A stretch of 59,326 nucleotides of DNA from Acidimicrobiia bacterium (lineage in GTDB: Bacteria; Actinomycetota; Acidimicrobiia; Acidimicrobiales; Aldehydirespiratoraceae), in assembly GCA_030432715.1 (NCBI GenBank), contig JAUIML010000002.1, forward strand, positions 1-59,326, given 5' to 3'. The notes under the pieces were generated by a model. It was not told where the DNA came from. It saw only the letters and a list, made by a program, of their open reading frames with translations, and searched no databases. Below are positions 1 to 59,326 of this stretch, piece by piece. Both the position numbers and the translations under genes were made by a program. Each line of letters starts with the position of its first letter. Positions within the stretch are counted from its first letter, which is position 1.

Positions 1-905
1 CGGATGGCGGGCGCGATCTCGTGGGGTTCACCGACCACGGCGATGGTCTCGATCAGCTCGTTGTCGATCAGCAGTGGCATCTCGTCCCACCGGTTCTGCC
101 GGGCCATGTCGTTGAGCACCGGGTGGAGGTCGCCATAGCCGTGGAGCTCGAACACCGATCGGTAGGCCGGCGTGGTCGCGTAGAAGGCGAGTTGGCCGCG
201 GACCGCCTCCAGCGAGCGGCTGAACTCCTCCTCGGTGCGCCCGGTGACCACGATCGTCACGCAGACGACCTCGATGTCGCTCGCGGCGCGGCCGGCCCGC
301 GCCGCGCCGTTCGCGATGGCCGGCAGCGTCAACTCCTGGAGCGACCGGCGGGTGTTGACCGGGTGGACGAGGAACCCGTCGGCCACCTCACCGGCGACCC
401 GGGTGGAGAGTGGTCCGAATCCGGCGGTGAAGATCGGCGGCGGGCCGAACGGATTCGGCCCGGGATCGAACGCCGGGATCATCCGGGTGTGGGTGTAGAA
501 CTCGCCCTCGAAACGGAGGCGTTCCCCCGTCTCCCAGGCGTGCCAGATGGCGCGGATCGCCTGCACCATCTCCCGCATGCGGGCCGCAGGTTTCGACCAC
601 GGCATCGAGTAGCGCTGCTCGATGTGGGGCTGGACCTGCGAGCCGAGGCCCAACACGAACCGGCCGCCGGTGGTGGCCTGGAGATCCCACCCGGTGTTGG
701 CCAGCGTCATGGGCGTACGGGCGAAGGCGATGGCGATGGCCGTGCCGAGTTCGATGTGGTCGGTGTGTTCCCCGGCGATGGCGAGGGGCACGAACGGATC
801 GTGCTTGGCCTCGAATGAGAAGGCCCGGTCGTAGCCGATGCGTTCCAGCTCGGGATACACGTCGCGGGCGAGCCGCGGGTCTTCGGTCGGGACCGTGATG
901 CTCAC
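1..905 (-). CDS. LLM-class (luciferase-like) F420-dependent oxidoreductase; C-terminus lies beyond the window edge
   Basis: Absent from the ORF track because it has no in-window stop. My minus-strand translation from GTG 903-905 reads VSITVPTEDPRLARDVYPELERIGYDRAFSFEAKHDPFVPLAIAGEHTDHIELGTAIAIAFARTPMTLANTGWDLQATTGGRFVLGLGSQVQPHIEQRYSMPW... This is a luciferase-like TIM-barrel signature. The start is ambiguous; another in-frame GTG lies at 911. Confidence 0.7.
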   Translation of the reverse strand, partial: MSITVPTEDPRLARDVYPELERIGYDRAFSFEAKHDPFVPLAIAGEHTDHIELGTAIAIAFARTPMTLANTGWDLQATTGGRFVLGLGSQVQPHIEQRYSMPWSKPAARMREMVQAIRAIWHAWETGERLRFEGEFYTHTRMIPAFDPGPNPFGPPPIFTAGFGPLSTRVAGEVADGFLVHPVNTRRSLQELTLPAIANGAARAGRAASDIEVVCVTIVVTGRTEEEFSRSLEAVRGQLAFYATTPAYRSVFELHGYGDLHPVLNDMARQNRWDEMPLLIDNELIETIAVVGEPHEIAPAI

Positions 906-936
906 ATGCACCCGCAAACTCTGCCAGATTGCGGAG

Positions 937-2082
937 GTGAGCAGACCACTGCCCCTCGCCGGTACCCGGGTGATCGACTTCTCCCGCGTCCTCGCCGGAC
1001 CGTTGATCACCCAGAACCTCGCCGACCTGGGGGCCGAGGTCATCAAGATCGAGCGACCGGGCCATGGGGACGACACCCGCACCTGGGGACCGCCCTGGCA
1101 TCCCGGCGCGGACGGCGGCCGACACTCGACCTACTACGAGTCGCTCAACCGGGGGAAGCGATCGATCGTGCTCGACCTGTTCGACGACGACGACCTCGCA
1201 GTGGCCCGTTCGCTGGCGGCGGGCGGCGACGTCGTGGTCGACAACTTCCGGCCTGGCTTCATGGCGGCCCGGGGGCTCGACCGGGCGACGCTCGCCGTCG
1301 ACAACCCCGCCGTCGTGACCTGCACCGTCACCGCGTTCGGCGAAGACGGTCCGGCATCGACCCTGCCCGGCTACGACCTCGTCGCGCAGGCGATGGGCGG
1401 GCTGATGCACATGACCGGCGAGGCCGACGGTCGTGCGCTGCGAGTGGGTGTCCCGATCGTCGACATGACCACCGGCCTCTACGGCACGATCGGCCTCCTC
1501 GCCGCGCTGACCGATGCCGTGCGGACCGGCGAAGGACGCCACGTCGCGGTGAGCCTGTTCGACACGGCGCTGGCGTCGCTCGGCAACCACGGGAGCGCGA
1601 CCACCATGGCCGGCGCGGATCCGCATCGCGACGGCAACCGCCATCCGTCGATCGCGCCCTACGAGGCCTACGAGGCCTCCGACGGCGCGTTGATCATCGC
1701 CGCCGCGAACCAGAAGCTCTTCGCCGGGGTGTGCGCGGCCCTCGACCGCCCCGACCTGCTCGACGACCCCCGCTTCGTCGACAACCCGACCCGGCGAGCC
1801 CACATCGACGAGCTCGCCGCGGAACTCGAGAGAACGTTGGCCACCGACACCCGCGACGCCTGGGTGGAGAAGCTGCGGGCCCATCAGGTGCCGACCGGGC
1901 CGATCAACTCGATCCCCGAGGCGCTCGCATGGGCCGACGAGATGGGCATCGACGCAACCGTGCGGGCCGACGGCTACGTCGGCATCCGCTCCCCCATCGT
2001 CCTCGACGGCGAGCGACTCGACACCTCGGCTCCGCCCCCGACCCTCGACCAACACGGCTCCGACCTCAGGCCCCCTGTGTGA
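937..2082 (+). CDS. Class III (CaiB/BaiF family) CoA-transferase
   Basis: Track ORF 838-2082. Contains RPLPLAGTRVIDFSRVLAGPLITQNLADLGAEVIKIERPGHGDDTRTWGPPW. I trimmed the start to the in-frame GTG at 937 so that it does not overlap the divergent LLM gene. Confidence 0.8.
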   Translation: MSRPLPLAGTRVIDFSRVLAGPLITQNLADLGAEVIKIERPGHGDDTRTWGPPWHPGADGGRHSTYYESLNRGKRSIVLDLFDDDDLAVARSLAAGGDVVVDNFRPGFMAARGLDRATLAVDNPAVVTCTVTAFGEDGPASTLPGYDLVAQAMGGLMHMTGEADGRALRVGVPIVDMTTGLYGTIGLLAALTDAVRTGEGRHVAVSLFDTALASLGNHGSATTMAGADPHRDGNRHPSIAPYEAYEASDGALIIAAANQKLFAGVCAALDRPDLLDDPRFVDNPTRRAHIDELAAELERTLATDTRDAWVEKLRAHQVPTGPINSIPEALAWADEMGIDATVRADGYVGIRSPIVLDGERLDTSAPPPTLDQHGSDLRPPV

Positions 2083-2474
2083 TGGTCCACGTCGCTGCGT
2101 TCTCCCTGCTGGTGCCCGACTACGACGAGGCGATCGCGTTCTTCGTCGACGTGTGTGGATTCGAGCTCACCGAGGACCGCGACGAGGGGCGCAAGCGGTG
2201 GGTCACGGTGCGGCCGCCGGGGGCCGAGACGCAGATCGTGCTGGCCCGGGCCGACACCGACGCCCAGCGAGCCGCCATGGGCAACCAGCTCGGCGGACGG
2301 GTCGGCTTCTTCCTCCACACCGACGACTTCGCCCGCGACCATGCCCGCATGACGGCGGCCGGCGTGGTGTTCCACGAGGACCCGCGCCATGAGCCCTACG
2401 GCACCGTCGCCGTGTGGGAGGACCCCTGGGGCAACACCTGGGACCTCCTCCAGCCGGCTCGACCGGTGCCGTGA
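2082..2474 (+). CDS. VOC (glyoxalase/bleomycin-resistance/dioxygenase) family protein
   Basis: This is the tail of track ORF 906-2474. The ATG at 2082 overlaps the upstream TGA (TGATG). Sequence MVHVAAFSLLVPDYDEAIAFFVDVCGFELTEDRDEG...YGTVAVWEDPWGNTWDLL. Confidence 0.7.
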   Translation: MVHVAAFSLLVPDYDEAIAFFVDVCGFELTEDRDEGRKRWVTVRPPGAETQIVLARADTDAQRAAMGNQLGGRVGFFLHTDDFARDHARMTAAGVVFHEDPRHEPYGTVAVWEDPWGNTWDLLQPARPVP

Positions 2475-2529
2475 CGAGTGTCTGACACCGGCAACGCTTC
2501 GCGTTGCCTGTGTAACCGGTGTGACGGGG
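2463..2529 (+). repeat. Intergenic repeat element, copy A (CCGGTGCCGTGACGAGTGTCTGACACCGG + 28-nt hairpin insert + TGTGACGGGG)
   Basis: The 21-mer GTGACGAGTGTCTGACACCGG (2471-2491) is identical to 15680-15700. The core CCGGTGTGACGGG (2516-2528) recurs exactly at 7075 and 15697. Confidence 0.8.
2490..2508 (+). terminator. Perfect 8-bp hairpin GGCAACGC-TTC-GCGTTGCC downstream of the VOC gene
   Basis: Inverted repeat read directly, 16 nt after the stop at 2474. There is no T-tract, so this is only a candidate intrinsic terminator. Confidence 0.45.
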
Positions 2530-2548
2530 CGGCGTTAGCCTCGTCGCG

Positions 2549-3976
2549 ATGTCCGAGCTCCACGCCCGCATCCTGGTCTTCACCACGTCGGCCGCGGTGC
2601 TGGTGCTCGAGATCCTGGCCGGACGGCTGATGGCCCCCTACGTGGGCGTCTCGCTCGAGACGTTCACCGCGATCATCGGCACGATCCTGGCCGGCATCGC
2701 CCTCGGCAGCGCCATCGGCGGACGGCTGGCCGACCGCTACGACCCGGCCACGCTCATCGGCCCGGCGCTGGCCATCGGTGGCGCGTTGGCCTGGTGGTCA
2801 CTGTGGATCGTCGGCGTGCTCGGCCCTGAACTCGGCAGCGAACCAGCCGCGATCGTGGTGTTGGCCGCGGTTTCGTTCTTCGCCCCGGCAACGGTGCTCA
2901 CGGCGATCAGCCCGATGGTCGCCAAGCTGCGGCTCAACTCCCTGGAGGACACCGGCAAGGTCGTCGGTGGCCTGTCGGCCTTCGGCACCGCCGGCGCCCT
3001 GTTCGGCACGTTCGTCACCGGCTTCGTCCTCGTCGCCGCGGCGCCGACGCGTCCGACGGTCATGATCGTGGGCGCGCTGTTGGTCGGGTGGGGCCTGTTC
3101 GAGACCGTCCGCATCACCCGCAGGGCGCCGAGCGCCGCGCTCGTCGTCGTGCTGCTGGCGTCGCTCGGGATCGGCGCCACCGCAGACTCACCCTGCGAGT
3201 TCGAGTCGGCCTACTTCTGCGGCCGCGTCGTGGTCGACGAGGACGACGCGTCCGTGCGCTACCTGATCCTCGACACCCTGCGCCACGCGGCCGTCGATCT
3301 CGACGATCCGACCAACCTGGAGTTCCGCTACATCCGGCTCATCACCGACGTGATCAACTCGACGAGCGCGGGGGCGATCGACACCCTCCACGTCGGGGGC
3401 GGCGGCTTCTCCGTCCCGATGTACCTCGAAGCGACGCGGCCCGGCTCCTACAACCACGTGCTCGAGATCGACGACGTGCTGCTCGACGTCGCCCGCGACG
3501 AGCTCGGCTTCGTCACCGGCCCGCTCATGGAGGTGACGATCGGCGACGCTCGTCTCGGGATCGACGACTTCGCCGACGATTCGTTCGATGTGGTGGTGGG
3601 CGACGCCTTCGGGGGACAGTCCGTTCCCTGGCACCTCACCACCACCGAGTTCATCGCCAAGATCGATCGGGTCCTGCGCGACGACGGCGTGTACGTGATG
3701 AACATCATCGACGGCGACGAGAACCGGTTCGCCGAGTGGGAGGTCGCAACCCTGCTCGACAACTTCGCGCATGTCGCCGCCATCATTCCGCCCGGCGGAA
3801 TCGACGCCCGTCCCCGCAACCAGATCCTGGTCGCGTCCGATGCCCCGCTGCCCGTGCTCGAGTTCGACCCGGCCGACGGCGTGCTCGTCGACGACATCGA
3901 TGAGTTCCGCGACGGCGGCACGGTCCTGCGGGACGACTTCGCCCCCGTCGAGCAGCTCGCCGCCAACCCGGGCTGA
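2549..3976 (+). CDS. Fused membrane (MFS-like) / spermidine synthase-like protein
   Basis: 475-aa ORF. The N-terminal half has several hydrophobic helices (ILVFTTSAAVLVLEILAGRLMAPYVGVSLETFTAIIGTILAGIALGSAIGGRLADR). The C-terminal half looks like a methyltransferase/spermidine-synthase fold (VLEIDDVLLDVARDELGF...VVVGDAFGGQSVPWHLTTTEF). Confidence 0.65.
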   Translation: MSELHARILVFTTSAAVLVLEILAGRLMAPYVGVSLETFTAIIGTILAGIALGSAIGGRLADRYDPATLIGPALAIGGALAWWSLWIVGVLGPELGSEPAAIVVLAAVSFFAPATVLTAISPMVAKLRLNSLEDTGKVVGGLSAFGTAGALFGTFVTGFVLVAAAPTRPTVMIVGALLVGWGLFETVRITRRAPSAALVVVLLASLGIGATADSPCEFESAYFCGRVVVDEDDASVRYLILDTLRHAAVDLDDPTNLEFRYIRLITDVINSTSAGAIDTLHVGGGGFSVPMYLEATRPGSYNHVLEIDDVLLDVARDELGFVTGPLMEVTIGDARLGIDDFADDSFDVVVGDAFGGQSVPWHLTTTEFIAKIDRVLRDDGVYVMNIIDGDENRFAEWEVATLLDNFAHVAAIIPPGGIDARPRNQILVASDAPLPVLEFDPADGVLVDDIDEFRDGGTVLRDDFAPVEQLAANPG

Positions 3977-3991
3977 TGCCGCCGGCGGGGC

Positions 3992-6499
3992 TCAGACGAC
4001 GGTGAGCGTCCCCCAGAACTGGGGATGCTCGATGAACACGAACGTGTAGTCACCCGGAGGGGTCCCCTCGGGGACGAGAAGGTTCGCCTGGCCGGTCGGG
4101 TCCCAGCGATCGGTGACGATCGGGGCCGGCGCCCCGGCCGTGGGCGAGTCGGTGAGCACCTTGCCGATCTGGATCTGGACCGACGGGTCGTCGACCGACT
4201 GGAGCATCACGTCGTCGCCCATCGTCGTCTCACTCCCGAGGCCGGCCGGATCGAAGGACACGGTGAACTGCTCGCCCGGCACCGTACCGACGTTGTCGAG
4301 CTGCGAAACGACCGCAACGGTCGGGCCCACGAGCGGCACGATGTCGCGGTCGCCGATCGGGGCCGAGAGGGTGATCTCGAACCGGTCGGGTTCGGGGCAC
4401 GGAAGAATCGACGGTCCGAACCGCGGCAGGAGCGGGACGGCGATCTCGACGCGGTCGTCCGACTCGACGACCTGGGGCGGCAGAAGGAGGTCCTTGTAGA
4501 TCACGCCGCACCGGGCGCCATTGACCACGGTGAACACGGTGTCGTCGGGGCCGCCGACGGTGGACTCGTCGACCGTCCACTCCAGCGTGCCCGGCGGCGC
4601 GGTGAACGCGCCGACCGGCGGCAGGAGGAAGAAGCAGATGTCGTCGGGTGCGGCCCGTTCGGCGAGGAAGTCGATCGTCGGCTGGTAACGGCGATACAGG
4701 CCGATCTGGAGGCGGCCGCCGTTGATGCTCGAGCCCGAGTAGAACATCGTCGCGTCGGTGAGTCCGTCGGTGTTGAGGCGGACACGAAGGGCTTCGAGCT
4801 CGGCCGAACGTTCCGGTGTGGTCGCCGCCGGGTCGAGGGTCGCGGGACAGTCGGGAAACACCAGGTCGGTGGCCTCGACGTGGACGTCGCTGACCTCGCC
4901 GTCGGCCACTGGCCCCGCCGCGTCGGGCTGCGGATGGACACCGAACGGCTCGCACCCCTGACCGCGGGGAGGCAATGGCGCCTGCCCCGCACCGAAGACG
5001 AACGACGGACTCGGCACCCATTCGCCCGAGCCGGAGACCACCCGCAGTTCGGCCAACCGGCGACTGAAGCGCTCCTGGTCGATCGGCGCGTCCCACTGCT
5101 CGAACAGGCGCCCATCGGGGTTGCAGGTGAAGACATGGTCGCCGTCGACGGGCACCGTGACGGCCGCGCCGAACGGATCCACCAACACCTCACCGCCGAG
5201 CGCGGTCAACCGGAGTTGACCCGTCACACCATCGACCTGTTCCTCCACGCCGTCCCCGTCGAGGTCGGGGACGGTCCAGCCCCAGTCGGGCGCCGTTCCC
5301 TCCAGCCCATCGCCGCCATCGCCGACCGGGCCGGTCACCTCCAGCGTGCCGTTCAGCTCGGGGTTGGCGATGAAGCGGACGAAGTACGTCCCCGCGGGGA
5401 CGCCCTCGGGAACCAAGAGCGTGCCGGTGCCGGTCACGGGCCACTGATCGGTGGCGACTTCGCCGACCGCGCCGGCCACGGGACCGTCCGAGAAGACATC
5501 CGACACCTGGAACTGCACCGTCGGGTCGTCGGCGAGCTGCACGATCAGGTCGTCGCCCATCGTCGCGCCCGAGGCGGCGTTGACCGGATCGAACGTGAGC
5601 TCGGCGGTGGTGCCGACGCCGACCGGACCAGCGAAGTACAGGGTCCCCGGTTCGGCCGCGATCCCCGGGCCACCGGCGCCGGCCACGGTGAATTCGTAGG
5701 TCGTCGGTGCCGGACAGTCGTCGGTGAACTCGGTCTGGCCCTGACCCACCGCGATACCCAGCGCTACGGTGTCGTCCTCCTGCCGGATGAAGGGTGCGAC
5801 CCACTCGCCCTTGGGCTCACACCCGACGGCGCGAACGACCACCCGACCGTCGACGGATTCCACGTCGACCTCGGCCAACTCGGGCGGCAGGTTGCGCAGA
5901 CCGAACGCCGGGAACTCCAGGCACACGTCGTCCGGGTCGACCCGGTCGGCGAGCCAACGCAGCGTCGGTTCGTAGCGCGACGAGAGCCCGACCGACGGAA
6001 CGCCCCAGATCGAACCCGGTCCGCCCGAACTGCCGATGAACGGCTGATCGTGGAGTCCGGCGTCGCGCAGGTCCTCGATGACCGCCTCCAGCTCGGCCGC
6101 ACGCTCCCCCGTCGGCGGACCGGGTTCGCCGTTCGCTCCGCACTCGACGAAGCCGAACGTGTCGGGAGTCTCCACGTGGAAGTCGCTCATCGCGCCGGTG
6201 GCACCGTCGGCGCCGACCGGGTCCTCGGCCACGGCGACGAGCTCGGCCGGCGCGTCGGGGTCGTCGGAAACGGCCGCAGTCGTGGTCGGCGAATCGTCGA
6301 CCGCCGCCACGTCGGGTCCGTCGTCGCCGAGCCACACCACCGCCGCGCCGACGCCCGCGACGGCCACCAGCCCCATGGCGGCGGCGCCGACCGCCCGACG
6401 GCGCCGCCGTCGCCGAGCGACCCGATCGGCCACATCGGCGACGTCGAAGGAGGCAGCGGCGGCCACCGAGGACGCCAGTCGGTCGTCGAAGTCGTTCAT
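3992..6499 (-). CDS. ECF-sigma-coupled single-pass membrane protein with two tandem ~290-aa extracytoplasmic modules (possible anti-sigma/sensor; function unknown)
   Basis: Track ORF 3992-6601, trimmed to ATG 6497-6499. That start overlaps the sigma stop as ATGA. The N-terminus is MNDFDDRLASSVAAAASFDVADVADRVARRRRRRR followed by the TM segment AVGAAAMGLVAVAGVGAAVVWL. An internal duplication is visible in the protein sequence. Confidence 0.75.
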   Translation of the reverse strand: MNDFDDRLASSVAAAASFDVADVADRVARRRRRRRAVGAAAMGLVAVAGVGAAVVWLGDDGPDVAAVDDSPTTTAAVSDDPDAPAELVAVAEDPVGADGATGAMSDFHVETPDTFGFVECGANGEPGPPTGERAAELEAVIEDLRDAGLHDQPFIGSSGGPGSIWGVPSVGLSSRYEPTLRWLADRVDPDDVCLEFPAFGLRNLPPELAEVDVESVDGRVVVRAVGCEPKGEWVAPFIRQEDDTVALGIAVGQGQTEFTDDCPAPTTYEFTVAGAGGPGIAAEPGTLYFAGPVGVGTTAELTFDPVNAASGATMGDDLIVQLADDPTVQFQVSDVFSDGPVAGAVGEVATDQWPVTGTGTLLVPEGVPAGTYFVRFIANPELNGTLEVTGPVGDGGDGLEGTAPDWGWTVPDLDGDGVEEQVDGVTGQLRLTALGGEVLVDPFGAAVTVPVDGDHVFTCNPDGRLFEQWDAPIDQERFSRRLAELRVVSGSGEWVPSPSFVFGAGQAPLPPRGQGCEPFGVHPQPDAAGPVADGEVSDVHVEATDLVFPDCPATLDPAATTPERSAELEALRVRLNTDGLTDATMFYSGSSINGGRLQIGLYRRYQPTIDFLAERAAPDDICFFLLPPVGAFTAPPGTLEWTVDESTVGGPDDTVFTVVNGARCGVIYKDLLLPPQVVESDDRVEIAVPLLPRFGPSILPCPEPDRFEITLSAPIGDRDIVPLVGPTVAVVSQLDNVGTVPGEQFTVSFDPAGLGSETTMGDDVMLQSVDDPSVQIQIGKVLTDSPTAGAPAPIVTDRWDPTGQANLLVPEGTPPGDYTFVFIEHPQFWGTLTVV

Positions 6500-7014
6500 G
6501 CTCCCGGCCTTTCGTCGGCGGTCGTGTCGTCGATGAACCCCTGCGACCGCAGCCGTTCGAGGGCCTGGCTGGTGGCCGCCTTGACGGTGCCTTCGGCACA
6601 ACCCAGGTGCTCGGCCGCCTCGGCCACCGAGAGGCCCAGGTAGAAGCGGGCCACCAGCGTCGCCCGCTGGCGCTCCGGCAGCGACGCGACTGCGTCACGG
6701 ATGGCGACACCCTCGGCTGGGTCGACGACGAAGGGCGCGGCCGATCCCCGCGCCCGCCGCTCGATCGACCGCCGGCGCCACCGCGACACCGCGAGGTTGC
6801 GAGCCGTACGAAAGGCCCATCCCTCCGGCGATGCCATCGCCCCGACGGTGTCCCACCGCTCCCAGGCCCGGGCCAACGCCTCCTGCGCGAGCTCCTCGGC
6901 GAGGTGACGGTCGCCGGTGTAGAGCACCAGCGCGGCAACGAGCCGCCCTCGCACGTCTGCACAGAACTGCGCCGGATCGACGGGATTCATCGCCACAGGA
7001 ACGCTTCCCCCCAC
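6496..7014 (-). CDS. ECF-type sigma-70 family RNA polymerase sigma factor
   Basis: Region 2 reads AEELAQEALARAWERWDTVGAMASPEGWAFRTARNLAVSRWRR. Region 4 reads LPERQRATLVARFYLGLSVAEAAEHLGCAEGTVKAATSQALERLR. The start could instead be ATG 6990. Confidence 0.85.
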   Translation of the reverse strand: MGGSVPVAMNPVDPAQFCADVRGRLVAALVLYTGDRHLAEELAQEALARAWERWDTVGAMASPEGWAFRTARNLAVSRWRRRSIERRARGSAAPFVVDPAEGVAIRDAVASLPERQRATLVARFYLGLSVAEAAEHLGCAEGTVKAATSQALERLRSQGFIDDTTADERPGA

Positions 7015-7051
7015 CGATCGGTTTAGTCGTCGGCAATGCTCCGCGCCGCTC

Positions 7052-7074
7052 GGAGTCCTGCTGCGCCCGACTCC
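7052..7074 (-). terminator. Hairpin GGAGTC-N11-GACTCC just downstream of the giant gene stop
   Basis: 6-bp inverted repeat read directly, located between the stop at 7090 and the sigma gene start. The stem is weak. Confidence 0.3.
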
Positions 7075-7089
7075 CCGGTGTGACGGGGG
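7075..7089 (+). repeat. Core copy of the intergenic repeat (CCGGTGTGACGGGGG)
   Basis: Exact 13-mer match to 2516-2528 and 15697-15709. It abuts the stop codon of the giant gene. Confidence 0.7.
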
Positions 7090-10000
7090 TCAGGTGGGGA
7101 GAGGGCCGGGCGGGCGGGAGCGGCGGGCGACGAGCACGAGGGCGGCGCCGAGCAGCAGCAGGACGACAGCCCAACCGAGCAGGCGGGCGATGTCGGTGCC
7201 GGTGATGGCGAGGATCGACTGGGCGGGGGTCTCGGTCGTCCGCGTGATGTCGTCGTCGGGCGCCGTGATCTCGTCGATCACCTCACTCGGGATGGGGTTG
7301 CCACCGACCGTGTTGCCGCCTTCGACGGTGCCGACGTTGACGATCGACTGACCCTCGGCACCGGTGACCGTCGTGGTGAGCACGATGGTCGTCGACGCGT
7401 CGACGGCGAGCACGTCGTCGGTCGTGCAGGTGACGAGTTGTCCGACCGCGTTGCAGTCGAAGTCGTCGCTTGCTGCGCCGACATAGGTCAGGCCGTCCGG
7501 AAGGTCGTCGGTGACGGTGATGGTGTCGTTGGTCGGCGACGGACCGAAGTTGGTCACCACCAGCGTCCAGTCGACGTCCTGCCCCGAGACGAGCTCGCCG
7601 TCGACACTCTTCTCGATGTCGAGCAGGGCGAGCGGAACGTCGACCTCGTCGGTGTCGGTGTCGTTCTCGGGAACGGTGTCGGGCAGGCCGCCGGTCACCG
7701 TGACCTCAGCCGTGTTGGTCACACCCGGCGCGGCTTCGGCACCCACGTCGACGGTGAGCTCGAGCGTCGACGACGCACCGACGGCCAGCGGGCCGGTCGT
7801 GAGGTCACAGGTGAAGGTCTGCCCTGCCACCACGCACGACCAGTCCTCGGCCAGCAGGGCCGTCGGCGTCAGGCCGGCGGGCACCTCGTCGGTCACGGTG
7901 ATCGTCCCCTCGGACACGGCGGGGCCGTTGTTGGTGACCGTCAGCGTCCACACGCCTTCGCCACCGACCGCGAACGGCCCGGTCGACGACTTGTCGATCG
8001 CGATGTCGGCCTCGCGGCGTTCGCCGAAGTCGACGTCGTCACGGTCTTCGCCGGCGCCGAGAGTCACCTCCGTCGTGCGGTCACGGCCACCGTCGAGGTC
8101 GTAGGTCGGCCCCAGGTCGGGTGCCAGCGTGGTCGGGTCGAGCGACACCGTGTAGTCGCCCGGAGGCAGGTTGCCCACGCCGTAGAGCCCACCGCCGGCG
8201 GTCGTGGTCCGGTACTCGACGTCGTCCAGCGACTCGTCGACTCCCGGGGTCGCCGGGTCGTCGCCGAGCACACCATCGAAGCCGGCGAACCGAACGATCA
8301 CATCGACCCCGTCGATCGGCAGCTCGCCGCCGTCCTGCACGCCGTCGGCATCGTCGTCCACCCAGACGAGGTCGCCGATGCTGCCGGTGCCGGTGTAGCC
8401 GAAGTCGACGTCGAGATAGCTCGGGTTCACCCCGGTCAGCGTGATCGACGCCACGATCCCGTCCATCACGCCCGGCTCGGCGTTGTTGGCCTGGGTGTCG
8501 GTGATGTCGGGCGTGTCGACCAGTTCGAAGGTCTGGCGCAGACCCGGAGGGAGGTCATCCGTGTCGACCGTCACCGTGAGCGGGATGTCCTGGGGAAGCC
8601 CGGTGAAGGCGTACTCGCCTTCCTCGTTGGTGGTGGTCGTGATGCTGCGGGTCGACCCGTCCCCCGGATCGAGCCACGACACGGTCACGTCGATGCCGGC
8701 GATGCCCGGTTCACCGGCGTCCTGCTCGCCGTCGTCGTCGACGTCGAACCAGATGCGGTTTCCGAGGTCGGCGTTGGTCGGGGTGAGGCTGGCCGAGTCG
8801 TTGTCGTCCTCGTCGGGACCGACCCCGTCGTCGTGGTTGCCCGGGGTCGAGTCGATGTCCCACTGTCCGGCCGACTCCACCTCGGCGATGTTGACGATCG
8901 TGGTCGAGGAGTTGATCCGCACGACGATGTCGAGCGTGGCCGACGCCCCGGAAGCGAGCGGCGATGCCAGTGTCCACACGTCGGTCGTGTCGTCGTAGGC
9001 ACCGTTGGCGGAACTGGCCGAATCGAAGACCACCCCGGCGGGGAGCACGTCGGTGATGGTCACGTCGGTCGCGGTGTCGACCGCGATGCCGCTGTCGTCG
9101 TTCGTGACCGTCACGCGATAGGTGACGAAGTCGCCGAAGAAGTAGGGGGCCGATTCGACGATGGTCTTGTCGATCGTCAGGTCGATGCGCCGGATGCGCG
9201 CGACTGCGTCGTCGGAGCCGTGGACCCCGTCGGGCGCCCCGTTGTCGTCGCCGTACGAGCCGGTCTCGTTGCTCGACTCGCCGGTTGCGTCGTCGCCGGT
9301 CACTCCGGAGTCGTTGACATGGTCGAACGAGCCGGTGGTCGCCGTGGTCAACAGCGACGCCTGGGGCTGCACGTCGAATTCGATCACGAACGAATCGCCG
9401 GCATCGAGTTCGCCCACGACATCGGTCCACACCAGCGGGCCGGCGGCGCCGCCGGCCGGGTCACCGAGTGCCCCGAACCCACTCCCGGTGTCGATCTCTG
9501 CCGATCCGGGCTGGTACAGCCAGCCCGTGGGCAGCACATCGTCGACGTCGATGTCGAAGGCCGACACCGGGCCGTCGTTGAAGACCTCGAGGCGCCAGCG
9601 GAAATCCTCGCCCACTCGGGCGTCGGTGGCGTCCATTCCCGCGGCCGGCGTCTTCTGGATCACCAGATCGGGGAACCCGACCGTGAGGGTGTTGACATCG
9701 GCGGTGACCGGGTTGCGGCTGTCGCCGTATTCGGGCACGTCGGTGCCGTCGGGCGCCGCGGCTCGATCGGCGGTGGACAGGCCCCAGTAGCTGGGCACGT
9801 CGGCGGTGTTGACCAGATCCTGGTCGTCGGCGAGATCGGCCGACGGGCCGATCACCACGTCGTAGGTGAATGTGACGGATCCACCGGCGGCGGCCAGCGG
9901 ACCGGCGACGGTCCAGGTGAGCGTGCGGGGGCCGGCACCGTCGAACACGGGTGCCGGGGTGCCGATGATGTTCGACGGATCGCCGGCCGCTTCCGCGGGC

Positions 10001-13000
10001 AGCGTGTCGACGACCGTGAGGTCGTGGGCCGGGCCGTCGCCGTTGTTGGTGACGGTCACGGTGAAGCGATGGGTCGCCCCGACTTCGGTGTCGCAGACAT
10101 CGGCGTCGGGCGTCGCCTCACAGGCCGTCGGGCCCGGATCGAGGACCTGGACGTCCTTGTCGATCACCACCAGGGGTTCGATCACGTCGATCGTCTCGGC
10201 TTCGGGGCCGACGGTCTCGTCCCACACCTCTCCGTCGAGGTCGGTGACCTCGTCGGGGTCGGATCCGATCTCGTCGGTCTCGTGCCAGACCACCGAGGCG
10301 GCGTTGTCGCCACTCGAGGCCGTGGTGGCGGCGGTGTCGACATGGGTCGAGTAGGGCAGCGTGATCCGGCACTCGGCGCCGTCGGCGAAGACGTCGCCCA
10401 GGAACCAGCCGGCCGTCTGCCCGTCGGGAGTGAGGGCGATCACGTCGCCGGGGACGAGCGCTCCTCCACCGACCCGTTCGCACTCGGGACCACTGATGGT
10501 CGGGGTGCCGTAGGAGTCGAACTCGAGGAACGACGGGAGCGCGTCGAACACCGCCATGTCGAAGGCGCGGTTGTCGACGGGCACCGCGACGGTCACCTCG
10601 AAGTCAACCGCTTCCCCGACCGCGTAACTCGTGGTGTCGGTGTCGCTCAGATCGAACGGATCGCCGTCGAAGGGGGCGACGTCCTTGGCCAGGGTGGCCA
10701 GGGGCAGCTCCACCGTGTCGGTGTCGGTGTCGGAGTACGTGGTGCGTTCGTTGGCCGCCGGCCCGTCGGCGGCCCGGCTCTCTGCCGTCACCTCCGCGGT
10801 GTTGGTGAGCTGCGTGCTCGCGACAGCCGGGTTGTCGATCGTCACCGTGTAGCTGAGGGTGATCGAATCGCCGACCTCCAGGGCCGCCAGCGCCGCCACT
10901 TCGGCCTGGGTCCAGGTGATCGTTCCTTCTGCGCTGGCCGGCACGCCACTGGCGAAGACACCACCGTCGGGGTTGTCGGCGGGCACGCCCGACGCGAACG
11001 AGACACCCTCGGGCAACACGTCGGTGACGACGAGATCGTAGGCCGCGGAGGTCCGCCCCGAACCGAGGTCGGGATTGGTGACCACCAGCGAGTAGGTGAC
11101 CGAGTCGCCCGGGGCGACGTTGCTGATGCCATCGGCCGGAGTGTCGGTGTCGGTGCCGTCGTCGGACTTCGCGATGGTCGGGTTGGGCTCGTTCACCCAG
11201 GTCGTGATCCGGGGCGACGACGCCGTGGGGGCCGCGGTGCCGCCGCTGGTGTCCCAGTCGACGTCGACGGTGTTGCGGATGGCGTCGCCCACGTCGACCC
11301 CGGGGGCGTCGTCGACGACCACGGTGAAGGTGAGTGACACGAGATCGTCGAGGCTGCCGACCGCGTTGTCCCAGGTGGGCGGGAAGGTGACGGTCACGTC
11401 GTCGGCGGCAACGTCCACGAGCAGGTCACCAGCGTGCTCGGTCGTCGAGCCGTCGACGTCGAAGTAGGCATCGGTGGCCGACGAGATGGTGAGGGGAATG
11501 GTGGTCGCGCCGTTGTCGAGACTCAGCCCGCCGGCGTCGAAACTCACGAAGTCGATCTCGCTGTCGAGATCGTCGGTGATGACGGCGTCGTAGAGGTCGA
11601 CCCCTTCGGGGATCGTCACGTCGAACGTGTAGGTGACCGTCTCGCCGATGGTCGCCTCCTGGGCGCTCGCCGAGGCGGGCGCGTTGGTGTCGTTGGTGCC
11701 GCCGCCGTCGTCGTCGCTCGAGGTCTGCACCTTCACCACAGCGAGGTCGGGCACCGTGACCGTCGCCTGGTCCCTGGCCGCCGTGGCGTTCTCCGACGGC
11801 TCGTTCGCCTCGTCGATGTTGTCCGCAGGCACATAGGTCGGGGTCGACCCGGCATTGCCGGTGCTCCCGGTGTAGTCGCGGACGCCGGCGTCGTTGACCA
11901 GGTCGACACCGGCGACCACGGTGACCGGCAGGGTGATGGAGTACGACAGGGTGGTCGTCTCCTGCGGCGCCAGGTCGACGATCGTCATGGTCAGCACGCT
12001 GCGGCCGTCGGTGGCCTGCCCGCCGAGCGGGTAGCCGACATCGCCGTCGTCGAGACACGTGACCGTCTCACCCGTGCTGAGCGTGGGCGCCGTCGTGACG
12101 TCGGCACACTCGATGTCGATCGGCAGGATGTCCCACGTGCGCACGCCGAACGCGGTGGCGTAGAGGTCCTCGGCGCCGGTGGCGCCCGACTCGAAGTCGT
12201 TGGTGATGTCGACCTCGTAGTCGAACACGTCGAGCTGCACGCCGGTCTCGGCACCGTCGTCGGTGGTATCGCCCGCGGGTGCGTTGCGCTTGTCGAGCAC
12301 GACATGGGGTTCCACGTGGGGATAGCCCGCCTGGTCGCGGCTCGAGAAGGTGACCCCACCACTGTTGTCGTTGTTCTGCAGCGTCAGCTTGGCGAGATTG
12401 TCGATGATGTCGACACCGGTGACGTCACGCGGATCGTCGGACAGCCGCACCGAGAAGATCACTTCGAACCGGTCGGCGGAGTTGTCGACATAGAGGTCGG
12501 AGCCCCCGCCGGGGATGGTGGTCCCGAGCGTCCAGCTCAACGCCTCGTCGGTCGCGCCGCTCGGCGCGGTACCGGGTCCGGCCTCGAAGTCGTAGACCTC
12601 GTCGATGACGGCGTCGTTGACGGTGAACACCTGACCCGTGTCGGTGTCGTCGCCCCAGAAGGCCTCGAACACCGAATCCGGCGGGATGAAGTCGGACACC
12701 ACCGGGTTGCGGAAGTGCAGGTCGCCGAGGAACTCGACGACGATCCGGTAGCAGACGCGATCGCCGGGCCGGTAGGCCCAGTCCGCCTCGTCGGGGGTGG
12801 GCGGAGTGTCCGTCGTGAACGTGGCCGAGTCGCAGTCGAGGAGCACACCCGGTGCCGTCGGTTGAGAGACGCTCTTGTCGATCACGACGACGCCGGACGC
12901 CTGCCCGGCCGAGGACGCGTCCGCTGTGGTCTCGGTGACCCGGTCGAGGTCGACGGCACCGTCCATGATCGGACTGGTGGTCGCAGTGATGTCGACATCG

Positions 13001-14697
13001 TTGGTGAAGGCATCGGCGCCGACAACCGGGGTGTCGTCGTCGAACGCTTCCTGATAGTCGACCCGGACGCGCGACGTGAAGGTGATCTCGTAGTCGTCGT
13101 TGGTCGTGAGGTCGGGAACGGTCGACCACACGAGGGTCCACGACCCGTCGGTGTCCTCGGTGACGACGTCGGGATCGTCGACGACACCGTCGACCGTGGG
13201 CGACGGCAGTCCGCCGGGCTGCAAACACTCGGTGCCGATCGGGGCGATGGTCTCGGGATTGCCCGTCGAGAGGATCGGGCACTGGCCGTCGGGCAGGGAG
13301 TCGGTCACGACGACCCCGGTCGCATCGCGGTACTCGCCGGTCTCGACGACCAGCGTCCAACCGGGCAGCTCGGTCTGGGTGAACACGCCATCGTCGACCG
13401 ACTTGTGGATCGACAGGTCCTCGGCCGTGACCGCCCAGGAGTCCTCGGCCGACGACGTGAGGTCGTCGATCCCCGGGTTGTAGTTGCCGGTCGCCCGCGA
13501 CCAGTTCCGCAGGGTCTGCTCGTCGGTGGTGAGCGGGCCGTTGTTGTTGTCGAGATCGGCCGTGTCGTCGCCGATGTCGACATGGCCGACCGCGAAGGAC
13601 GTGGTGTTCTCGCGGAGGGGGACGCCGGCCGCATACATCAGCTCGAAGCGATCGCTCGGCGCCATCGTGCCGATCGTGGCGCTCAGATCCCAGACGACAT
13701 GGGTGTAGACCCCGGCAGCCTGACCGGGGAACTGCTCGTCGGCGGCGAGCGTCACCGTCTCGACCGTCGTCGGCGTCTCACAGGTGGCGGCCACACCGTT
13801 GCTCGTCGGGTCGGTCGGGCTCACCCCGACACCGAGCGCTCCGGCGCCTGCGTACTCCTCGGTCCCGGTCGCCGACGCGTTGGTGACCGGCACGGCATCG
13901 GTGTTGTCGACGGCTCCGCAACCCAGGAACTCGAGGCCGGCCGGGAGGTAGTCCTCGACCACGATCGAGTCGGTCGGGTCGACGAGGTTGTTGTCGACCG
14001 TCAGGCTGTAGGTGGTCCATTCCGTGTGGACGCCCCGCAACAGTTCACGTTCGGCGTTCGGCTCGAACTTCTCGATGTCGATCGCCTCGATCCGGGTGAC
14101 GATGCTCGCGGTGTCGAAGGCCGAGGTGTCGCCGTTGTCGACATGGGCGCCTGTGGCGTCGAAGTCGGGGATCTGGCGGACGTCGCCGGACATGTAGGCG
14201 CCGCCCGAGTTCGTGACCGTCGAGCCCACCGCGAACGACGCCTCGGTGAGGTCGACGGTGACGGTGATCGACTGTGACACGCCGGACTGGAGGTCGGCCA
14301 CGTTCTCGAACAGCAGGGTGGTCTGCCCCGCCGCGGGTTCGTCGGGGAAGACGGTGGGGTTGCCCGCGCTCGACGACACGAAGGTCGCGCCGGGCGGGAG
14401 CACTTCGCGGAACGTGAGGTTGTAGCCGTCGGCCCCGGTTCCGTTGTTGGTCGCGGTCAGGGTGTAGGTCACGTCCTCGCCGTAGAGGATCGTGGCCGGC
14501 CCGGACTTGGTGAAATCGAGCGACGCGTCGTTGGCCGCCGCTGCGGGTTCGGGCGACGCGACGAGGTCCACGACGGTGAGGCTGGTGGCGAGCAGGGCTG
14601 CGAGGCTCAGCAGGGCGAGCGGGCGGCGGGGGAAGCGGCGAATCACAGAGCGACGGTAGCAGCGCCCCACCATGCATCCGGGAACCCCGCGGAGCAC
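7090..14697 (-). CDS. Giant (about 2535 aa) cell-wall-anchored surface protein/adhesin with DUF11-type and SdrD-B/Cna-B-type repeats and an LAxTG sorting signal
   Basis: Signal-like N-terminus RRFPRRPLALLSLAALLATSLTVVDLVASPEPAAAA. DUF11-like repeats include TVTNNGPAVSEGTITVTDEVPAGL, LVVTNFGPSPTNDTITVTDDLPDGL and VTVTNDDSGIAVDTATDVTITDVLPAGV. Cna-B-like modules include NRIWFDVDDDGEQDAGEPGIAGIDVTV and GDLVWVDDDADGVQDGGELPIDGVDVIV. The start is uncertain (14697, 14673 or GTG 14646). Confidence 0.9.
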   Translation of the reverse strand: MLRGVPGCMVGRCYRRSVIRRFPRRPLALLSLAALLATSLTVVDLVASPEPAAAANDASLDFTKSGPATILYGEDVTYTLTATNNGTGADGYNLTFREVLPPGATFVSSSAGNPTVFPDEPAAGQTTLLFENVADLQSGVSQSITVTVDLTEASFAVGSTVTNSGGAYMSGDVRQIPDFDATGAHVDNGDTSAFDTASIVTRIEAIDIEKFEPNAERELLRGVHTEWTTYSLTVDNNLVDPTDSIVVEDYLPAGLEFLGCGAVDNTDAVPVTNASATGTEEYAGAGALGVGVSPTDPTSNGVAATCETPTTVETVTLAADEQFPGQAAGVYTHVVWDLSATIGTMAPSDRFELMYAAGVPLRENTTSFAVGHVDIGDDTADLDNNNGPLTTDEQTLRNWSRATGNYNPGIDDLTSSAEDSWAVTAEDLSIHKSVDDGVFTQTELPGWTLVVETGEYRDATGVVVTDSLPDGQCPILSTGNPETIAPIGTECLQPGGLPSPTVDGVVDDPDVVTEDTDGSWTLVWSTVPDLTTNDDYEITFTSRVRVDYQEAFDDDTPVVGADAFTNDVDITATTSPIMDGAVDLDRVTETTADASSAGQASGVVVIDKSVSQPTAPGVLLDCDSATFTTDTPPTPDEADWAYRPGDRVCYRIVVEFLGDLHFRNPVVSDFIPPDSVFEAFWGDDTDTGQVFTVNDAVIDEVYDFEAGPGTAPSGATDEALSWTLGTTIPGGGSDLYVDNSADRFEVIFSVRLSDDPRDVTGVDIIDNLAKLTLQNNDNSGGVTFSSRDQAGYPHVEPHVVLDKRNAPAGDTTDDGAETGVQLDVFDYEVDITNDFESGATGAEDLYATAFGVRTWDILPIDIECADVTTAPTLSTGETVTCLDDGDVGYPLGGQATDGRSVLTMTIVDLAPQETTTLSYSITLPVTVVAGVDLVNDAGVRDYTGSTGNAGSTPTYVPADNIDEANEPSENATAARDQATVTVPDLAVVKVQTSSDDDGGGTNDTNAPASASAQEATIGETVTYTFDVTIPEGVDLYDAVITDDLDSEIDFVSFDAGGLSLDNGATTIPLTISSATDAYFDVDGSTTEHAGDLLVDVAADDVTVTFPPTWDNAVGSLDDLVSLTFTVVVDDAPGVDVGDAIRNTVDVDWDTSGGTAAPTASSPRITTWVNEPNPTIAKSDDGTDTDTPADGISNVAPGDSVTYSLVVTNPDLGSGRTSAAYDLVVTDVLPEGVSFASGVPADNPDGGVFASGVPASAEGTITWTQAEVAALAALEVGDSITLSYTVTIDNPAVASTQLTNTAEVTAESRAADGPAANERTTYSDTDTDTVELPLATLAKDVAPFDGDPFDLSDTDTTSYAVGEAVDFEVTVAVPVDNRAFDMAVFDALPSFLEFDSYGTPTISGPECERVGGGALVPGDVIALTPDGQTAGWFLGDVFADGAECRITLPYSTHVDTAATTASSGDNAASVVWHETDEIGSDPDEVTDLDGEVWDETVGPEAETIDVIEPLVVIDKDVQVLDPGPTACEATPDADVCDTEVGATHRFTVTVTNNGDGPAHDLTVVDTLPAEAAGDPSNIIGTPAPVFDGAGPRTLTWTVAGPLAAAGGSVTFTYDVVIGPSADLADDQDLVNTADVPSYWGLSTADRAAAPDGTDVPEYGDSRNPVTADVNTLTVGFPDLVIQKTPAAGMDATDARVGEDFRWRLEVFNDGPVSAFDIDVDDVLPTGWLYQPGSAEIDTGSGFGALGDPAGGAAGPLVWTDVVGELDAGDSFVIEFDVQPQASLLTTATTGSFDHVNDSGVTGDDATGESSNETGSYGDDNGAPDGVHGSDDAVARIRRIDLTIDKTIVESAPYFFGDFVTYRVTVTNDDSGIAVDTATDVTITDVLPAGVVFDSASSANGAYDDTTDVWTLASPLASGASATLDIVVRINSSTTIVNIAEVESAGQWDIDSTPGNHDDGVGPDEDDNDSASLTPTNADLGNRIWFDVDDDGEQDAGEPGIAGIDVTVSWLDPGDGSTRSITTTTNEEGEYAFTGLPQDIPLTVTVDTDDLPPGLRQTFELVDTPDITDTQANNAEPGVMDGIVASITLTGVNPSYLDVDFGYTGTGSIGDLVWVDDDADGVQDGGELPIDGVDVIVRFAGFDGVLGDDPATPGVDESLDDVEYRTTTAGGGLYGVGNLPPGDYTVSLDPTTLAPDLGPTYDLDGGRDRTTEVTLGAGEDRDDVDFGERREADIAIDKSSTGPFAVGGEGVWTLTVTNNGPAVSEGTITVTDEVPAGLTPTALLAEDWSCVVAGQTFTCDLTTGPLAVGASSTLELTVDVGAEAAPGVTNTAEVTVTGGLPDTVPENDTDTDEVDVPLALLDIEKSVDGELVSGQDVDWTLVVTNFGPSPTNDTITVTDDLPDGLTYVGAASDDFDCNAVGQLVTCTTDDVLAVDASTTIVLTTTVTGAEGQSIVNVGTVEGGNTVGGNPIPSEVIDEITAPDDDITRTTETPAQSILAITGTDIARLLGWAVVLLLLGAALVLVARRSRPPGPLPT
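7093..7212 (-). other. C-terminal sorting signal: LAITG, hydrophobic segment, then RRSR tail
   Basis: LAITG is encoded at 7198-7212. It is followed by TDIARLLGWAVVLLLLGAALVLVARRSRPPGPLPT. LAxTG is the motif used by class E sortases of Actinobacteria. Confidence 0.8.
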
Positions 14698-14712
14698 CGC
14701 GCGACCTCGACC

Positions 14713-14723
14713 GAACAGTGTTC
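14713..14723. promoter_or_regulatory. Perfect palindrome GAACAGTGTTC in the 46-nt gap between the LLM stop and the giant gene start
   Basis: Read directly. Its reverse complement shares the 10-mer TGAACACTGT with 17061-17070, upstream of the nearby TetR gene. Confidence 0.3.
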
Positions 14724-14743
14724 AGAAGGATCGTTCGGAAGGG

Positions 14744-15697
14744 TCAGGGGAGCGACGAGAGCACCGGGGCGAAGGCGGCGATCTTCTCGGGCGTCGGGCA
14801 CCGCACCACGTAGGTGGTGATGCCCCAACGCTCGTGGCCGGCGCGGAAGTGCGCGGCGATCTCGTCGACCGTACCGATGGCCATGTAGGGCGTGGCCGCA
14901 GCGATCTCCTCGGTGATACCGCTCTCGTCGTCGATCTGCTCGGCCAACACTCCCGCACGATCGTCGGTCACCTCGCAGACCTGCACCAGCGCACTGAAGT
15001 CGATCGAGCGGTCATGCACGGCCGCTCCCTCCCGGACCTGCGCAACCTGTTCGTCCAACCGGTCCAGTGCCCAACTCACCGTGTGCCGATGACCGTCCGG
15101 GAGGGTCCGACCCAGGCCCATGAGCCCGACGCCGTCGGCATGGGCTCCGATGTGGCGCAGCATCGCCGCGCCCTGACTTCCCACCAGGATCGGCATCCGC
15201 TCCTGCAGGGCACGGGTCACCGTGGCGCCTTCGACCCTATAGTGCTCGCCCGCGAAGTCGACCGTCTCACCGTCGAGCAGGGGCCGGATGATCTCGACCG
15301 CCTCGCGCAGGCGAGCCTTGCGCACCGCCGGCGGGTCGAAGGAGATACCGACCTCGGTGTACTCGTGCCTCGAGTGTCCGGCCCCGAGACCCAACTCGAA
15401 CCGGCCACCCGAAACCCGGTCGAGCGTCGCGGCCTCCCACGCCAGCTGCACCGGATGACGCATGTCGTTGTTGAGCACATACGTGCCCAGCCGGATGCGG
15501 TCGGTCGCCATCGCCATCGCGGTGAGGTTCACCAGCGGCGCGTGCCGGTGCTCGCCGATGTGATCCGCGACCAGGACCAGGTCGAAGCCGGCCGCCTCGG
15601 CCGCCCGGGCCGAGCCGACCGGATCGAGCACCTGCTCACCGACCAGCTGGAGGCCGACGCGGATCGCACCGCCGCCGGTGTGACGAGTGTCTGACAC
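14744..15697 (-). CDS. LLM-class F420-dependent oxidoreductase
   Basis: 317-aa ORF. IRVGLQLVGEQVLDPVGSARAAEAAGFDLVLVADHIGEHRHAPLVNLTAMAMATDRIRLGTYVLNNDMRHPVQLAWEAATLDRVSGGRFELGLGAGH. The GTG start lies inside repeat copy B. Confidence 0.8.
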   Translation of the reverse strand: MSDTRHTGGGAIRVGLQLVGEQVLDPVGSARAAEAAGFDLVLVADHIGEHRHAPLVNLTAMAMATDRIRLGTYVLNNDMRHPVQLAWEAATLDRVSGGRFELGLGAGHSRHEYTEVGISFDPPAVRKARLREAVEIIRPLLDGETVDFAGEHYRVEGATVTRALQERMPILVGSQGAAMLRHIGAHADGVGLMGLGRTLPDGHRHTVSWALDRLDEQVAQVREGAAVHDRSIDFSALVQVCEVTDDRAGVLAEQIDDESGITEEIAAATPYMAIGTVDEIAAHFRAGHERWGITTYVVRCPTPEKIAAFAPVLSSLP

Positions 15698-15710
15698 CGG
15701 TGTGACGGGT
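15675..15710 (+). repeat. Intergenic repeat element, copy B (CCGGTGTGACGAGTGTCTGACACCGGTGTGACGGGT)
   Basis: Equals copy A minus a 3-nt indel and minus the 28-nt hairpin insert. It contains the core twice at a 22-nt period (15675 and 15697). It also holds the 7-bp inverted repeat CCGGTGT...ACACCGG. Confidence 0.8.
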
Positions 15711-16999
15711 TACTCGGGCCAGTCGATGTTGTAGTCGTCGAACCAGAAGCGGGCTTCGCGGATGGCGTTCTCCGGGGTGCGCAGCGAGATGTCCTGGTTG
15801 AGCTGTTCGGGGGTGGGGCCGATGTCGGCCGCGATCTTGGTGAGGCCGTCGACGTCGAGGTCGTAGCAGCGCACCGCGTTGAGCCCCAGCAGCAGACGGG
15901 TCTCCTCGACGGGGATCTGCTGGAAGTCGGTCTCGAGCCGCTCGACTGTGTTGGGCCACGAACCCTCGGGATGCGGATAGTCGGTACCCCACATGAGGGC
16001 GTCGACGCCGTTGACATAGCGGCGCCGGAGCTCGACCTTGCTCATGGTCGAGGCACCGATGAACACGTTGGTACCGATGTACTCCGACGGCAGCTTCTGG
16101 ATTAGGTTCTTGGTCCGCGAGGCCATCTTCTTGACCTTCCAGTTCTTGCCACCGAACACCGAGTCGGTCTTGAACAGCAGGTCGCCGAGCCACCACGAGC
16201 CGCACTCGACCGGCACGTACTTGAGGTTCGGGAACTTGTCGAACTTGCCCGAGAGCAGGAGCTGCCACAGGGGACGGTGGGTCCAGAAGGCGACCTCGAG
16301 CATGTACTGGGCCATGTTCTCGTTGTAGGCCGGGGTGTCGGCCTCACCCGAGTGGGTGTGAACGACAAGCCCCGCCTCGGCACACGCCGCCCAGACCGGG
16401 TCGTAGCTCTCGTGGCCGTACGACGGCTTGTCGTGCCACATGGTCGGGATCATGATCCCCTTGACGCCGGGCTTGCCCGCCAGCGCCTCGATCTCCTTGA
16501 CCGCCTCGTCGACACCGTGGGTGATCGGAACGAGGGCCACACCGGCCCGGCGGGGCGGGTTGGTTGCGCAGAACTCCTCGAGCCAGCGGTTGTGGGCCCG
16601 GGCCCCGGCCCACGCGAGCTTGGGGTCGGTGATGGCGCCGGCGGAGAGCCCGGCGCCGAACGGGGGTGACTCCATGCCGGTGACCGCGTCGCCGTCGGCG
16701 AAGATGATCTCGCCGGCGACACCGTCGGCGTCGAGGGTCTTGTCGCGGATCGCCGGGTCGTAGGCGCCCTTGAGGCCGATCTCGTTCTCCCGCTCCCACT
16801 GCTCGACGTATTCGCCGTTCATCTCCTCGACCATGGCGCGGTGTTCGTGGCGCGTGGCCAGCCACTCGTCGAACTCGGCGTGCACCGAGGAGTCGAGATA
16901 CTCCCGATAGTCCTCGACGAACAGACCGGCATGCGTGTCGGACGACACGATGATGTAGGGGTTGTTGCTCTGGTCGATGCCTTCGAGCGGGTTCGGCAT
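15710..16999 (-). CDS. Amidohydrolase-2 family (ACMSD-like metal-dependent hydrolase/decarboxylase)
   Basis: Track ORF 15710-17233, trimmed to ATG 16997-16999, which is preceded by AAGGA. MPNPLEGIDQSNNPYIIVSSDTHAG...VVHTHSGE...MWGTDYPHPEGSWPN. Confidence 0.75.
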   Translation of the reverse strand: MPNPLEGIDQSNNPYIIVSSDTHAGLFVEDYREYLDSSVHAEFDEWLATRHEHRAMVEEMNGEYVEQWERENEIGLKGAYDPAIRDKTLDADGVAGEIIFADGDAVTGMESPPFGAGLSAGAITDPKLAWAGARAHNRWLEEFCATNPPRRAGVALVPITHGVDEAVKEIEALAGKPGVKGIMIPTMWHDKPSYGHESYDPVWAACAEAGLVVHTHSGEADTPAYNENMAQYMLEVAFWTHRPLWQLLLSGKFDKFPNLKYVPVECGSWWLGDLLFKTDSVFGGKNWKVKKMASRTKNLIQKLPSEYIGTNVFIGASTMSKVELRRRYVNGVDALMWGTDYPHPEGSWPNTVERLETDFQQIPVEETRLLLGLNAVRCYDLDVDGLTKIAADIGPTPEQLNQDISLRTPENAIREARFWFDDYNIDWPE

Positions 17000-17061
17000 G
17001 AGGAGTTCCTTCGTCGGTGGTTCGCTGCGCGCGCAGCCGTGAGCCGCTTGCGCGGGCACTT

Positions 17062-17078
17062 GAACACTGTCAAAGTTC
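17062..17078. promoter_or_regulatory. Imperfect palindrome GAACACTGTCAAAGTTC in the divergent amidohydrolase/TetR intergenic region (candidate TetR operator)
   Basis: Read directly: GAAC-N9-GTTC. A separate perfect GC palindrome, GCTGCGCGCGCAGC, lies at 17024-17037. Confidence 0.3.
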
Positions 17079-17084
17079 GCCGTT

Positions 17085-17732
17085 GTGGGCAAGCCCGTGA
17101 CCACCGGCCGCCGCGCCGGCCTCGATCGAGACGACATGGTCTGCGCGGCGCTCGCCCTCATCGAGCACGAGGGGCCGGCCGCACTCACCATGCGTCGACT
17201 CGCCGCCGCGCTCGACGTCACCACCACCACCATCTACTGGCACGTGGGAAGTCGCGACGAGTTGATCACCGAAGTGATCCGTCACCAGTCCGAACGGCAA
17301 GCGGGCCGGCCCATCACCGGCACGACGGCCAGGGAGCGGGTGATGTGCGCGGCCCGCCACGTGTGGGACAACGCCCTCGACAATCGAGCGATCACGTCGC
17401 TCGCCCATCAGACGGGCACCACCTCACTGCTCGAGCACCCGCTCGAGGTGGCGCTCGGGCGCGAGCTCGAATCCGCCGGGCTGACGGGCGAACCCGCAGC
17501 GCGGGCGTTGCGGGCGATCCTCAGCACCGTCGGCGGTCTCCTCGTGCTCGCGCTGCGCAACGAGTCCACCGTCCCCGAGGAACACCGGGCACCGGCCCTC
17601 TGGGCCGCGACCCACGGCGAGCTCGCCCCGGCCACGATCGCGGCGCTCACCCGACCCGGTGACTACGAGGACCTCTTCACGTCAACGGTGCAGGCCGTGA
17701 TCGACGCCCACGTCCCCGGTCCTCGCGACTAG
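17085..17732 (+). CDS. TetR/AcrR family transcriptional regulator
   Basis: HTH region DDMVCAALALIEHEGPAALTMRRLAAALDVTTTTIYWHVGSRDELI. Confidence 0.85.
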   Translation: MGKPVTTGRRAGLDRDDMVCAALALIEHEGPAALTMRRLAAALDVTTTTIYWHVGSRDELITEVIRHQSERQAGRPITGTTARERVMCAARHVWDNALDNRAITSLAHQTGTTSLLEHPLEVALGRELESAGLTGEPAARALRAILSTVGGLLVLALRNESTVPEEHRAPALWAATHGELAPATIAALTRPGDYEDLFTSTVQAVIDAHVPGPRD

Positions 17733-18733
17733 CGCCCATCCAACACGCCCGCCGCGAACCGCCAGAGTTCCTCCGAGGCCTCGACCACGTCCGTCGCCGG
17801 ACCCACGACCGACTCCCGGCCGACCGTCACTCCGGGCCATCCGTGGCCGGCGCCGCTCAACCGGAGGTGCACGACCGTCGCGTCACAGCCCGTCCACTCG
17901 ACCCGGGTCGCGGTGTGGCCGTTGTCGGCGACCGTCGGTTCGGCCTCGACCGGGGTCGGCTCACAGCCGTTGGCCTCCGCCCAAGTCGTCAGCGTCTCGA
18001 GCACCGGAACATGCACCACCGTCGAATCGGTCCCCGGGAACGGTGGTCCCTCGCCACCGTCGTAGAGCGCCCGAGGGTCATCCACACTGTGGATCTGCAT
18101 CACCGGCACCGGCGTGGTCGGCACCTGGTCAGGAGCGGCCACCGCACCGACCGCGACCACTGCGGCGAACAGCTCGGGCCGCTCCGCCGCGGCCCGCAAC
18201 GCCATCATCGCGCCATTGCTGTGGCCGGCCACCACGACTCGCTCGGCGTCGAACGTGGCCCGAAGAGCCAGATCCCCGACCACCGCAGCGAGGTAGCCGA
18301 CATCGTCGACATCGGTCCGCGACGCGAGTCCGCAGCAGTAGGCGCCGGCGTTCCACGTGTGCAGCGACGTCCGCCCCACGCCATCGGGGTAGACGACCAC
18401 GAAGCCCTCCCGATCGGCGACGGCATCCAGCCCGACCTGGGCCTGGTGCTGCTCGGCCGATCCACCACCACCGTGAAGGCTCATCACGACGGCGACCGGA
18501 GACCCGGCGAGACCCGGCGGCACATGGACCAGATAGCGACGATCGATGCCGTCGTGCACCAACACGAACTCGTGGTCGCCCTCGGCCAACCACACCGCCA
18601 CCGGCTCCGGCTCCGGCTCCTGCACCGGCGCCGGCGCCGGCGCCGGCGCCGGCGCGACCGCTTCCTCGCCGGGCGGTTCCGCGCACCCGACGAGCACGAG
18701 GATCCCGGCGAGGAACACGATCACGTTTCGCAT
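17729..18733 (-). CDS. Secreted esterase lipoprotein (PHB-depolymerase/LpqC-like alpha/beta hydrolase)
   Basis: Track ORF trimmed to MRNVIVFLAGILVLVGC, which carries a lipobox. An (AP)n/(EP)n linker follows. Also LHGGGGS and the GHSNG nucleophile elbow. Confidence 0.65.
   Translation of the reverse strand: MRNVIVFLAGILVLVGCAEPPGEEAVAPAPAPAPAPVQEPEPEPVAVWLAEGDHEFVLVHDGIDRRYLVHVPPGLAGSPVAVVMSLHGGGGSAEQHQAQVGLDAVADREGFVVVYPDGVGRTSLHTWNAGAYCCGLASRTDVDDVGYLAAVVGDLALRATFDAERVVVAGHSNGAMMALRAAAERPELFAAVVAVGAVAAPDQVPTTPVPVMQIHSVDDPRALYDGGEGPPFPGTDSTVVHVPVLETLTTWAEANGCEPTPVEAEPTVADNGHTATRVEWTGCDATVVHLRLSGAGHGWPGVTVGRESVVGPATDVVEASEELWRFAAGVLDGR
18601..18654. repeat. Hexanucleotide tandem repeats (CCGGCT x3, CCGGCG x5) encoding the EPEPEP/APAPAPAPAP linker
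   Basis: Read directly. They lie inside the esterase CDS. Confidence 0.9.
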
Positions 18734-18783
18734 CCCCGCAGCATGACGTGCGACCATCAGGAAAGTATGAGGAGGAGGCAGCG

Positions 18784-19554
18784 ATGTCTGAAGCAGCAGA
18801 GGCCCTGAAGTCCAACCCGGGCGAGATCGCCGGCTGGCCCAAGTTGGTGGTCAAGTACACGACCGACCAGTCCAACATCGATCCGCTGCTCCCGCCGGGG
18901 CTGAAGCCGATCGACGATGTCGTGCAGGTCGGCGTCTACTGCATCCCCATCCTCAACGAGCCGGAATACGGCTGCAGCATCAAGGTGTCGGCGGAATGGC
19001 AGGGCGTGGCCGGCCAGTACAACCTCGGCATGGGCATCGATCAGGAGGCCGCCGTCCACAACAGCGGCGAGATCAACGGCCAGCCGAAGTTCCTCTGCGA
19101 CATCGACTACTTCCGCCTCGGCGACCACGTGGGCGCCCGGGCCACCCACCAGGGATACACGTTCTTCGAGTACGCGGGCGACGTCACCGGCCCCGGCGAC
19201 GTCGTCGAGGGCGACTTCACCGAACACGAGTGGTGGACCAAGTACTCGAGGGCGATCGGCAATCTCGAGAAGCAGTACGACTTCGCCCCCGTCGTGGTCG
19301 ACGTGGCGACGACGTTCGAGCAGCGTCACGTCGAGAACCTCGACGGGGAGATGATCCTGCGCGACAGCCCGTGGGATCCCGTCCAGCGGTATCTGCCCTG
19401 CAACGAGGTGGTGTCGGCCCAACTGGTCACCCACCAGGCGAAGGCCCGCAACATCACCAACGCCGGACCCCTCGACCCCGACGCCTTCTGGCCCTACGCC
19501 GACACCATCGGCGGCAGCCGTTGGCCGGGCGAACGCGGCGGCCCCCGCCGCTGA
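18784..19554 (+). CDS. Acetoacetate decarboxylase (ADC) family protein
   Basis: Tail of track ORF 18043-19554. The ATG at 18784 is preceded by AGGAGGAGG. MSEAAEALKSNPGEIAGWPKLVVKYTTDQSNIDPLLPPGLKP...GINGQPKF-type core. Family assigned by resemblance only. Confidence 0.55.
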   Translation: MSEAAEALKSNPGEIAGWPKLVVKYTTDQSNIDPLLPPGLKPIDDVVQVGVYCIPILNEPEYGCSIKVSAEWQGVAGQYNLGMGIDQEAAVHNSGEINGQPKFLCDIDYFRLGDHVGARATHQGYTFFEYAGDVTGPGDVVEGDFTEHEWWTKYSRAIGNLEKQYDFAPVVVDVATTFEQRHVENLDGEMILRDSPWDPVQRYLPCNEVVSAQLVTHQAKARNITNAGPLDPDAFWPYADTIGGSRWPGERGGPRR

Positions 19555-19561
19555 CGCCGAT

Positions 19562-19583
19562 CGCGGGGACGACCGCCCCCGCG
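19562..19583 (+). terminator. Hairpin CGCGGGG-N8-CCCCGCG 8 nt after the ADC-like stop
   Basis: 7-bp GC-rich inverted repeat read directly. Confidence 0.4.
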
Positions 19584-19669
19584 GACACATCACGGCCCGA
19601 CCGTCCTAACATCTCCCTCCAACCCGCGCCGCAGGCGGTGGTGCGGGTCGTGGGCGGGCGAGGACGGCG

Positions 19670-21388
19670 ATGCGTTGGTGGACGGTGGTCACGATCGGAG
19701 CACTTCTGTCCGTCGTCGCGCCCGCCGCGCCGGCTGGAGGTCTCCACGAGGACTCGACCGACACGCGGGCGCGCCACCCGCACGACTTCCCCGATCCCCA
19801 CATCGTCTACGACCCGGCCAACCGCACCTACACCGCCTACGCCACCAACACGGGGGTGTCGACGCTGCCGATGTTGACGGCGACCCACCTCGACGACTGG
19901 ACCGCCCAGAGCGACACCTTCGACCCACCTTCGTGGGCGGCTCCGGTCGACGGTGGGGTCGAGCTCTGGGCGCCGTCGGTCCACCAGCTCGCGAACGGAG
20001 AATGGCGGGCCTACTCGGCCATCCGCCAACGGTCCGGTTTCCCGCAGCATCGCTACTGCATCTCGGTGGCCATCGGCCCGGGCCCGGCCGGGCCCTTCAC
20101 CGACGACAGCGACGCGCCGCTCACCTGCGGCTACGGCGCCGCCGGCGCCATCGACCCCTGGGTCCACATCGACGACGAGGGCAATCCGTGGCTGCTGTGG
20201 AAGATGGAGGACCACAAGCGGGTCGACATCGCCGACGACGACGTGCACTTCCCGCTCCCCGGTTGGCTCGTGGCCGTGCGGGCCGACGCCCGCGCCCGCG
20301 GCGAACTCGTCCCCTTGCGCCAGATCGACTCAGCGCCCGACGCGATCTGGTCGCAACGCCTCGACGAGCGCGGCCTTGCGTTCCATCAGCCCGACGACGA
20401 GGCCGAGGACGACACACCCTTCTCGGCATCGATCCTGCTCACGGCCCAGACGAAGACCTGGGAACGCAGCATCGTCGAGAGCCCGGCGATGTTCACCGCT
20501 GGAGGCCGGCTCCATCTGCTCTACAGCGGCAACCGCTACCAGTCCCACGAGTACGCCACGGGCTGGGCGACGTGCGATGGCCCCGACGGGCCTTGCTCGA
20601 GGGCGAGTGACCAGCCGATCCTCGCCCACGGCGACACCATCAACGGACCCGGCGGGGCGTCCGTGTTCGTCGACGGAGCCGGCGACCATCGCATCGCCTT
20701 CCATGCCTGGATCGCTCCCCACGTCTCATACGCCGACGGCGGCAAACGCCTTCTCCACATCGAGCAGCTCTGCGTCCTTCCCGACCGGAGCCTGTCGGTT
20801 CGAGTCCCCGACGGATGGCGTTTCTGCGACGTCGATCCGGTCACCTGGTTCGGGGCCGGCGTTGCATGGATGGCCGACGAGGGCATCACCACCGGCGTGA
20901 GCGAGGGCCGTTTCGCGCCCGAACGCTCGCTGTCCCGCGCCGAGGCGGTCACGTTGCTCTGGCGATGGGCCGGGAGTCCCGCGCCGAGCAGGCCGAGCGC
21001 GTTCACCGACGTCGAGGAGGGGCGCTACTACACCCGCGCCGCCCACTGGGCCGCCGAGGTCGGCATCATCCGCGGTACCACTCCGACGACCTTCGATCCC
21101 GACGCGACGATCAATCGGGCGCAGGTCGTGACGATTCTCCACCGCGCCGCCGGCGAGCCCAGCGGACCGGGCGACCCTGCCTTCGACGACGTACCCTCCG
21201 ACGCGTTCTACGCCGCCGCGACCGACTGGGCCGCCGCGGTCGGCATCACCACCGGCCGCACACCGACCGAGTTCCGGCCGGGCGAATCGGCCACCCGGGC
21301 CCAGTTCTCCACGATGCTGTGCCGGTTCTCCCGCACGGATTCGGCCCGCGCGCGATGGGCCGGGCCGCACTGTGAGGACTCGCCCTGA
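19670..21388 (+). CDS. Secreted GH43-like beta-propeller protein with three C-terminal SLH (S-layer homology) domains
   Basis: Signal peptide MRWWTVVTIGALLSVVAPAAPAGG. GH43-like blocks FPDPHIVYDPANRTYTAYATN, ELWAPSVHQL and IDPWVHIDDEGNPWLLWK. SLH repeats FCDVDPVTWFGAGVAWMADEGITTG, FTDVEEGRYYTRAAHWAAEVGIIRG and FDDVPSDAFYAAATDWAAAVGITTG. Confidence 0.7.
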   Translation: MRWWTVVTIGALLSVVAPAAPAGGLHEDSTDTRARHPHDFPDPHIVYDPANRTYTAYATNTGVSTLPMLTATHLDDWTAQSDTFDPPSWAAPVDGGVELWAPSVHQLANGEWRAYSAIRQRSGFPQHRYCISVAIGPGPAGPFTDDSDAPLTCGYGAAGAIDPWVHIDDEGNPWLLWKMEDHKRVDIADDDVHFPLPGWLVAVRADARARGELVPLRQIDSAPDAIWSQRLDERGLAFHQPDDEAEDDTPFSASILLTAQTKTWERSIVESPAMFTAGGRLHLLYSGNRYQSHEYATGWATCDGPDGPCSRASDQPILAHGDTINGPGGASVFVDGAGDHRIAFHAWIAPHVSYADGGKRLLHIEQLCVLPDRSLSVRVPDGWRFCDVDPVTWFGAGVAWMADEGITTGVSEGRFAPERSLSRAEAVTLLWRWAGSPAPSRPSAFTDVEEGRYYTRAAHWAAEVGIIRGTTPTTFDPDATINRAQVVTILHRAAGEPSGPGDPAFDDVPSDAFYAAATDWAAAVGITTGRTPTEFRPGESATRAQFSTMLCRFSRTDSARARWAGPHCEDSP

Positions 21389-21760
21389 TCACCCGTCGAG
21401 TCGGGCGACGACCTTCTTCGGGGCCAACAGGCGGAAGCTCTCGGTGAGCCAACGGCGGAGATCGGTGATCTTCGGCGCGTCGCCGGGCGGGAAGACGAGA
21501 AGCACCCATCCGCCGGAGCCGACCTGCCAGCGGTCGGCATCGTTCGATGCCCGCGCCTCGATCTCGGGGAGCGATGCGGCGAGCTTGATCCGGAGCTTGC
21601 ACTCGTCGTCCTTCTCGCCCAGGAAGGCGAAGTTCTTGCCGCCGGCCGTGAACGCCCGGTTGACACACGACGAACCCTCCACCGTCTCGGGGAGGCTCAT
21701 CGCGTGGGTCCGGATCTTCTCGCTGATCGGATGCGTGAACGACTCGGGGGCATCGGCCAT
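21389..21760 (-). CDS. MmcQ/YjbR family DNA-binding protein
   Basis: 123-aa ORF. FTHPISEKIRTHAMSLPETVEGSSCVNRAFTAGGKNFAFLGEKDDECKLRIKL...WLTESFRLLAPKK. Confidence 0.55.
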   Translation of the reverse strand: MADAPESFTHPISEKIRTHAMSLPETVEGSSCVNRAFTAGGKNFAFLGEKDDECKLRIKLAASLPEIEARASNDADRWQVGSGGWVLLVFPPGDAPKITDLRRWLTESFRLLAPKKVVARLDG

Positions 21761-21832
21761 ACGCCAGTGTCGCGCGCCGCACCTTGCGGAATCACCTGCG
21801 CTGCGCTCAGATGAGTCGCGGTCAGCGAGGGG

Positions 21833-22864
21833 GTGGCGATGATCAGAGCGGCGCTGCGGGATCTTCAGTTCAGACGACGGCGATTCGCCATCGCCACGCT
21901 CGGGGCCGGACTCGTGTTCGGACTCGGCATCACGATGTCGGGATTGTCCGCCGGTTTCGATCGTGAGGTCGAGCGCATGGTCGCTCTGTCCGAAGCCGAT
22001 CAGTGGCTGGTGGCCGAGACCTCGGCCGGGCCGTTCGCCGGCAACACGCTGCTCCCCGAGGACGCCATCGACCAGGTCGCCGCGCTTCCCGGCGTGACCT
22101 CCGCCGGCGGGTTGGTGTTCACCCCGATGAATGTCGGCGATGCCGAGGACCCCGAACTCGTCAACGTGTTCGGTGTCTTGCCGGGCCGGATCGGCGCGCC
22201 CGACGCACTCCAGAACGCCGGCCAGGTGGTCGTCGACGAGAAGCTCGACATCGGCGTGGGCGACACGCTGATGCTCTCCGGCCGGGCCTTCGAGGTCGCC
22301 GGCATCGTGCGGGCGTCGATGTTCGCCGGCGTTCCCAACGTCTACATCGACCTCGACATCGCCCAGGAACTGGGATTCGCCGGTGGCGACGTCGTCTCCA
22401 CCGTCCTCGTCCAGGGCGACGCCGCGGCGATCCCCGGCCTGCGCACCATGACCAACGGCCAGGTCGAGGAGAACGCCCTGCTCAACCTCGGCGATGCGGT
22501 GTCCACGATCGCCATGGTCCGCACGATCCTGTGGCTGGTCGCCGCGCTGGTCATCGGGTCGGTGCTCTACCTCAACGCCCAGGAACGCACCCGCGACTTC
22601 GCCGTGTTCAAGGCCACCGGCGCCACATCGGCGTCGATCGTGACCGGTCTGGCCGTCCAGGCGGCCGCGATCGCCGTGGTTGCGTCGATCCTGGCCATCA
22701 TCATCGGCCGAGCACTCGTGCCGGTCATGCCGCTGACGATCGAGACGCCGACGTCGACCTACCTCCTCACCCCGTTCGTCGTGCTCGTCGTCTCGCTCTT
22801 CGGGTCGCTCGCCGGAGCCCGGCGAGCCGCCAGCGTCCCACCCGCCGTCGCCTTCGGAGGCTGA
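21833..22864 (+). CDS. ABC transporter permease, FtsX-like
   Basis: 343 aa. It has an N-terminal TM, a large extracytoplasmic loop and a C-terminal FtsX-type three-TM bundle (RTRDFAVFKATGATSASIVTGLAVQAAAIAVVASILAIIIG). Confidence 0.75.
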   Translation: MAMIRAALRDLQFRRRRFAIATLGAGLVFGLGITMSGLSAGFDREVERMVALSEADQWLVAETSAGPFAGNTLLPEDAIDQVAALPGVTSAGGLVFTPMNVGDAEDPELVNVFGVLPGRIGAPDALQNAGQVVVDEKLDIGVGDTLMLSGRAFEVAGIVRASMFAGVPNVYIDLDIAQELGFAGGDVVSTVLVQGDAAAIPGLRTMTNGQVEENALLNLGDAVSTIAMVRTILWLVAALVIGSVLYLNAQERTRDFAVFKATGATSASIVTGLAVQAAAIAVVASILAIIIGRALVPVMPLTIETPTSTYLLTPFVVLVVSLFGSLAGARRAASVPPAVAFGG

Positions 22865-22866
22865 CT

Positions 22867-23868
22867 GTGTCCCGACAAGATCTCGTCATCCGCGACCTGG
22901 TGGTCGAATACCAGAGCGGCCCCAACACCGTGCGGCCGATCGACGGGCTGAGCGTCGAGGTGCCCGCCGGCAACCTGACCCTCCTCCTCGGGCCATCGGG
23001 CTGCGGCAAGAGCACCCTGCTGTCGTGTCTCGGCTCGATCCTCGAACCGACCGCCGGGTCCATCACCCTCGGTGGCGTGGAGACGACGGGCCTCGACCGG
23101 GCCGGGCTGGTCGATCACCGCCGCAATCGCGTCGGCATCGTGTTCCAGTCGTTCAACCTGGTCGAGAGCCTGAGCGCCCTCGAGAACGTGGCCCTTCCCA
23201 TGCGCAGCGCCGGGAAGAAGCGCAAGGAGGCCGACGCCCGAGCTCGCCAACTGCTGGTCGATGTCGGTCTCGAGGAGCGGATGGGGCATCGCCCCGGCGA
23301 ACTCTCGGGTGGACAACAGCAGCGGGTGGCGATCGCCCGTGCCCTGGCTCTCGATCCGCCCCTGATCCTCGCCGACGAGCCGACCGCCCATCTCGACTAC
23401 GTCCAGGTGGAGGAGATCCTCCGGCTGCTGCGTCGGCTCGCCGACGAAGGACGAACCATCGTGATCTCCACCCACGACGAACGCATCCTGCCCCTGGCCG
23501 ATCAGGTCATCGAGATGCAGCCGAAGTTCGCCGCCGGCTTCGACGGCGAGGGCGAGCCCGTCGAGAAGCTCGTCGACAAGGGCACCGCGCTGTTCGAACA
23601 GGGCGACGCGCCCGACCTGATCTATGTCATCGAAGAGGGCTCGTTCGAGGTCGTACGCACCGACCCCAGCGGTGAATCGGTGGTGCTCGCGACGCTCGGG
23701 AGTGGTGACTGTGTCGGCGAGATGGGGCCGCTCTTCGGGCTCCCCCGGTCGGCGACGGTCAGGGCCCTCGACGCCGGACGCGTGATCGGCCACAGTCCGA
23801 AGTCGTTCCGCGAGCAGCTCGGGGTCGACACCCTCAACGCCGTCATCGCCGGCCGCCGCACCCCCTAG
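22867..23868 (+). CDS. ABC transporter ATP-binding protein fused to a C-terminal cyclic-nucleotide-binding (CAP_ED) domain
   Basis: The GTG at 22867 lies 2 nt after the permease stop. Walker [10 protein letters not shown], signature [15 protein letters not shown], Walker B LILADEPT. The last ~100 aa read [22 protein letters not shown]...[24 protein letters not shown], which is a cNMP-binding signature. Confidence 0.85.
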
Positions 23869-23892
23869 CCACCCCCATCACTGCGGTGACGG

Positions 23893-24384
23893 TCAGGATT
23901 CGGGGGAGAACCAGTCGGCGACGAGGTTGAGGCCGGTGATGCCCGAACGGGGGTACATCTCCTCGTAGATGCGGCGGTAGCCGGTCGACTTGATGCGCCA
24001 GCCGTCGTCGGTCTTCACATAGTCGTCGTAGTAGAAGGCCGCGCCGAAGATGTTGATGTCGTGGTCGCCGACGATCACCGTGTCCTCCAGCTTCCAGATG
24101 CCCGAGGCCGTGCCGTCGCCGTGCAGGGTGATCTCGGGATGGTGCACGGCATGGCTCGACAGGAACCTCTCCGACCCCATCGACTCCTTCAGGAAGTCGA
24201 TCACCGCCTCGACCCCGTCGAAGCTGTACTTGCCGTCGCTGTAGCGAGCCACGACATCGTCGGTCAACACGCTGCGCATCTCGTCGAACTCGTGCTGGTC
24301 GAGCACTCGCAGGTACTTGTACTTCAGTTGCTTGATGAGTTCGATCTCGACGAGGTCTTCGGGAGTCATGGCTTCAGGAGTCAT
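23893..24384 (-). CDS. SnoaL-like / NTF2-family protein
   Basis: MTPEAMTPEDLVEIELIKQLKYKYLRVLDQHEFDEMRSVLTDDVVARYSDGK...DDYVKTDDGWRIKS. The start is either 24384 (11-nt overlap with the upstream ABC gene) or 24369 (4 nt after its stop). Confidence 0.6.
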   Translation of the reverse strand: MTPEAMTPEDLVEIELIKQLKYKYLRVLDQHEFDEMRSVLTDDVVARYSDGKYSFDGVEAVIDFLKESMGSERFLSSHAVHHPEITLHGDGTASGIWKLEDTVIVGDHDINIFGAAFYYDDYVKTDDGWRIKSTGYRRIYEEMYPRSGITGLNLVADWFSPES

Positions 24385-26167
24385 GTCCCAATCCAACCAC
24401 CCAGGCGTCGTAGAGGGCGAAATAGTGGCCGCCGGCGGCAACCAGTTCGTCGTGGGACCCGAGCTCGACGAGGCGCCCGTCGCTGACCACGGCCACGCGA
24501 TCGCAGCGTTCGGAGGTCGAGAGTCGGTGGGCGATGGCGATGACGGTCCGGTCGCGCATCAGCGTCTCCATGGCGGTCTCCACCGCGGCCTCGGTGCCGG
24601 GGTCGACCGACGACGTCGCCTCGTCGAGGATCAGCACCGACGGATCGGCCAGCGCGGCGCGGGCCAACGAGACCAGCTGCTTCTCGCCGGCCGACAGTCG
24701 GCTACCCCGCTCGCGAACTTCGGTGGCCAGGCCTTCGGGAAGCTGCTCGAAACGGTCGAGCACCCCGATGCGATCGATCGCGTCGCGGACCTCGGCGTCG
24801 GACGCCTCGGGCCGGGCGACGCGGATGTTGTCGGCGATCGTGCCGCTGAAGAGATATCCCTCCTGAGGGACGACGACCACATGGTCGCGAAGCGACCGCA
24901 GGCCGATGTCGCGGAGATCGACATCGCCCACCCGGACACTGCCCACGGTCGGGTCGTAGAAACGGGCGATGAGCTTCGCCATGGTCGACTTGCCGGCCCC
25001 GGTCGGACCGACGAAGGCGACCCGTTCGCCCGGAGCGATCTCGAGATCGACGTCGCGGAGCACGGGATCACCGCCGGCGTAGCCGAACGACACGGAATCC
25101 AAGACGATCGGTTCGCCGGTGGGCATGTCGACCCCATCCACCGGATCGGCGATCTCGAGGGGTTCGTCGATCAGGCCGTAGAGCTTGTGCAGCGACGCAG
25201 TGGCCGACTGGACCATGTTGAAGAGCTGACTGAGCTGCTGCACCGGCTCGAACAGGGTGCTCAGCAGGAGGATGAACGCCACCACCGTGCCGAGACTGAG
25301 CCGCCCCTCGCGGACCATCCATCCGCCCACCCCGAGGGCCAACGCCGTGGTGGCGGCACCGGCGAACTCGACGATCGGCAGGTACCAACACTGGATCCGG
25401 ACCGACGCCATGTGGGTCCGGTACAGCGAGAAGTTCGCGTCGGAGAACCGCCGGGCCTCGACCTCCTCACGGGCGAAGGCCTGCACGACCCGCACCCCGC
25501 TGATCCCCTCCTGGAGGGTCGACAGGGTGTCGCCGATCTCCTCGCGCACCGCGAGATACGCCTTGTTGGAGTCGCGCTGGAACTTCACGCTCGCCAGGGC
25601 CACGAAGGGGACGGCGACGGCACAGAGCAGCATCAGTTGCCACGACAGCACCATCAGGATCACGAACGAGCCGATGAGCAGCAGGGCCGCGCTGGTGAAC
25701 ATGATCAGGCCGAACTGCACCAGCTCCTGGAGCGAATCGACGTCGGACGTCATGCGCGACACCAACACGCCCGCCTTCTCCCGGTCGTAGAACGCCATCG
25801 ACTGACGCAGGAGCGAGTCGAAGACGCGGGTCCGCATGTCGCGCAGGAACCCCTCACCCACCCGGGCCAGAAGCACGATCGCGTTGCGGAAGCAGAGATA
25901 ACTGACGATCGCGACCACGACATAGAGCCCGATCGACACGTTGAGCTGACCGGAGTCACCCTTGGCGATGCCCTCGTCGATGCCCCGTCGAACCAGGAGC
26001 GGGCCGGCCAGCAGCATCGCCGTCCACAGGACGATCAGGCCCACCGCGCCCAGCGCACCGCGCCGGTAGGGCAACAGCATGCGGGCCGTTCGTCCGAGCA
26101 CCCGACGGGTGGCGTCGATGTCGAGCTGGTCGTCGGGATCGGTTGCGTGCCCCCATGCCCACCCCAT
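24374..26167 (-). CDS. ABC exporter, fused permease/ATPase (second half of a heterodimer)
   Basis: 597 aa. A six-TM domain is followed by GPTGAGKST, LSAGEKQLVSLARAAL and ILDEATS. The start shares 1 nt with the upstream stop. Confidence 0.85.
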   Translation of the reverse strand: MGWAWGHATDPDDQLDIDATRRVLGRTARMLLPYRRGALGAVGLIVLWTAMLLAGPLLVRRGIDEGIAKGDSGQLNVSIGLYVVVAIVSYLCFRNAIVLLARVGEGFLRDMRTRVFDSLLRQSMAFYDREKAGVLVSRMTSDVDSLQELVQFGLIMFTSAALLLIGSFVILMVLSWQLMLLCAVAVPFVALASVKFQRDSNKAYLAVREEIGDTLSTLQEGISGVRVVQAFAREEVEARRFSDANFSLYRTHMASVRIQCWYLPIVEFAGAATTALALGVGGWMVREGRLSLGTVVAFILLLSTLFEPVQQLSQLFNMVQSATASLHKLYGLIDEPLEIADPVDGVDMPTGEPIVLDSVSFGYAGGDPVLRDVDLEIAPGERVAFVGPTGAGKSTMAKLIARFYDPTVGSVRVGDVDLRDIGLRSLRDHVVVVPQEGYLFSGTIADNIRVARPEASDAEVRDAIDRIGVLDRFEQLPEGLATEVRERGSRLSAGEKQLVSLARAALADPSVLILDEATSSVDPGTEAAVETAMETLMRDRTVIAIAHRLSTSERCDRVAVVSDGRLVELGSHDELVAAGGHYFALYDAWVVGLGHDS

Positions 26168-28044
26168 CAGGCACCCGCTCCCGGTGCGGCACGATCCACG
26201 GCGAGCACCTCGCGATACCGCTCGTTGCCGGCGAGTAGCTCGGCGTGGGTGCCTTCGGCGGCCACGCGACCGTTGTCGAGGAGCACGACCCGGTCGGCCA
26301 GGGCGATCGTCGCCGGGCGATGGGCGATGACGATCGTCGTGCGCCGGGCCATCACCTCGCCCAGGGCGTCGCGGATCTCGTGCTCCTTTGTGGGGTCGAC
26401 CGCCGACGTCGCGTCGTCGAGGATCAACACCCGCGGATCAGCCAGGATCGCCCTCGCGATCGCGAGCCGTTGCCGTTGGCCGCCGGAGAGGGAGAAGCCC
26501 CGCTCTCCGATCACCGTGTCGTACCCCTCCGGCATCTCGGCGATGAACTCGTCGGCGCCGGCGAGCCGGGCGGCCCGTTCCACCACGTCCTGCGTGGCCT
26601 CCGGGTCGGCGAACGCGATGTTGTCGCGAATCGACGAGGAGAACAGGAACGTCTCCTCGAAGACGATGCCGACCGCACGGCGAAGCTCCTGACGGCGCAC
26701 GGTGCGGACGTCGACACCGTCGAGCCGTACGTCGCCACGATCGACGTCGTAAAACCGCGGCAGCAGACGCGCCACGGTGCTCTTCCCGGAGCCGGTCGCC
26801 CCTACCAGCGCGACCGACTCACCCGGCTCGATCGTGAGGTCGAGGCCGTTCAGGACTCCGGCGTCGGTGTCGGGCCGATAGTCGAAGGAGACGTTGCGGA
26901 ACTCGACCCGCCCGAGCGCGCCCGTGGCGGGCAGCGGCACCGGTCGCTCCGGGTCGACGATGCGCGGCGCGGTCTCGAGCACTTCGCTGATGCGCTCGCC
27001 GGCCGACGCGGCCCGCTGGGCGTTGGCCACGATCATGCCGAGCATCCGCAGGGGCTGGACGAGCATGAGCACGTAGATGTTGAAGCTGACGAGCTCCCCC
27101 ACCGTCATGTCGCCGTTGAGCACGAGGTGACCGCCGTAGCCCAGCACCGTGATGAGGCCGATGTTGGGCAGGACCTCGATCGCCGGCATGTAGCGAGCCC
27201 TGATCACCGAGGCCCGCATCGACTCGTCGAAGACGTCGTCGGCTTCGACCTCCAACTTGGCCGCCTGCACCGGCTCCGACCCGAAGCCCTTGACGACCCG
27301 CACGCCCGAGACCGTCTCCTCCACCACCGCGGCGAGCTGCGCAGCCTCCTGTTGCACGGCGAGCACCGCGGGGTGGAGTCGTTGGGCGAACCGGCGCCCG
27401 AGCACGTTGACGAACGGGAGCGAGACGAGGGCGAGCAGCGCCAGCATCGGCTGGATGATGACCATGATCAGCGTCACGGCGCAGACGATCAGGAAGTTGC
27501 CGAAGGTGAGCGGCACCAGCACGACGACGTTCTGGAAGTGCTGGAGATCGGTGTTGCCGCGGCTCATGAGCTCGCCGGTCGCGTTGGCGTCGTGGAACGA
27601 GAAGTGGAGTCGTTGCACGTGGGCGAAGATCCGGTCGCGCAACTTCGCCTCGATGATGCGGGCGTTGCGGAAGGCCAGATAGCGGCGAACGCCCAGGAAC
27701 ACGGCCGACACGAAGCCGGCCCCGAGGATCAGCAACACCCAGCCCAGGAGCGGGCCGTCCTCTCGCACCCCCCGGTCGAGGCCGAGCTGGACCATGAGGG
27801 GAACGGTGACCCGCCCGGCCGTCCACATGACCGACGCGAGCATGCCCAAGAGCACGCCCCACTTCTCCTCCTTCGCCGTCTGCCAGATCAGCGCCCAGCC
27901 GGCGCGACCCGTCGAGTCGAACGCGCCGGCGCCCGCCTTCAGTCGATCTGGCGCGTGCTCCTGTGCCGTTGCAGTCAGCGTCGATCCCTCCCCGACTCGA
28001 CCTTCACACGGGAGGCGTCCACCGGTCCATTCGGTTTCCGCCAA
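26167..28044 (-). CDS. ABC exporter, fused permease/ATPase (first half of a heterodimer)
   Basis: 625 aa. GATGSGKST, LSGGQRQRLAIARAIL, ILDDATS. The N-terminal start is uncertain. Confidence 0.85.
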   Translation of the reverse strand: MAETEWTGGRLPCEGRVGEGSTLTATAQEHAPDRLKAGAGAFDSTGRAGWALIWQTAKEEKWGVLLGMLASVMWTAGRVTVPLMVQLGLDRGVREDGPLLGWVLLILGAGFVSAVFLGVRRYLAFRNARIIEAKLRDRIFAHVQRLHFSFHDANATGELMSRGNTDLQHFQNVVVLVPLTFGNFLIVCAVTLIMVIIQPMLALLALVSLPFVNVLGRRFAQRLHPAVLAVQQEAAQLAAVVEETVSGVRVVKGFGSEPVQAAKLEVEADDVFDESMRASVIRARYMPAIEVLPNIGLITVLGYGGHLVLNGDMTVGELVSFNIYVLMLVQPLRMLGMIVANAQRAASAGERISEVLETAPRIVDPERPVPLPATGALGRVEFRNVSFDYRPDTDAGVLNGLDLTIEPGESVALVGATGSGKSTVARLLPRFYDVDRGDVRLDGVDVRTVRRQELRRAVGIVFEETFLFSSSIRDNIAFADPEATQDVVERAARLAGADEFIAEMPEGYDTVIGERGFSLSGGQRQRLAIARAILADPRVLILDDATSAVDPTKEHEIRDALGEVMARRTTIVIAHRPATIALADRVVLLDNGRVAAEGTHAELLAGNERYREVLAVDRAAPGAGA

Positions 28045-28178
28045 CCGGATTCACGTCCGTCGGATGACGCTACTGCTGCGGCGGGCCGGAACCCGTCACG
28101 CCGGTGGCCGGACGCGCAACCGGCCGCAGGGACGCCCACGAGGAACATCGCCTGCAGCCGGCGCGACGAGGGTCCGAC

Positions 28179-28655
28179 TCAGCCGAGCAGCGTCGGGAGC
28201 TGTTCGGCGACCTCTTCGGGGGTCACCATCGGTGAGAACCGTGCGACCACGTCGCCGGCCGAGTTCACGAGGAACTTCTCGAAGTTCCAGGTGATGTCGG
28301 AGGTCTCGCCCTCACCGGGCTGCTCCGACTTCAACCAGTCGTAGAGGTCACAGGCGCCGTCGCCGTTGACCTCGATCTTGGCGAACATCGGGAAGTCGAT
28401 GTCGTAGTTGTCCGTCACGAAGGTGCGGATCTCCTCGGCCGAACCCGGTTCCTGGCCGCCGAACTGGTTGCACGGGAAGCCCAGGACCTGGACCCCGTTG
28501 TCGTCATGATGAAGCGTACGCAGACCTGCGTACTGAGGCGTGAGGCCTCAAGCGGAGGCGACGTTGACGATGAGCACGGCGCTGTCGGCGAAATCGCTGA
28601 ACGACACCTGTTCACCCTCGAGCGACGCCATCTCGAACTCGTGGAAACGAGCCAT
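28179..28655 (-). CDS. gpx: Glutathione peroxidase with in-frame TGA (predicted selenocysteine) at the peroxidatic position, codon 36
   Basis: ATG at 28653-28655, with AGGGAG 6 nt upstream. My translation: MARFHEFEMASLEGEQVSFSDFADSAVLIVNVASA-[TGA 28548-28550]-GLTPQYAGLRTLHHDDNGVQVLGFPCNQFGGQEPGSAEEIRTFVTDNYDIDFPMFAKIEV...WNFEKFLV. The track shows only the C-terminal fragment 28179-28418. Confidence 0.8.
28516..28533 (-). other. SECIS-like hairpin GUACGCA-GGUC-UGCGUAC, starting 14 nt after the GPx UGA
   Basis: Perfect 7-bp stem with a GGUC loop, read directly. The apical GCAGGUCUGC matches the E. coli fdhF SECIS apex as I recall it. Confidence 0.65.
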
Positions 28656-28762
28656 GGATCTCCCTTGTCAGGCGCCGGGTCCGTCCCGGCGGAATGGATC
28701 GTAGCGGGCCGGCCGAGACCGCACCCACGGAGCCGCCGGCGGAGTCACCCGCGATCTGGGGT

Positions 28763-28791
28763 GAGAAAGTCGCGTCCAGCGCGACTTTCTC
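28763..28791 (-). terminator. Perfect 12-bp hairpin GAGAAAGTCGCG-TCCAG-CGCGACTTTCTC between the MoaD-like gene and gpx
   Basis: Read directly. It lies 43 nt downstream of the MoaD-like stop on the minus strand. No U-tract. Confidence 0.55.
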
Positions 28792-28833
28792 GGTTAAGAA
28801 GCCGGAGGGGTGAGACGGCCGGGGGTTGGGCGG

Positions 28834-29082
28834 TCAGCCGCCGGCGATGGGGGCGAGGAAGTGGACGTCGGCGTCGGGACCCACGGCCGCATAGATCGTG
28901 CCCTTGGGTTGGAGCTCGCCGTCGATCGCGACCGACGAACCCTCGCGCAGCAACGGGCCGAGGCCCTCGAAGCGGGTCGCGAGCTCGTCGATGACGGCAC
29001 CGACGGTGGCCCCGTCCACCTCCAGCTCCCGCACCCCGTCGGTGAAGGCGGCGTGGTTGGCCTGGAGGTGAACGGTCGCCAT
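28834..29082 (-). CDS. MoaD/ThiS-family ubiquitin-like sulfur-carrier protein (C-terminal GG)
   Basis: 82 aa. MATVHLQANHAAFTDGVRELEVDGATVGAVIDELATRF...DADVHFLAPIAGG. Confidence 0.7.
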   Translation of the reverse strand: MATVHLQANHAAFTDGVRELEVDGATVGAVIDELATRFEGLGPLLREGSSVAIDGELQPKGTIYAAVGPDADVHFLAPIAGG

Positions 29083-29092
29083 CGATCGTCGA

Positions 29093-31333
29093 CTACCGCT
29101 CGTTGAGCGCCTTGAGCACGTTGGGCGGCGACATCGGCAGGTTGGTCATGCGCACGCCGGTCTGGTCGGCGATGGCGTTGGCCAGGGTGCCGATCGGCGG
29201 GACGATGCCGGTCTCCCCCACGCCGCGCACGCCGTAGGGGTGGCTCGGGTTGGGCACCTCGACGATGATCGTCTCGATCATCGGCAGGTCCGACGCCACC
29301 GGCATGCGGTAGTCGAGGAATCCGGCGTTCTGCATCACCCCGTCGGCGGAGAAGATGTACTCCTCGTTGAGTGCCCATCCGATGCCCTGGGCGGATCCGC
29401 CCTGCATCTGGCCCTCGACATACGACGGGTGGATGGCCGTGCCCGCGTCCTGGGCCGCGGTGTAGCGCAGGATCTCGACCTGGCCCGTCTCCTCGTCGAC
29501 CCGCACGTCGGCGAGGTGCGCGGCGAACGAGGGGCCGGCACCGGCCGCGTTGAGCGAGGCCGTCGCGGTGAGCGGACCACCGGTCATCTTCGCGGCGGCG
29601 GTGATCTCCGCGATCGAGACCGGATCGGCCCCCTCCGAGGGCGGACCCTCGATGACCGCGGCGCCGTCGATCCAGGCGACCTGGTCGGCGGCGACGCCGC
29701 GCATCACCGCGGCCCGCTCCTTCATCTGCTCGATGAGGTCGCGGCACGCGTTGACCACGGCCATCCCGGTGGCGAAGGTGGCCCGACTGCCCTCGGTGAT
29801 GTCGGTGAACCCGACCGACTCGGTGTCGGCCACGATCGGGGTGATCCGGTGGACGTCGAGCCCGAGCTCCTCGGCCGCCATCAGCGCCATCGAGGCCCGA
29901 CTACCACCGATGTCGGGACTGCCGGTGATCACGGTCGCGGTGCCGTCCTCGTTGAGGTTGACGGTCGCACTCGACTGTTCGCCGATGTTGAACCAGAACC
30001 CGGTGCCGAACCCGCGACCGGCGCCCTCGGGCACCGGGGAGTTGTAGTGCTCGCTGTTCTTGATCGCCTCGAGCGTCTCGATGAAGCCGATCTTCGGGTG
30101 GGGTGCACCCATCGCCGTGGGGTCGCCCTCGACCACCGCGTTCTTCAGTCGGAGCTCGATCGGATCCATCTCCAGCTGGTCGGCGACTTCGTCGATGAGC
30201 GTCTCGATGGCGAACGCGGCCTGTGGGGCGGACGGGGCCCGGTAGGCGGCCGACTTGGGGGTGTTGTCGACCGTGCCGATCGCCATCAGATCGAGGTTGG
30301 GGAACTTGTAGGAGGCGATGGACATGGCGCCGGTGAGGGCGGCGTATCCCTTGGCCGAACCGTTGCTGTAGTGGAGCGTGCCCTGGATGGTGGTGAGTTC
30401 GCCGTCCTTGGTGGCACCCATCTTCATGTGGATCTTCGACGCCGGTGCCGGACCGGTGGCCCGCAGCACCTCTTCCCGGGTCATCACGATCTTCACCGGA
30501 CGACCGGCCTTCTGGCTCAGCCGCACCGCGATCGGCTCGAGATAGATGGTGGTCTTGCCCCCGAAGCCGCCACCGATCTCGGCCGGCGTCACCTTGATCT
30601 TGTCGGTCCCCCACCCGAGGATCTTGGCGGTCTTGGACCGCACCGCGAAGTGCCCCTGCGACGAGGCCCAGATGGTCGCCTTGCCGTCCTGGCCCACGTC
30701 GGCCACACAGGCGTGGGGTTCGATGTAGCCCTGGTGCACGGCCTTGGTCGTGAAGGTCCGTTCGACTATCACGTCGGCCGCCGCGAATCCGGCGTCGACG
30801 TCGCCGCGCTGGAACGGACCGACCGACGCGATGTTGGACGGCTCGGTGTCGCCGGTGAAGAGCGTCCGGTTGGTCGAGTTGGCGATCGGGGCACCCTCGG
30901 CGATCGCCTCGTCGATGGAGAGCACGGCCGGGAGCACTTCGTATTCGACTTCGACCGCAGCGGCCGCGGCGCGGGCCTCTTCCATCGTGGTGGCGGCGAC
31001 GGCAGCCACTGCGTGACCGACGTAGAGCGCCTCGTCGCGGGCGATGTTGTTGACCGCCTCGTCGTGCGCCGAGTCGCTCGGATCGATGGCCGGGAAGTCG
31101 GCACCCGTGACGACCGACTTCACGCCGGGCATCGCCTCGGCCGCGCTGGTGTCGATCGACACGATCCGGGCGTGGGCGTGGGGCGAGCGGACGATCGCAC
31201 CGCGGAGCTGGCCCGTGAGGTCGAGGTCGGCCGCGAACCGGGCCTTGCCGGTGACCTTGTCGAGCCCGTCGTGGCGGACGGGCCGGGTGCCCACGTACTT
31301 GTACTTCGATGGGGGGTTCTCTGTCGCGGTCAC
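29093..31333 (-). CDS. Xanthine dehydrogenase-family molybdopterin-binding large subunit (CoxL-like; not a canonical CO dehydrogenase)
   Basis: Track ORF 29093-32005, trimmed to GTG 31333, which overlaps the small-subunit TGA. VTATENPPSKYKYVGTRPVRHDGLDKVTGKARFAADL... It contains AAYRAPSAPQAAFAIE rather than AYxCSFR. Confidence 0.85.
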   Translation of the reverse strand: MTATENPPSKYKYVGTRPVRHDGLDKVTGKARFAADLDLTGQLRGAIVRSPHAHARIVSIDTSAAEAMPGVKSVVTGADFPAIDPSDSAHDEAVNNIARDEALYVGHAVAAVAATTMEEARAAAAAVEVEYEVLPAVLSIDEAIAEGAPIANSTNRTLFTGDTEPSNIASVGPFQRGDVDAGFAAADVIVERTFTTKAVHQGYIEPHACVADVGQDGKATIWASSQGHFAVRSKTAKILGWGTDKIKVTPAEIGGGFGGKTTIYLEPIAVRLSQKAGRPVKIVMTREEVLRATGPAPASKIHMKMGATKDGELTTIQGTLHYSNGSAKGYAALTGAMSIASYKFPNLDLMAIGTVDNTPKSAAYRAPSAPQAAFAIETLIDEVADQLEMDPIELRLKNAVVEGDPTAMGAPHPKIGFIETLEAIKNSEHYNSPVPEGAGRGFGTGFWFNIGEQSSATVNLNEDGTATVITGSPDIGGSRASMALMAAEELGLDVHRITPIVADTESVGFTDITEGSRATFATGMAVVNACRDLIEQMKERAAVMRGVAADQVAWIDGAAVIEGPPSEGADPVSIAEITAAAKMTGGPLTATASLNAAGAGPSFAAHLADVRVDEETGQVEILRYTAAQDAGTAIHPSYVEGQMQGGSAQGIGWALNEEYIFSADGVMQNAGFLDYRMPVASDLPMIETIIVEVPNPSHPYGVRGVGETGIVPPIGTLANAIADQTGVRMTNLPMSPPNVLKALNER

Positions 31334-31815
31334 GACTTCGCTCCGTTCAGTTGGACGGCGGCTTCTTGGACGGCGTGGATGATCTTGTCGTAGCCCGTAC
31401 AGCGGCAGAGGTTGCCGGCCAGGGCGTAGCGGATCTCGGTCTCGGTGGGCGTCGGATTCTCGTCGAGCAACACCTTGGCCGCGACCAGGAAGCCCGGCGT
31501 GCAGATGCCGCACTGCAGCGCCGCACCCTCTAGGAAGGTCTCCTGGAGCGGGTGGAGGTGGTCGCCCTGGGCGATGCCCTCGACGGTGCCGATCTCGCGA
31601 CCTTCGGCCTCGGGAGCGAACATCAGGCAGGCGCAGTTGAGCGCGCCGTCGACCGTGATCGAGCAGGCGCCACAGTCGCCGGTGCCACACCCCTCCTTCA
31701 CGCCGGTGAGTCCGAGCTCGGTGCGCAGGGCGTCGAGCAGGGAGGTGCTGTCGGTGGCGAGGAAGTCGACCTCGTCGCCGTTGACGGTGCAATGGACATG
31801 CGTGCGATTGATCAT
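31330..31815 (-). CDS. (2Fe-2S)-binding small subunit (CoxS-like)
   Basis: MINRTHVHCTVNGDEV...GCGTGDCGACSITVDG...CGICTPGF...GNLCRCTGY. ATGA overlap with the upstream gene. Confidence 0.9.
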   Translation of the reverse strand: MINRTHVHCTVNGDEVDFLATDSTSLLDALRTELGLTGVKEGCGTGDCGACSITVDGALNCACLMFAPEAEGREIGTVEGIAQGDHLHPLQETFLEGAALQCGICTPGFLVAAKVLLDENPTPTETEIRYALAGNLCRCTGYDKIIHAVQEAAVQLNGAKS

Positions 31816-32663
31816 GCGTTGGCCCTCTCTGCGGCGATGGTGGCGGCTCGCTTGGCGAGCACACCGGCGACCTGACGGCGGTATTCGATGGTGCCCCGCT
31901 TGTCGTCGATGGGGTTGCAGGCCGCGGACGCGGCTGCGGCCACCGCCTCGAGCGTGGCGTCGTCGAGCGTCGAACCCACCAGGGCCGCCTCGGCGTCGGG
32001 AACACGGACGACGGTCGGGGCCACGGCGCCCAACGCGACCGTGGCGGCCGTGCAGGTGCCGCCGTCCATCGTCAGACGGACGGCAGCGCCGACCACCGCG
32101 ATGTCCATCTCGGTTCGAGGAATGAGCCGCAGGTAGGCATCGGCGGTGTGGGCCGGCGGTGTGTCGACCTGGAACTCGACGACGAACTCGTCGTCGGCCA
32201 GCGAGGTCTGCCCCGGCCCGGTGACGATCTCCTCGACGGGCACGGTGCGTTCCCCGTTGCTGCCGGCGACGACGGCACGTACGGCGTTGGCCACGAGGGC
32301 GGGAACCGAGTCGGCCGCGGGCGACGCGTTGCAGAGATTGCCGCCCCAGCTCGAACGATTCTGGATCTGGTCGGAACCGATGAGGCCGCTCGCCTCGCTC
32401 AGTCCGGGGAAGGCCCCGGTGAACGCCTCGTCCGCGGTGAGGGTCGACGTCGGGGTCGCTGCGCCGACGGTCCACGTGCCGCCGGACTCACCGACGCCGA
32501 CGAGACGGTCGATCCGCTTCAGGTCGACGAGCACGGACGGCTCGGGTCGGCCCGATCGGATCTGTGGGATCAGGTCGGTGGCTCCGGCGAAGACGCGGGC
32601 GTCGGCATCGGCCGCCAGCAGCCCGACCGCCTCGTCCACCGTTGTTGGTGCGGCATATCTCAT
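31812..32663 (-). CDS. FAD-binding medium subunit (CoxM-like)
   Basis: Track ORF trimmed to ATG 32661-32663. MRYAAPTTVDEAVGLLAADADARVFAGATDLIPQIRSGRPEPSVLVDLKRI...GGNLCNASPAADS. Confidence 0.85.
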   Translation of the reverse strand: MRYAAPTTVDEAVGLLAADADARVFAGATDLIPQIRSGRPEPSVLVDLKRIDRLVGVGESGGTWTVGAATPTSTLTADEAFTGAFPGLSEASGLIGSDQIQNRSSWGGNLCNASPAADSVPALVANAVRAVVAGSNGERTVPVEEIVTGPGQTSLADDEFVVEFQVDTPPAHTADAYLRLIPRTEMDIAVVGAAVRLTMDGGTCTAATVALGAVAPTVVRVPDAEAALVGSTLDDATLEAVAAAASAACNPIDDKRGTIEYRRQVAGVLAKRAATIAAERANA

Positions 32664-32713
32664 GCGCGGCAACCTAGTCGCGCTCGACCGAGTTGTCCGA
32701 CCCGTCAGCTCGC

Positions 32714-32743
32714 CGGATCGGGCATGGATCCGCTCAGCGGATC
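32714..32743 (-). terminator. Overlapping alternative hairpins CGGATC-N7-GATCCG and GATCCGC-TCA-GCGGATC at the WS/DGAT stop codon
   Basis: Read directly. The stop codon (32734-32736) forms the loop of the second hairpin. Confidence 0.4.
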
Positions 32744-34197
32744 GTGGCGAGGATGTCGTCGAACGCGTCGACCACACACTGGCGGAATGCCGCGGGTTCG
32801 CGGATGGCGACCGGGTCGATGAACAGCCCGATGTCGAAGTTGTTGCAGTAGGACAGAGCCGTGGCGTTGCACGGCGTGCCGGCCAGCGGACCCATCGTGA
32901 CCGAGTACTCGACCTTGGCCCCACCGATGTAGAGCGGAATGGGCGCGCCACGGAGGTTCGACGTGGCCAGATCGATCTTGGCGGCCTGCGATCGGGCGGT
33001 GCGGGTGACGACGGAGGTCGGGAGCAGGTTGACGATGCCGGACAGGGCGGTGAAGCCACCGCTGCGCCCTGCCGCCTCGCGGGCCGCGTCGAGGATCTCG
33101 GCGGTGCCGGTCAACCGCTCGACCACGTCTCCCGGCGCGGCGGGCAGGTGTACCAGCACCGGGGTGAAGGCGTTGCCGCCGGCTTTGTCGTCGGTGCGGG
33201 TGCTCATGACGAACGAGACGTTGAGGGTCTCGAACGACTCCCCTCGGTCGGCGTGATAGCGAATCGCCGCGTCGGTCATCGCCGCCACGAACGCGGCGTT
33301 GACGGTGGCGCCGGCCGCCTTGCTCGCCGCCTTGAGCTCGTCGAGCGCAACGGTGACCGTCTCGAGATGGCGGTGGCGGGACCGCTCACGCCACAGGGGG
33401 GCACCCTCGCCCTCCTCGACCTCGTGGGTCAGCTGGGCTGCGGTGTCGCTGACGACCGCTGCGACCTCCCCGAGCTTTTCTCCGACACGGGAGGGATCGG
33501 CCGGCCACATCGCGACCTCGCCGGCGGTACGCCGGGCACTGCCGCCGAGGCGGCGGGCGAGATGGCCGAGCGACCCGGCCGTGGCCGCGGCGAGGCTCGG
33601 CCCGAGATCGCCGCCGGCCTCCTTCTGGCGATGCGCGGCGGCGGCTGCGGCGACGATTCCCTCCAGGTCGATGTCGGGCGCACGCGGCACGTCTCGCTCG
33701 ATGTCCTGGAACATCTCGGCGATGCGGAGCTGGCCGATGCCGTCGGAGATGGCGTGGTGCATCATCGACCACAGCGCGCCCTGGCCCGACTCGAGTCCCT
33801 CGATGACGACCATCCGCCAGAGCGGCCGGGTGCGATCGAACGGCTCCATGTAGAGCTGGGCGGCCACATCGAGCAGCTGGCGTTGCGTGCCGGGTCGCGG
33901 CAGCGTCATGACCCGGAAGTGACTGTCGAAATCGAATTCGGGATCGGGGACCCAGGCCGGTGTGGAGAGTCGCCCGAGGCCGGGTTGCACCCGTTGGGTG
34001 AACCGGGGGAGACCGGCGACGGCGACGCGCATGCGGGCTCGCAACCGGTCGACGTCGATCGGGCGGTCGAACACGAAGAGGCCACCGCCGCTCGGGTTGA
34101 GCCACGGGTCCTTCTCGATGTTCCACATGAGGGCTTCGTGGTCCGACATGCGGTCGGCCATGTCGATCTCACGGACGGGCGGTGTGGTGTCGGTCAT
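32734..34197 (-). CDS. Wax ester synthase/diacylglycerol acyltransferase (WS/DGAT)
   Basis: 487 aa. Active-site motif HHAISDG in ALWSMMHHAISDGIGQL. ATGA overlap with the upstream gene. Confidence 0.85.
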   Translation of the reverse strand: MTDTTPPVREIDMADRMSDHEALMWNIEKDPWLNPSGGGLFVFDRPIDVDRLRARMRVAVAGLPRFTQRVQPGLGRLSTPAWVPDPEFDFDSHFRVMTLPRPGTQRQLLDVAAQLYMEPFDRTRPLWRMVVIEGLESGQGALWSMMHHAISDGIGQLRIAEMFQDIERDVPRAPDIDLEGIVAAAAAAHRQKEAGGDLGPSLAAATAGSLGHLARRLGGSARRTAGEVAMWPADPSRVGEKLGEVAAVVSDTAAQLTHEVEEGEGAPLWRERSRHRHLETVTVALDELKAASKAAGATVNAAFVAAMTDAAIRYHADRGESFETLNVSFVMSTRTDDKAGGNAFTPVLVHLPAAPGDVVERLTGTAEILDAAREAAGRSGGFTALSGIVNLLPTSVVTRTARSQAAKIDLATSNLRGAPIPLYIGGAKVEYSVTMGPLAGTPCNATALSYCNNFDIGLFIDPVAIREPAAFRQCVVDAFDDILATIR

Positions 34198-35633
34198 GAT
34201 GCGTTGGTGTCGGTGCCGGGGCGGCGGTCGGCTTCGGCCTCGGGATCACCCTTGTAGCCGGGCGGGAAGGTGAGGGCGATCTCCTCGGGAGTGGGATCGT
34301 GGGGTTCGCGGGCCTCGTCGGGCAGCAGGTCGACGATGGCCGCCATGATCGCGGCGGTGTCGGCGTCGAAGTCCTCGCCACCGAGTCCTTCGACCGGCTT
34401 GCCCACGGTGACCGACACGAGCGGTCGACTGCCGACGGGCATCTTCGGCATGCGGGAACTGCGGGGCCAGACCTTCTCGGTCCCCCACAGGCCCACGGGG
34501 ATGACCGGGGCACCGGTCATCGCGGCCAGCTTCGCGGCGCCCCAGCGGCCCTTGAGTTCGGGGTCGAAGAACGCCGGTCCGCGCGGGATGGTGCCCTGGG
34601 GTGCGAGCATCAGCACTTCGCCGCCGCGCAGTGCTTCGGCCGCGGCTTCGAGGGGCTCGTCGGAACCCGTGCCGCGGTCGACCCGCACGCCGCCGATGGC
34701 CTTGGCGAGGCGGCCGACGATCGGCACGTCGAACACCTCCTTCTTGCCGAGACTGCGAACGCTGCGTCCGCTCTTGGCCGCGAGCAGCCCCATGGCCGCG
34801 GGGTCGTAGTAGCTCCGATGGTTGAAGACGAGGATCGCCGCGCCCTTGGCCGGGATGTTGTCGACCCCGTGGAACTCGAAGCGGGAGAAGGGCTGGAACT
34901 CCTCGCGCATGAACGGCCGGGACCAGTCCTGCAGTTCGCGACCGGCGATCTTCACGACACCGTCGAGCTTGTCGAAATGGCGAACGGGCCACCCCTGGAG
35001 CGCGGCAACGGCCTGGAGTCGCAGATCGGGGTTGATCGCAACCGGGTGTCCGACCATCTCGAGCATGGCGCAGTCGAAGTAGCTGTCGCTGTAGGCGTAG
35101 CTGCGCTCGAGCGAGACGTCGTTCGCCGCGGCCCAGGCCCGCACGGCGTCGGCCTTCGCGCGCCCCCACACGAAGGGACCCTCGGTCTCGCCGGTGAAGG
35201 CCCCGGACTCGGAGGCCCACTTCGTGGCGACCACCGCGTCGAACCCGAGTGCCTCCGCCAGCGGAGCGACCCACGGCTCCGGCGACGTCGTGGCGAGCAC
35301 GAGCAGCCGTCCGGCGCCACGATGTTCGTCGATCGTGAGCCGGGCGAAGGGAAGGACGAGGTCGGATTCGATCTCGGCGGCGGCCGCGCACGCGGCGGCG
35401 TGGACGGTCTCCACCGGCCATCCCTTCGACGTCCGCGCCCCGAGCTTGGCGGGCTGCATCATCACCCAGCTCTCACCGAACTGTTCGTAGAACCTGAGGA
35501 ATGCGTCGGCCAGCGGCAGATCGGGCACGCTGCCGAGCCCCGCCTCGCTCAGATGGCGTTGGAACACGACGGCCGACGACGACGAGATGAGGGTGCGGTC
35601 GAGATCGAAGATGGCGGCAGCGGATCGGGCCAT
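34194..35633 (-). CDS. HAD-IB hydrolase fused to a PlsC-type (LPLAT) acyltransferase
   Basis: N-terminus AIFDLDRTLISSSS (HAD motif I). C-terminus VFNHRSYYDPAAMG (HX4D) ... LAPQGTIPRG. Confidence 0.75.
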   Translation of the reverse strand: MARSAAAIFDLDRTLISSSSAVVFQRHLSEAGLGSVPDLPLADAFLRFYEQFGESWVMMQPAKLGARTSKGWPVETVHAAACAAAAEIESDLVLPFARLTIDEHRGAGRLLVLATTSPEPWVAPLAEALGFDAVVATKWASESGAFTGETEGPFVWGRAKADAVRAWAAANDVSLERSYAYSDSYFDCAMLEMVGHPVAINPDLRLQAVAALQGWPVRHFDKLDGVVKIAGRELQDWSRPFMREEFQPFSRFEFHGVDNIPAKGAAILVFNHRSYYDPAAMGLLAAKSGRSVRSLGKKEVFDVPIVGRLAKAIGGVRVDRGTGSDEPLEAAAEALRGGEVLMLAPQGTIPRGPAFFDPELKGRWGAAKLAAMTGAPVIPVGLWGTEKVWPRSSRMPKMPVGSRPLVSVTVGKPVEGLGGEDFDADTAAIMAAIVDLLPDEAREPHDPTPEEIALTFPPGYKGDPEAEADRRPGTDTNAS

Positions 35634-35667
35634 GGGAACTCCAGGAGAGATGGTAGACGCAGCGTAG

Positions 35668-35699
35668 TGTCAGTCACTGACATCAGTCAACTGCTGACA
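35668..35699. promoter_or_regulatory. Operator-like array: perfect palindrome TGTCAGTCACTGACA plus an extra CTGACA half-site
   Basis: The palindrome spans 35668-35682 (7-1-7). Another CTGACA lies at 35694-35699. It sits in the 87-nt divergent gap between the HAD-PlsC and TetR genes. Confidence 0.6.
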
Positions 35700-35720
35700 T
35701 CACACCGGAATCGCCGTAGG

Positions 35721-36356
35721 GTGGGCCGCGTGACGACGACCGATCGGGCAGCCGAGGTGGAGCCGGGCCGACGCGACCGCAAGAAGACCGCCACCCGGGA
35801 GCGTCTCATCACCGAGGCCGCCCGCCTCTTCGAGACGAAGGGCTTCGACGAGACGACCACGACCGAGATCGCCGAGGCGGCCGATGTCGCCCAACGAACC
35901 CTCTTTCGCCACTTCCCCACCAAGGAGGCGGTGTTGTTCGGCGACATGGTCGATCTGCGCATCGAGCTGCGGGAGGCCCTCGCCGCCCGGCCCGACGACG
36001 AGCCGGTGCTCGAAGCGGTGCGCCAGGCGGTGCTGGCCCTCGCCGACGATCACCAGCGACACGCCGAGCGCCGGCGACTCCAGTTCCGTCTCGCCGCCTC
36101 GGTCGCCTCCGTCTCCGCCTACAGCCGGGCCGTCGTCCAGGCCAGCTGGGAACGGGAGATCATCCGCGCCGCCGCCGCCCGGCTCGGCGTCGACCCGGTC
36201 GACGACCCGAGACCGGAGATCATCGCCGGCGCGGCGATGTCGGCGCTGCGGGTGGCGACCCGTCAGTGGACCGCCCGGGCAGCCGACACCGATTTCGTCG
36301 CCCTGGCCGACGCCGCCCTCGTCGCCACCGGCGATCTCGGCCCCACCGCTCACTAG
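35721..36356 (+). CDS. TetR/AcrR family transcriptional regulator
   Basis: Tail of track ORF 34299-36356, with a GTG at 35721 or 35730. RKKTATRERLITEAARLFETKGFDETTTTEIAEAADVAQRTLFRHFPTKEAVLF. Confidence 0.85.
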   Translation: MGRVTTTDRAAEVEPGRRDRKKTATRERLITEAARLFETKGFDETTTTEIAEAADVAQRTLFRHFPTKEAVLFGDMVDLRIELREALAARPDDEPVLEAVRQAVLALADDHQRHAERRRLQFRLAASVASVSAYSRAVVQASWEREIIRAAAARLGVDPVDDPRPEIIAGAAMSALRVATRQWTARAADTDFVALADAALVATGDLGPTAH

Positions 36357-36365
36357 GGTCGCCCC

Positions 36366-37316
36366 ATGCACACCGAATCCCCCGCCCCCGAGTGGTCCAC
36401 CCTCGCCCGACCCGATGCCACGATCTCCTGGTGCCGGTGGCCCGCCCCGACCGGCGAACCGGTCGGTCGCATCCTCATCGCCCATGGAGCGAGCGAGCAC
36501 GCAGCCCGCTACTCCCGTTTCGCCGGCCTCGCGGCCGACGCAGGCTGGGCCGTCTACGGCATCGACCATCGCGGCCACGGGACGACGGCGGCCGAACACG
36601 GCGCCTTCGGCATCGCCCGTCCCGGAGGCTGGGAGACGATGGTCGACGACCTGATCGCGTTGGCCGACCACCTCCGCGACGAGGAACCCCGACTTCCCCT
36701 CGTGCTCTTCGGCCACAGCATGGGTTCCCTCCTCGCCCAACGGGTCATGCAGCGGGCGGGCGATCGATTCGTCGGCGTCGTCCTGTCCGGCACGTCGGGA
36801 AGCCTCGAAGGGGCGAGCGAGCTCGAGGCCATCCTCCGAGCCGTGGAGGACGCGGAGGGAGCCGACCAGCCGTCGCAGCTCTGGGCCGGGGTGTTCTCAG
36901 GGTTCAACGAGCCGTTCGCCGACACCACCCCCGATCCCACGGGCTACGAGTGGCTCAGTCGCGACGACGAGGAGGTCGCCCGGTACGTCGCCGACCCGTG
37001 GTGCGGAGGCGACCTCAGCAACGGGTTCGTGACGGACATGATCGTCGGCATGGCGACCATGTGGGCGCCCGACGCGGAAGCGGCCATACCGGACGACCTC
37101 CCGATCCTGCTGATCGCCGGCGACCAAGACCCCGTCGGCGGATTCGGCGAATCGGTCCAGGCGTTGCACGATCGCCTCGCGGCCGCCGGCCGGGGCCCGC
37201 TCGAGATCCGGCTCTACCCCCAGGCCCGCCCCGAACTGCTCAACGAGACCAACCGCGACGAGGTCCACGCCGACCTGCTGGCGTGGCTCGGCACCCTGCT
37301 AGGCCCGGCAATCTGA
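36366..37316 (+). CDS. Alpha/beta hydrolase, monoacylglycerol lipase/lysophospholipase-like
   Basis: ILIAHGASEHAARYSRFAGLAADAGWAVYGIDHRGHG and the GHSMG nucleophile elbow. Confidence 0.7.
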   Translation: MHTESPAPEWSTLARPDATISWCRWPAPTGEPVGRILIAHGASEHAARYSRFAGLAADAGWAVYGIDHRGHGTTAAEHGAFGIARPGGWETMVDDLIALADHLRDEEPRLPLVLFGHSMGSLLAQRVMQRAGDRFVGVVLSGTSGSLEGASELEAILRAVEDAEGADQPSQLWAGVFSGFNEPFADTTPDPTGYEWLSRDDEEVARYVADPWCGGDLSNGFVTDMIVGMATMWAPDAEAAIPDDLPILLIAGDQDPVGGFGESVQALHDRLAAAGRGPLEIRLYPQARPELLNETNRDEVHADLLAWLGTLLGPAI

Positions 37317-37359
37317 CCGGCCCCACAATCTGACCGCCCCCGCAATCTGAACGGCCACT
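37309..37359 (+). repeat. 17-nt tandem repeat x3 (CAATCTGACCGGCCCCA / CAATCTGACCGCCCCCG / CAATCTGAACGGCCACT)
   Basis: Read directly. The first unit contains the lipase stop codon (37314-37316). Confidence 0.85.
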
Positions 37360-37395
37360 GACAAACCCGGAGCCGAGGTCTACAGTCGCCACCCA

Positions 37396-38850
37396 GTGAC
37401 GCTCGCAACCATCCTCGACCCGCAACCAGACGACGCCATCGCACTCATCGAGGACGGCGCCGAAACCACCTACGGCGAACTCCGCGACCTGGTCGCCCGG
37501 ACCCGCGCCGGGCTCGTCGCCGCCGGCCTCGTGAGGGGTGATCGTGTCGCCGTCGTGGCCACCAACACCCGCGCCGCCGTGGTCTCGGTCCTCGCCGCCA
37601 CCTCCGGCGCAATGGTGGCCGTCCTGCTCGACCCCAGCAGCCCGGTGTCGGAACTGCGAGGACAGGTCGAGGCCGTCGGGGCAGCCCACGTGCTGACCGG
37701 CACACCGATCGCCGACGAGCTCCACGACCGCATCTCGTCTCCGGCCGGAGCAGCCGTCACCGGGGTCGACCCGCTGCCCGGCGGGTCTCCGGTCGCCGCC
37801 GCGCGGCCGGAGCCCGACGATCTCGCCGTCATGTTGTTCACCAGTGGCACGGCGGGATCGCCCAAGGCCGCGATGATCAGCCACCACAACCTCACCTCCA
37901 ACCAGGAGGCCATCCTCACCACCGACGGCAGCGCCCTCGACGAACACTCGGTCGTGCTCGCCGCCATCCCGATCTCTCACATGTACGGGTTCAACATTTC
38001 CCTGCTCACGACGTTGCGGGCCGGCGGACGCGTCGTGTTGGCCAAGGGATTCGACCCTCGGGAGTGCGGCCGCCTGGTGAGGGAACACCGCGTCGACCGC
38101 TTCGCCGGCGTGCCCCCGATGTGGCGAGCCCTCATCGACAGCGACCTCCCCGACGACACCTTCGCCGACGTCATCCGCATCGCATCGGGAGCCTCGGCCC
38201 TGCATCCTCGGCTGTGGCAGGAGTTCAAGGACCGCTTCGGGGTCGAGCTCCAGGAGGGCTACGGCCTCACCGAGACGTCGCCGACGGTCACCTCCCACAT
38301 CGGCATCCCGGTTCGACCGGGCACGGTCGGCAAGCCGGCCCCGGGGGTCGAGGTGAAGGTCGTCGACCACGACGGCAACGAAGTCCCGTTCGACGACTCG
38401 GGCGAGATCAAGGTGCGGGGTCCCAACGTGTTCCTCGGCTACTGGGACAACGAAGAGGCCACCAAGGCCGTGCTCGACGACGACGGATGGCTCTCCACCC
38501 GCGACATCGGCGTGTTCTCCGAAGACGGCTACCTCGCCCTCGTCGACCGGGCCAAGGACCTCATCATCGTGTCCGGCTTCAACGTCTACCCCTTCGAAGT
38601 CGAGACCGTGTTGGTGCAGCACCCGAAGGTCGACCAGGTGGTCGTGATCGGTCGCGACGACGACCGTCGCGGCGAACGCGTCGTCGCGTTCGTCACGGTG
38701 CCCGACGGCTCCCCCCCACCCGAGCTCGACGAGCTCGTCGCCTTCTGTCGCGAGCGGCTCGCCCGCTACAAGTGTCCGACCGAACTCGAGATCGTCACGG
38801 AACTCCCGATCGGCACCACGGGCAAGACCCGACGTCGGAAGCTGAGCTGA
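37396..38850 (+). CDS. AMP-dependent acyl-CoA synthetase/ligase (FadD-like)
   Basis: 484 aa. MLFTSGTAGSPKAAMISHHNL and GYGLTETSP motifs, plus C-terminal GKTRRRKL. Confidence 0.85.
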   Translation: MTLATILDPQPDDAIALIEDGAETTYGELRDLVARTRAGLVAAGLVRGDRVAVVATNTRAAVVSVLAATSGAMVAVLLDPSSPVSELRGQVEAVGAAHVLTGTPIADELHDRISSPAGAAVTGVDPLPGGSPVAAARPEPDDLAVMLFTSGTAGSPKAAMISHHNLTSNQEAILTTDGSALDEHSVVLAAIPISHMYGFNISLLTTLRAGGRVVLAKGFDPRECGRLVREHRVDRFAGVPPMWRALIDSDLPDDTFADVIRIASGASALHPRLWQEFKDRFGVELQEGYGLTETSPTVTSHIGIPVRPGTVGKPAPGVEVKVVDHDGNEVPFDDSGEIKVRGPNVFLGYWDNEEATKAVLDDDGWLSTRDIGVFSEDGYLALVDRAKDLIIVSGFNVYPFEVETVLVQHPKVDQVVVIGRDDDRRGERVVAFVTVPDGSPPPELDELVAFCRERLARYKCPTELEIVTELPIGTTGKTRRRKLS

Positions 38851-38855
38851 ACACC

Positions 38856-39596
38856 GTGGCCCGCGAGACCGGATGGCTCCAGCAACCGATGATGAAGGTG
38901 CTCAAACCCCTGATGCACCGCATGTGGGACCTGGAGATCACCGGTCTCGACAACATCCCGTCGGTCGGGCCTGCCCTGCTCGCGCCGAACCATCTGTCGT
39001 TCCTCGATTCGCCGTTCACGATGTCGCTCATGCCTCGACGCACGCTCGCCGTCGGCAAGGCGGAATACATGGACGACTGGAAGACCAGGTACTTCTTCCC
39101 GGCGACCGGCATGATCCCACTCGACCGCTCCGGTGGCGACGCCAGCCAGGTCGCCCTCGACGCCGCGGCCTCGGCGCTCGAGGCCGGCGACCTCTTCCTC
39201 ATCTACCCGGAGGGCACCCGGACCCGCGACGGCTACCTCCACAAGGGCAAGACCGGCGTGGCCCGACTCGCGCTGCGCACCGGCGCGCCGATCATCCCCA
39301 TCGGGCTCATCGGCACCGACCGGATCCAGCCCCCCGACCGAACCATGCCCAAGTTCCGCGAGAAGTGTGCGATCCACATCGGCGAGCCGATCGACGTGAG
39401 CCGCTATCGCAGCCGCATCGACGACCGACTCGTGCTCCGACAGATCACCGACGAGGTCATGTTCGAGATCGGGGAGCTCTCAGGGCAGACCTATGTCGAC
39501 TGCTACTCCGGCGACCCGCTGCCCGACGACGCGAACCCGATCGATGTTCGCGAAGCCACCGAAGAACCCGACCCGGCGCCCGCAGCCACCGCCTAG
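38856..39596 (+). CDS. 1-acyl-sn-glycerol-3-phosphate acyltransferase (PlsC-like)
   Basis: Tail of track ORF 38064-39596, with a GTG at 38856. LAPNHLSFLDSP (HX4D), IYPEGTRTRDG, PIIPIGLIG. Confidence 0.8.
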   Translation: MARETGWLQQPMMKVLKPLMHRMWDLEITGLDNIPSVGPALLAPNHLSFLDSPFTMSLMPRRTLAVGKAEYMDDWKTRYFFPATGMIPLDRSGGDASQVALDAAASALEAGDLFLIYPEGTRTRDGYLHKGKTGVARLALRTGAPIIPIGLIGTDRIQPPDRTMPKFREKCAIHIGEPIDVSRYRSRIDDRLVLRQITDEVMFEIGELSGQTYVDCYSGDPLPDDANPIDVREATEEPDPAPAATA

Positions 39597-40408
39597 GTCT
39601 CTTCGGTCATCAGCCCGACGGTCATCGACTGGCTCGCCGTGGCGAGGAGGCGGCCGCTCTCACTCCAGATGTGGCCGCTCCCATAGGCCAGTCCGTTGCC
39701 GGCGAAGGCGACCTCGGCATCACAGAGCACCCATTGGTCGGCTTCCGTCGCCGACACGGGATTCGCGTAGCGGATGGTGTTGTCGAGACTCGTGCAGTGA
39801 ACCCGCGTGCCGAAGGCATTGCCCACCCCGGCCGACATGTAGTCGGCGATGAGGGCGAGCGCGGGCGCGTCGAGGGCGACGTCGCGGATGCGCACCCACA
39901 ATCGAAGGTGACCGTCGCCGCTCGGTGTGCCCTGCCCGTTGAAGCCGAACATCCCCGATGCCAGGCGCACGTCGACGTGGTCGTGCACACACGGCACCTC
40001 GAAGTGACGCTCCAGCAGCTCGCACGCCCCGGGCCCGGGGACATCGGGAGCGGTGGCCCACATGCCTCGCACCTCTTCGCGTCGCGTACCGAGCGCGCCG
40101 ACGATCGAGATGATCTCGGTGCCCTGCGCCGTCCCCACGGCACGACCCTGCGCCATGGAGTGGCCCATCGCCGGGAAGTCGACCTCGATGTCGAGCACGG
40201 CTCCCTGCTGCACGGTCGCGACATACTGCCCGGTGGCCCACACGACCGGACGCTCGGCCGACTCCTCCAGCGCGGCGACCCCCGCGGCGAGGCCGGACCC
40301 GCCGAACAGCGAGCCCCGCCGGCCCCCGATGTTCTGCGAGCCGACGGTCATCGCCCAGGCCCCGCGTTCGTCGCGCCGAAGCCCGAGGAAGTCTCTCGTG
40401 CACACCAT
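39593..40408 (-). CDS. Acyl-CoA thioesterase (TesB-like double hotdog)
   Basis: Track ORF 39593-40972, trimmed to ATG 40406-40408. MVCTRDFLGLRRDERGAWAMTVGSQNIGGRRGSLFGGSGLAAG...HIWSESGRLLATASQSM. Confidence 0.6.
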   Translation of the reverse strand: MVCTRDFLGLRRDERGAWAMTVGSQNIGGRRGSLFGGSGLAAGVAALEESAERPVVWATGQYVATVQQGAVLDIEVDFPAMGHSMAQGRAVGTAQGTEIISIVGALGTRREEVRGMWATAPDVPGPGACELLERHFEVPCVHDHVDVRLASGMFGFNGQGTPSGDGHLRLWVRIRDVALDAPALALIADYMSAGVGNAFGTRVHCTSLDNTIRYANPVSATEADQWVLCDAEVAFAGNGLAYGSGHIWSESGRLLATASQSMTVGLMTEET

Positions 40409-40428
40409 GTCGGGGAGTCTGCCCGGCG

Positions 40429-41457
40429 TCAGGCCTTCGTCCGCTTCCGGGCCCAGTGGCTGGTGGCCCCGGCCGACTGGAAACGGGCAGGACGGTCGTC
40501 GGGACCGAGGATGTCGGTCGCCAGCCACAACCGCTTCAGCCACCGCACCCGCCCCGATTCGGCATCGTCGACATAGGCCTTGCGGCCATGCAGCACGTGG
40601 TAGTTGTTCACGAACTGCATGTCGCCGGGTTCGAAGGTCATCTCGACGCGATTGTCGGCGTCGTAGATGAAGGCGTCGTAGGCATCCATGGCCGCCCGCT
40701 GCTTCTCGGTCAGACGCGGCGCGTCGTCGTGGCGTTGCGATGCTTCGATGTAGGGACGGATGTAGCGCACGAAGAGGCGATCGCCGTGCTGGGAGAACAC
40801 GGGCACGTGGTAGAAGGGCGTCTGCCCGTCGGCCTGCTCGCCCCGGAAGTCGTAGGGCAGCCCCGTGAAGAGCTCCGCAGCCAGCTCGGGATCGGTGTCG
40901 ACGAGTCGGTTGTAGGCCCCGACCGCGTTGGCGACGAGGCTCTCGCCACCGGAGACTCCGGGGTCGAGACACATCAGACCCACGAGGTCCGAGCCGTCGG
41001 AGTGGAACGCCTGGGCGACACCGCCGAGCTCGTACCCCCGAGCCGTCGGATCGTCGGGCCGCTTGCCCTGGTCCTTCACGTCACCCAGCAGATGACCCTT
41101 CGCGTTCTGGGGCCACGGCACCCCGAGGTGCAGCCCGATGCCCCAGTACATCCACGACGCGTCCTCGAACCCGACCCGCTCGACGGGGAGAGCGGAGATG
41201 CGATGGAACCCCCGACCGTTGATCAGCTCGTCGGCGATGCCGGCCAGCACCGGACCGAGCGTCGGCAGGGGGAAGTCGTCCTTGCGGACGTCGAGCACGT
41301 CGTCGGCGCGCGACCGGGCCACCACGAGGGCCTCCTCGATCTCGGCGATCTCGTCGGTCGACAGCCGATACGTCCACTCGGCCGGGTCGGCGACGTCGGC
41401 CGCCGTCCAGTCGGCCTGCGGCTCGAGGGGGGCGACGTCGGCGGCCGTCATCGACAT
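40429..41457 (-). CDS. TauD/TfdA-family Fe(II)/2-oxoglutarate dioxygenase
   Basis: Trimmed to MSMTAAD (41457). Contains the HSDGSD (HxD) motif and a C-terminal NNYHVLHGR. Confidence 0.7.
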   Translation of the reverse strand: MSMTAADVAPLEPQADWTAADVADPAEWTYRLSTDEIAEIEEALVVARSRADDVLDVRKDDFPLPTLGPVLAGIADELINGRGFHRISALPVERVGFEDASWMYWGIGLHLGVPWPQNAKGHLLGDVKDQGKRPDDPTARGYELGGVAQAFHSDGSDLVGLMCLDPGVSGGESLVANAVGAYNRLVDTDPELAAELFTGLPYDFRGEQADGQTPFYHVPVFSQHGDRLFVRYIRPYIEASQRHDDAPRLTEKQRAAMDAYDAFIYDADNRVEMTFEPGDMQFVNNYHVLHGRKAYVDDAESGRVRWLKRLWLATDILGPDDRPARFQSAGATSHWARKRTKA

Positions 41458-41458
41458 G

Positions 41459-43183
41459 TCAGGCCCCCGCCGGGGCGGCCTGCGCACCCCGGATCAGCCG
41501 ACCGGGCAGGTCCCCGGTCTCCTCACCCGACGCGTAGGTCTCGACGCCGTTCACCACGGTGTGGAGGTAGCCGTCGGCCCGCTGGAGCACGCGGCGGCCC
41601 CCGGCCGGAAGGTCGTAGGCCAACTCCGGGGCCCGGACCTTCAGGTTGTCGAAGTCGATCACGTTGAGGTCGGCGCGATAGCCGGGGGCGAGCACCCCAC
41701 GATCGAGCAGACCCACCGCACGAGCCGTGTCACGACACTGACGGCGGATCAGGAACTCGAGATCGATGCGACCGCTCGGCCGGTCGCGACCCCAGTGCTG
41801 GAGCAACGTGGTCGGGAACGACCCGTCGCAGATGGTGCCGACGTGGGCCCCACCGTCGCTGAGCGAAGGGACCGTGAAGTCGTGGGTCAACAGTTCACGC
41901 GTCCCGTCGAGATTGCCCTTGCCGTAGTTGGTGAACGGCAGCCACAACATGTTGGTGCCGCCGTCCTCGAGCAGCAGGTCGAGTGCGAACTCGGTCGGCG
42001 ACATGCCGGCCCGCTCGGCCCGCCGCACGACGGTCTGGTCGGCGGCGGGCTCGTAGTAGGGCTCGTCACCCATCTCGTACATGATCTCGTACTTCTCGAT
42101 CAGGCTGCCGCCCACGAGCGTCTGGTCGGTACCGCCCGCGGCGGCGAGGAGCCGGGCCCGACGATCGGGGTCCTGCAGCGCCGCGACCCGGGCCGCGGGG
42201 GCCAGGTCGGCGACTTCCGCCCACACGGGGTTGCGCATGAACGGGTTGAGCGTGCACTCGAACCCGAGCAGGATGCCGATGGGTCGCACCGGACACTGGC
42301 CGGTGATCTGCAGACCATCGGCGCGAGCCTGCTCGATGCGGGCCAGCAGGTCGTGGTGGAACTCGTCGCTCTTGGGGCTCTCGACGATGGTGAACGAGAG
42401 GGGTCGGCCCGAGATCGCACACATCTGACGGAACATCTCGAACTCGCGATCACGATCGACGAAGTCCGACACGAGCTGGAAGACACCGGCGCCGCCGTGA
42501 CCGACCGCCTCGGCGATGCCGACCAGTTCCTCCGCGGCCGCGGTGAGGGTGGGGGTGAAGTCTCCGGTGGACGTCTTGTGGTTGGAGGTGCGGCTCGTCG
42601 AGAAGCCCAGCGCCCCGGCCGCGATGCCCTCCGCGGCGAGTCGACCCATCTCGCCGATGTCGTCGGCCGTCGCGTCCTCGCGGTTCGCCCCCCGCTCGCC
42701 CATCACGTGGAGGCGGAGCGCCCCGTGGGGCACCTGGGTCGCGATGTCCATGTCCTTCGGGGTGTCACACGCGTCGAGATACTCGGCGAAGGAGTTCCAG
42801 CCCCACCGGAGACCCTCGTGCAGCGCCGCGCCGGGGATGTCCTCCACTCCTTCCATCAGCTCGACGAGCTTGTCGTGGTCGTTGGTGTGCACCGGTGCGA
42901 ACCCCACCCCGCAGTTGCCGAACACCACCGTGGTCACACCGTGCCAGCTCGACGGCTGCATCCGACTGTCCCAGGTGGCCTGGCCGTCGTAGTGGGTGTG
43001 GATGTCGACGAAGCCGGGGGCGACGAGGGCGCCGTCGGCGTCGATCTCCCGAGCGGCCGAACCCTCGACCGAGCCGACGGCGGTCACCACTCCGTCGGTG
43101 ACCGCCACGTCGGCCGTGCGAGCCGGGGCGCCAGTGCCGTCGATCACGGTGCCGGCGCGGATGATGAGGTCGTGTTCAGCCAT
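41459..43183 (-). CDS. N-acyl-D-amino-acid deacylase (D-aminoacylase) family amidohydrolase
   Basis: Trimmed to MAEHDLIIRAGTVIDGTGAPARTADVAVTDGVVTAVG...APGFVDIHTHYDGQ. Confidence 0.8.
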   Translation of the reverse strand: MAEHDLIIRAGTVIDGTGAPARTADVAVTDGVVTAVGSVEGSAAREIDADGALVAPGFVDIHTHYDGQATWDSRMQPSSWHGVTTVVFGNCGVGFAPVHTNDHDKLVELMEGVEDIPGAALHEGLRWGWNSFAEYLDACDTPKDMDIATQVPHGALRLHVMGERGANREDATADDIGEMGRLAAEGIAAGALGFSTSRTSNHKTSTGDFTPTLTAAAEELVGIAEAVGHGGAGVFQLVSDFVDRDREFEMFRQMCAISGRPLSFTIVESPKSDEFHHDLLARIEQARADGLQITGQCPVRPIGILLGFECTLNPFMRNPVWAEVADLAPAARVAALQDPDRRARLLAAAGGTDQTLVGGSLIEKYEIMYEMGDEPYYEPAADQTVVRRAERAGMSPTEFALDLLLEDGGTNMLWLPFTNYGKGNLDGTRELLTHDFTVPSLSDGGAHVGTICDGSFPTTLLQHWGRDRPSGRIDLEFLIRRQCRDTARAVGLLDRGVLAPGYRADLNVIDFDNLKVRAPELAYDLPAGGRRVLQRADGYLHTVVNGVETYASGEETGDLPGRLIRGAQAAPAGA

Positions 43184-43188
43184 GTCCC

Positions 43189-44391
43189 ATGATGGCAGCC
43201 ATGAGCGGCGCAGCCCAGATCGACTTCGCAACCGGCGACCCCGACCTGCTCGCGGGTGAGGCATTCCACGAGCATCTGCGTCAGCGGCGAGCCGAGGGTG
43301 CCCTGGTCGACGCGACCCTGTTCGGCATGCCGGCCCGGCTGATCACCCGATATGCCGAGCTCGACGCCGCCATCCGCGACGACGAGGGATTCCCCGCCGG
43401 ACCGACGTATGCCACGACCATCGAGCCGTGCCAGGGGGTGACCTTCGAGTCGACCGACGGTCCCGAACACCACGTGTTGCGCGACCTGACCACCCGCGAG
43501 CTGCGGGCCCGGCCCGTCGCCCGCTTCGCCGCCGACGCCATCGCGCCGCTGGCCGACGGACTCATCGACGAGTTCGCGGACGACGGCGGCGGCGACCTGA
43601 TCGACCTCTTCACCGCACGGTTTCCCTTCCACGTGTTCGGACGGCGCATGGGCCTGCCCGACGAACACCGCGATCGGTTCTTCCGCTGGAGCTTCGACAT
43701 CCTCGGGTATCCGGGCGATCCCGCGACCGGCCTCGCGGCCGCCGCCGAACTCACGGCCTGCGTCGAACCCGCACTCGCGATGCGGCGCTCGTGTCCGGCC
43801 GACCAGCTCCCCGGCCCCGACATGTTGAGTTCGATGGTCACGGCCGAGAAGGGTGGGCGCCGCCTCGACGACGAGGAGATCCGGTCCCACGTACGGGCGA
43901 TCTTCGCGGCCGGCGCGTCGACCACCCATCACGGACTCGGCAACACGCTCTATGCGCTGCTGACCCATCCCGATGCGATGGACCGACTCCGTCGGCAACC
44001 GGATCTCATCTCATCGGCGGTCGACGAGATGCTGCGATGGGAACCGCCGTTGGGGGTCCTCCCCCGAATCGCCCCCTTCGACACGGTCGTGGCCGGCGAA
44101 CCGGTCGCCGCGGGCGAATTCGTCCTCATGGGCATCGCCGCCGCCAACCGTGACGAACGGGTCCACGACGATCCCGACGTGTTCGACCTCGATCGTCGGC
44201 CGACACGCGTGCTCACGTTCGGGTTCGGTTCCCACCACTGCCCGGGCACACATCTCGCGAAGGCCCAGATCACGATCGGCATCCGGCGACTCCTCGAGCG
44301 GCTCCCGGGACTGACCCTCACCGATGAGGCCGCGGCGCGGCCCCGGGGAGCGATCCTGCGGGGGCCGACCGCCCTGCCCGTCAGCTGGTAG
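43189..44391 (+). CDS. Cytochrome P450
   Basis: Heme loop FGFGSHHCPGTHLA, I-helix AGASTTHH and EMLRWEPP (ExxR). The start is 43189, 43192 or 43201. Confidence 0.9.
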   Translation: MMAAMSGAAQIDFATGDPDLLAGEAFHEHLRQRRAEGALVDATLFGMPARLITRYAELDAAIRDDEGFPAGPTYATTIEPCQGVTFESTDGPEHHVLRDLTTRELRARPVARFAADAIAPLADGLIDEFADDGGGDLIDLFTARFPFHVFGRRMGLPDEHRDRFFRWSFDILGYPGDPATGLAAAAELTACVEPALAMRRSCPADQLPGPDMLSSMVTAEKGGRRLDDEEIRSHVRAIFAAGASTTHHGLGNTLYALLTHPDAMDRLRRQPDLISSAVDEMLRWEPPLGVLPRIAPFDTVVAGEPVAAGEFVLMGIAAANRDERVHDDPDVFDLDRRPTRVLTFGFGSHHCPGTHLAKAQITIGIRRLLERLPGLTLTDEAAARPRGAILRGPTALPVSW

Positions 44392-44441
44392 GTCTCGCTC
44401 GACGACTCCAGTAGGGCCACCCTCGCGCCGATCATGAACGG

Positions 44442-46079
44442 GTGCAGTCCACCGGTCGCCGGCGTGCGCTCCCCACCCTGATCTCGCTCCTCTGCGTGCT
44501 CGCGCTCGTCGCTCCGGCCGGCGCCTACCCGGGTGCCCCGTTCTTCGAGCCGGGCGAGACCTACGACCAGAACTTCCCCGACCCGGCGATCATCCGCGTG
44601 GGGAACACGTACTACGCCTACGCCACCACCACGGGCGGCCAGTCGATGCCGGTGATGACCTCGACCGACCTCGTCACCTGGACCGCTCGCGGCGATGCGC
44701 TCGGGACCGGCCCCTCGTGGACGCCCCCCATCGAGATCGGTTGGAACATCTGGGCGCCGACCGTGGTGGAGTTGCCGAACGGTCAGTACCTCGCCGCGTT
44801 CGCCGCCCGCACCGGCAGTGGTTCCCGCCGGTGCATCGCCACGGCGCGGGCCGACTCTCCCCTCGGCCCGTTCACGGCCCTGGGCGACGAACCCTTCGTC
44901 TGTGAGCCCGACCCCGATGGCGCGCTCGATCCCTTCCTGATCGTCGACGACGCCGATGTGCCCTGGCTGATCTGGAAGAACGAAGGCGTGCCGGTCGGGC
45001 ACCCGACGTTGTCCAGCCGCCGGACCGGTTTCTGGTCGCGCCAGTTGACCGACGACGGCGGGGCATGGCGATCCGGGTCGTCGGTGCACTTCCTGATGGA
45101 GACGACGGAGGTCGAGCGCCCCTGGCAGGGCACCGTCGTGGAGAACCCGGCGATGGCGGCGTGGGACGGCGCCTACTTCCTCACCTACTCGGCCAACTCC
45201 TACCAGAGCACTGCGTACGCGACCGGTTGGGCCCGCTGCTCCACACCGGGCGGTCCCTGTGTCGAACCCTCGACCGAACCGTTGTTGGTGTCCGACGACG
45301 TGCGCCTCGGTCCGGGTGGTCCCGCTCCGTTCGTCGACACCGACGGGGTGCTCCGGTTGGGCTATCACGGCTGGAACCCCCCGTTCACCACCTATCCGTC
45401 CTACCCGTCATGTGACACCGACGGCGACGGCACCTGCCCCGAGGCCCAGCGCTTCCTCTTCATCGACCCGATCTGCGTGAGCGGCGAACGGGCCTTCGTC
45501 TACACCCCGCACGGCGAACCCTTCTGCGACGTCGACCCCGGTCGGTACTACACGGAGGCCGTCGCCTGGCTCGCCGAGGAGGACATCACGACGGGCATCA
45601 GTCCCAGCGCCTATGGCCCCCACCAGACGGTGAGCCGAGCCCAGATGGCCACCTTCCTGTGGCGTTTGATGGGCGAGCCCACCGGCGCGCCGACGGCGCC
45701 GTTCGTCGACGTCGAGACCGGGCGCTTCTACAGCGACGCCGTCGCCTGGCTCGCCGATGCCGACATCACCACCGGACTCACCCCGTCCACGTTCGGGCCC
45801 GACGGCACCGTGACCCGCGCCCAGATGGCGGTCTTCCTGTGGCGACTCGTGGGCGAGCCGACGGCCCCGGCCACCTCGGGGTTCGTCGATGTGGCCGCCG
45901 GTCGGTGGTACTCCGACGGCGTGGCCTGGTTGGCCGACCAGGAGGTGACGACCGGCGTCGCGCCCGGAGTGTTCGATCCCGATGGTGCCGTCACCCGCGC
46001 CCAGATGGCGGCCTTCCTCTGTCGGTTGAGCGGCACGGACGCGTACACGGCGAGCGCCGCCCCCACACCGGGCTGCTGA
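44442..46079 (+). CDS. Secreted GH43-like beta-propeller protein with three C-terminal SLH domains (paralog of 19670-21388)
   Basis: Signal RRRALPTLISLLCVLALVAPAGA. FPDPAIIRVGNTYYAYATTTGG, NIWAPTVVEL, LDPFLIVDDADVPWLIWK. SLH repeats FCDVDPGRYYTEAVAWLAEEDITTG, FVDVETGRFYSDAVAWLADADITTG and FVDVAAGRWYSDGVAWLADQEVTTG. Confidence 0.7.
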   Translation: MQSTGRRRALPTLISLLCVLALVAPAGAYPGAPFFEPGETYDQNFPDPAIIRVGNTYYAYATTTGGQSMPVMTSTDLVTWTARGDALGTGPSWTPPIEIGWNIWAPTVVELPNGQYLAAFAARTGSGSRRCIATARADSPLGPFTALGDEPFVCEPDPDGALDPFLIVDDADVPWLIWKNEGVPVGHPTLSSRRTGFWSRQLTDDGGAWRSGSSVHFLMETTEVERPWQGTVVENPAMAAWDGAYFLTYSANSYQSTAYATGWARCSTPGGPCVEPSTEPLLVSDDVRLGPGGPAPFVDTDGVLRLGYHGWNPPFTTYPSYPSCDTDGDGTCPEAQRFLFIDPICVSGERAFVYTPHGEPFCDVDPGRYYTEAVAWLAEEDITTGISPSAYGPHQTVSRAQMATFLWRLMGEPTGAPTAPFVDVETGRFYSDAVAWLADADITTGLTPSTFGPDGTVTRAQMAVFLWRLVGEPTAPATSGFVDVAAGRWYSDGVAWLADQEVTTGVAPGVFDPDGAVTRAQMAAFLCRLSGTDAYTASAAPTPGC

Positions 46080-46087
46080 CGCGCCTG

Positions 46088-46591
46088 TCAGCCGTCGGTG
46101 ACGAAGTCGCCGGTGGCGGCACGAAACACCGCGAGACCCTCGGTCAGCTCCCGACAACTCGCGGCCGACAGCTCCCGCAGCCCGAAGTCGATCTCGGCGA
46201 GCGCATCGGCGCCGGATTGTGCCGCCGCCCGGCCCGGGGGCAGGATCCGGGCGAGCACCGTCCGTCTGTCGTGGTCGTCGCGAGACCGGGTGACGAACCC
46301 GCTCGTTTCGAGACGCTGGATGGTGTTGGTCACGCTCGCCGCATGGACCTGGAGCCGGTCCCCGATCTTGCCCATGGGAAGCCGCCCCTCCCGGGTGAAG
46401 CTCAGCAGGGCCAGGACCTCGAAGCGGCTGAAGTTCAGATCGAACGGCGCGAGCGCGGCATCGATGCGACCCTGGACGATCTGTTGCACGCGGGCGATCG
46501 AGGTCGCCGCCTTCATCGCCTCGTCCGCTCCCCATCCCCGCTGCGTCCAGTTGCGGCCGGCCTCTTCGATCGGGTCGAACTCCAGCGTCAC
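46088..46591 (-). CDS. MarR family transcriptional regulator
   Basis: Track ORF trimmed to GTG 46591 so that it does not run into the divergent mutase gene. FSRFEVLALLSFTREGRLPMGKIGDRLQVHAASVTNTIQRLETSGFVTRSRDDHDRRTV. Confidence 0.8.
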   Translation of the reverse strand: MTLEFDPIEEAGRNWTQRGWGADEAMKAATSIARVQQIVQGRIDAALAPFDLNFSRFEVLALLSFTREGRLPMGKIGDRLQVHAASVTNTIQRLETSGFVTRSRDDHDRRTVLARILPPGRAAAQSGADALAEIDFGLRELSAASCRELTEGLAVFRAATGDFVTDG

Positions 46592-46619
46592 GACGACTAC
46601 GCTAGAGCGAGATACTTTG

Positions 46620-48290
46620 ATGTCCAAGTATTTCGGATGGAGTGCTCCGATGGTCGACCCCACGAGTGATGCCCGGGCCGCATGGCAGGCCGACTACGAC
46701 CGGGCGCCGCTGCGCGACGTTCCCTTCGAGACGATGTCGGGCGTGCCGCTCGACCCCGTCCACGGAGATGGTCCCTTTCCCGGTCAGTACCCCTACACCC
46801 GCGGCCTCCACGCCGCGGGATATCGCTCGCGCCTGTGGACCATGCGCATGTTCGCCGGGTTCGGCACCGCGGAGGACACCAACGCCCGGTTCAAGGAACT
46901 CCTGCGAGCGGGTGGAACGGGTCTGTCGACCGCGTTCGACATGCCCACCCTGATGGGCCGCGATTCCGACAGCCCCTGGGCCCTCGGCGAGGTCGGCCGG
47001 GCCGGGGTGGCCGTCGACACCCTGGCCGACATGGAGGACCTCTTCGCCGACATCGACCTGAGCACCGTCTCGACGTCGATGACCATCAACGGGCCGGCCG
47101 CCACGCTGCTGGCGATGTACGTCGCCGTCGGAGAGAAGACCGGCGTCGCCCGACGCGATCTCGCCGGCACGATCCAGAACGACATCCTGAAGGAGTACCA
47201 GGCGCAGAAGGAGTACATCTATCCGCCCCGGCCCTCGATGCGCCTCGTCACCGACATGGTGAAGTTCACCACCGCCGAGATGCCGAAATGGCACCCGATC
47301 TCGATCTCCGGCTACCACATCCGCGAGGCCGGCTCGACCGCCGCGCAGGAACTCGCCTTCACGCTGGCCAACGGGTTCGCCTACGTCGAAGCGGCGATCG
47401 CCGCCGGCGAGGACATCGACGAGTTCGGTCGCCGACTCTCCTTCTTCTTCAACAGCCACACCGACTTCTTCGAGGAGATCGGCAAGTTCCGGGCCGCACG
47501 CCGCATCTGGGCCCGCTGGATGAAGGAGCGCTACGGAGCCACCGACGAACGGGCGATGATGTGTCGCTTCCACACGCAGACCGCCGGCGTGTCACTCACC
47601 GCCCAGCAACCCGAGGTCAACATCGCCCGAGTGGCGACCCAGGCGCTCGCCGCCGCACTGGGCGGCACGCAGAGTCTGCACACCGACAGCTTCGACGAGG
47701 CCCACGCCCTTCCCACCGAGAAGGCGGCCCGGATCGCGCTCCGCACCCAGCAGGTCGTCGCGCACGAACTCGGGGTGACCAACGTGGTCGATCCGCTGGG
47801 GGGTGCACCCTTCGTCGAGTGGATGACCGACGAGATGGAACGACAGGCGGAGGCCGTGTTCGCCCACCTCGACGAACTGGGCGACGGATCGATCCTCGAA
47901 GGCGTCTACGCCGGCATCGACAACGGGTACTTCGTCGGCGAGATCGCCGATGCCGCCTACCGCTTCGAACGTGAGGTCAACGCCGAACGTCGGATCATCG
48001 TCGGGGTCAACGCCTTCACCGACGGCGACGAGGACACCGACCCGAACCTGCTGCGCATCGACCACGCCACCGAGGAGTATCAGCGCAAGCGACTCGACGC
48101 GGTGAAGAAGGACCGCGATCAGGAAGCGGTCGACACCGCCCTCGCCGCGATCACGACCGATGCCGCCGACTCGAACGTCAACCTCATGCCCTCGATCATC
48201 GAGGCGGTGAGGGTCTACGCCACCGAGGAGGAGGTCGCCATGGCCATGGAGACCGTCTTCGGCACCCATGTCGAAACGGCGATCGTATGA
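46620..48290 (+). CDS. Adenosylcobalamin-dependent acyl-CoA mutase, large (substrate-binding) subunit; ICM/HCM-like rather than canonical methylmalonyl-CoA mutase
   Basis: Tail of track ORF 46098-48290. YPYTRGLHAAGYRSRLWTMRMFAGFGTAEDTN, STAFDMPTLMGRDSD, GTIQNDILKEYQAQKEYIYPP. There is a Gln where MCM has its carboxylate-binding Arg, by my alignment from memory. Confidence 0.75.
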   Translation: MSKYFGWSAPMVDPTSDARAAWQADYDRAPLRDVPFETMSGVPLDPVHGDGPFPGQYPYTRGLHAAGYRSRLWTMRMFAGFGTAEDTNARFKELLRAGGTGLSTAFDMPTLMGRDSDSPWALGEVGRAGVAVDTLADMEDLFADIDLSTVSTSMTINGPAATLLAMYVAVGEKTGVARRDLAGTIQNDILKEYQAQKEYIYPPRPSMRLVTDMVKFTTAEMPKWHPISISGYHIREAGSTAAQELAFTLANGFAYVEAAIAAGEDIDEFGRRLSFFFNSHTDFFEEIGKFRAARRIWARWMKERYGATDERAMMCRFHTQTAGVSLTAQQPEVNIARVATQALAAALGGTQSLHTDSFDEAHALPTEKAARIALRTQQVVAHELGVTNVVDPLGGAPFVEWMTDEMERQAEAVFAHLDELGDGSILEGVYAGIDNGYFVGEIADAAYRFEREVNAERRIIVGVNAFTDGDEDTDPNLLRIDHATEEYQRKRLDAVKKDRDQEAVDTALAAITTDAADSNVNLMPSIIEAVRVYATEEEVAMAMETVFGTHVETAIV

Positions 48291-48342
48291 CGCCGTCCGG
48301 CGGGGAGGACACAACGACGCCGTCCGGCGGGGAGGACACGAT
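48289..48342 (+). repeat. 27-nt tandem duplication (GACGCCGTCCGGCGGGGAGGACACAAC / ...CACGAT), 25 of 27 identical
   Basis: Read directly. It spans the mutase stop and the small-subunit ribosome-binding region. Each copy carries GGGGAGGA. Confidence 0.9.
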
Positions 48343-48343
48343 C

Positions 48344-48736
48344 ATGACGCCCCCGCGGATCGTGCTGGCCAAGCTGGGGCTCGACGGTCACGACCGGGGC
48401 ATCAAGGTCGTGGCCCGCATGCTGCGCGACGCGGGGATGGAGGTCATCTACCTCGGTCTACGCCAGACGACCGACAGCATCGTGGCCGCGGTCGAGCAGG
48501 AGGACGCCGACGCGATCGGGCTCTCGATGCACAACGCCGGTCACCTGACGCTCGGACCGGCCATGCTCGCCGCCCTCGATACCGCCGAACTCGACGTGCC
48601 CGTCATCATCGGCGGGATCGTGCCTGATGCCGATCTGCCGATCCTCCACGACGCCGGCATCGCCGCCGTGCTCGGGCCCGGCGCGTCGGCAGAAGAGGTC
48701 GTCTCGACCGTGCGCCGCGTGGTCGCCGACGCGTGA
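48344..48736 (+). CDS. Acyl-CoA mutase small subunit (B12-binding domain)
   Basis: ATG at 48344, with GGAGGA 8 nt upstream. MTPPRIVLAKLGLDGHDRGIKVVARMLRDAGMEVIYLG carries the DxHxxG motif. The track start at 48287 would add the duplicated TPSGGEDT peptide. Confidence 0.8.
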   Translation: MTPPRIVLAKLGLDGHDRGIKVVARMLRDAGMEVIYLGLRQTTDSIVAAVEQEDADAIGLSMHNAGHLTLGPAMLAALDTAELDVPVIIGGIVPDADLPILHDAGIAAVLGPGASAEEVVSTVRRVVADA

Positions 48737-49704
48737 GTCTGCGAGAGCGGTCTCCCGAAGCGCTCGTCGAACGGGCGATGACCGGCGACCGGCGAGCCGT
48801 CGGACGTCTGCTGAGTCTCGTCGAGCGGGGCGGCGCCGAGGCCGAACAGATCGCCGAGCTGACGCACGCCGCGAGCCGCGACGCCCACGTGATCGGGATC
48901 ACCGGCGCGCCGGGGGCGGGGAAGTCGACGATGGTCGCCCGTCTGGTCGCGGAGTCCACCAGCCGCGGCAACTCGCCGGCCGTGCTCGCCGTCGATCCGT
49001 CGTCACCGCTCACCGGCGGCGCCATCCTCGGCGACCGGGTGCGCATGGCCGAGATCGACACCACGGCGTTCATCCGATCGGTGGCCACCCGCGGCCACGC
49101 CGGCGGGCTCGCCCTCGCCGTTCCGGGCGGGGCTCGCGTGCTCGCCGCGTCGGGGTTCGATCCCGTCGTCATCGAGACGGTCGGCGTCGGGCAGGTCGAG
49201 GTCGACATCACTGCCGCGGCCGACACGACCGTCGTCGTGGTCACCCCCGGAATGGGCGACGCCGTGCAGGCCAACAAAGCCGGACTGCTCGAGGTCGCCG
49301 ACGTGTTCGTGGTCAACAAGGCCGACCGACCCGGAGCCGACGACACCCGCCGAGATCTCGAACTCATGCTCGAACTGAGTCACGTGACCGGGCAGGGAAA
49401 CGCCGACTTCCGTCCGTCGATCGTGATGGTCAACTCCCTCGACGGCACCGGGGTCGACGAGGTCGCCGCACGAATCGAGGCGCACCGTGCGTATCTCGAG
49501 CACTCGGGTCGGCTCCACGCCCGTCGCTGTCGGCGGGTGCGGTTCGAACTGGCGAGCCGTGCCGGACTGCGCTTCGAGCGCGACCTCGAGACCATCCTCG
49601 GTTCGCCGACGATGGCAGCCGTGATCGACGACGTGGCCGCCGGCACGGCCACCCCGGCGGCCGGGCTCGATGCGCTTGCGGCATCGCTCGCCGAACGTCC
49701 CTAA
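48733..49704 (+). CDS. meaB: MeaB/ArgK-type G-protein chaperone for acyl-CoA mutase
   Basis: GTGA overlap with the upstream gene. P-loop GITGAPGAGKST, then VIETVGVGQ and VVNKAD. Confidence 0.85.
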   Translation: MSLRERSPEALVERAMTGDRRAVGRLLSLVERGGAEAEQIAELTHAASRDAHVIGITGAPGAGKSTMVARLVAESTSRGNSPAVLAVDPSSPLTGGAILGDRVRMAEIDTTAFIRSVATRGHAGGLALAVPGGARVLAASGFDPVVIETVGVGQVEVDITAAADTTVVVVTPGMGDAVQANKAGLLEVADVFVVNKADRPGADDTRRDLELMLELSHVTGQGNADFRPSIVMVNSLDGTGVDEVAARIEAHRAYLEHSGRLHARRCRRVRFELASRAGLRFERDLETILGSPTMAAVIDDVAAGTATPAAGLDALAASLAERP

Positions 49705-49713
49705 CATCGCCCG

Positions 49714-50895
49714 ATGAGCCCAGCCACCGACATCCTCGATCCGACCTGGTGGCAGCAGGATCCCCAGGCCGACTATCGGGACCTGCTCGCCCACGACGGA
49801 TTGTGGCGCGACGAGCGCAGCGGCTTCTGGCTCGCCGCCCGCCATGCCGATCTCCTCCAGGTCGAACGCGACCCCGTCACCTTCGCGAGCCGGGCCGACG
49901 GTGGCGGGGCCTACCGGCTCAACCCGTCTCCCGGGGAGGAGACGATGATCAGCAAGGACGACCCCGACCATCTCGCCCAGCGTCGACTCGTGAACCGACG
50001 GTTCACTCCGAAGGCCGTTCGTGACCACACCGACCACTACACCGCACTGGTCAGCGACCTCGTCGAGCGCGCCATCGACGAATCGACCACCAACGGTCAC
50101 GTCGAGGTGGTCGACGCACTGGCGTCCCAGCTGCCCTGTCGGGTCACCGCGGAGCTCCTCGGCTTCGGTCAGGAGATGTGGCGTGAGGTGAAGAACTGGT
50201 CCGAACGCCAGATGCGCATCGACTCGGCCGTCAACGATCCGGCCCTGTTCGAGTCGTTCATGAGCAGCATCCAGGAATGGGCCGCCGTGATGCAGACCGT
50301 GCTGCCGGAGCGAGTCGCCGAACCGGCCGACGATCTGTTCTCCGATTGGCTCGCCGCGGGGATGGACGGCAACACCATGGTGATGGAGACCGGTCTGGTC
50401 ATCGCCGGTGGGGCCGAGACGACCCGCACGGTGATCGCCCACGGTCTGCGCACCTTGTGCGAGCACCCCGACGTGTGGGAGCGGATGGCCGAGGATCCGT
50501 CGACCGTGCCGGCCACCGTCGAGGAACTCATCCGCTGGGTGACGCCGCTCAACAACATGTTTCGCATCACCACCACCGCCACCGAAGTCGCGGGCACGGC
50601 AATCGCCGCCGGCGACCGCGTCGCCCTCGTGTACCCGGCCGCCAACCGAGACCCGGCGGTGTTCGACCGGCCCGACGAGTTCGACGCCACCCGTGACCCG
50701 AATCCCCACCTGTCGTTCGGCCACGGCACCCACTTCTGTCTCGGCGCCAACCTCGCCCGCATCGAACTCCGACTCCTCTTCGAGGCACTGAGCCGACGGG
50801 TCACCAACCTCCGCGTCGTCCGCGAGCCCGACGTCGAGCCCAACATCTTCGCTCGGGCCGTGCGCTCCTTCGGCCTCGCCTGGGACCTCCGCTAA
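49714..50895 (+). CDS. Cytochrome P450
   Basis: Heme loop FGHGTHFCLGANLA, I-helix AGGAETT and ELIRWVTP. Confidence 0.9.
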   Translation: MSPATDILDPTWWQQDPQADYRDLLAHDGLWRDERSGFWLAARHADLLQVERDPVTFASRADGGGAYRLNPSPGEETMISKDDPDHLAQRRLVNRRFTPKAVRDHTDHYTALVSDLVERAIDESTTNGHVEVVDALASQLPCRVTAELLGFGQEMWREVKNWSERQMRIDSAVNDPALFESFMSSIQEWAAVMQTVLPERVAEPADDLFSDWLAAGMDGNTMVMETGLVIAGGAETTRTVIAHGLRTLCEHPDVWERMAEDPSTVPATVEELIRWVTPLNNMFRITTTATEVAGTAIAAGDRVALVYPAANRDPAVFDRPDEFDATRDPNPHLSFGHGTHFCLGANLARIELRLLFEALSRRVTNLRVVREPDVEPNIFARAVRSFGLAWDLR

Positions 50896-51698
50896 CCCGC
50901 CCGCACCCGCCCGAACCGCTCCCGGGTGGGGGTTTCTGCAGCGGGTGTGTAGATGACCGCGCTCCAGCCCGGGTGATCGGGGAGGAACAGCCGATGGTGG
51001 TCGAAGACCAACTCACCCTCGGTGACGTGGGCGAAACGGCGCGTCTGAGGAGAGAACACCGCCACGTCGTGCCCCTTCCACGCGGCCGCGAACTCAGGGT
51101 GTTGAGCCCGGAGTTCGTCGGCCAACGCCGACCCCTCGGGACTCGGGAACTGGCCGAGATGCAGACGGAACTGGCGGGCCAGACGGACGACCTCGTCGGA
51201 CCAGTCGGTCATGAACTCGCGCAATGCCGGGGTCTCGAGCGTGAGACGGAGGAGATTCGGGTCGGGGGTCTCGACGATGACCGGGAAGAGGGCCGACTCG
51301 GCATCGTTCCAGCAGACCAGGTTCCACGCATGGTCCAGGACGTAGGCCGGGTTGGGTTCGAGACCGTCGACCAGGACCCGCTGGGACGCGTCGGCGGACT
51401 GGCCGGCGACCGACGGCGTGGGCTGGCCCACGTCGGCCAGTCCGAACAGATGGGCCCGCTCGGGAGGGCTCAGGCGCAGGGCAGTGGCGAGACCGTCGAG
51501 CACCTCGGCGGAGACCCGGTTGGCCCGACCCTGCTCGAGCCGGGTGAGCCACGACACCCCGATGTTGGCGAGCACCGCGACCTCCTCCCGACGGAGACCC
51601 TCGGCGCGCCGGCCACCGCCGGCGGGAAGGCCGACATCGGCGGGCCGCAGACGCTCCCGCCGACTCCGCAGGAACTCCCCCAGTTCATCGGCCTTCAC
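50892..51698 (-). CDS. MmyB-like (XRE-HTH plus ligand-binding domain) transcriptional regulator
   Basis: LGEFLRSRRERLRPADVGLPAGGGRRAEGLRREEVAVLANIGVSWLTRLEQGR. Confidence 0.75.
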   Translation of the reverse strand: MKADELGEFLRSRRERLRPADVGLPAGGGRRAEGLRREEVAVLANIGVSWLTRLEQGRANRVSAEVLDGLATALRLSPPERAHLFGLADVGQPTPSVAGQSADASQRVLVDGLEPNPAYVLDHAWNLVCWNDAESALFPVIVETPDPNLLRLTLETPALREFMTDWSDEVVRLARQFRLHLGQFPSPEGSALADELRAQHPEFAAAWKGHDVAVFSPQTRRFAHVTEGELVFDHHRLFLPDHPGWSAVIYTPAAETPTRERFGRVRAG

Positions 51699-51702
51699 CT
51701 AG

Positions 51703-51733
51703 CTGATGGTAACACTGGTGATACCACCATCAG
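51703..51733. promoter_or_regulatory. Inverted repeat CTGATGGT-N15-ACCATCAG in the divergent MmyB/aminotransferase gap
   Basis: 8-bp arms read directly. The spacer holds the tandem near-repeat TGGTAACAC/TGGTGATAC. A GGTGCAC...GGTGCACC direct repeat follows at 51751-51774. Confidence 0.4.
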
Positions 51734-51776
51734 AGGGGCCTTCCCCCAGACGGTGCACATCCTTCAGGGTGCACCA

Positions 51777-52952
51777 ATGCCGTCACTGCTCAACCAACGA
51801 TCCCGTACGGCCACCACTTCGGCGATCCGGGATCTCCTCGAACACGCCCAACGGCCGGGGATGATCAGCCTGGCCGGCGGACTGCCCGACCCCAGCCGCT
51901 TCCCGACCGATGAACTCGCGACGATCGCCCAGGCGGTCCTGCGCTCCGACGGCGCCCGCACCCTTCAGTACGGCCTGACCGCCGGTGAACTCGACCTGCG
52001 GCACCACATCGTCGCAACCACTCCGGCGGCGACGTCGATCGACGAAGTCGTGGTCACGACCGGTTCGCAGCAAGGGTTGTGGCTGCTGGCCGAGAGCCTC
52101 CTCGACCCCGGCGACACCGTGGTGGTCTCCGACCCCGAGTATCTCGGCGCGACCCAGGCCTTCCGACGAGCCGGCGCCGACCTCGTGTCGGTGCCCACCG
52201 ACGCCGAGGGACTCGACGTCGAGATGCTCGAGGCCCGTCTCCGCGCGGGGACACGGCCGAAGTTCGTCTACCTGGTGCCCCACTTCCACAACCCCTCGGG
52301 AACCACGCTGTCAGCCGACCGCCACACCCGCCTGCTGGCGCTCGCCGAGCAGCACGGATTCCTGGTCGTGTTCGACGATCCCTATCGCGACCTCCAGGCC
52401 GAGGGTCCCGCACCGGTCGAACCCTCTCCCCACCCGATGAGCGTGCACCTCCGGAGCAGCTCCAAGATCCTCGCCCCGGGTCTTCGCGTCGGTTGGACCG
52501 TCGCCCCCCGGTGGCTCGCCCAGGCCGTCGAACGAACCAAACAGGCCGCCGACCTCCACACCAGCACCGTCAGCCAGGCCATCGTGCTGGGTGCCCTGAC
52601 CGCCGACTGGTACCCACACCACCTCGACGGTCTGCGCGACGCCACCCGGGTCAAGCGGGATGCACTCTGCGCGGCCCTGCGCGGTCGCCTCGGGGATCGC
52701 GTCGAGTTCGACCGCCCGAGCGGCGGAATGTTCGTGTGGGCCAGAGTGGTCGGTCTCGCCGACACCCCGCTCGCCACCACCGACGAACTCCTCCCCGCCG
52801 CGCTCGACCGGGGGGTGGCGTTCGTGCCCGGTTCGGCATTCGCGGTCGACCGCGACCTGTCCGCCCACCTGCGCCTCAGTTGGGCGACCGCCTCGGCGGA
52901 GGAGCTGGAAGTCGCGGTCGATCGACTCGCCGCCGCCATCGACGCCGCGTAG
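51777..52952 (+). CDS. PLP-dependent aminotransferase, class I/II (2-aminoadipate/MocR-type catalytic domain without an HTH)
   Basis: Tail of track ORF 50973-52952. ISLAGGLPDPSRFP, YLVPHFHNPSGTTLS, SSSKILAPGLRVGW (Lys-containing PLP motif). Confidence 0.75.
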   Translation: MPSLLNQRSRTATTSAIRDLLEHAQRPGMISLAGGLPDPSRFPTDELATIAQAVLRSDGARTLQYGLTAGELDLRHHIVATTPAATSIDEVVVTTGSQQGLWLLAESLLDPGDTVVVSDPEYLGATQAFRRAGADLVSVPTDAEGLDVEMLEARLRAGTRPKFVYLVPHFHNPSGTTLSADRHTRLLALAEQHGFLVVFDDPYRDLQAEGPAPVEPSPHPMSVHLRSSSKILAPGLRVGWTVAPRWLAQAVERTKQAADLHTSTVSQAIVLGALTADWYPHHLDGLRDATRVKRDALCAALRGRLGDRVEFDRPSGGMFVWARVVGLADTPLATTDELLPAALDRGVAFVPGSAFAVDRDLSAHLRLSWATASAEELEVAVDRLAAAIDAA

Positions 52953-52965
52953 GGTCGACGTCGTC

Positions 52966-53352
52966 ATGACGCTGATCGACGAACTCGACCCCGACGTGGC
53001 CGGGGCGTTCCTCCATCTCCTCGACGGCGTGTGGGACGGCCGCGTCGACCCGGGCCTGCTCGAACGCTGCCGGATCCGGGTGTGCGAGCTCCTCGGCGCC
53101 GCCCCCGAGGCGGGTCGCCACCCGTCCGGACCCATCGCCGCGCCCGACAGCCCGGCCGCGGCCGCCTGCCTCGCCTTCGCCGAGATGTGGGTGATCGACC
53201 CGCACGCGATGACCGATGAACTGGCCGCCGAGGTGCGCACCCACCTCGACGACGCCGCCGCAGCCGCGTTCACCATCGGCCTGGCCACCATCGAGGCGCA
53301 GGCCCGCGCCGACCTCGCCTGGCGAGCCGTGGACGAAGCAGCCCCGACATGA
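52966..53352 (+). CDS. AhpD/carboxymuconolactone-decarboxylase (CMD)-like protein without a CxxC motif
   Basis: Tail of track ORF 52660-53352. MTLIDELDPDVAGAFLHLLDGVWDGRVDPGLLERCRIRVCELLGA...FAEMWVIDPHAMTDEL. Family resemblance only. Confidence 0.5.
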   Translation: MTLIDELDPDVAGAFLHLLDGVWDGRVDPGLLERCRIRVCELLGAAPEAGRHPSGPIAAPDSPAAAACLAFAEMWVIDPHAMTDELAAEVRTHLDDAAAAAFTIGLATIEAQARADLAWRAVDEAAPT

Positions 53353-53816
53353 GGTTCCCGCCGCCCGACGGGTCGATGAACTTCTTCGAACACGACGCCG
53401 AGCTCAACGAGCGCTTCGATGCCTTCTACGCTCGCCTCTGGCAGCACGGCGTGGTCGACGAAGCGACCAAGGAGGTCGGACGACTCCGCAACGCCCGGAT
53501 CACCGACTGCGGCATTTGACGCAACCTCCGCTTCGCAGGTGCGCAGCAGCAGGGTCTCACCGAGGAGATGGTCGAACTCATCGACGGCCCGGTCGACGCG
53601 ACCGATCTGTCGGACCGTTGGAAGGACGCGGTGAACTGGGCCGATGCCGTGATCGGCGTCCGTCCACCCCTGCCCGTCGGCGACGCCTTGAGCCGGCCCG
53701 AACGGGCGGAGCTGACGCTCACCGTGGCCGTTGCCCAGGGCTTCTCGAAGGCCGCGATCGCATGGGGGCCCGCCCCGGAACTCCCGACGATGGTCATCCC
53801 GACCCCGGGATCGTGA
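53349..53816 (+). CDS. AhpD/CMD-like protein with in-frame TGA (predicted selenocysteine) forming a C-x-x-U redox motif, codon 57
   Basis: The ATG at 53349 overlaps the upstream TGA (ATGA). My translation: MRFPPPDGSMNFFEHDAELNERFDAFYARLWQHGVVDEATKEVGRLRNARITDCGI-[TGA 53517-53519]-RNLRFAGAQQQGLTEEMVELIDGPVDATDLSDRWKDAVNWADAV... The track shows only 53568-53816. Confidence 0.7.
53530..53547 (+). other. SECIS-like hairpin GCUUCGC-AGGU-GCGCAGC, starting 10 nt after the AhpD-like UGA
   Basis: Pairs are G30-C47, C31-G46, U32-A45, a U33/C44 mismatch, then C34-G43, G35-C42 and C36-G41. The loop is AGGU. GGU lies at +19..+21 after the UGA, the same spacing I recall for fdhF. Confidence 0.5.
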
Positions 53817-53894
53817 CGCGGGGGTAGCGCGGCACCACGGTCCGCGTTCGCCCGGAGAGTTGTCCGGACGCACCCCTGCTGACAGCATGACCCG

Positions 53895-54677
53895 ATGGCC
53901 CGACCTCCGCACCCGCTCCTCGCGCTGATGGAGCTCCGCGCCGCCCCTGAACTCGGCGCCTTCGCAGCCACCGCGCCGATGATGGCGGCCATGCTCCCGC
54001 GGGCGCGCGCCGAACGCCACGTGTTGGTGCTTCCCGGCTTCATGGCCGGTGATGCCAGCACCAAGCCGCTTCGGCTGTTGCTGTCGAACCTCGGCTACGA
54101 CACCCAGGGCTGGGGCCTCGGCACCAACCTCGGTCCCACCGCCGAGATCGTCGACGGACTCATCGATCTCATCGCCCACCTCGATCGCAAGAAGGGTCCG
54201 ATCGATCTCGTCGGATGGTCACTGGGCGGACTGTTCGCCCGCGAGATGGCCCGGATCGCCCCGTCGACCATCCGTCAGGTGATCACCCTGGGCAGCCCGT
54301 TCCAGACCACCGGCCCGGAGCAGTCCAACGCCCGTATCGCCTTCGCCGCCCTGCGGCGCCGGCACAGCGACGACTTCCCCGTGCCCCGCACCCCGAGCTG
54401 GGCACGCGAACCCCTGTCGGTCCCCACCACCTCGATCTACACCCGTACCGACGGCGTGGTCAGCTGGCATCAGTGCCTCAACCGTGACCTGCCCCGGACC
54501 GAGAACATCGAGGTCTACGGAAGCCACTGCGGCCTGGGCCACAACCCGGCCGCGGTGTTCGCGATCGCCGATCGGCTCGCGCAGAGCCACGACCACTGGC
54601 AGCCCTTTCGCGCCCCTCGGCGCTTCCGCGGGTTCTACCCGTCGAGCGACGTGCTCGACACGGCCCGCGTCGCCTGA
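53895..54677 (+). CDS. Alpha/beta-fold hydrolase
   Basis: 260 aa. HVLVLPGFMAGDAST and the nucleophile elbow GWSLGG. Confidence 0.6.
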   Translation: MARPPHPLLALMELRAAPELGAFAATAPMMAAMLPRARAERHVLVLPGFMAGDASTKPLRLLLSNLGYDTQGWGLGTNLGPTAEIVDGLIDLIAHLDRKKGPIDLVGWSLGGLFAREMARIAPSTIRQVITLGSPFQTTGPEQSNARIAFAALRRRHSDDFPVPRTPSWAREPLSVPTTSIYTRTDGVVSWHQCLNRDLPRTENIEVYGSHCGLGHNPAAVFAIADRLAQSHDHWQPFRAPRRFRGFYPSSDVLDTARVA

Positions 54678-55060
54678 CGCTCGGCCGCGGCCAGGTCTGC
54701 GGCCAGCCGGTCGGCCCGACGCCGATGGGCCGATGCGACACCGTCGAGTCGGTTGGCCTCCTGACCGAGCGCGACGGTGGTCGACCGCAGGGCCTCTCCG
54801 GCGGCCCAGAGCGAGAACGCCACGGTGTGGTGCAACTCCTCACGGCTGACCGTCGCCGCCGCGGACGACCATGTCTCGGGGCCGTGGCGGGCGATCGCGG
54901 CATCGTGACGGTGCACAACCATCGAACGCCGTCGATCGATGTCGAGGGCGAGCGCTCGGGCCCGGTCTGCGCCGATCATCGCCCGAGTCGCCGCATCCCG
55001 ACTCGCCTCCACATCGGCCGCCGACACCATGGACGCCGACACCATGGACGCCGCTTCCAT
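54635..55060 (-). CDS. Hypothetical protein (Ala/Arg-rich, probably helical)
   Basis: 141-aa ORF with a very strong SD (AGGAGGAGGA) 4 nt upstream of ATG 55060. Third-position GC is high. No family recognised. The 3' end overlaps the convergent hydrolase by 43 nt. Confidence 0.45.
   Translation of the reverse strand: MEAASMVSASMVSAADVEASRDAATRAMIGADRARALALDIDRRRSMVVHRHDAAIARHGPETWSSAAATVSREELHHTVAFSLWAAGEALRSTTVALGQEANRLDGVASAHRRRADRLAADLAAAERQATRAVSSTSLDG
55021..55050. repeat. 15-nt tandem duplication (CCGACACCATGGACG x2) encoding MVSA-SMVSA near the N-terminus
   Basis: Read directly; the two copies are identical. Confidence 0.9.
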
Positions 55061-55095
55061 ACATCCTCCTCCTGGTCACCAGGGACACACTCGCC

Positions 55096-55141
55096 GATCA
55101 TGGATGATCAGAATGTAATGAAACTACACAGAAACTAGTGT
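55096..55141. promoter_or_regulatory. AT-rich island with palindrome GATCATGGATGATC in a divergent intergenic region
   Basis: gatcatggatgatcagaatgtaatgaaactacacagaaactagtg is conspicuously AT-rich against the ~70% GC background. It lies between the starts at 55060 (-) and 55223 (+). Confidence 0.5.
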
Positions 55142-55222
55142 CGGCATCCAGAGGCGATCAGACCACTCACGATCCCGCCCGTCACATCGTTCGGCAGTGG
55201 CGGCCGGCGCTAGCGTCGCGAC

Positions 55223-56272
55223 ATGGCCGACCTCCCCCGGCCGGCGATCCGCCGTCCGATCAGCATCACGGTGCTCAGCCTCAGCTTCTTCGTGGTGCTC
55301 GCGCTCACCCCTGTGGTGCTGCCGGTTCTGGTGCTCGTCGACCTCGCCACCCGATCGTCGATGCGGCGAAGCCGCATATGGGTGCTCTACCTGGGAGTGC
55401 TCGGCAACGAGGGTCTCGGCACCTGGACCGCCCTCGCGATGACCGCGTTCCACGCGGGTCGACTCGATCGACCACTCGCCCAGGAGCGGTTCCACCGCTT
55501 GATGGTCGGCTGGGGGGCGCGTCACCTCAACAACCTGCGCCGTTTCGCCGGGCTGCGATGGGTGGTCGAGAACCCCGAGGAGGTCGAGCGGGCCAACTCG
55601 ATCGTGCTCGCCCGCCACGCCAGCCATGCCGATGCCGTGCTCCCGATCCTGCTCTTCGGCAATGTCGCCGGCCACAACGTCCGCTACACCCTCAAGGACG
55701 ACCTGCAGTGGTCGCCGGCCATGGACATCGTCGGCAACCGTCTGCCGCACGTGTTCGTCGATCGGACCCCGTCGGCCGCCTCTCCGCTCAACGACCGAAT
55801 CACCGAGCTCGCCACCGGGGTCGACGACCACACCGTGGCCGTGATCTTCCCCGAGGGCACCTTCTACACCCCGGAGCGACTCGACCGAGCCGCGACCCGC
55901 ATCGCCGAGACACGGCCCGAACTCGAGGAAACGGTTCGCTCGCTCCGCCATCTGCTCCCTCCTCGGCCCGCCGGCACGCTCGCCCTCATGGAGGGGGCGC
56001 CCGACGCCGATCTGGTCCTCGTCGCCCACGAGGGCATGGAACCGTTCGGCGACCTCGCCGACATCCACGCCAACCTCCCGCTGACCGAGCCGGTACAGGT
56101 CCGTCTCTGGCGCATTCCCCGGGTCGAGGTACCGACCGACGAGGACGAGTTCGTCACCTGGCTGCTCGACCGCTGGATCGACATGGACCGATGGATCGAC
56201 CAGCGGGTGACGGAACGCCGACGAGACGGGCGGACACCGGCGGCAGCCGGCGCGCGGGAGTTCCGGGCGTGA
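55223..56272 (+). CDS. Membrane-anchored PlsC-type (LPLAT) acyltransferase
   Basis: N-terminal TM ISITVLSLSFFVVLALTPVVLPVLVLV. Motifs RHASHADAV (HX4D) and IFPEGTFYTP. Confidence 0.65.
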   Translation: MADLPRPAIRRPISITVLSLSFFVVLALTPVVLPVLVLVDLATRSSMRRSRIWVLYLGVLGNEGLGTWTALAMTAFHAGRLDRPLAQERFHRLMVGWGARHLNNLRRFAGLRWVVENPEEVERANSIVLARHASHADAVLPILLFGNVAGHNVRYTLKDDLQWSPAMDIVGNRLPHVFVDRTPSAASPLNDRITELATGVDDHTVAVIFPEGTFYTPERLDRAATRIAETRPELEETVRSLRHLLPPRPAGTLALMEGAPDADLVLVAHEGMEPFGDLADIHANLPLTEPVQVRLWRIPRVEVPTDEDEFVTWLLDRWIDMDRWIDQRVTERRRDGRTPAAAGAREFRA

Positions 56273-56964
56273 GCGGCCATCTCGACGTGTTGGTCGGCGC
56301 GGCCGCAGGGATCACGGTCGTCGTGCTCGTGGCCTACGTCGTCGGCCTGAGCCGCCCGTTCGCCGGCCTGACCCACGTCGTCTGGGGCGCCGGGTTCGTG
56401 GTGGTGGTCTGGATCTCGGCCCTGATCGGCGACGGCGACGACGGCCGGCGCGCCCTGTTGACCGCGATGGTCACCATCTGGGGGTCTCGACTCGCCGTGT
56501 ACCACGGGTGGCGCAGCCGGCACGACCCTGCGCCCACCACGCCGACCCGGCCGCTCGCGTCCGCCCTCGTCCTCGAGGGGGCCCTGCTGTTCGTGGTCGC
56601 CCTGCCGGTGCTGCTCGCAATGAGACCGGCGACCCCGACGATCGGCTGGGTGGCCGTGGTCGGGGTGGCGATCTGGGGTGTGGGCCTGTTCGTCGAAACG
56701 GTCGCCGACGTCCAGTTCGACCGCTTCCAGGCCATCCCCGAGAACCGGGGCACTCCCATCGACCGCGGTCTCTGGCGCTTCGGCCGGTGGCCGACCCACG
56801 TCGGGAACGGCTGCATCTGGTGGGGCATCTTCCTCGTCGCCGCGGAGACGTCGGACGCCCGCCTCGGCGTGATCGGTCCCCTGCTGATGACATTGCTCCT
56901 CCAGCGGCGCACCGGCGCCCTGGTTGCCCGACGACCCACCGAGGTGATCTCCCCCGATGTCTGA
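56269..56964 (+). CDS. DUF1295 / steroid-5-alpha-reductase-like integral membrane protein
   Basis: Tail of track ORF 55138-56964. The GTG at 56269 overlaps the upstream TGA. Multi-TM, with VADVQFDRFQ...GLWRFGRWPTHVGNGCIWWG. Confidence 0.5.
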   Translation: MSGHLDVLVGAAAGITVVVLVAYVVGLSRPFAGLTHVVWGAGFVVVVWISALIGDGDDGRRALLTAMVTIWGSRLAVYHGWRSRHDPAPTTPTRPLASALVLEGALLFVVALPVLLAMRPATPTIGWVAVVGVAIWGVGLFVETVADVQFDRFQAIPENRGTPIDRGLWRFGRWPTHVGNGCIWWGIFLVAAETSDARLGVIGPLLMTLLLQRRTGALVARRPTEVISPDV

Positions 56965-57733
56965 ACACCCTCCCGTCGACACCGACCTGATCGAGACCGC
57001 AGTGACGATCGCTCGGGCCGCCGGCGACCTGACGCTCGAATGGTTCCGCAACGATCACCTCACCGTCGACCACAAGCAGGACGGATCACCCGTCACGGCG
57101 GCCGACCTCGCCGCCGAACGGCTCATGCGAGACGAGCTGTCGACGCGCTTCCCCGACGACGCCGTCATCGGCGAGGAACACCAGGACACCGAGGGGACCA
57201 GCGGCCGCACCTGGGTGATCGACCCGATCGACGGCACCAAGGCGTTCACGAAGGGGGTCCCCCTCTACAGCAACCTGCTGGCCCTGGTCGACGAACACGG
57301 ACCCGCCGTGGGTGTCGTCAACCTGCCCGCCCTCGGTGAGACGGTGTGGGCCGGTCGCGGCCGGGGGGCCTTCCTCAACGGCCGACCGTGCCGCGTCAGC
57401 GACCATCCCGCGCTGAGCGGGGCCTACGCCATGACCAGCGGGTTCGGCTACTGGCCCGACGCGCCGCTGGCAGCCGTGCTCGACAGTGAGATGGTCTTTC
57501 GCACGTGGGGCGATGGCTACGGCTACGCCCTCGTCGCGACCGGGCGAGCCGAGGCGATGATCGATCCTCTCGCCAACCCCTGGGATGTCGCCCCCATGGC
57601 GGTGATCATCCCCGAAGCCGGGGGGCGGTACTCGACCTTCGACGGCGACGACTCGACCGGCGCATGGAAGACGGGTTCAGGGGTCGCCACCAACGGCGCG
57701 ATCCACGACGCCCTTCTCGAACTCTGGCGCTGA
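56957..57733 (+). CDS. hisN: Inositol monophosphatase family protein (HisN-like histidinol-phosphatase)
   Basis: VTAADLAAERLMRDEL, GEE, WVIDPIDGTKAF and WDVAPMAVIIPEAGG motifs. Confidence 0.65.
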   Translation: MSEHPPVDTDLIETAVTIARAAGDLTLEWFRNDHLTVDHKQDGSPVTAADLAAERLMRDELSTRFPDDAVIGEEHQDTEGTSGRTWVIDPIDGTKAFTKGVPLYSNLLALVDEHGPAVGVVNLPALGETVWAGRGRGAFLNGRPCRVSDHPALSGAYAMTSGFGYWPDAPLAAVLDSEMVFRTWGDGYGYALVATGRAEAMIDPLANPWDVAPMAVIIPEAGGRYSTFDGDDSTGAWKTGSGVATNGAIHDALLELWR

Positions 57734-58387
57734 TCAGCGATCCAACACCTGGGCGAGGATGGCTTCGAACCCGGCGTCGGGATCCGAGGGAGCGGCACCG
57801 ATGGCTCCGGCACAGCTGACCCCCGCCTCGGGGGCAGTCGGTGACTTGCGGGCCAGATAGGTGTCGATGAACTCCTCGAACAGGGGATCGCCAACCCGGT
57901 CGACCGCGAGCTGGCGAGTCCACGCCGTCAAGACGATGGCGTTCTGCAGGCCCGGATACGGGGCCGCGAGGATGTGTGTCTCGCCCGCCGTGCGGGCCTC
58001 GATCGCGGCGACCTCATCGGCGGTCAGGTCCGGGGAATAGGCGATCCACACCGCGCCGTGTTCGAGCGCATGGACGGCAGTCTGGTCCTGCACCGGAACC
58101 GTGTAGAACCCACAGTTCTGCCAGGCGTCGAAGTGATCGCCACTCGCCGGGGGACGCTGCCCGTAGCTCGGGCAGAACACATGGTCGTTGCCTCGGTCGG
58201 GAAGCTCGAACACCACGCCGACCTCGAGCAACGCGGGCTCGGGCGACGTCTCACCGAGGCAGAGCTCGATCGTGTCGATCGCGACACCGTCCTCGTTCGT
58301 CGAGATCGCCACCGACGTACCGTCGCCGTCGCCACAGGCGACGGCGAGCACCGCCAGGAGGACGAGAACAGCAGCGTGGCGACCCAT
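57734..58387 (-). CDS. DUF3105 domain (lipo)protein
   Basis: MGRHAAVLVLLAVLAVACGDG is lipobox-like. Also PPASGDHF and AVHALEHGAVWIAY. An alternative start lies at 58420. Confidence 0.6.
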   Translation of the reverse strand: MGRHAAVLVLLAVLAVACGDGDGTSVAISTNEDGVAIDTIELCLGETSPEPALLEVGVVFELPDRGNDHVFCPSYGQRPPASGDHFDAWQNCGFYTVPVQDQTAVHALEHGAVWIAYSPDLTADEVAAIEARTAGETHILAAPYPGLQNAIVLTAWTRQLAVDRVGDPLFEEFIDTYLARKSPTAPEAGVSCAGAIGAAPSDPDAGFEAILAQVLDR

Positions 58388-58467
58388 GGGTCGCCACGCT
58401 ACCGGTGTGCTCTTCGTCATTGGCGACGGGCCGCGAGGGCCACGCCGCAGTTCTCTCCGACCCTCGA

Positions 58468-59326
58468 TCAGCGCAAGCCGACGATGGCCGGGGCGTCGGA
58501 CTCGATCAGGTTGATCTGTTCCATGCGGTCGGCGAACGCCGAAGCCTCGGAGATGCCCTTGGCGTAGTTGGCCTTGCGGCGGGCGACGCGACCGGTGACC
58601 TCGCACGGGTCGGGCGTGTCGGAGACGTACTGGGCCTCGATGCCTTCCTGGAGCATCAGCAACGATTCCGACCGGAGTTGGCTGATGCGAGACTCGGTGA
58701 CGCCGAGGAAGTCGGCCAGGTCCTGGCTCGTGCGGCCCTCGAGGAAGTAGCCGACGACCACGAGACGGTGGCGTTCGGGCAGCAGGGAGATCGCATCACG
58801 CAGATAGCCGTGCAGTTCGCGGGTCTCGAGCTCGGCCGACGGCTCGATCGAGCTCTCGTCGACGAGCACGTCGACCAGGGTGAGGTCCTTCTCGACATCG
58901 TCGGCCGTCTCGTGTTCGAGGGCGAGGACGACGGAGCGGAACATGCGGTCCTGGAGACGGTTGAGCTCGCTCTGGCTCATGCCGAGCGCCTCGGACATCT
59001 CTTCTTTGGTGGGAACCCGGCCGAGTTCGGTGGCGAGACGCTGCTCGGCACCCTCGAGCTTGCGAGCGAGGTTGCGGACCGAGCGGGGGGCCCAGTCGGC
59101 CGCCCGGACGGCGTCGAGGATGGCGCCACGGATGCGCTGGGCGGCGAAGCGGTCGAAGGGCACGCCCCGGGACTCGTCGTAGCGGCGGGCCGCCTCGACG
59201 AGGCCGAGGGCGCCGGCGGTGGCCAGCTCCTCGCGGTCGACGTGGCGGGGGAAGTTCACCGCCACCTGGAAGACCACGTGCCGCACCAGCGGCAGGTGGT
59301 CTTCGATCAGCTTCTGCGTCTCTCGG
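58468..59326 (-). CDS. WhiG/FliA-type (group 3) sigma-70 family sigma factor; N-terminus outside the window
   Basis: The frame stays open to the window edge (RETQKLIEDHLPLVRHVVFQVAVNFPRHVDREELATAGALGLVEAARRYD...). Region 4 reads LPERHRLVVVGYFLEGRTSQDLADFLGVTESRISQLRSESL. Confidence 0.8.
   Translation of the reverse strand, partial: RETQKLIEDHLPLVRHVVFQVAVNFPRHVDREELATAGALGLVEAARRYDESRGVPFDRFAAQRIRGAILDAVRAADWAPRSVRNLARKLEGAEQRLATELGRVPTKEEMSEALGMSQSELNRLQDRMFRSVVLALEHETADDVEKDLTLVDVLVDESSIEPSAELETRELHGYLRDAISLLPERHRLVVVGYFLEGRTSQDLADFLGVTESRISQLRSESLLMLQEGIEAQYVSDTPDPCEVTGRVARRKANYAKGISEASAFADRMEQINLIESDAPAIVGLR

Follow-up and report, generated by a model that had tools for sequence, protein, structure and literature searches.

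The window, a stretch of 59,326 nucleotides of Acidimicrobiia DNA, contains on its minus strand a gene that very probably encodes a monomeric, GPx4-like enzyme of the glutathione peroxidase (GPx) family, in which the peroxidatic residue is predicted to be selenocysteine (Sec). A first reading made from the letters alone, here called the sequence-only reading, had proposed a Sec-containing GPx with a SECIS hairpin, and this remains the best-supported explanation: the TGA codon at the active site is kept throughout a clade of related genes, the protein is conserved on both sides of it, and the hairpin downstream of it is constrained at the nucleotide level. The gene belongs to a known family of predicted bacterial selenoproteins and is found in a Sec-decoding lineage.

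The gene is read from position 28655 to 28179 as a single frame of 158 sense codons with one internal TGA codon and a terminal TGA codon (Table 1). The mechanical list of open reading frames holds only the C-terminal half (28179-28418), as the sequence-only reading had pointed out, and its proposal that the same frame continues upstream as one 158-codon GPx was borne out by the translation and by a match to the Pfam profile PF00255 (GSHPx) that spans the TGA codon. With Cys put at codon 36, the product scored 126.6 bits (cutoff 27; E 4e-37), and residues 4 to 109 corresponded to profile positions 1 to 108 of 108. GC3 was 0.83 before the TGA codon and 0.88 after it, so that both parts bear the coding signature of the genome. 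The three motif blocks named in the sequence-only reading, LIVNVASA-[TGA]-GLTPQY, LGFPCNQFGGQEP and WNFEKFLV, were all found. The Shine-Dalgarno-like motif AGGGAG was likewise present, but it lies 4 nt from the start codon and not 6 nt as first given.

The internal TGA codon had been assigned to the peroxidatic Cys/Sec site, and it does align with the TGC or TGT codons of 60 Cys-type homologs. The catalytic tetrad occupies the canonical positions U36 (TGA), Q68, W123 and N124, the last three of which were invariant in the alignment. Solved GPx structures aligned to the product with E-values of 1e-38 to 1e-33, the best matches being yeast Hyr1/Gpx3 (3cmi), a Schistosoma GPx (2v1m) and human GPX4.

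Table 1. Features of the predicted Sec-containing GPx gene, in coordinates of the window.
Feature	Coordinates	Strand	Basis
GPx coding sequence, 158 sense codons including predicted Sec36	28179..28655	-	Translation, Pfam PF00255, GC3
Terminal TGA of the GPx gene	28179-28181	-	Sequence reading
Shine-Dalgarno-like AGGGAG, 4 nt before ATG 28655-28653	28660..28665	-	Read in sequence
In-frame TGA, predicted Sec codon 36, peroxidatic residue, U-G-L-T motif	28548..28550	-	Homolog alignment
Predicted bacterial SECIS hairpin, 7-bp stem GUACGCA/UGCGUAC	28516..28533	-	Fold, comparative alignment
Apical loop GGUC of the hairpin	28526-28523	-	Fold
17-nt block C CAG TAC GCA GGT CTG C...	28519..28535	-	Nucleotide-invariant in 21/21 TGA-type genes
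Gln68 codon, catalytic-tetrad Gln (GGQEP)	28452..28454	-	Invariant in alignment; corresponds to the GKQEP Gln of GPX4-type structures
Trp123-Asn124 codons, tetrad Trp and Asn (WNFEKFLV)	28284..28289	-	Invariant; corresponds to WNF of solved GPx structures
Val80 codon, site of the resolving Cys of 2-Cys GPx (yeast Gpx3/Hyr1 Cys82)	28416..28418	-	Alignment to 3cmi

Relatives were collected by scanning one genome per GTDB species, which returned 80 loci. The 15 closest loci, with identities of 61% to 96%, all contained TGA at the homologous codon (15/15), and came from metagenome-assembled genomes whose labels were Acidimicrobiales, Acidimicrobiaceae, Ilumatobacteraceae, Ca. Aldehydirespiratoraceae or Actinomycetota. 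At this position, TGC or TGT was found in the more distant homologs, which belong to other phyla as well as to other Acidimicrobiales. Seven more contigs, which were reached via shortened database proteins, showed the same TGA arrangement, and altogether the TGA codon was kept in 21 of 21 distinct relatives with 61% to 96% identity from Acidimicrobiales genomes and metagenomes. Two of the relatives (L091 and L092) have the same gene order as the window, with xanthine-dehydrogenase-family subunits, a ThiS-like protein, GPx, two ABC exporters and a SnoaL-like protein.

Two close relatives carry another codon at the site, TGT in one (P0002, L095) and CGA in the other (P0001, L096). Each of these codons is one nucleotide away from TGA, and the hairpin downstream of the site is perfect in both genes. 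It was also noted that both variants are too recent to show hairpin decay.

A neighbor-joining tree built from 82 sequences placed the TGT and CGA variants together with the 21 TGA-type genes in one clade, within which the TGT variant was the only Cys-type sequence. The clade nests as a group of its own among the bacterial Cys-type GPx proteins. In the alignment with Cys-type orthologs that the sequence-only reading had suggested, both halves of the protein were conserved and Cys was found opposite the TGA codon.

The TGA-type genes also share a change at a second active-site position. The resolving Cys of yeast Hyr1, Cys82 (in FCQLNY), aligns with Val80 (in FVTDNY) of the window GPx, and this site was occupied by Val, Ala or Ile in 22 of 22 TGA-type genes and by Cys in 53 of 53 Cys-type homologs. 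The lack of a resolving Cys in the TGA-type genes implies a GPx4-like chemistry with a single Sec.

The perfect hairpin described in the sequence-only reading, GUACGCA-GGUC-UGCGUAC, is present at 28533-28516, with its first base 14 nt past the TGA codon. The distance from the UGA codon to the apical loop is 21 nt, and the loop is 4 nt long and contains GG. Published descriptions of bacterial SECIS elements give a small, G-containing apical loop that lies 16 to 37 nt from the UGA codon (PMC10778597; PMC1088965), and the geometry of the GPx hairpin falls within these criteria.

The sequence-only reading had given the apex as identical to that of the E. coli fdhF SECIS, and a check against NC_000913.3, in which the fdhF sequence reads TGA CAC GGC CCA TCG GTT GCA GGT CTG CAC C, showed that GCAGGUCUGC is indeed identical. 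Common to both hairpins are thus the three closing pairs and the GGUC loop contained in GCAGGUCUGC; the 10-mer GCAGGTCTGC is identical and stands in the same codon phase (GCA GGU CUG). Unlike the fdhF element, the GPx hairpin is a perfect 7-bp stem that lacks the bulged U, its apex is located one codon (3 nt) farther from the UGA codon, and the lower structure and the host protein are unrelated. The bulged U and a spacing of 11 nt matter for E. coli SelB, and cross-recognition of the GPx hairpin is therefore not guaranteed.

Folding of the 64-nt hairpin region was no better than that of shuffled sequences (z = -1.2), for which reason the significance of the hairpin rests on comparative data and not on folding energy. 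No match to a SECIS or tRNA-Sec model was obtained in a search of the whole window with Rfam at gathering thresholds, and a permissive search of positions 28430-28620 gave chance matches only (E > 4). The Rfam models capture bacterial SECIS elements poorly, so that this result carries little weight.

The comparative data consist of the pattern of synonymous changes. Among the 21 sequences, there were 48 degenerate columns with an invariant amino acid, and codons 41-45 (CAG TAC GCA GGT CTG), which run along the 5' arm and through the loop into the beginning of the 3' arm of the hairpin, were the only ones in which a single codon was used throughout. Single-codon columns thus accounted for 5 of 6 columns within codons 41-46 versus 0 of 42 outside (Fisher p = 3.5e-6), and this includes GCA and GGT, which are rare in this genome and make up 6% and 17% of their codon families. 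Synonymous divergence was 0.27 in the 12 codons after the TGA codon versus 0.55 to 0.60 elsewhere. As a control, we examined 15 Cys-type homologs that also encode QYAGL, and found that they use 13 different 15-mers, none of which matches the sequence of the TGA clade.

The hairpin is thus conserved beyond what the protein requires, and in the TGA-type genes only; its failure to be conserved had been put forward in the sequence-only reading as a sign of a pseudogene, and the synonymous-site invariance is the opposite of that. Pairing was preserved in 97.7% of the cells in 19 distinct sequences. Five of the seven pairs are invariant; of the other two, one is U-A in some sequences and U-G in others, and one does not form in 3 sequences. 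No pair in this nearly invariant element was altered on both sides, and since the hairpin hardly varies, compensatory covariation is not seen and the support for the hairpin comes instead from the synonymous-site invariance that is specific to the TGA-type genes.

We also ran a home-made scan for in-frame TGA codons followed by a hairpin over about 430 kb of DNA. This gave 93 candidates, most of them spurious because off-frame ORFs mimic the coding signal in DNA with 69% GC, and only the GPx genes stood out. The GPx gene of the window itself was missed by the scan, because the SECIS lowers the local GC3. Two pairs of same-frame ORFs in the window with a TGA codon between them were also considered and rejected as selenoproteins, since each consists of separate genes, one of them (7090/7089) being a DUF11 repeat protein beside a sigma factor and the other (46079/46080) a GH43-SLH protein beside a methylmalonyl-CoA mutase.

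With regard to the Sec machinery, no sel genes and no tRNA were found in the 59-kb window by ARAGORN and by tblastn searches with E. coli SelA, SelB and SelD. When about 0.5 Mb of DNA flanking the genes of the relatives was searched by tblastn, and the Acidimicrobiales loci by ARAGORN, neither SelA nor SelB nor tRNA-Sec was found, and the only matches were to SelD. One relative (L011) contains a selD equivalog (TIGR00476, 276 bits versus a cutoff of 125) located 8.6 kb from the TGA-type GPx gene, which encodes SelD as a fusion with a pyridine-nucleotide-disulfide oxidoreductase domain at the N-terminus. In a second lineage (L087/L088), the same SelD fusion is encoded about 1 kb upstream of the TGA-type GPx gene. 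No selA, selB or selC gene was found nearby in these neighborhoods or in a metagenome scan with the fused selD gene (26 loci with at most 53% identity, 300 kb), which suggests that the other sel genes are not clustered with selD.

Orphan SelD proteins are known, also in Actinobacteria (Peng et al. 2016, Table 1), and SelD alone is therefore no proof of Sec decoding. SelD, SelA and SelB, but not YbbB, are listed for three cultured Acidimicrobiales, namely Ilumatobacter coccineus, I. nonamiensis and Ca. Microthrix parvicella (Peng et al. 2016, Table S1). The sequence-only reading took actinobacterial selenoproteomes to be small, which does not hold for this lineage: the 3 species have 15, 10 and 7 selenoproteins, respectively (Peng et al. 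2016, Table S2). In the sister order Actinomarinales, selA, selC, selD and a divergent selB are present in 84 of 84 complete genomes (2026 preprint).

The most probable of the alternatives is that the UGA codon is recoded to an amino acid other than Sec, for example to Cys carried by a tRNA with a UCA anticodon, with the help of SelB or of the hairpin, or through read-through by a near-cognate tRNA-Trp or tRNA-Cys. We consider this unlikely. Variants in which the Sec system serves a different recoding occur in nature and have been described (mentioned in PMC10778597), and the TGT variant (L095) indicates that Cys is tolerated at the site; however, selD is needed only for selenium use and is linked to the GPx gene in two lineages, and the cultured Acidimicrobiales have SelA, SelB and many selenoproteins. 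Furthermore, the absence of a resolving Cys from every TGA-type gene suits Sec chemistry, and a TGC or TGT codon would be a cheaper route to Cys, yet TGA is kept clade-wide.

A recent nonsense mutation from TGC or TGT to TGA, which would have killed a Cys-type GPx gene next to a hairpin present by coincidence, has very little probability. It would agree with the finding of one-nucleotide neighbors of TGA in the clade (TGT in L095, CGA in L096) and with the lack of visible Sec machinery within the window, but the comparative data effectively refute such a pseudogene: the TGA codon is shared by 21 distinct genes of a single clade, the most divergent of which have 61% identity, and this divergence also excludes assembly artefacts of one sequence. 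The sequence-only reading had named a decaying N-terminus as the mark of a pseudogene, and the first 35 codons were instead found to be open and conserved: there were no frame disruptions upstream of the TGA codon in the TGA-type genes, and the mean pN/pS over codons 1-35 was 0.52, compared with 0.36 in the C-terminal part. Invariant residues upstream of the TGA codon showed synonymous turnover, and Ser34 alternates between TCN and AGY codons, a pattern that requires selection on the upstream protein. The nucleotide-level constraint on the hairpin, restricted to the TGA-type genes, is likewise unexpected for a coincidence, and since the TGT and CGA variants have retained an intact hairpin, the direction of change was from TGA to these codons.

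No better do we rate the idea that translation terminates at the TGA codon, with a fragment of about 100 to 120 amino acids from an internal start as the functional product and the 35-codon ORF as a leader peptide or regulatory uORF. Database annotations seem to favor it at first sight, as internal starts have been called in many relatives. Among the best 120 protein clusters, 60 were proteins of 100 to 124 amino acids, with 70% to 92% identity, that correspond solely to the region downstream of the TGA codon, and these shortened GPx proteins begin at MTPQY..., LH... or MLGFPCNQ... Gene callers also output a separate ORF of 35 amino acids ahead of the shortened GPx in relatives, and in one locus (L087) a spurious gene on the opposite strand was called instead. 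However, the position of the internal start is not conserved, with forms of 121, 111 and 102 amino acids, and the fragment could not work as a peroxidase, since it would have neither the peroxidatic residue nor the beta-alpha unit with which the thioredoxin fold begins. The upstream 35 codons, moreover, align with the N-terminus of full-length GPx proteins, including the NVAS active-site motif.

An organism-wide reassignment of TGA to a sense codon for Trp or Gly is the least probable of the alternatives and is refuted by the use of TGA as a stop: of about 33 credible genes in the window, about 25 have TGA as their last codon, many of them with full-length Pfam domains. This is in line with the statement in the sequence-only reading that the code is not reassigned. 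One database protein (P0005) has W at the site, but this is a gene-caller artefact, and the DNA (L097, a 1.2-kb contig) has TGA. The enzyme would, moreover, be inactive with Trp or Gly as its peroxidatic residue.

Under the preferred reading, in which codon 36 specifies Sec, the UGA codon would not be read as a stop. The hairpin, with its GGUC loop 21 nt from the UGA codon, may act as a bacterial SECIS that recruits a complex of SelB, GTP and Sec-tRNA(Sec) to the ribosome, and the insertion of Sec would yield the complete protein of 158 residues. The selenolate in the Sec36-Gln68-Trp123-Asn124 tetrad would then reduce hydroperoxides and be converted to selenenic acid. Since the resolving Cys is replaced by Val, Ala or Ile clade-wide, the oxidized enzyme is probably recycled directly by an external thiol, without an internal disulfide. 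Candidate reductants are a low-molecular-weight thiol such as mycothiol, or thioredoxin or mycoredoxin. In this scheme, the binding of SelB, the insertion of Sec and the nature of the reductant are inferred.

An equivalog of mycothiol-dependent formaldehyde dehydrogenase adjoins the TGA-type GPx gene in one relative (L011), which hints at the use of mycothiol by the carriers of these genes. An actinobacterial host is expected to use mycothiol and not glutathione.

Because the TGA clade nests among bacterial Cys-type GPx proteins, the use of Sec and the loss of the resolving Cys look to have been acquired independently of animal GPx4. A broader reading, which we offer tentatively and consider less likely than not, is that the Acidimicrobiales clade represents an independent bacterial reinvention of a GPx4-type enzyme that is recycled by an external thiol. 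One ancestral pair of events, the change from Cys to Sec and the loss of the resolving Cys, would then have turned a 2-Cys peroxidase of the thioredoxin type into an enzyme with a single Sec, plausibly recycled by mycothiol or mycoredoxin in view of the formaldehyde dehydrogenase gene in L011. If this were true, a widespread GPx, sometimes encoded beside selD, could be one of the main reasons why the Sec machinery has been retained in aerobic marine and soil Acidimicrobiales.

The results do not reveal a new kind of system and will not surprise a selenoprotein specialist, but they are useful for annotation and as an entry to experiments. A systematic annotation error is corrected, in that 60 of the 120 closest clusters are "glutathione peroxidases" without an active site, and a comparative set of at least 21 genes with one invariant SECIS becomes available for a family that is still called predicted. 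The cultured relatives (Ilumatobacter) make labelling or mass spectrometry feasible, and heterologous expression in E. coli is worth trying, given that the apex of the SECIS is that of E. coli fdhF. The association of Sec with the loss of the resolving Cys provides a clean bacterial parallel to the split between SecGPx and CysGPx in eukaryotes.

Bacterial Sec-containing GPx proteins were reported in 2005-2006 from one genome, Treponema denticola, and from five Sargasso Sea sequences. A later survey of more than 5,200 genomes counted 13 organisms with such a protein (Peng et al. 2016, Table S3). A 2026 review includes a "GPX-like protein, UxxT, predicted with high confidence". The view in the sequence-only reading that such proteins are rare in bacteria was thus correct, but they had already been catalogued. 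Acidimicrobiales are not named as carriers in the published catalogues consulted, and we did not find descriptions of the size and coherence of the Acidimicrobiales clade, the invariant fdhF-like apex, the occasional adjacency to selD or the association between Sec and the loss of the resolving Cys.

Compared with the catalogued bacterial proteins, such as that of T. denticola (WP_010957027.1), the window GPx shares the PF00255 domain, the UxxT motif (here U-G-L-T), the peroxidatic UGA codon and a SECIS within the ORF, and relative to the catalogue descriptions the Acidimicrobiales clade is set apart by its hairpin, its linkage to selD and the loss of the resolving Cys. The bacterial and yeast thioredoxin-dependent 2-Cys GPx proteins differ from it in having Cys as the peroxidatic residue, where Sec is predicted here, and in having the resolving Cys82 at the site of Val80, even though yeast Gpx3/Hyr1 (3cmi) is the best match among the solved structures (E 4.6e-38) and has the fold and motifs in common with it. 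Animal GPx4 and the Schistosoma mansoni GPx (2obi and 2v1m, with E-values of 1e-37 to 1e-34) resemble it in their monomeric size (158 amino acids here), in the aligned tetrad and in the lack of a resolving Cys, and the FVTEKY motif of the S. mansoni protein is similar to the FVTxxY motif of the TGA clade. The SECIS of animal GPx4 is, however, located in the 3'-UTR, whereas the predicted SECIS of the window gene is of the bacterial kind and lies within the ORF.

A small second hairpin that includes the UGA codon was seen when the region of the glutathione peroxidase (GPx) gene with the in-frame TGA was folded. Four of its pairs (U1-A17, G2-C16, G4-C14 and G5-C13) were kept in nearly all relatives according to RNAalifold. 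Since Gly, Pro and Gln codons likewise fix the bases of these four pairs, the hairpin may be a lower helix of the SECIS element or else a by-product of coding.

Two members of the Sec clade, which comprises the TGA-type GPx genes of Acidimicrobiales and these two variants, contained a sense codon at the TGA position, TGT in L095 and CGA in L096, while the SECIS hairpin was complete in both. The two codons could have arisen through very recent replacement of Sec by Cys and by Arg, respectively, or could reflect variation within populations or errors of assembly; an enzyme with Arg at this position would have no catalytic activity. In the 149-kb contig L087, the real GPx gene, with its TGA at position 13306 on the plus strand, was wholly absent from the public gene calls, which instead placed an ORF without any Pfam match on the opposite strand.

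The gene located directly downstream of the TGA-type GPx gene in contig L011 was an S-(hydroxymethyl)mycothiol dehydrogenase equivalog, which suggests that mycothiol is in use by these Acidimicrobiales and makes it a candidate reductant for the GPx enzyme.

Features identified in the window and in contigs of relatives (L-numbers)
Feature	Sequence	Position	Strand	Remarks
ECF-type sigma-70 gene	window	6496-7089		same frame as the repeat-protein ORF, beyond its TGA
Giant repeat-protein ORF	window	7090-14721	-	2,543 codons; seven DUF11 repeats, SdrD B-like domains
GH43 glycoside hydrolase	window	19610-21388	+	C-terminal S-layer-homology (SLH) domains
UGA-containing hairpin	window	28534-28550	-	UGAGGC-CUCAC-GCCUCA
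Molybdopterin (xanthine-dehydrogenase-family) subunit ORF	window	29093-32005	-	970 aa, mechanically listed
GH43 glycoside hydrolase	window	44415-46079	+	C-terminal SLH domains
SelD fusion	L011	12-1421	+	N-terminal pyridine-nucleotide-disulfide oxidoreductase domain; TIGR03169 and TIGR00476
SelD fusion	L087	10001-12193	+	as in L011
S-(hydroxymethyl)mycothiol dehydrogenase	L011	10532-11641	+	TIGR03451, 669 bits (cutoff 513)
Rv2466c-like (DsbA-like thiol oxidoreductase) gene	L084-L087	about 9226-9812	-	191-193 aa
Public gene call over GPx	L087	13219-13764	-	181 aa
Sec-clade GPx, TGT for TGA	L095	3001-3453		hairpin fully intact
Sec-clade GPx, CGA for TGA	L096	1484-1960		hairpin fully intact

Read-through of the TGA that ends the repeat-protein ORF in the window was rejected, and this ORF and the sigma-70 gene were considered separate genes. 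The two GH43 genes were paralogous, and their SLH domains imply that both hydrolases would be anchored to the cell surface in this actinobacterium. No domain match was obtained for the approximately 230 Arg/Pro-rich N-terminal residues of the molybdopterin subunit ORF, and the subunit in relatives is 743 to 746 amino acids long and preceded by separate genes for the FAD-binding and 2Fe-2S subunits. Translation of the subunit in the window therefore probably begins close to VTATENPP, and the stretch of the listed ORF before that point would overlap, in another frame, the genes for these 2 subunits.

In several contigs (L084 to L087), the Rv2466c-like gene was located next to the fused selD gene in divergent orientation. 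The active site of the fused SelD proteins in L011 and L087 was of the Cys type (CGGCGAK), and the oxidoreductase-SelD fusion is shared by marine Rhodobacterales, such as Ruegeria, at about 55% identity.

Follow-up and report, generated by a model that had tools for sequence, protein, structure and literature searches.

A predicted AhpD-like selenoprotein, already represented in ocean metagenome catalogues, is encoded directly behind a Cys-less paralog in an Acidimicrobiia contig

The window analysed here is a stretch of 59,326 nucleotides from an Acidimicrobiia bacterium (contig JAUIML010000002.1), and the genes of main interest lie on its forward strand. A class I/II aminotransferase gene (approximately 51699 to 52952, + strand; Pfam Aminotran_1_2, E = 2.3e-37) ends 13 nt before a small gene at 52966 to 53352 (+), which encodes a 128-aa diverged paralog of the CMD/AhpD fold without CxxC and stops at TGA 53350-53352. 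We refer to this as the partner gene. The AhpD-like (CMD-fold) gene itself occupies 53349 to 53816 (+), with its start ATG at 53349-53351 and its stop at 53814-53816, and the junction of the two genes is an ATGA start/stop overlap (53349 to 53352, +), a signature of translational coupling. The 155 codons that precede the stop include an in-frame TGA at 53517-53519 (+), codon 57, which is predicted to encode selenocysteine (Sec) and completes a putative redox motif C54-G-I-U57 (TGC GGC ATT TGA; 53508 to 53519, +). Shortly behind it lies a SECIS-like hairpin at 53525 to 53553 (+), delimited by the consensus structure over 10 sequences. An alpha/beta-hydrolase gene (53895 to 54677, +; Pfam Abhydrolase_6/1) begins 78 nt downstream of the AhpD-like gene.

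The start at ATG 53349, the frame interrupted by TGA and the length of 155 codons had been put forward in a preliminary description made from the letters alone, and all were reproduced from the sequence, as was the peptide around the TGA, GRLRNARITDCGI-[TGA]-RNLRF. The same description placed the TGA at the second position of a CxxC motif (C-G-I-U), and alignment bears this out. The motif aligns with the C-x-I-C of Cys homologs, among which C-x-I-C-R-N-L-R-F is invariant, and the TGA column corresponds to its second Cys in 120/120 homologs. Invariant residues of the family alignment are E42, C54 and R61. The equivalent codon is TGC or TGT in 36/36 homologs from GTDB genomes, a count obtained with peptide patterns that required Cys or RNARVTGCxI and were blind to the window’s own TGA lineage. 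Near residues 105-112 the window protein lacks 7 residues that most homologs have.

Membership in the AhpD/CMD family, also claimed beforehand, was confirmed by an HMM search with PF02627 on the joined frame, which scored 29.5 bits against a gathering threshold of 23 with a match covering residues 18-99, TGA included. The joined protein has 218 full-length homologs (top E = 6.6e-50, coverage 99%). These continue past the TGA codon, so that neither a missing family match nor homologs ending at this codon, the outcomes named as speaking against the claim, was found. By its sequence the gene product is a CMD/AhpD-fold protein. Its position relative to AhpD is more distant: the AhpD core domain model TIGR00778 gives 12.7 bits, below the cut-off of 27.8, and no peroxiredoxin/ahpC gene was detected within 5 kb of the gene. 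Of the AhpD proton-relay pattern (Glu...Cys-x-x-Cys-x-x-x-His), E42 and C54/U57 are present and the His position is occupied by Arg61, which is invariant in 129 sequences. This replacement of the relay His by Arg suggests that the chemistry of the family may differ from that of AhpD. The model TIGR01926 matched 17/24 Cys homologs weakly (best 1.8e-7) and did not match the window protein at E up to 1.

Conservation of the TGA was followed across independent data sets. A metagenome scan with the TGA fixed returned 10 JGI contigs from different projects, where about 0 were expected by chance, and in all 10 the frames are intact on both sides of the TGA. These contigs are syntenic with the window, with neighbour genes 56-97% identical. 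The same TGA occurs in one Logan contig, which is an independent assembly, in three Sanger GOS reads, and in a 33-member cluster (NCBI, JGI, ENA, Logan) composed mostly of N-terminal fragments of 56 or 47 aa. Whether orthologs carry Cys or TGA at this codon had been raised as a check in the preliminary description; at least nine distinct orthologs carry TGA, and other homologs carry a Cys codon. The TGA orthologs reach down to 66% protein identity without further stops or frameshifts, and in a tree the TGA forms are monophyletic and nested among the Cys forms. Values of dN/dS for the AhpD-like gene are 0.05-0.22 upstream of the TGA and 0.14-0.33 downstream of it, at a dS of ~0.3 for the closest relative and ~0.9-2 for the others. 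Purifying selection acts on both sides of the TGA.

The hairpin core GCUUCGC-AGGU-GCGCAGC was found as earlier described, 10 nt past the TGA (53530-53547), with 3+3 bp around a U.C mismatch. The mismatch is U17.C28, the AGGU loop spans 53537-53540 with its GGU at +19..+21, and a lower stem pairs C9-C12 with G33-G37. A resemblance in spacing to fdhF had been put forward beforehand, and it holds against the E. coli K-12 fdhF sequence, in which GCAGGU lies at nt 19-24 (numbered from the U of UGA), the identical register. Register and AGGU loop are shared by 11/11 TGA forms, with 9-10 of 10 pairs retained, and the AGGU loop occurs in 0/34 Cys forms. With both specific to the TGA clade and the fdhF hexamer in the same register, the label SECIS-like appears well chosen. 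Synonymous codon diversity is lowered at codons 58-69 (1.5 vs 2.8 codons per site, p = 6e-4), and the codons GCA for A63 and GGT for G64 are invariant in TGA forms, yet rare in this 69% G+C genome. Where Cys forms have A-R-[DE]-x-G, TGA forms have A-Q-Q-Q-G, a change that creates the 3' arm of the stem. The hairpin of the TGA forms is under constraint at the RNA level.

Thermodynamic stability makes no contribution to this picture. The hairpin is unexceptional against shuffled controls for a G+C-rich sequence (MFE z = +1.07), and its upper three pairs arise from the F-A-G-A codons in many Cys homologs as well, so stability alone is not evidence; the evidence for a SECIS-like element is its conserved register and loop. 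Cys homologs fold equally well or better in other registers. Compensatory covariation was not seen in the 10-sequence consensus because the element is nearly invariant. Searches of Rfam gave no match for the whole window at gathering thresholds or for 53450-53650 at E up to 10, a negative that carries no information, since Rfam hardly covers bacterial SECIS elements.

A second selenoprotein candidate is present in the window, a glutathione peroxidase (GPx) gene of 158 aa on the reverse strand (28179 to 28655, -) in which an in-frame TGA (28550-28548) provides the U of the motif VNVASA-U-GLTPQY. It was recognised from a truncated Pfam match, in which the GSHPx profile on the ORF behind the TGA begins at position 34 of 108. 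Aligned over its full length with GPx structures, the candidate has its TGA at the place of the catalytic Cys, and its U-motif also occurs in GOS GPx selenoproteins. Behind this TGA lies a SECIS-like hairpin, GUACGCA-GGUC-UGCGUAC (28516 to 28533, -), with a perfect 7-bp stem, an MFE of -18.9 kcal/mol and z = -2.41. Its decamer GCAGGUCUGC equals the apical hairpin decamer of E. coli fdhF, displaced by one codon. A TGA at the catalytic Cys together with an fdhF-like hairpin in the same window gives indirect support to Sec decoding in this organism. A scan of the window for further in-frame stops with long coding sequence on both sides found only the TGA of the AhpD-like gene, the GPx being missed because its N-terminal piece is just 35 codons long. 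TGA serves as an ordinary stop in 25/34 window genes, indicating that the genetic code is not reassigned. A scan of the 59-kb window and of ten TGA-clade loci (L038-L047) detected no tRNA-Sec, and no sel genes (selA, selB, selC, selD) were seen among the scanned ORFs of the window.

The in-frame TGA at 53517-53519 is almost certainly a real selenocysteine codon, as predicted from these patterns, and other readings of it fare poorly. An error of sequencing or assembly at one base of a Cys codon is exceedingly improbable. TGC and TGA do differ by a single base only, but the identical TGA in the Logan assembly, the 10 JGI contigs, the three Sanger GOS reads and the 33-member cluster rules this reading out from independent data sets. 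It is scarcely more credible that a TGC-to-TGA nonsense mutation killed a Cys-type AhpD-like gene and left the downstream frame as a decaying remnant. One transversion would suffice for that change, the window protein is 7 residues short around 105-112, and public gene callers and NCBI give only a 56-aa hypothetical protein. Against decay, the TGA is kept in at least nine distinct orthologs down to 66% identity with no extra stops or frameshifts, downstream dN/dS stays at 0.14-0.33 over a dS of ~0.3 (closest relative) to ~0.9-2 (others), and synonymous sites right after the TGA are more, not less, conserved than elsewhere. Ortholog conservation and dN/dS in practice rule out a pseudogene. We also regard it as improbable, if less so, that the gene is split, with its C-terminal part starting from ATG 53568, or that a near-cognate tRNA (Cys or Trp) reads through the codon without Sec machinery. 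The in-frame ATG, 17 codons past the TGA, would allow the former, and the leakiness of UGA as a stop codon the latter. However, nowhere is the protein more conserved than in the 16 codons between the TGA and ATG 53568, which agree with the Cys homologs (RNLRFAGA); this argues that they are translated as one chain, and the ATG itself is not kept, with A, D, V or R in its place in other TGA-clade genes. Leakiness does not predict a clade-specific hairpin with the fdhF hexamer or a second such gene, the GPx, whereas SelB-dependent decoding does.

The partner gene was described beforehand as encoding an AhpD-like protein without CxxC, and profile comparison agrees: hhalign against the AhpD-like family gave a probability of 99.1% with E = 7.5e-19. 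Pfam CMD is matched by 10/23 partner orthologs, while the window’s own partner protein matches no Pfam or NCBIfam model. Gene calling on the independent Logan contig gave an identical product of 128 aa, and residues E73, D78, D84 and R114 are invariant in the partner family. Conservation of the pair, another check that had been suggested, proved complete: a partner ortholog lies directly upstream in 44/44 testable loci (35/35 Cys, 9/9 TGA) spanning Actinomycetota, Binatia, Acidobacteriota and Proteobacteria. The ATGA arrangement itself is conserved in part. A 4-nt ATGA or GTGA overlap is present in 9/9 testable TGA-clade loci, but the junction is looser in the Cys clade, where the genes lie most often within ~25 nt of each other, often with TGATG, and gaps reach 80 nt. 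Synteny of the aminotransferase is confined to TGA-clade loci, and the alpha/beta-hydrolase is syntenic in all TGA-clade loci and only there. Among Cys-clade loci no universally recurring neighbour was found besides the partner, and gene context therefore gives no clue to function. A literature search for a described heteromeric CMD/AhpD pair or an obligate pairing returned nothing relevant. The constant position of the gene directly behind a Cys-less paralog is apparently the sole undescribed point at this locus.

The adjacency in 44/44 loci and the invariant Arg at the position of the relay His of AhpD form the basis of a tentative proposal, which we think may well be correct without leaning towards it, that a CxxC/CxxU chain and its Cys-less paralog constitute an obligate, putatively heteromeric and undescribed AhpD-like oxidoreductase, upgraded with Sec in one marine Acidimicrobiales lineage. 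The adjacent CMD genes could instead be merely co-regulated paralogs, each product being homo-oligomeric with no heteromeric enzyme formed, a reading that we consider possible if rather doubtful. It is in line with the solved single-domain AhpD-like proteins, which are homo-oligomers (PA0269 a hexamer, M. tuberculosis AhpD a trimer). Co-regulation of independent enzymes does not sit easily, however, with adjacency in every testable locus across distant phyla where no other neighbour is conserved, or with the start/stop overlap or short gap in most loci. A conserved partner that has no redox motif and still holds E73, D78, D84 and R114 invariant is likewise hard to explain as a stand-alone enzyme.

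The explanation that we consider very probable overall is that of a 155-residue AhpD-like enzyme with Sec at UGA 57, inserted by means of a SECIS hairpin, coupled to a motif-less paralog with which it most likely forms a hetero-oligomer. Under this explanation 53349-53816 would encode an AhpD-like (CMD-fold) thiol/selenol oxidoreductase of 155 residues, in which selenocysteine at UGA codon 57 completes a redox centre C54-G-I-U57. The signal for decoding would be the bacterial SECIS hairpin within the coding sequence (53525-53553), whose apex (GCAGGU at nt 19-24, unpaired U17) appears to reproduce the portion of the E. coli fdhF element to which SelB binds. The ATGA overlap would couple translation to that of the upstream paralog (52966-53352), in which the fold seems to be kept and the redox motif lost. 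Together the products most likely make up a hetero-oligomer with one redox-active chain type, a putative assembly that would be comparable to the rings built from dimers in PA0269 and other single-domain AhpD-like proteins. By analogy the pair would act on a peroxide or on a protein disulfide/sulfenate. The nucleophile of M. tuberculosis AhpD is the second Cys of its motif (Cys133), an assignment that Sec at the second motif position would fit.

With the F-A-G-A codons already supplying the upper SECIS stem, evolution of the Sec form probably took few changes in this one marine Acidimicrobiales lineage. Setting Cys and Sec forms side by side illustrates how a hairpin already present as a result of coding can be turned into a SECIS element by few substitutions; here these are the replacement of A-R-[DE]-x by A-Q-Q-Q and the use of the codons GCA and GGT. 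The locus is also a clean case of a selenoprotein shortened by current pipelines, with public records listing hypothetical proteins of 56 aa and 82 aa and not a 155-aa enzyme; the GPx gene of the same window is likely split in annotation in the same way. The selenoprotein itself adds nothing new, as catalogues have listed AhpD-like CxxU proteins since 2005-2008. Constant pairing with a redox-dead paralog, on the other hand, points to a possible heteromeric enzyme in a family from which only homo-oligomers are known.

Among known systems, the E. coli fdhF SECIS shares with the AhpD-like hairpin its place directly after the UGA, GCAGGU at nt 19-24, G23 and U24 in the loop and an unpaired U17. 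It differs in a loop of 6 nt against 4 here and in its stem sequences, and the host here is a high-G+C actinobacterium, where SelB binding is predicted. The NCBIfam families TIGR04030 (perox_Avi_7169) and TIGR04029 (CMD_Avi_7170), which from their TIGRFAMs descriptions we take to be a gene pair, are similar in comprising two adjacent CMD-family genes, one with the alkylhydroperoxidase core motif. The window’s AhpD-like and partner proteins match neither of these equivalog models, the partner family never matches TIGR04029, and TIGR04030 is matched by 13/24 Cys homologs at sub-threshold level (E of 5e-6 or worse). Identity with the Avi_7169/Avi_7170 pair was rejected on these grounds; it is a different pair.

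AhpD of M. tuberculosis, which regenerates the peroxiredoxin AhpC, has in common with the window protein the CMD fold, a CxxC redox centre and the conserved Glu. The window gene differs from it in having no AhpC/peroxiredoxin neighbour, no relay His and a TIGR00778 score below cut-off. The closest solved structure by sequence (E ~1e-9) is PA0269 of Pseudomonas aeruginosa (PDB 2o4d, 2ijc; PMC3141380). M. tuberculosis AhpD and PA0269 are themselves only ~9% identical in sequence. PA0269 is likewise a single-domain, all-helical CMD fold with Glu and CxxC on a two-helix motif, and E42, C54 and U57 of the window protein correspond to its Glu36, Cys48 and Cys51. In contrast to the arrangement proposed here, PA0269 is a homohexamer from a single gene (PMC3141380) and uses Cys, not Sec; its relay His55 is Arg61 in the window protein and its Tyr50 is Ile56.

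The nearest precedent is the AhpD-like 1 selenoprotein family (COG2128, CxxU) of Zhang, Fomenko, Gladyshev 2005 (PMC1088965) and Zhang, Gladyshev 2008 (PMC2398784). The preliminary description had pointed to AhpD-like selenoproteins from computational surveys, and a near-identical CxxU sequence indeed stands in the GOS catalogue as AhpD-like 1. Supplementary file 3 of PMC2398784 lists three AhpD-like 1 reads with the sequence HDAELNDRFDAFYARLWQHGVVDEATKEVGRLRNARITDCGIURNLRFAGAQQQGLTEEMVELID. They match the window protein at 64/65 residues and are identical to one of the TGA-clade loci (L047). Judged by sequence, the AhpD-like selenoprotein of the window is already known, having been catalogued in 2008 from ocean metagenomes. 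The catalogue differs in holding read fragments only, without a full-length gene, genomic context, upstream paralog or taxonomic assignment, and most of its other entries (e.g. ...NECEYU...) represent a quite different subfamily. What it shares with the present locus is CxxU in an AhpD/CMD-fold protein, an origin in marine metagenomes, a Sec/Cys pair and a SECIS-like hairpin.

The AhpD-like gene (53349-53816, + strand) follows its partner gene (52966-53352, +), the TGA stop of the partner overlapping the ATG at 53349 as ATGA. From this ATG the frame runs for 155 codons, through a TGA at 53517-53519 to a stop at 53814-53816, and the peptide flanking the in-frame TGA is GRLRNARITDCGI-*-RNLRF. 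The overlap, frame, peptide and position of the downstream hairpin all reappeared as in the preliminary description when the sequence was read again. TGA is the ordinary stop in 25 of the 34 predicted genes of the window (G+C 69%), so there is no reassignment of the genetic code.

Translated with C in place of U, the joined frame matched the Pfam CMD profile (PF02627) above its cut-off (29.5 versus 23 bits), over residues 18-99, a stretch that includes the TGA. Among 5.8 billion proteins searched there were 218 homologs; the best of these, 163-172 aa long, have E ~1e-50 with 57-60% identity and 95-100% coverage, and the family assignment first proposed from the sequence holds on both counts. 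In homolog alignments the TGA stands in the column of the second Cys of the motif C-[GAP]-I-C-R-N-L-R-F, which is nearly invariant; Cys occupies that column in 120/120 listed homologs, in agreement with the initial placement of the TGA at the second Cys of CxxC. Judged by homology, the joined frame is a real protein. No NCBIfam model was matched at its cut-off in the NCBIfam profile search, and weak matches were to a YciW-related (seleno)protein, TIGR01926, TIGR04030 and the GSU3128 family. The predicted product is a CMD-fold, AhpD-like protein, not AhpD sensu stricto, and falls outside every named equivalog family. A variable loop after I-G (approximately residues 105-112) is ~2-7 residues shorter in the window and in its closest relatives, the TGA-bearing loci L042, L046 and L047, than in other family members; comparison with homologs places this region at 53649-53690.

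An in-frame TGA might reflect a sequencing or assembly error, or the decay of a pseudogene. We scanned JGI metagenomes with a degenerate DNA motif pattern in which the TGA was fixed (~49 bits, chance expectation well below 1), and ten contigs matched. They share with the window the order MeaB, P450, MmyB-like regulator, aminotransferase, partner, AhpD-like gene, alpha/beta-hydrolase and acyltransferase, with neighbouring genes 56-97% identical to those of the window and AhpD-like proteins 66% to 95% identical to its copy. The same TGA occurs in an independent Logan assembly, and 33 sequences from NCBI, JGI, ENA and Logan make up the 90%-identity cluster that includes the 56-aa N-terminal fragment, one of them being annotated "hypothetical protein [Acidimicrobiales bacterium]". 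This recurrence excludes error. The cluster also holds an unrelated 514-aa Planctomycetaceae DUF4200 protein, probably a clustering artefact of the public collection. A pseudogene is likewise excluded, since the frames are intact on both sides of the TGA in 10/10 JGI contigs, dN/dS between the window and its relatives is 0.14-0.33 after the TGA (0.05-0.22 before it), and in a neighbour-joining tree the TGA forms are monophyletic (9/9) and branch from within the Cys forms. Synonymous divergence (dS) from the window is ~0.3 for L047, the closest locus, and ~0.9-2 for the others. Purifying selection acts on the sequence 3' of the TGA. Orthologs compared at this codon, as the preliminary description had suggested, carry TGA in the JGI contigs and TGC or TGT in 36/36 homologs from GTDB genomes, where the scan patterns were biased to Cys forms and are uninformative on the rarity of TGA forms.

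The hairpin GCUUCGC-AGGU-GCGCAGC begins 10 nt 3' of the TGA. Numbering from the U of UGA as 1, the consensus structure has a lower stem (C9-G37, C10-G36, U11-A35, C12-G33), a middle stem (G14-C31, C15-G30, U16-A29), a U17/C28 mismatch, an upper stem (C18-G27, G19-C26, C20-G25) and the loop A21-G22-G23-U24. It is not unusually stable against shuffled sequences (z = +1.07), and in other registers the folds of Cys homologs are no less stable; its stability is therefore uninformative. The middle stem is fully paired (3/3) in 11/11 TGA forms and 1/34 Cys forms, and the AGGU loop is present in 11/11 and 0/34, respectively. The loop codons GCA and GGT, rare in the window's genome, are invariant across the TGA clade. 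Over amino-acid-conserved sites whose codons are at least four-fold degenerate, codons 58-69 show a codon diversity of 1.5, against 2.8 elsewhere (Mann-Whitney p = 6e-4); the wobble positions counted were free in the TGA-fixed pattern or lay outside it. The 3' stem arm derives from A-Q-Q-Q-G (GCG CAG CAG CAG GG), which stands in place of the A-R-[DE]-x-G of Cys forms. The upper three pairs (CGC/GCG around a Gly codon), being produced by F-A-G-A (F-A-x-A) codons, pre-exist in many Cys homologs (L002-L037, 45 nt after the Cys codon), so the switch to Sec would have required chiefly two steps, replacement of R-[DE]-x by Q-Q-Q and use of the codons GCA GGT. In E. coli K-12 fdhF the sequence after the Sec codon is UGACACGGCCCAUCGGUUGCAGGUCUGCACC; GCAGGU lies at nt 19-24 in both genes, in agreement with the shared spacing put forward in the preliminary description, and both predicted structures leave U17 unpaired.

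A second selenoprotein candidate, a glutathione peroxidase (28179-28655, - strand), carries a TGA in frame at 28550-28548, in the motif VNVASA-U-GLTPQY. This TGA aligns to the catalytic Cys of yeast Hyr1 (full-length match, E = 4.6e-38), and the same U-motif occurs in glutathione peroxidase selenoproteins of the GOS ocean metagenome survey. A gene caller or ORF list treating TGA as stop would split the gene there. Its hairpin, GUACGCA-GGUC-UGCGUAC (28516-28533, -), has a perfect 7-bp stem (z = -2.41), and its decamer GCAGGUCUGC has the same sequence as the fdhF apical hairpin of E. coli, displaced by one codon. The window contains no tRNA, and no sel gene was found among the ORFs scanned in its 59 kb. 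The presence within 59 kb of two independent genes with TGA at a catalytic Cys and the same apical motif is a strong argument that Sec decoding works in this organism. Sec machinery was recently reported in another order of Acidimicrobiia (preprint 10.64898/2026.04.03.716425), and the Sec trait is found in various Actinobacteria (PMC5029168).

Elsewhere in the window, a giant ORF of ~2540 aa (7090-14721, -) contains SdrD B-like domains and seven DUF11 repeats, and probably encodes a repeat protein of the cell surface. Two paralogs (19610-21388, + and 44415-46079, +) combine a GH43 glycoside hydrolase with S-layer homology (SLH), which suggests wall-anchored glycosidases. Two long ORFs with a high-GC3 coding signature, of ~480 aa (2525-3976, +) and ~900 aa (3992-6694, -), had no Pfam match at E <=1e-5.

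The 128-aa partner by itself has no Pfam or NCBIfam match. Its aligned family matches the AhpD-like family profile with 99.1% probability (E = 7.5e-19, 142 columns), and 10/23 members match Pfam CMD (best 2e-12), which bears out its earlier description as AhpD-like. The family lacks CxxC, as also described, and keeps E73, D78, D84 and R114 invariant. Profile searches placed the partner directly upstream in 35/35 testable Cys-clade and 9/9 testable TGA-clade loci, so the arrangement is conserved; titles of paired loci name Acidimicrobiia, other Actinomycetota, Binatia, Acidobacteriota, Thermodesulfobacteriota and Proteobacteria. TGA-clade junctions are all ATGA or GTGA overlaps, and Cys-clade junctions are mostly within ~25 nt, frequently TGATG, with gaps up to 80 nt. 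No other neighbour was conserved across the family in a comparison of loci. Paralogy and adjacency together indicate a real and ancient two-gene module, and we infer that its products form a complex.

Published surveys describe AhpD-like CxxU selenoproteins from the Sargasso Sea (27 sequences in COG2128 and 4 "CMD domain-containing"; PMC1088965) and from GOS (299 sequences of AhpD-like 1, 70 of AhpD-like 2; PMC2398784), and these recur in later reviews and databases, in line with the preliminary description. Three GOS reads among the AhpD-like 1 entries (PMC2398784, supplementary file 3) give HDAELNDRFDAFYARLWQHGVVDEATKEVGRLRNARITDCGIURNLRFAGAQQQGLTEEMVELID, identical to L047 and one residue different from the window protein. 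By this near-identity, the selenoprotein is already catalogued as a computational prediction. The solved structure closest by sequence is PA0269 (E ~1e-9), itself an AhpD-like homohexamer, with a Glu36/Cys48/Tyr50/Cys51/His55 relay (PMC3141380) where the window family has E42/C54/I56/U57/R61. R61 (53529-53531), at the proton-relay His position of AhpD/PA0269, is an invariant Arg in 129/129 family members examined, so the active-site chemistry may differ from that of AhpD. Overall interest is modest because the selenoprotein is catalogued; worth noting are its obligate pairing with a redox-dead paralog and the clear route from Cys to Sec form, both apparently undescribed.
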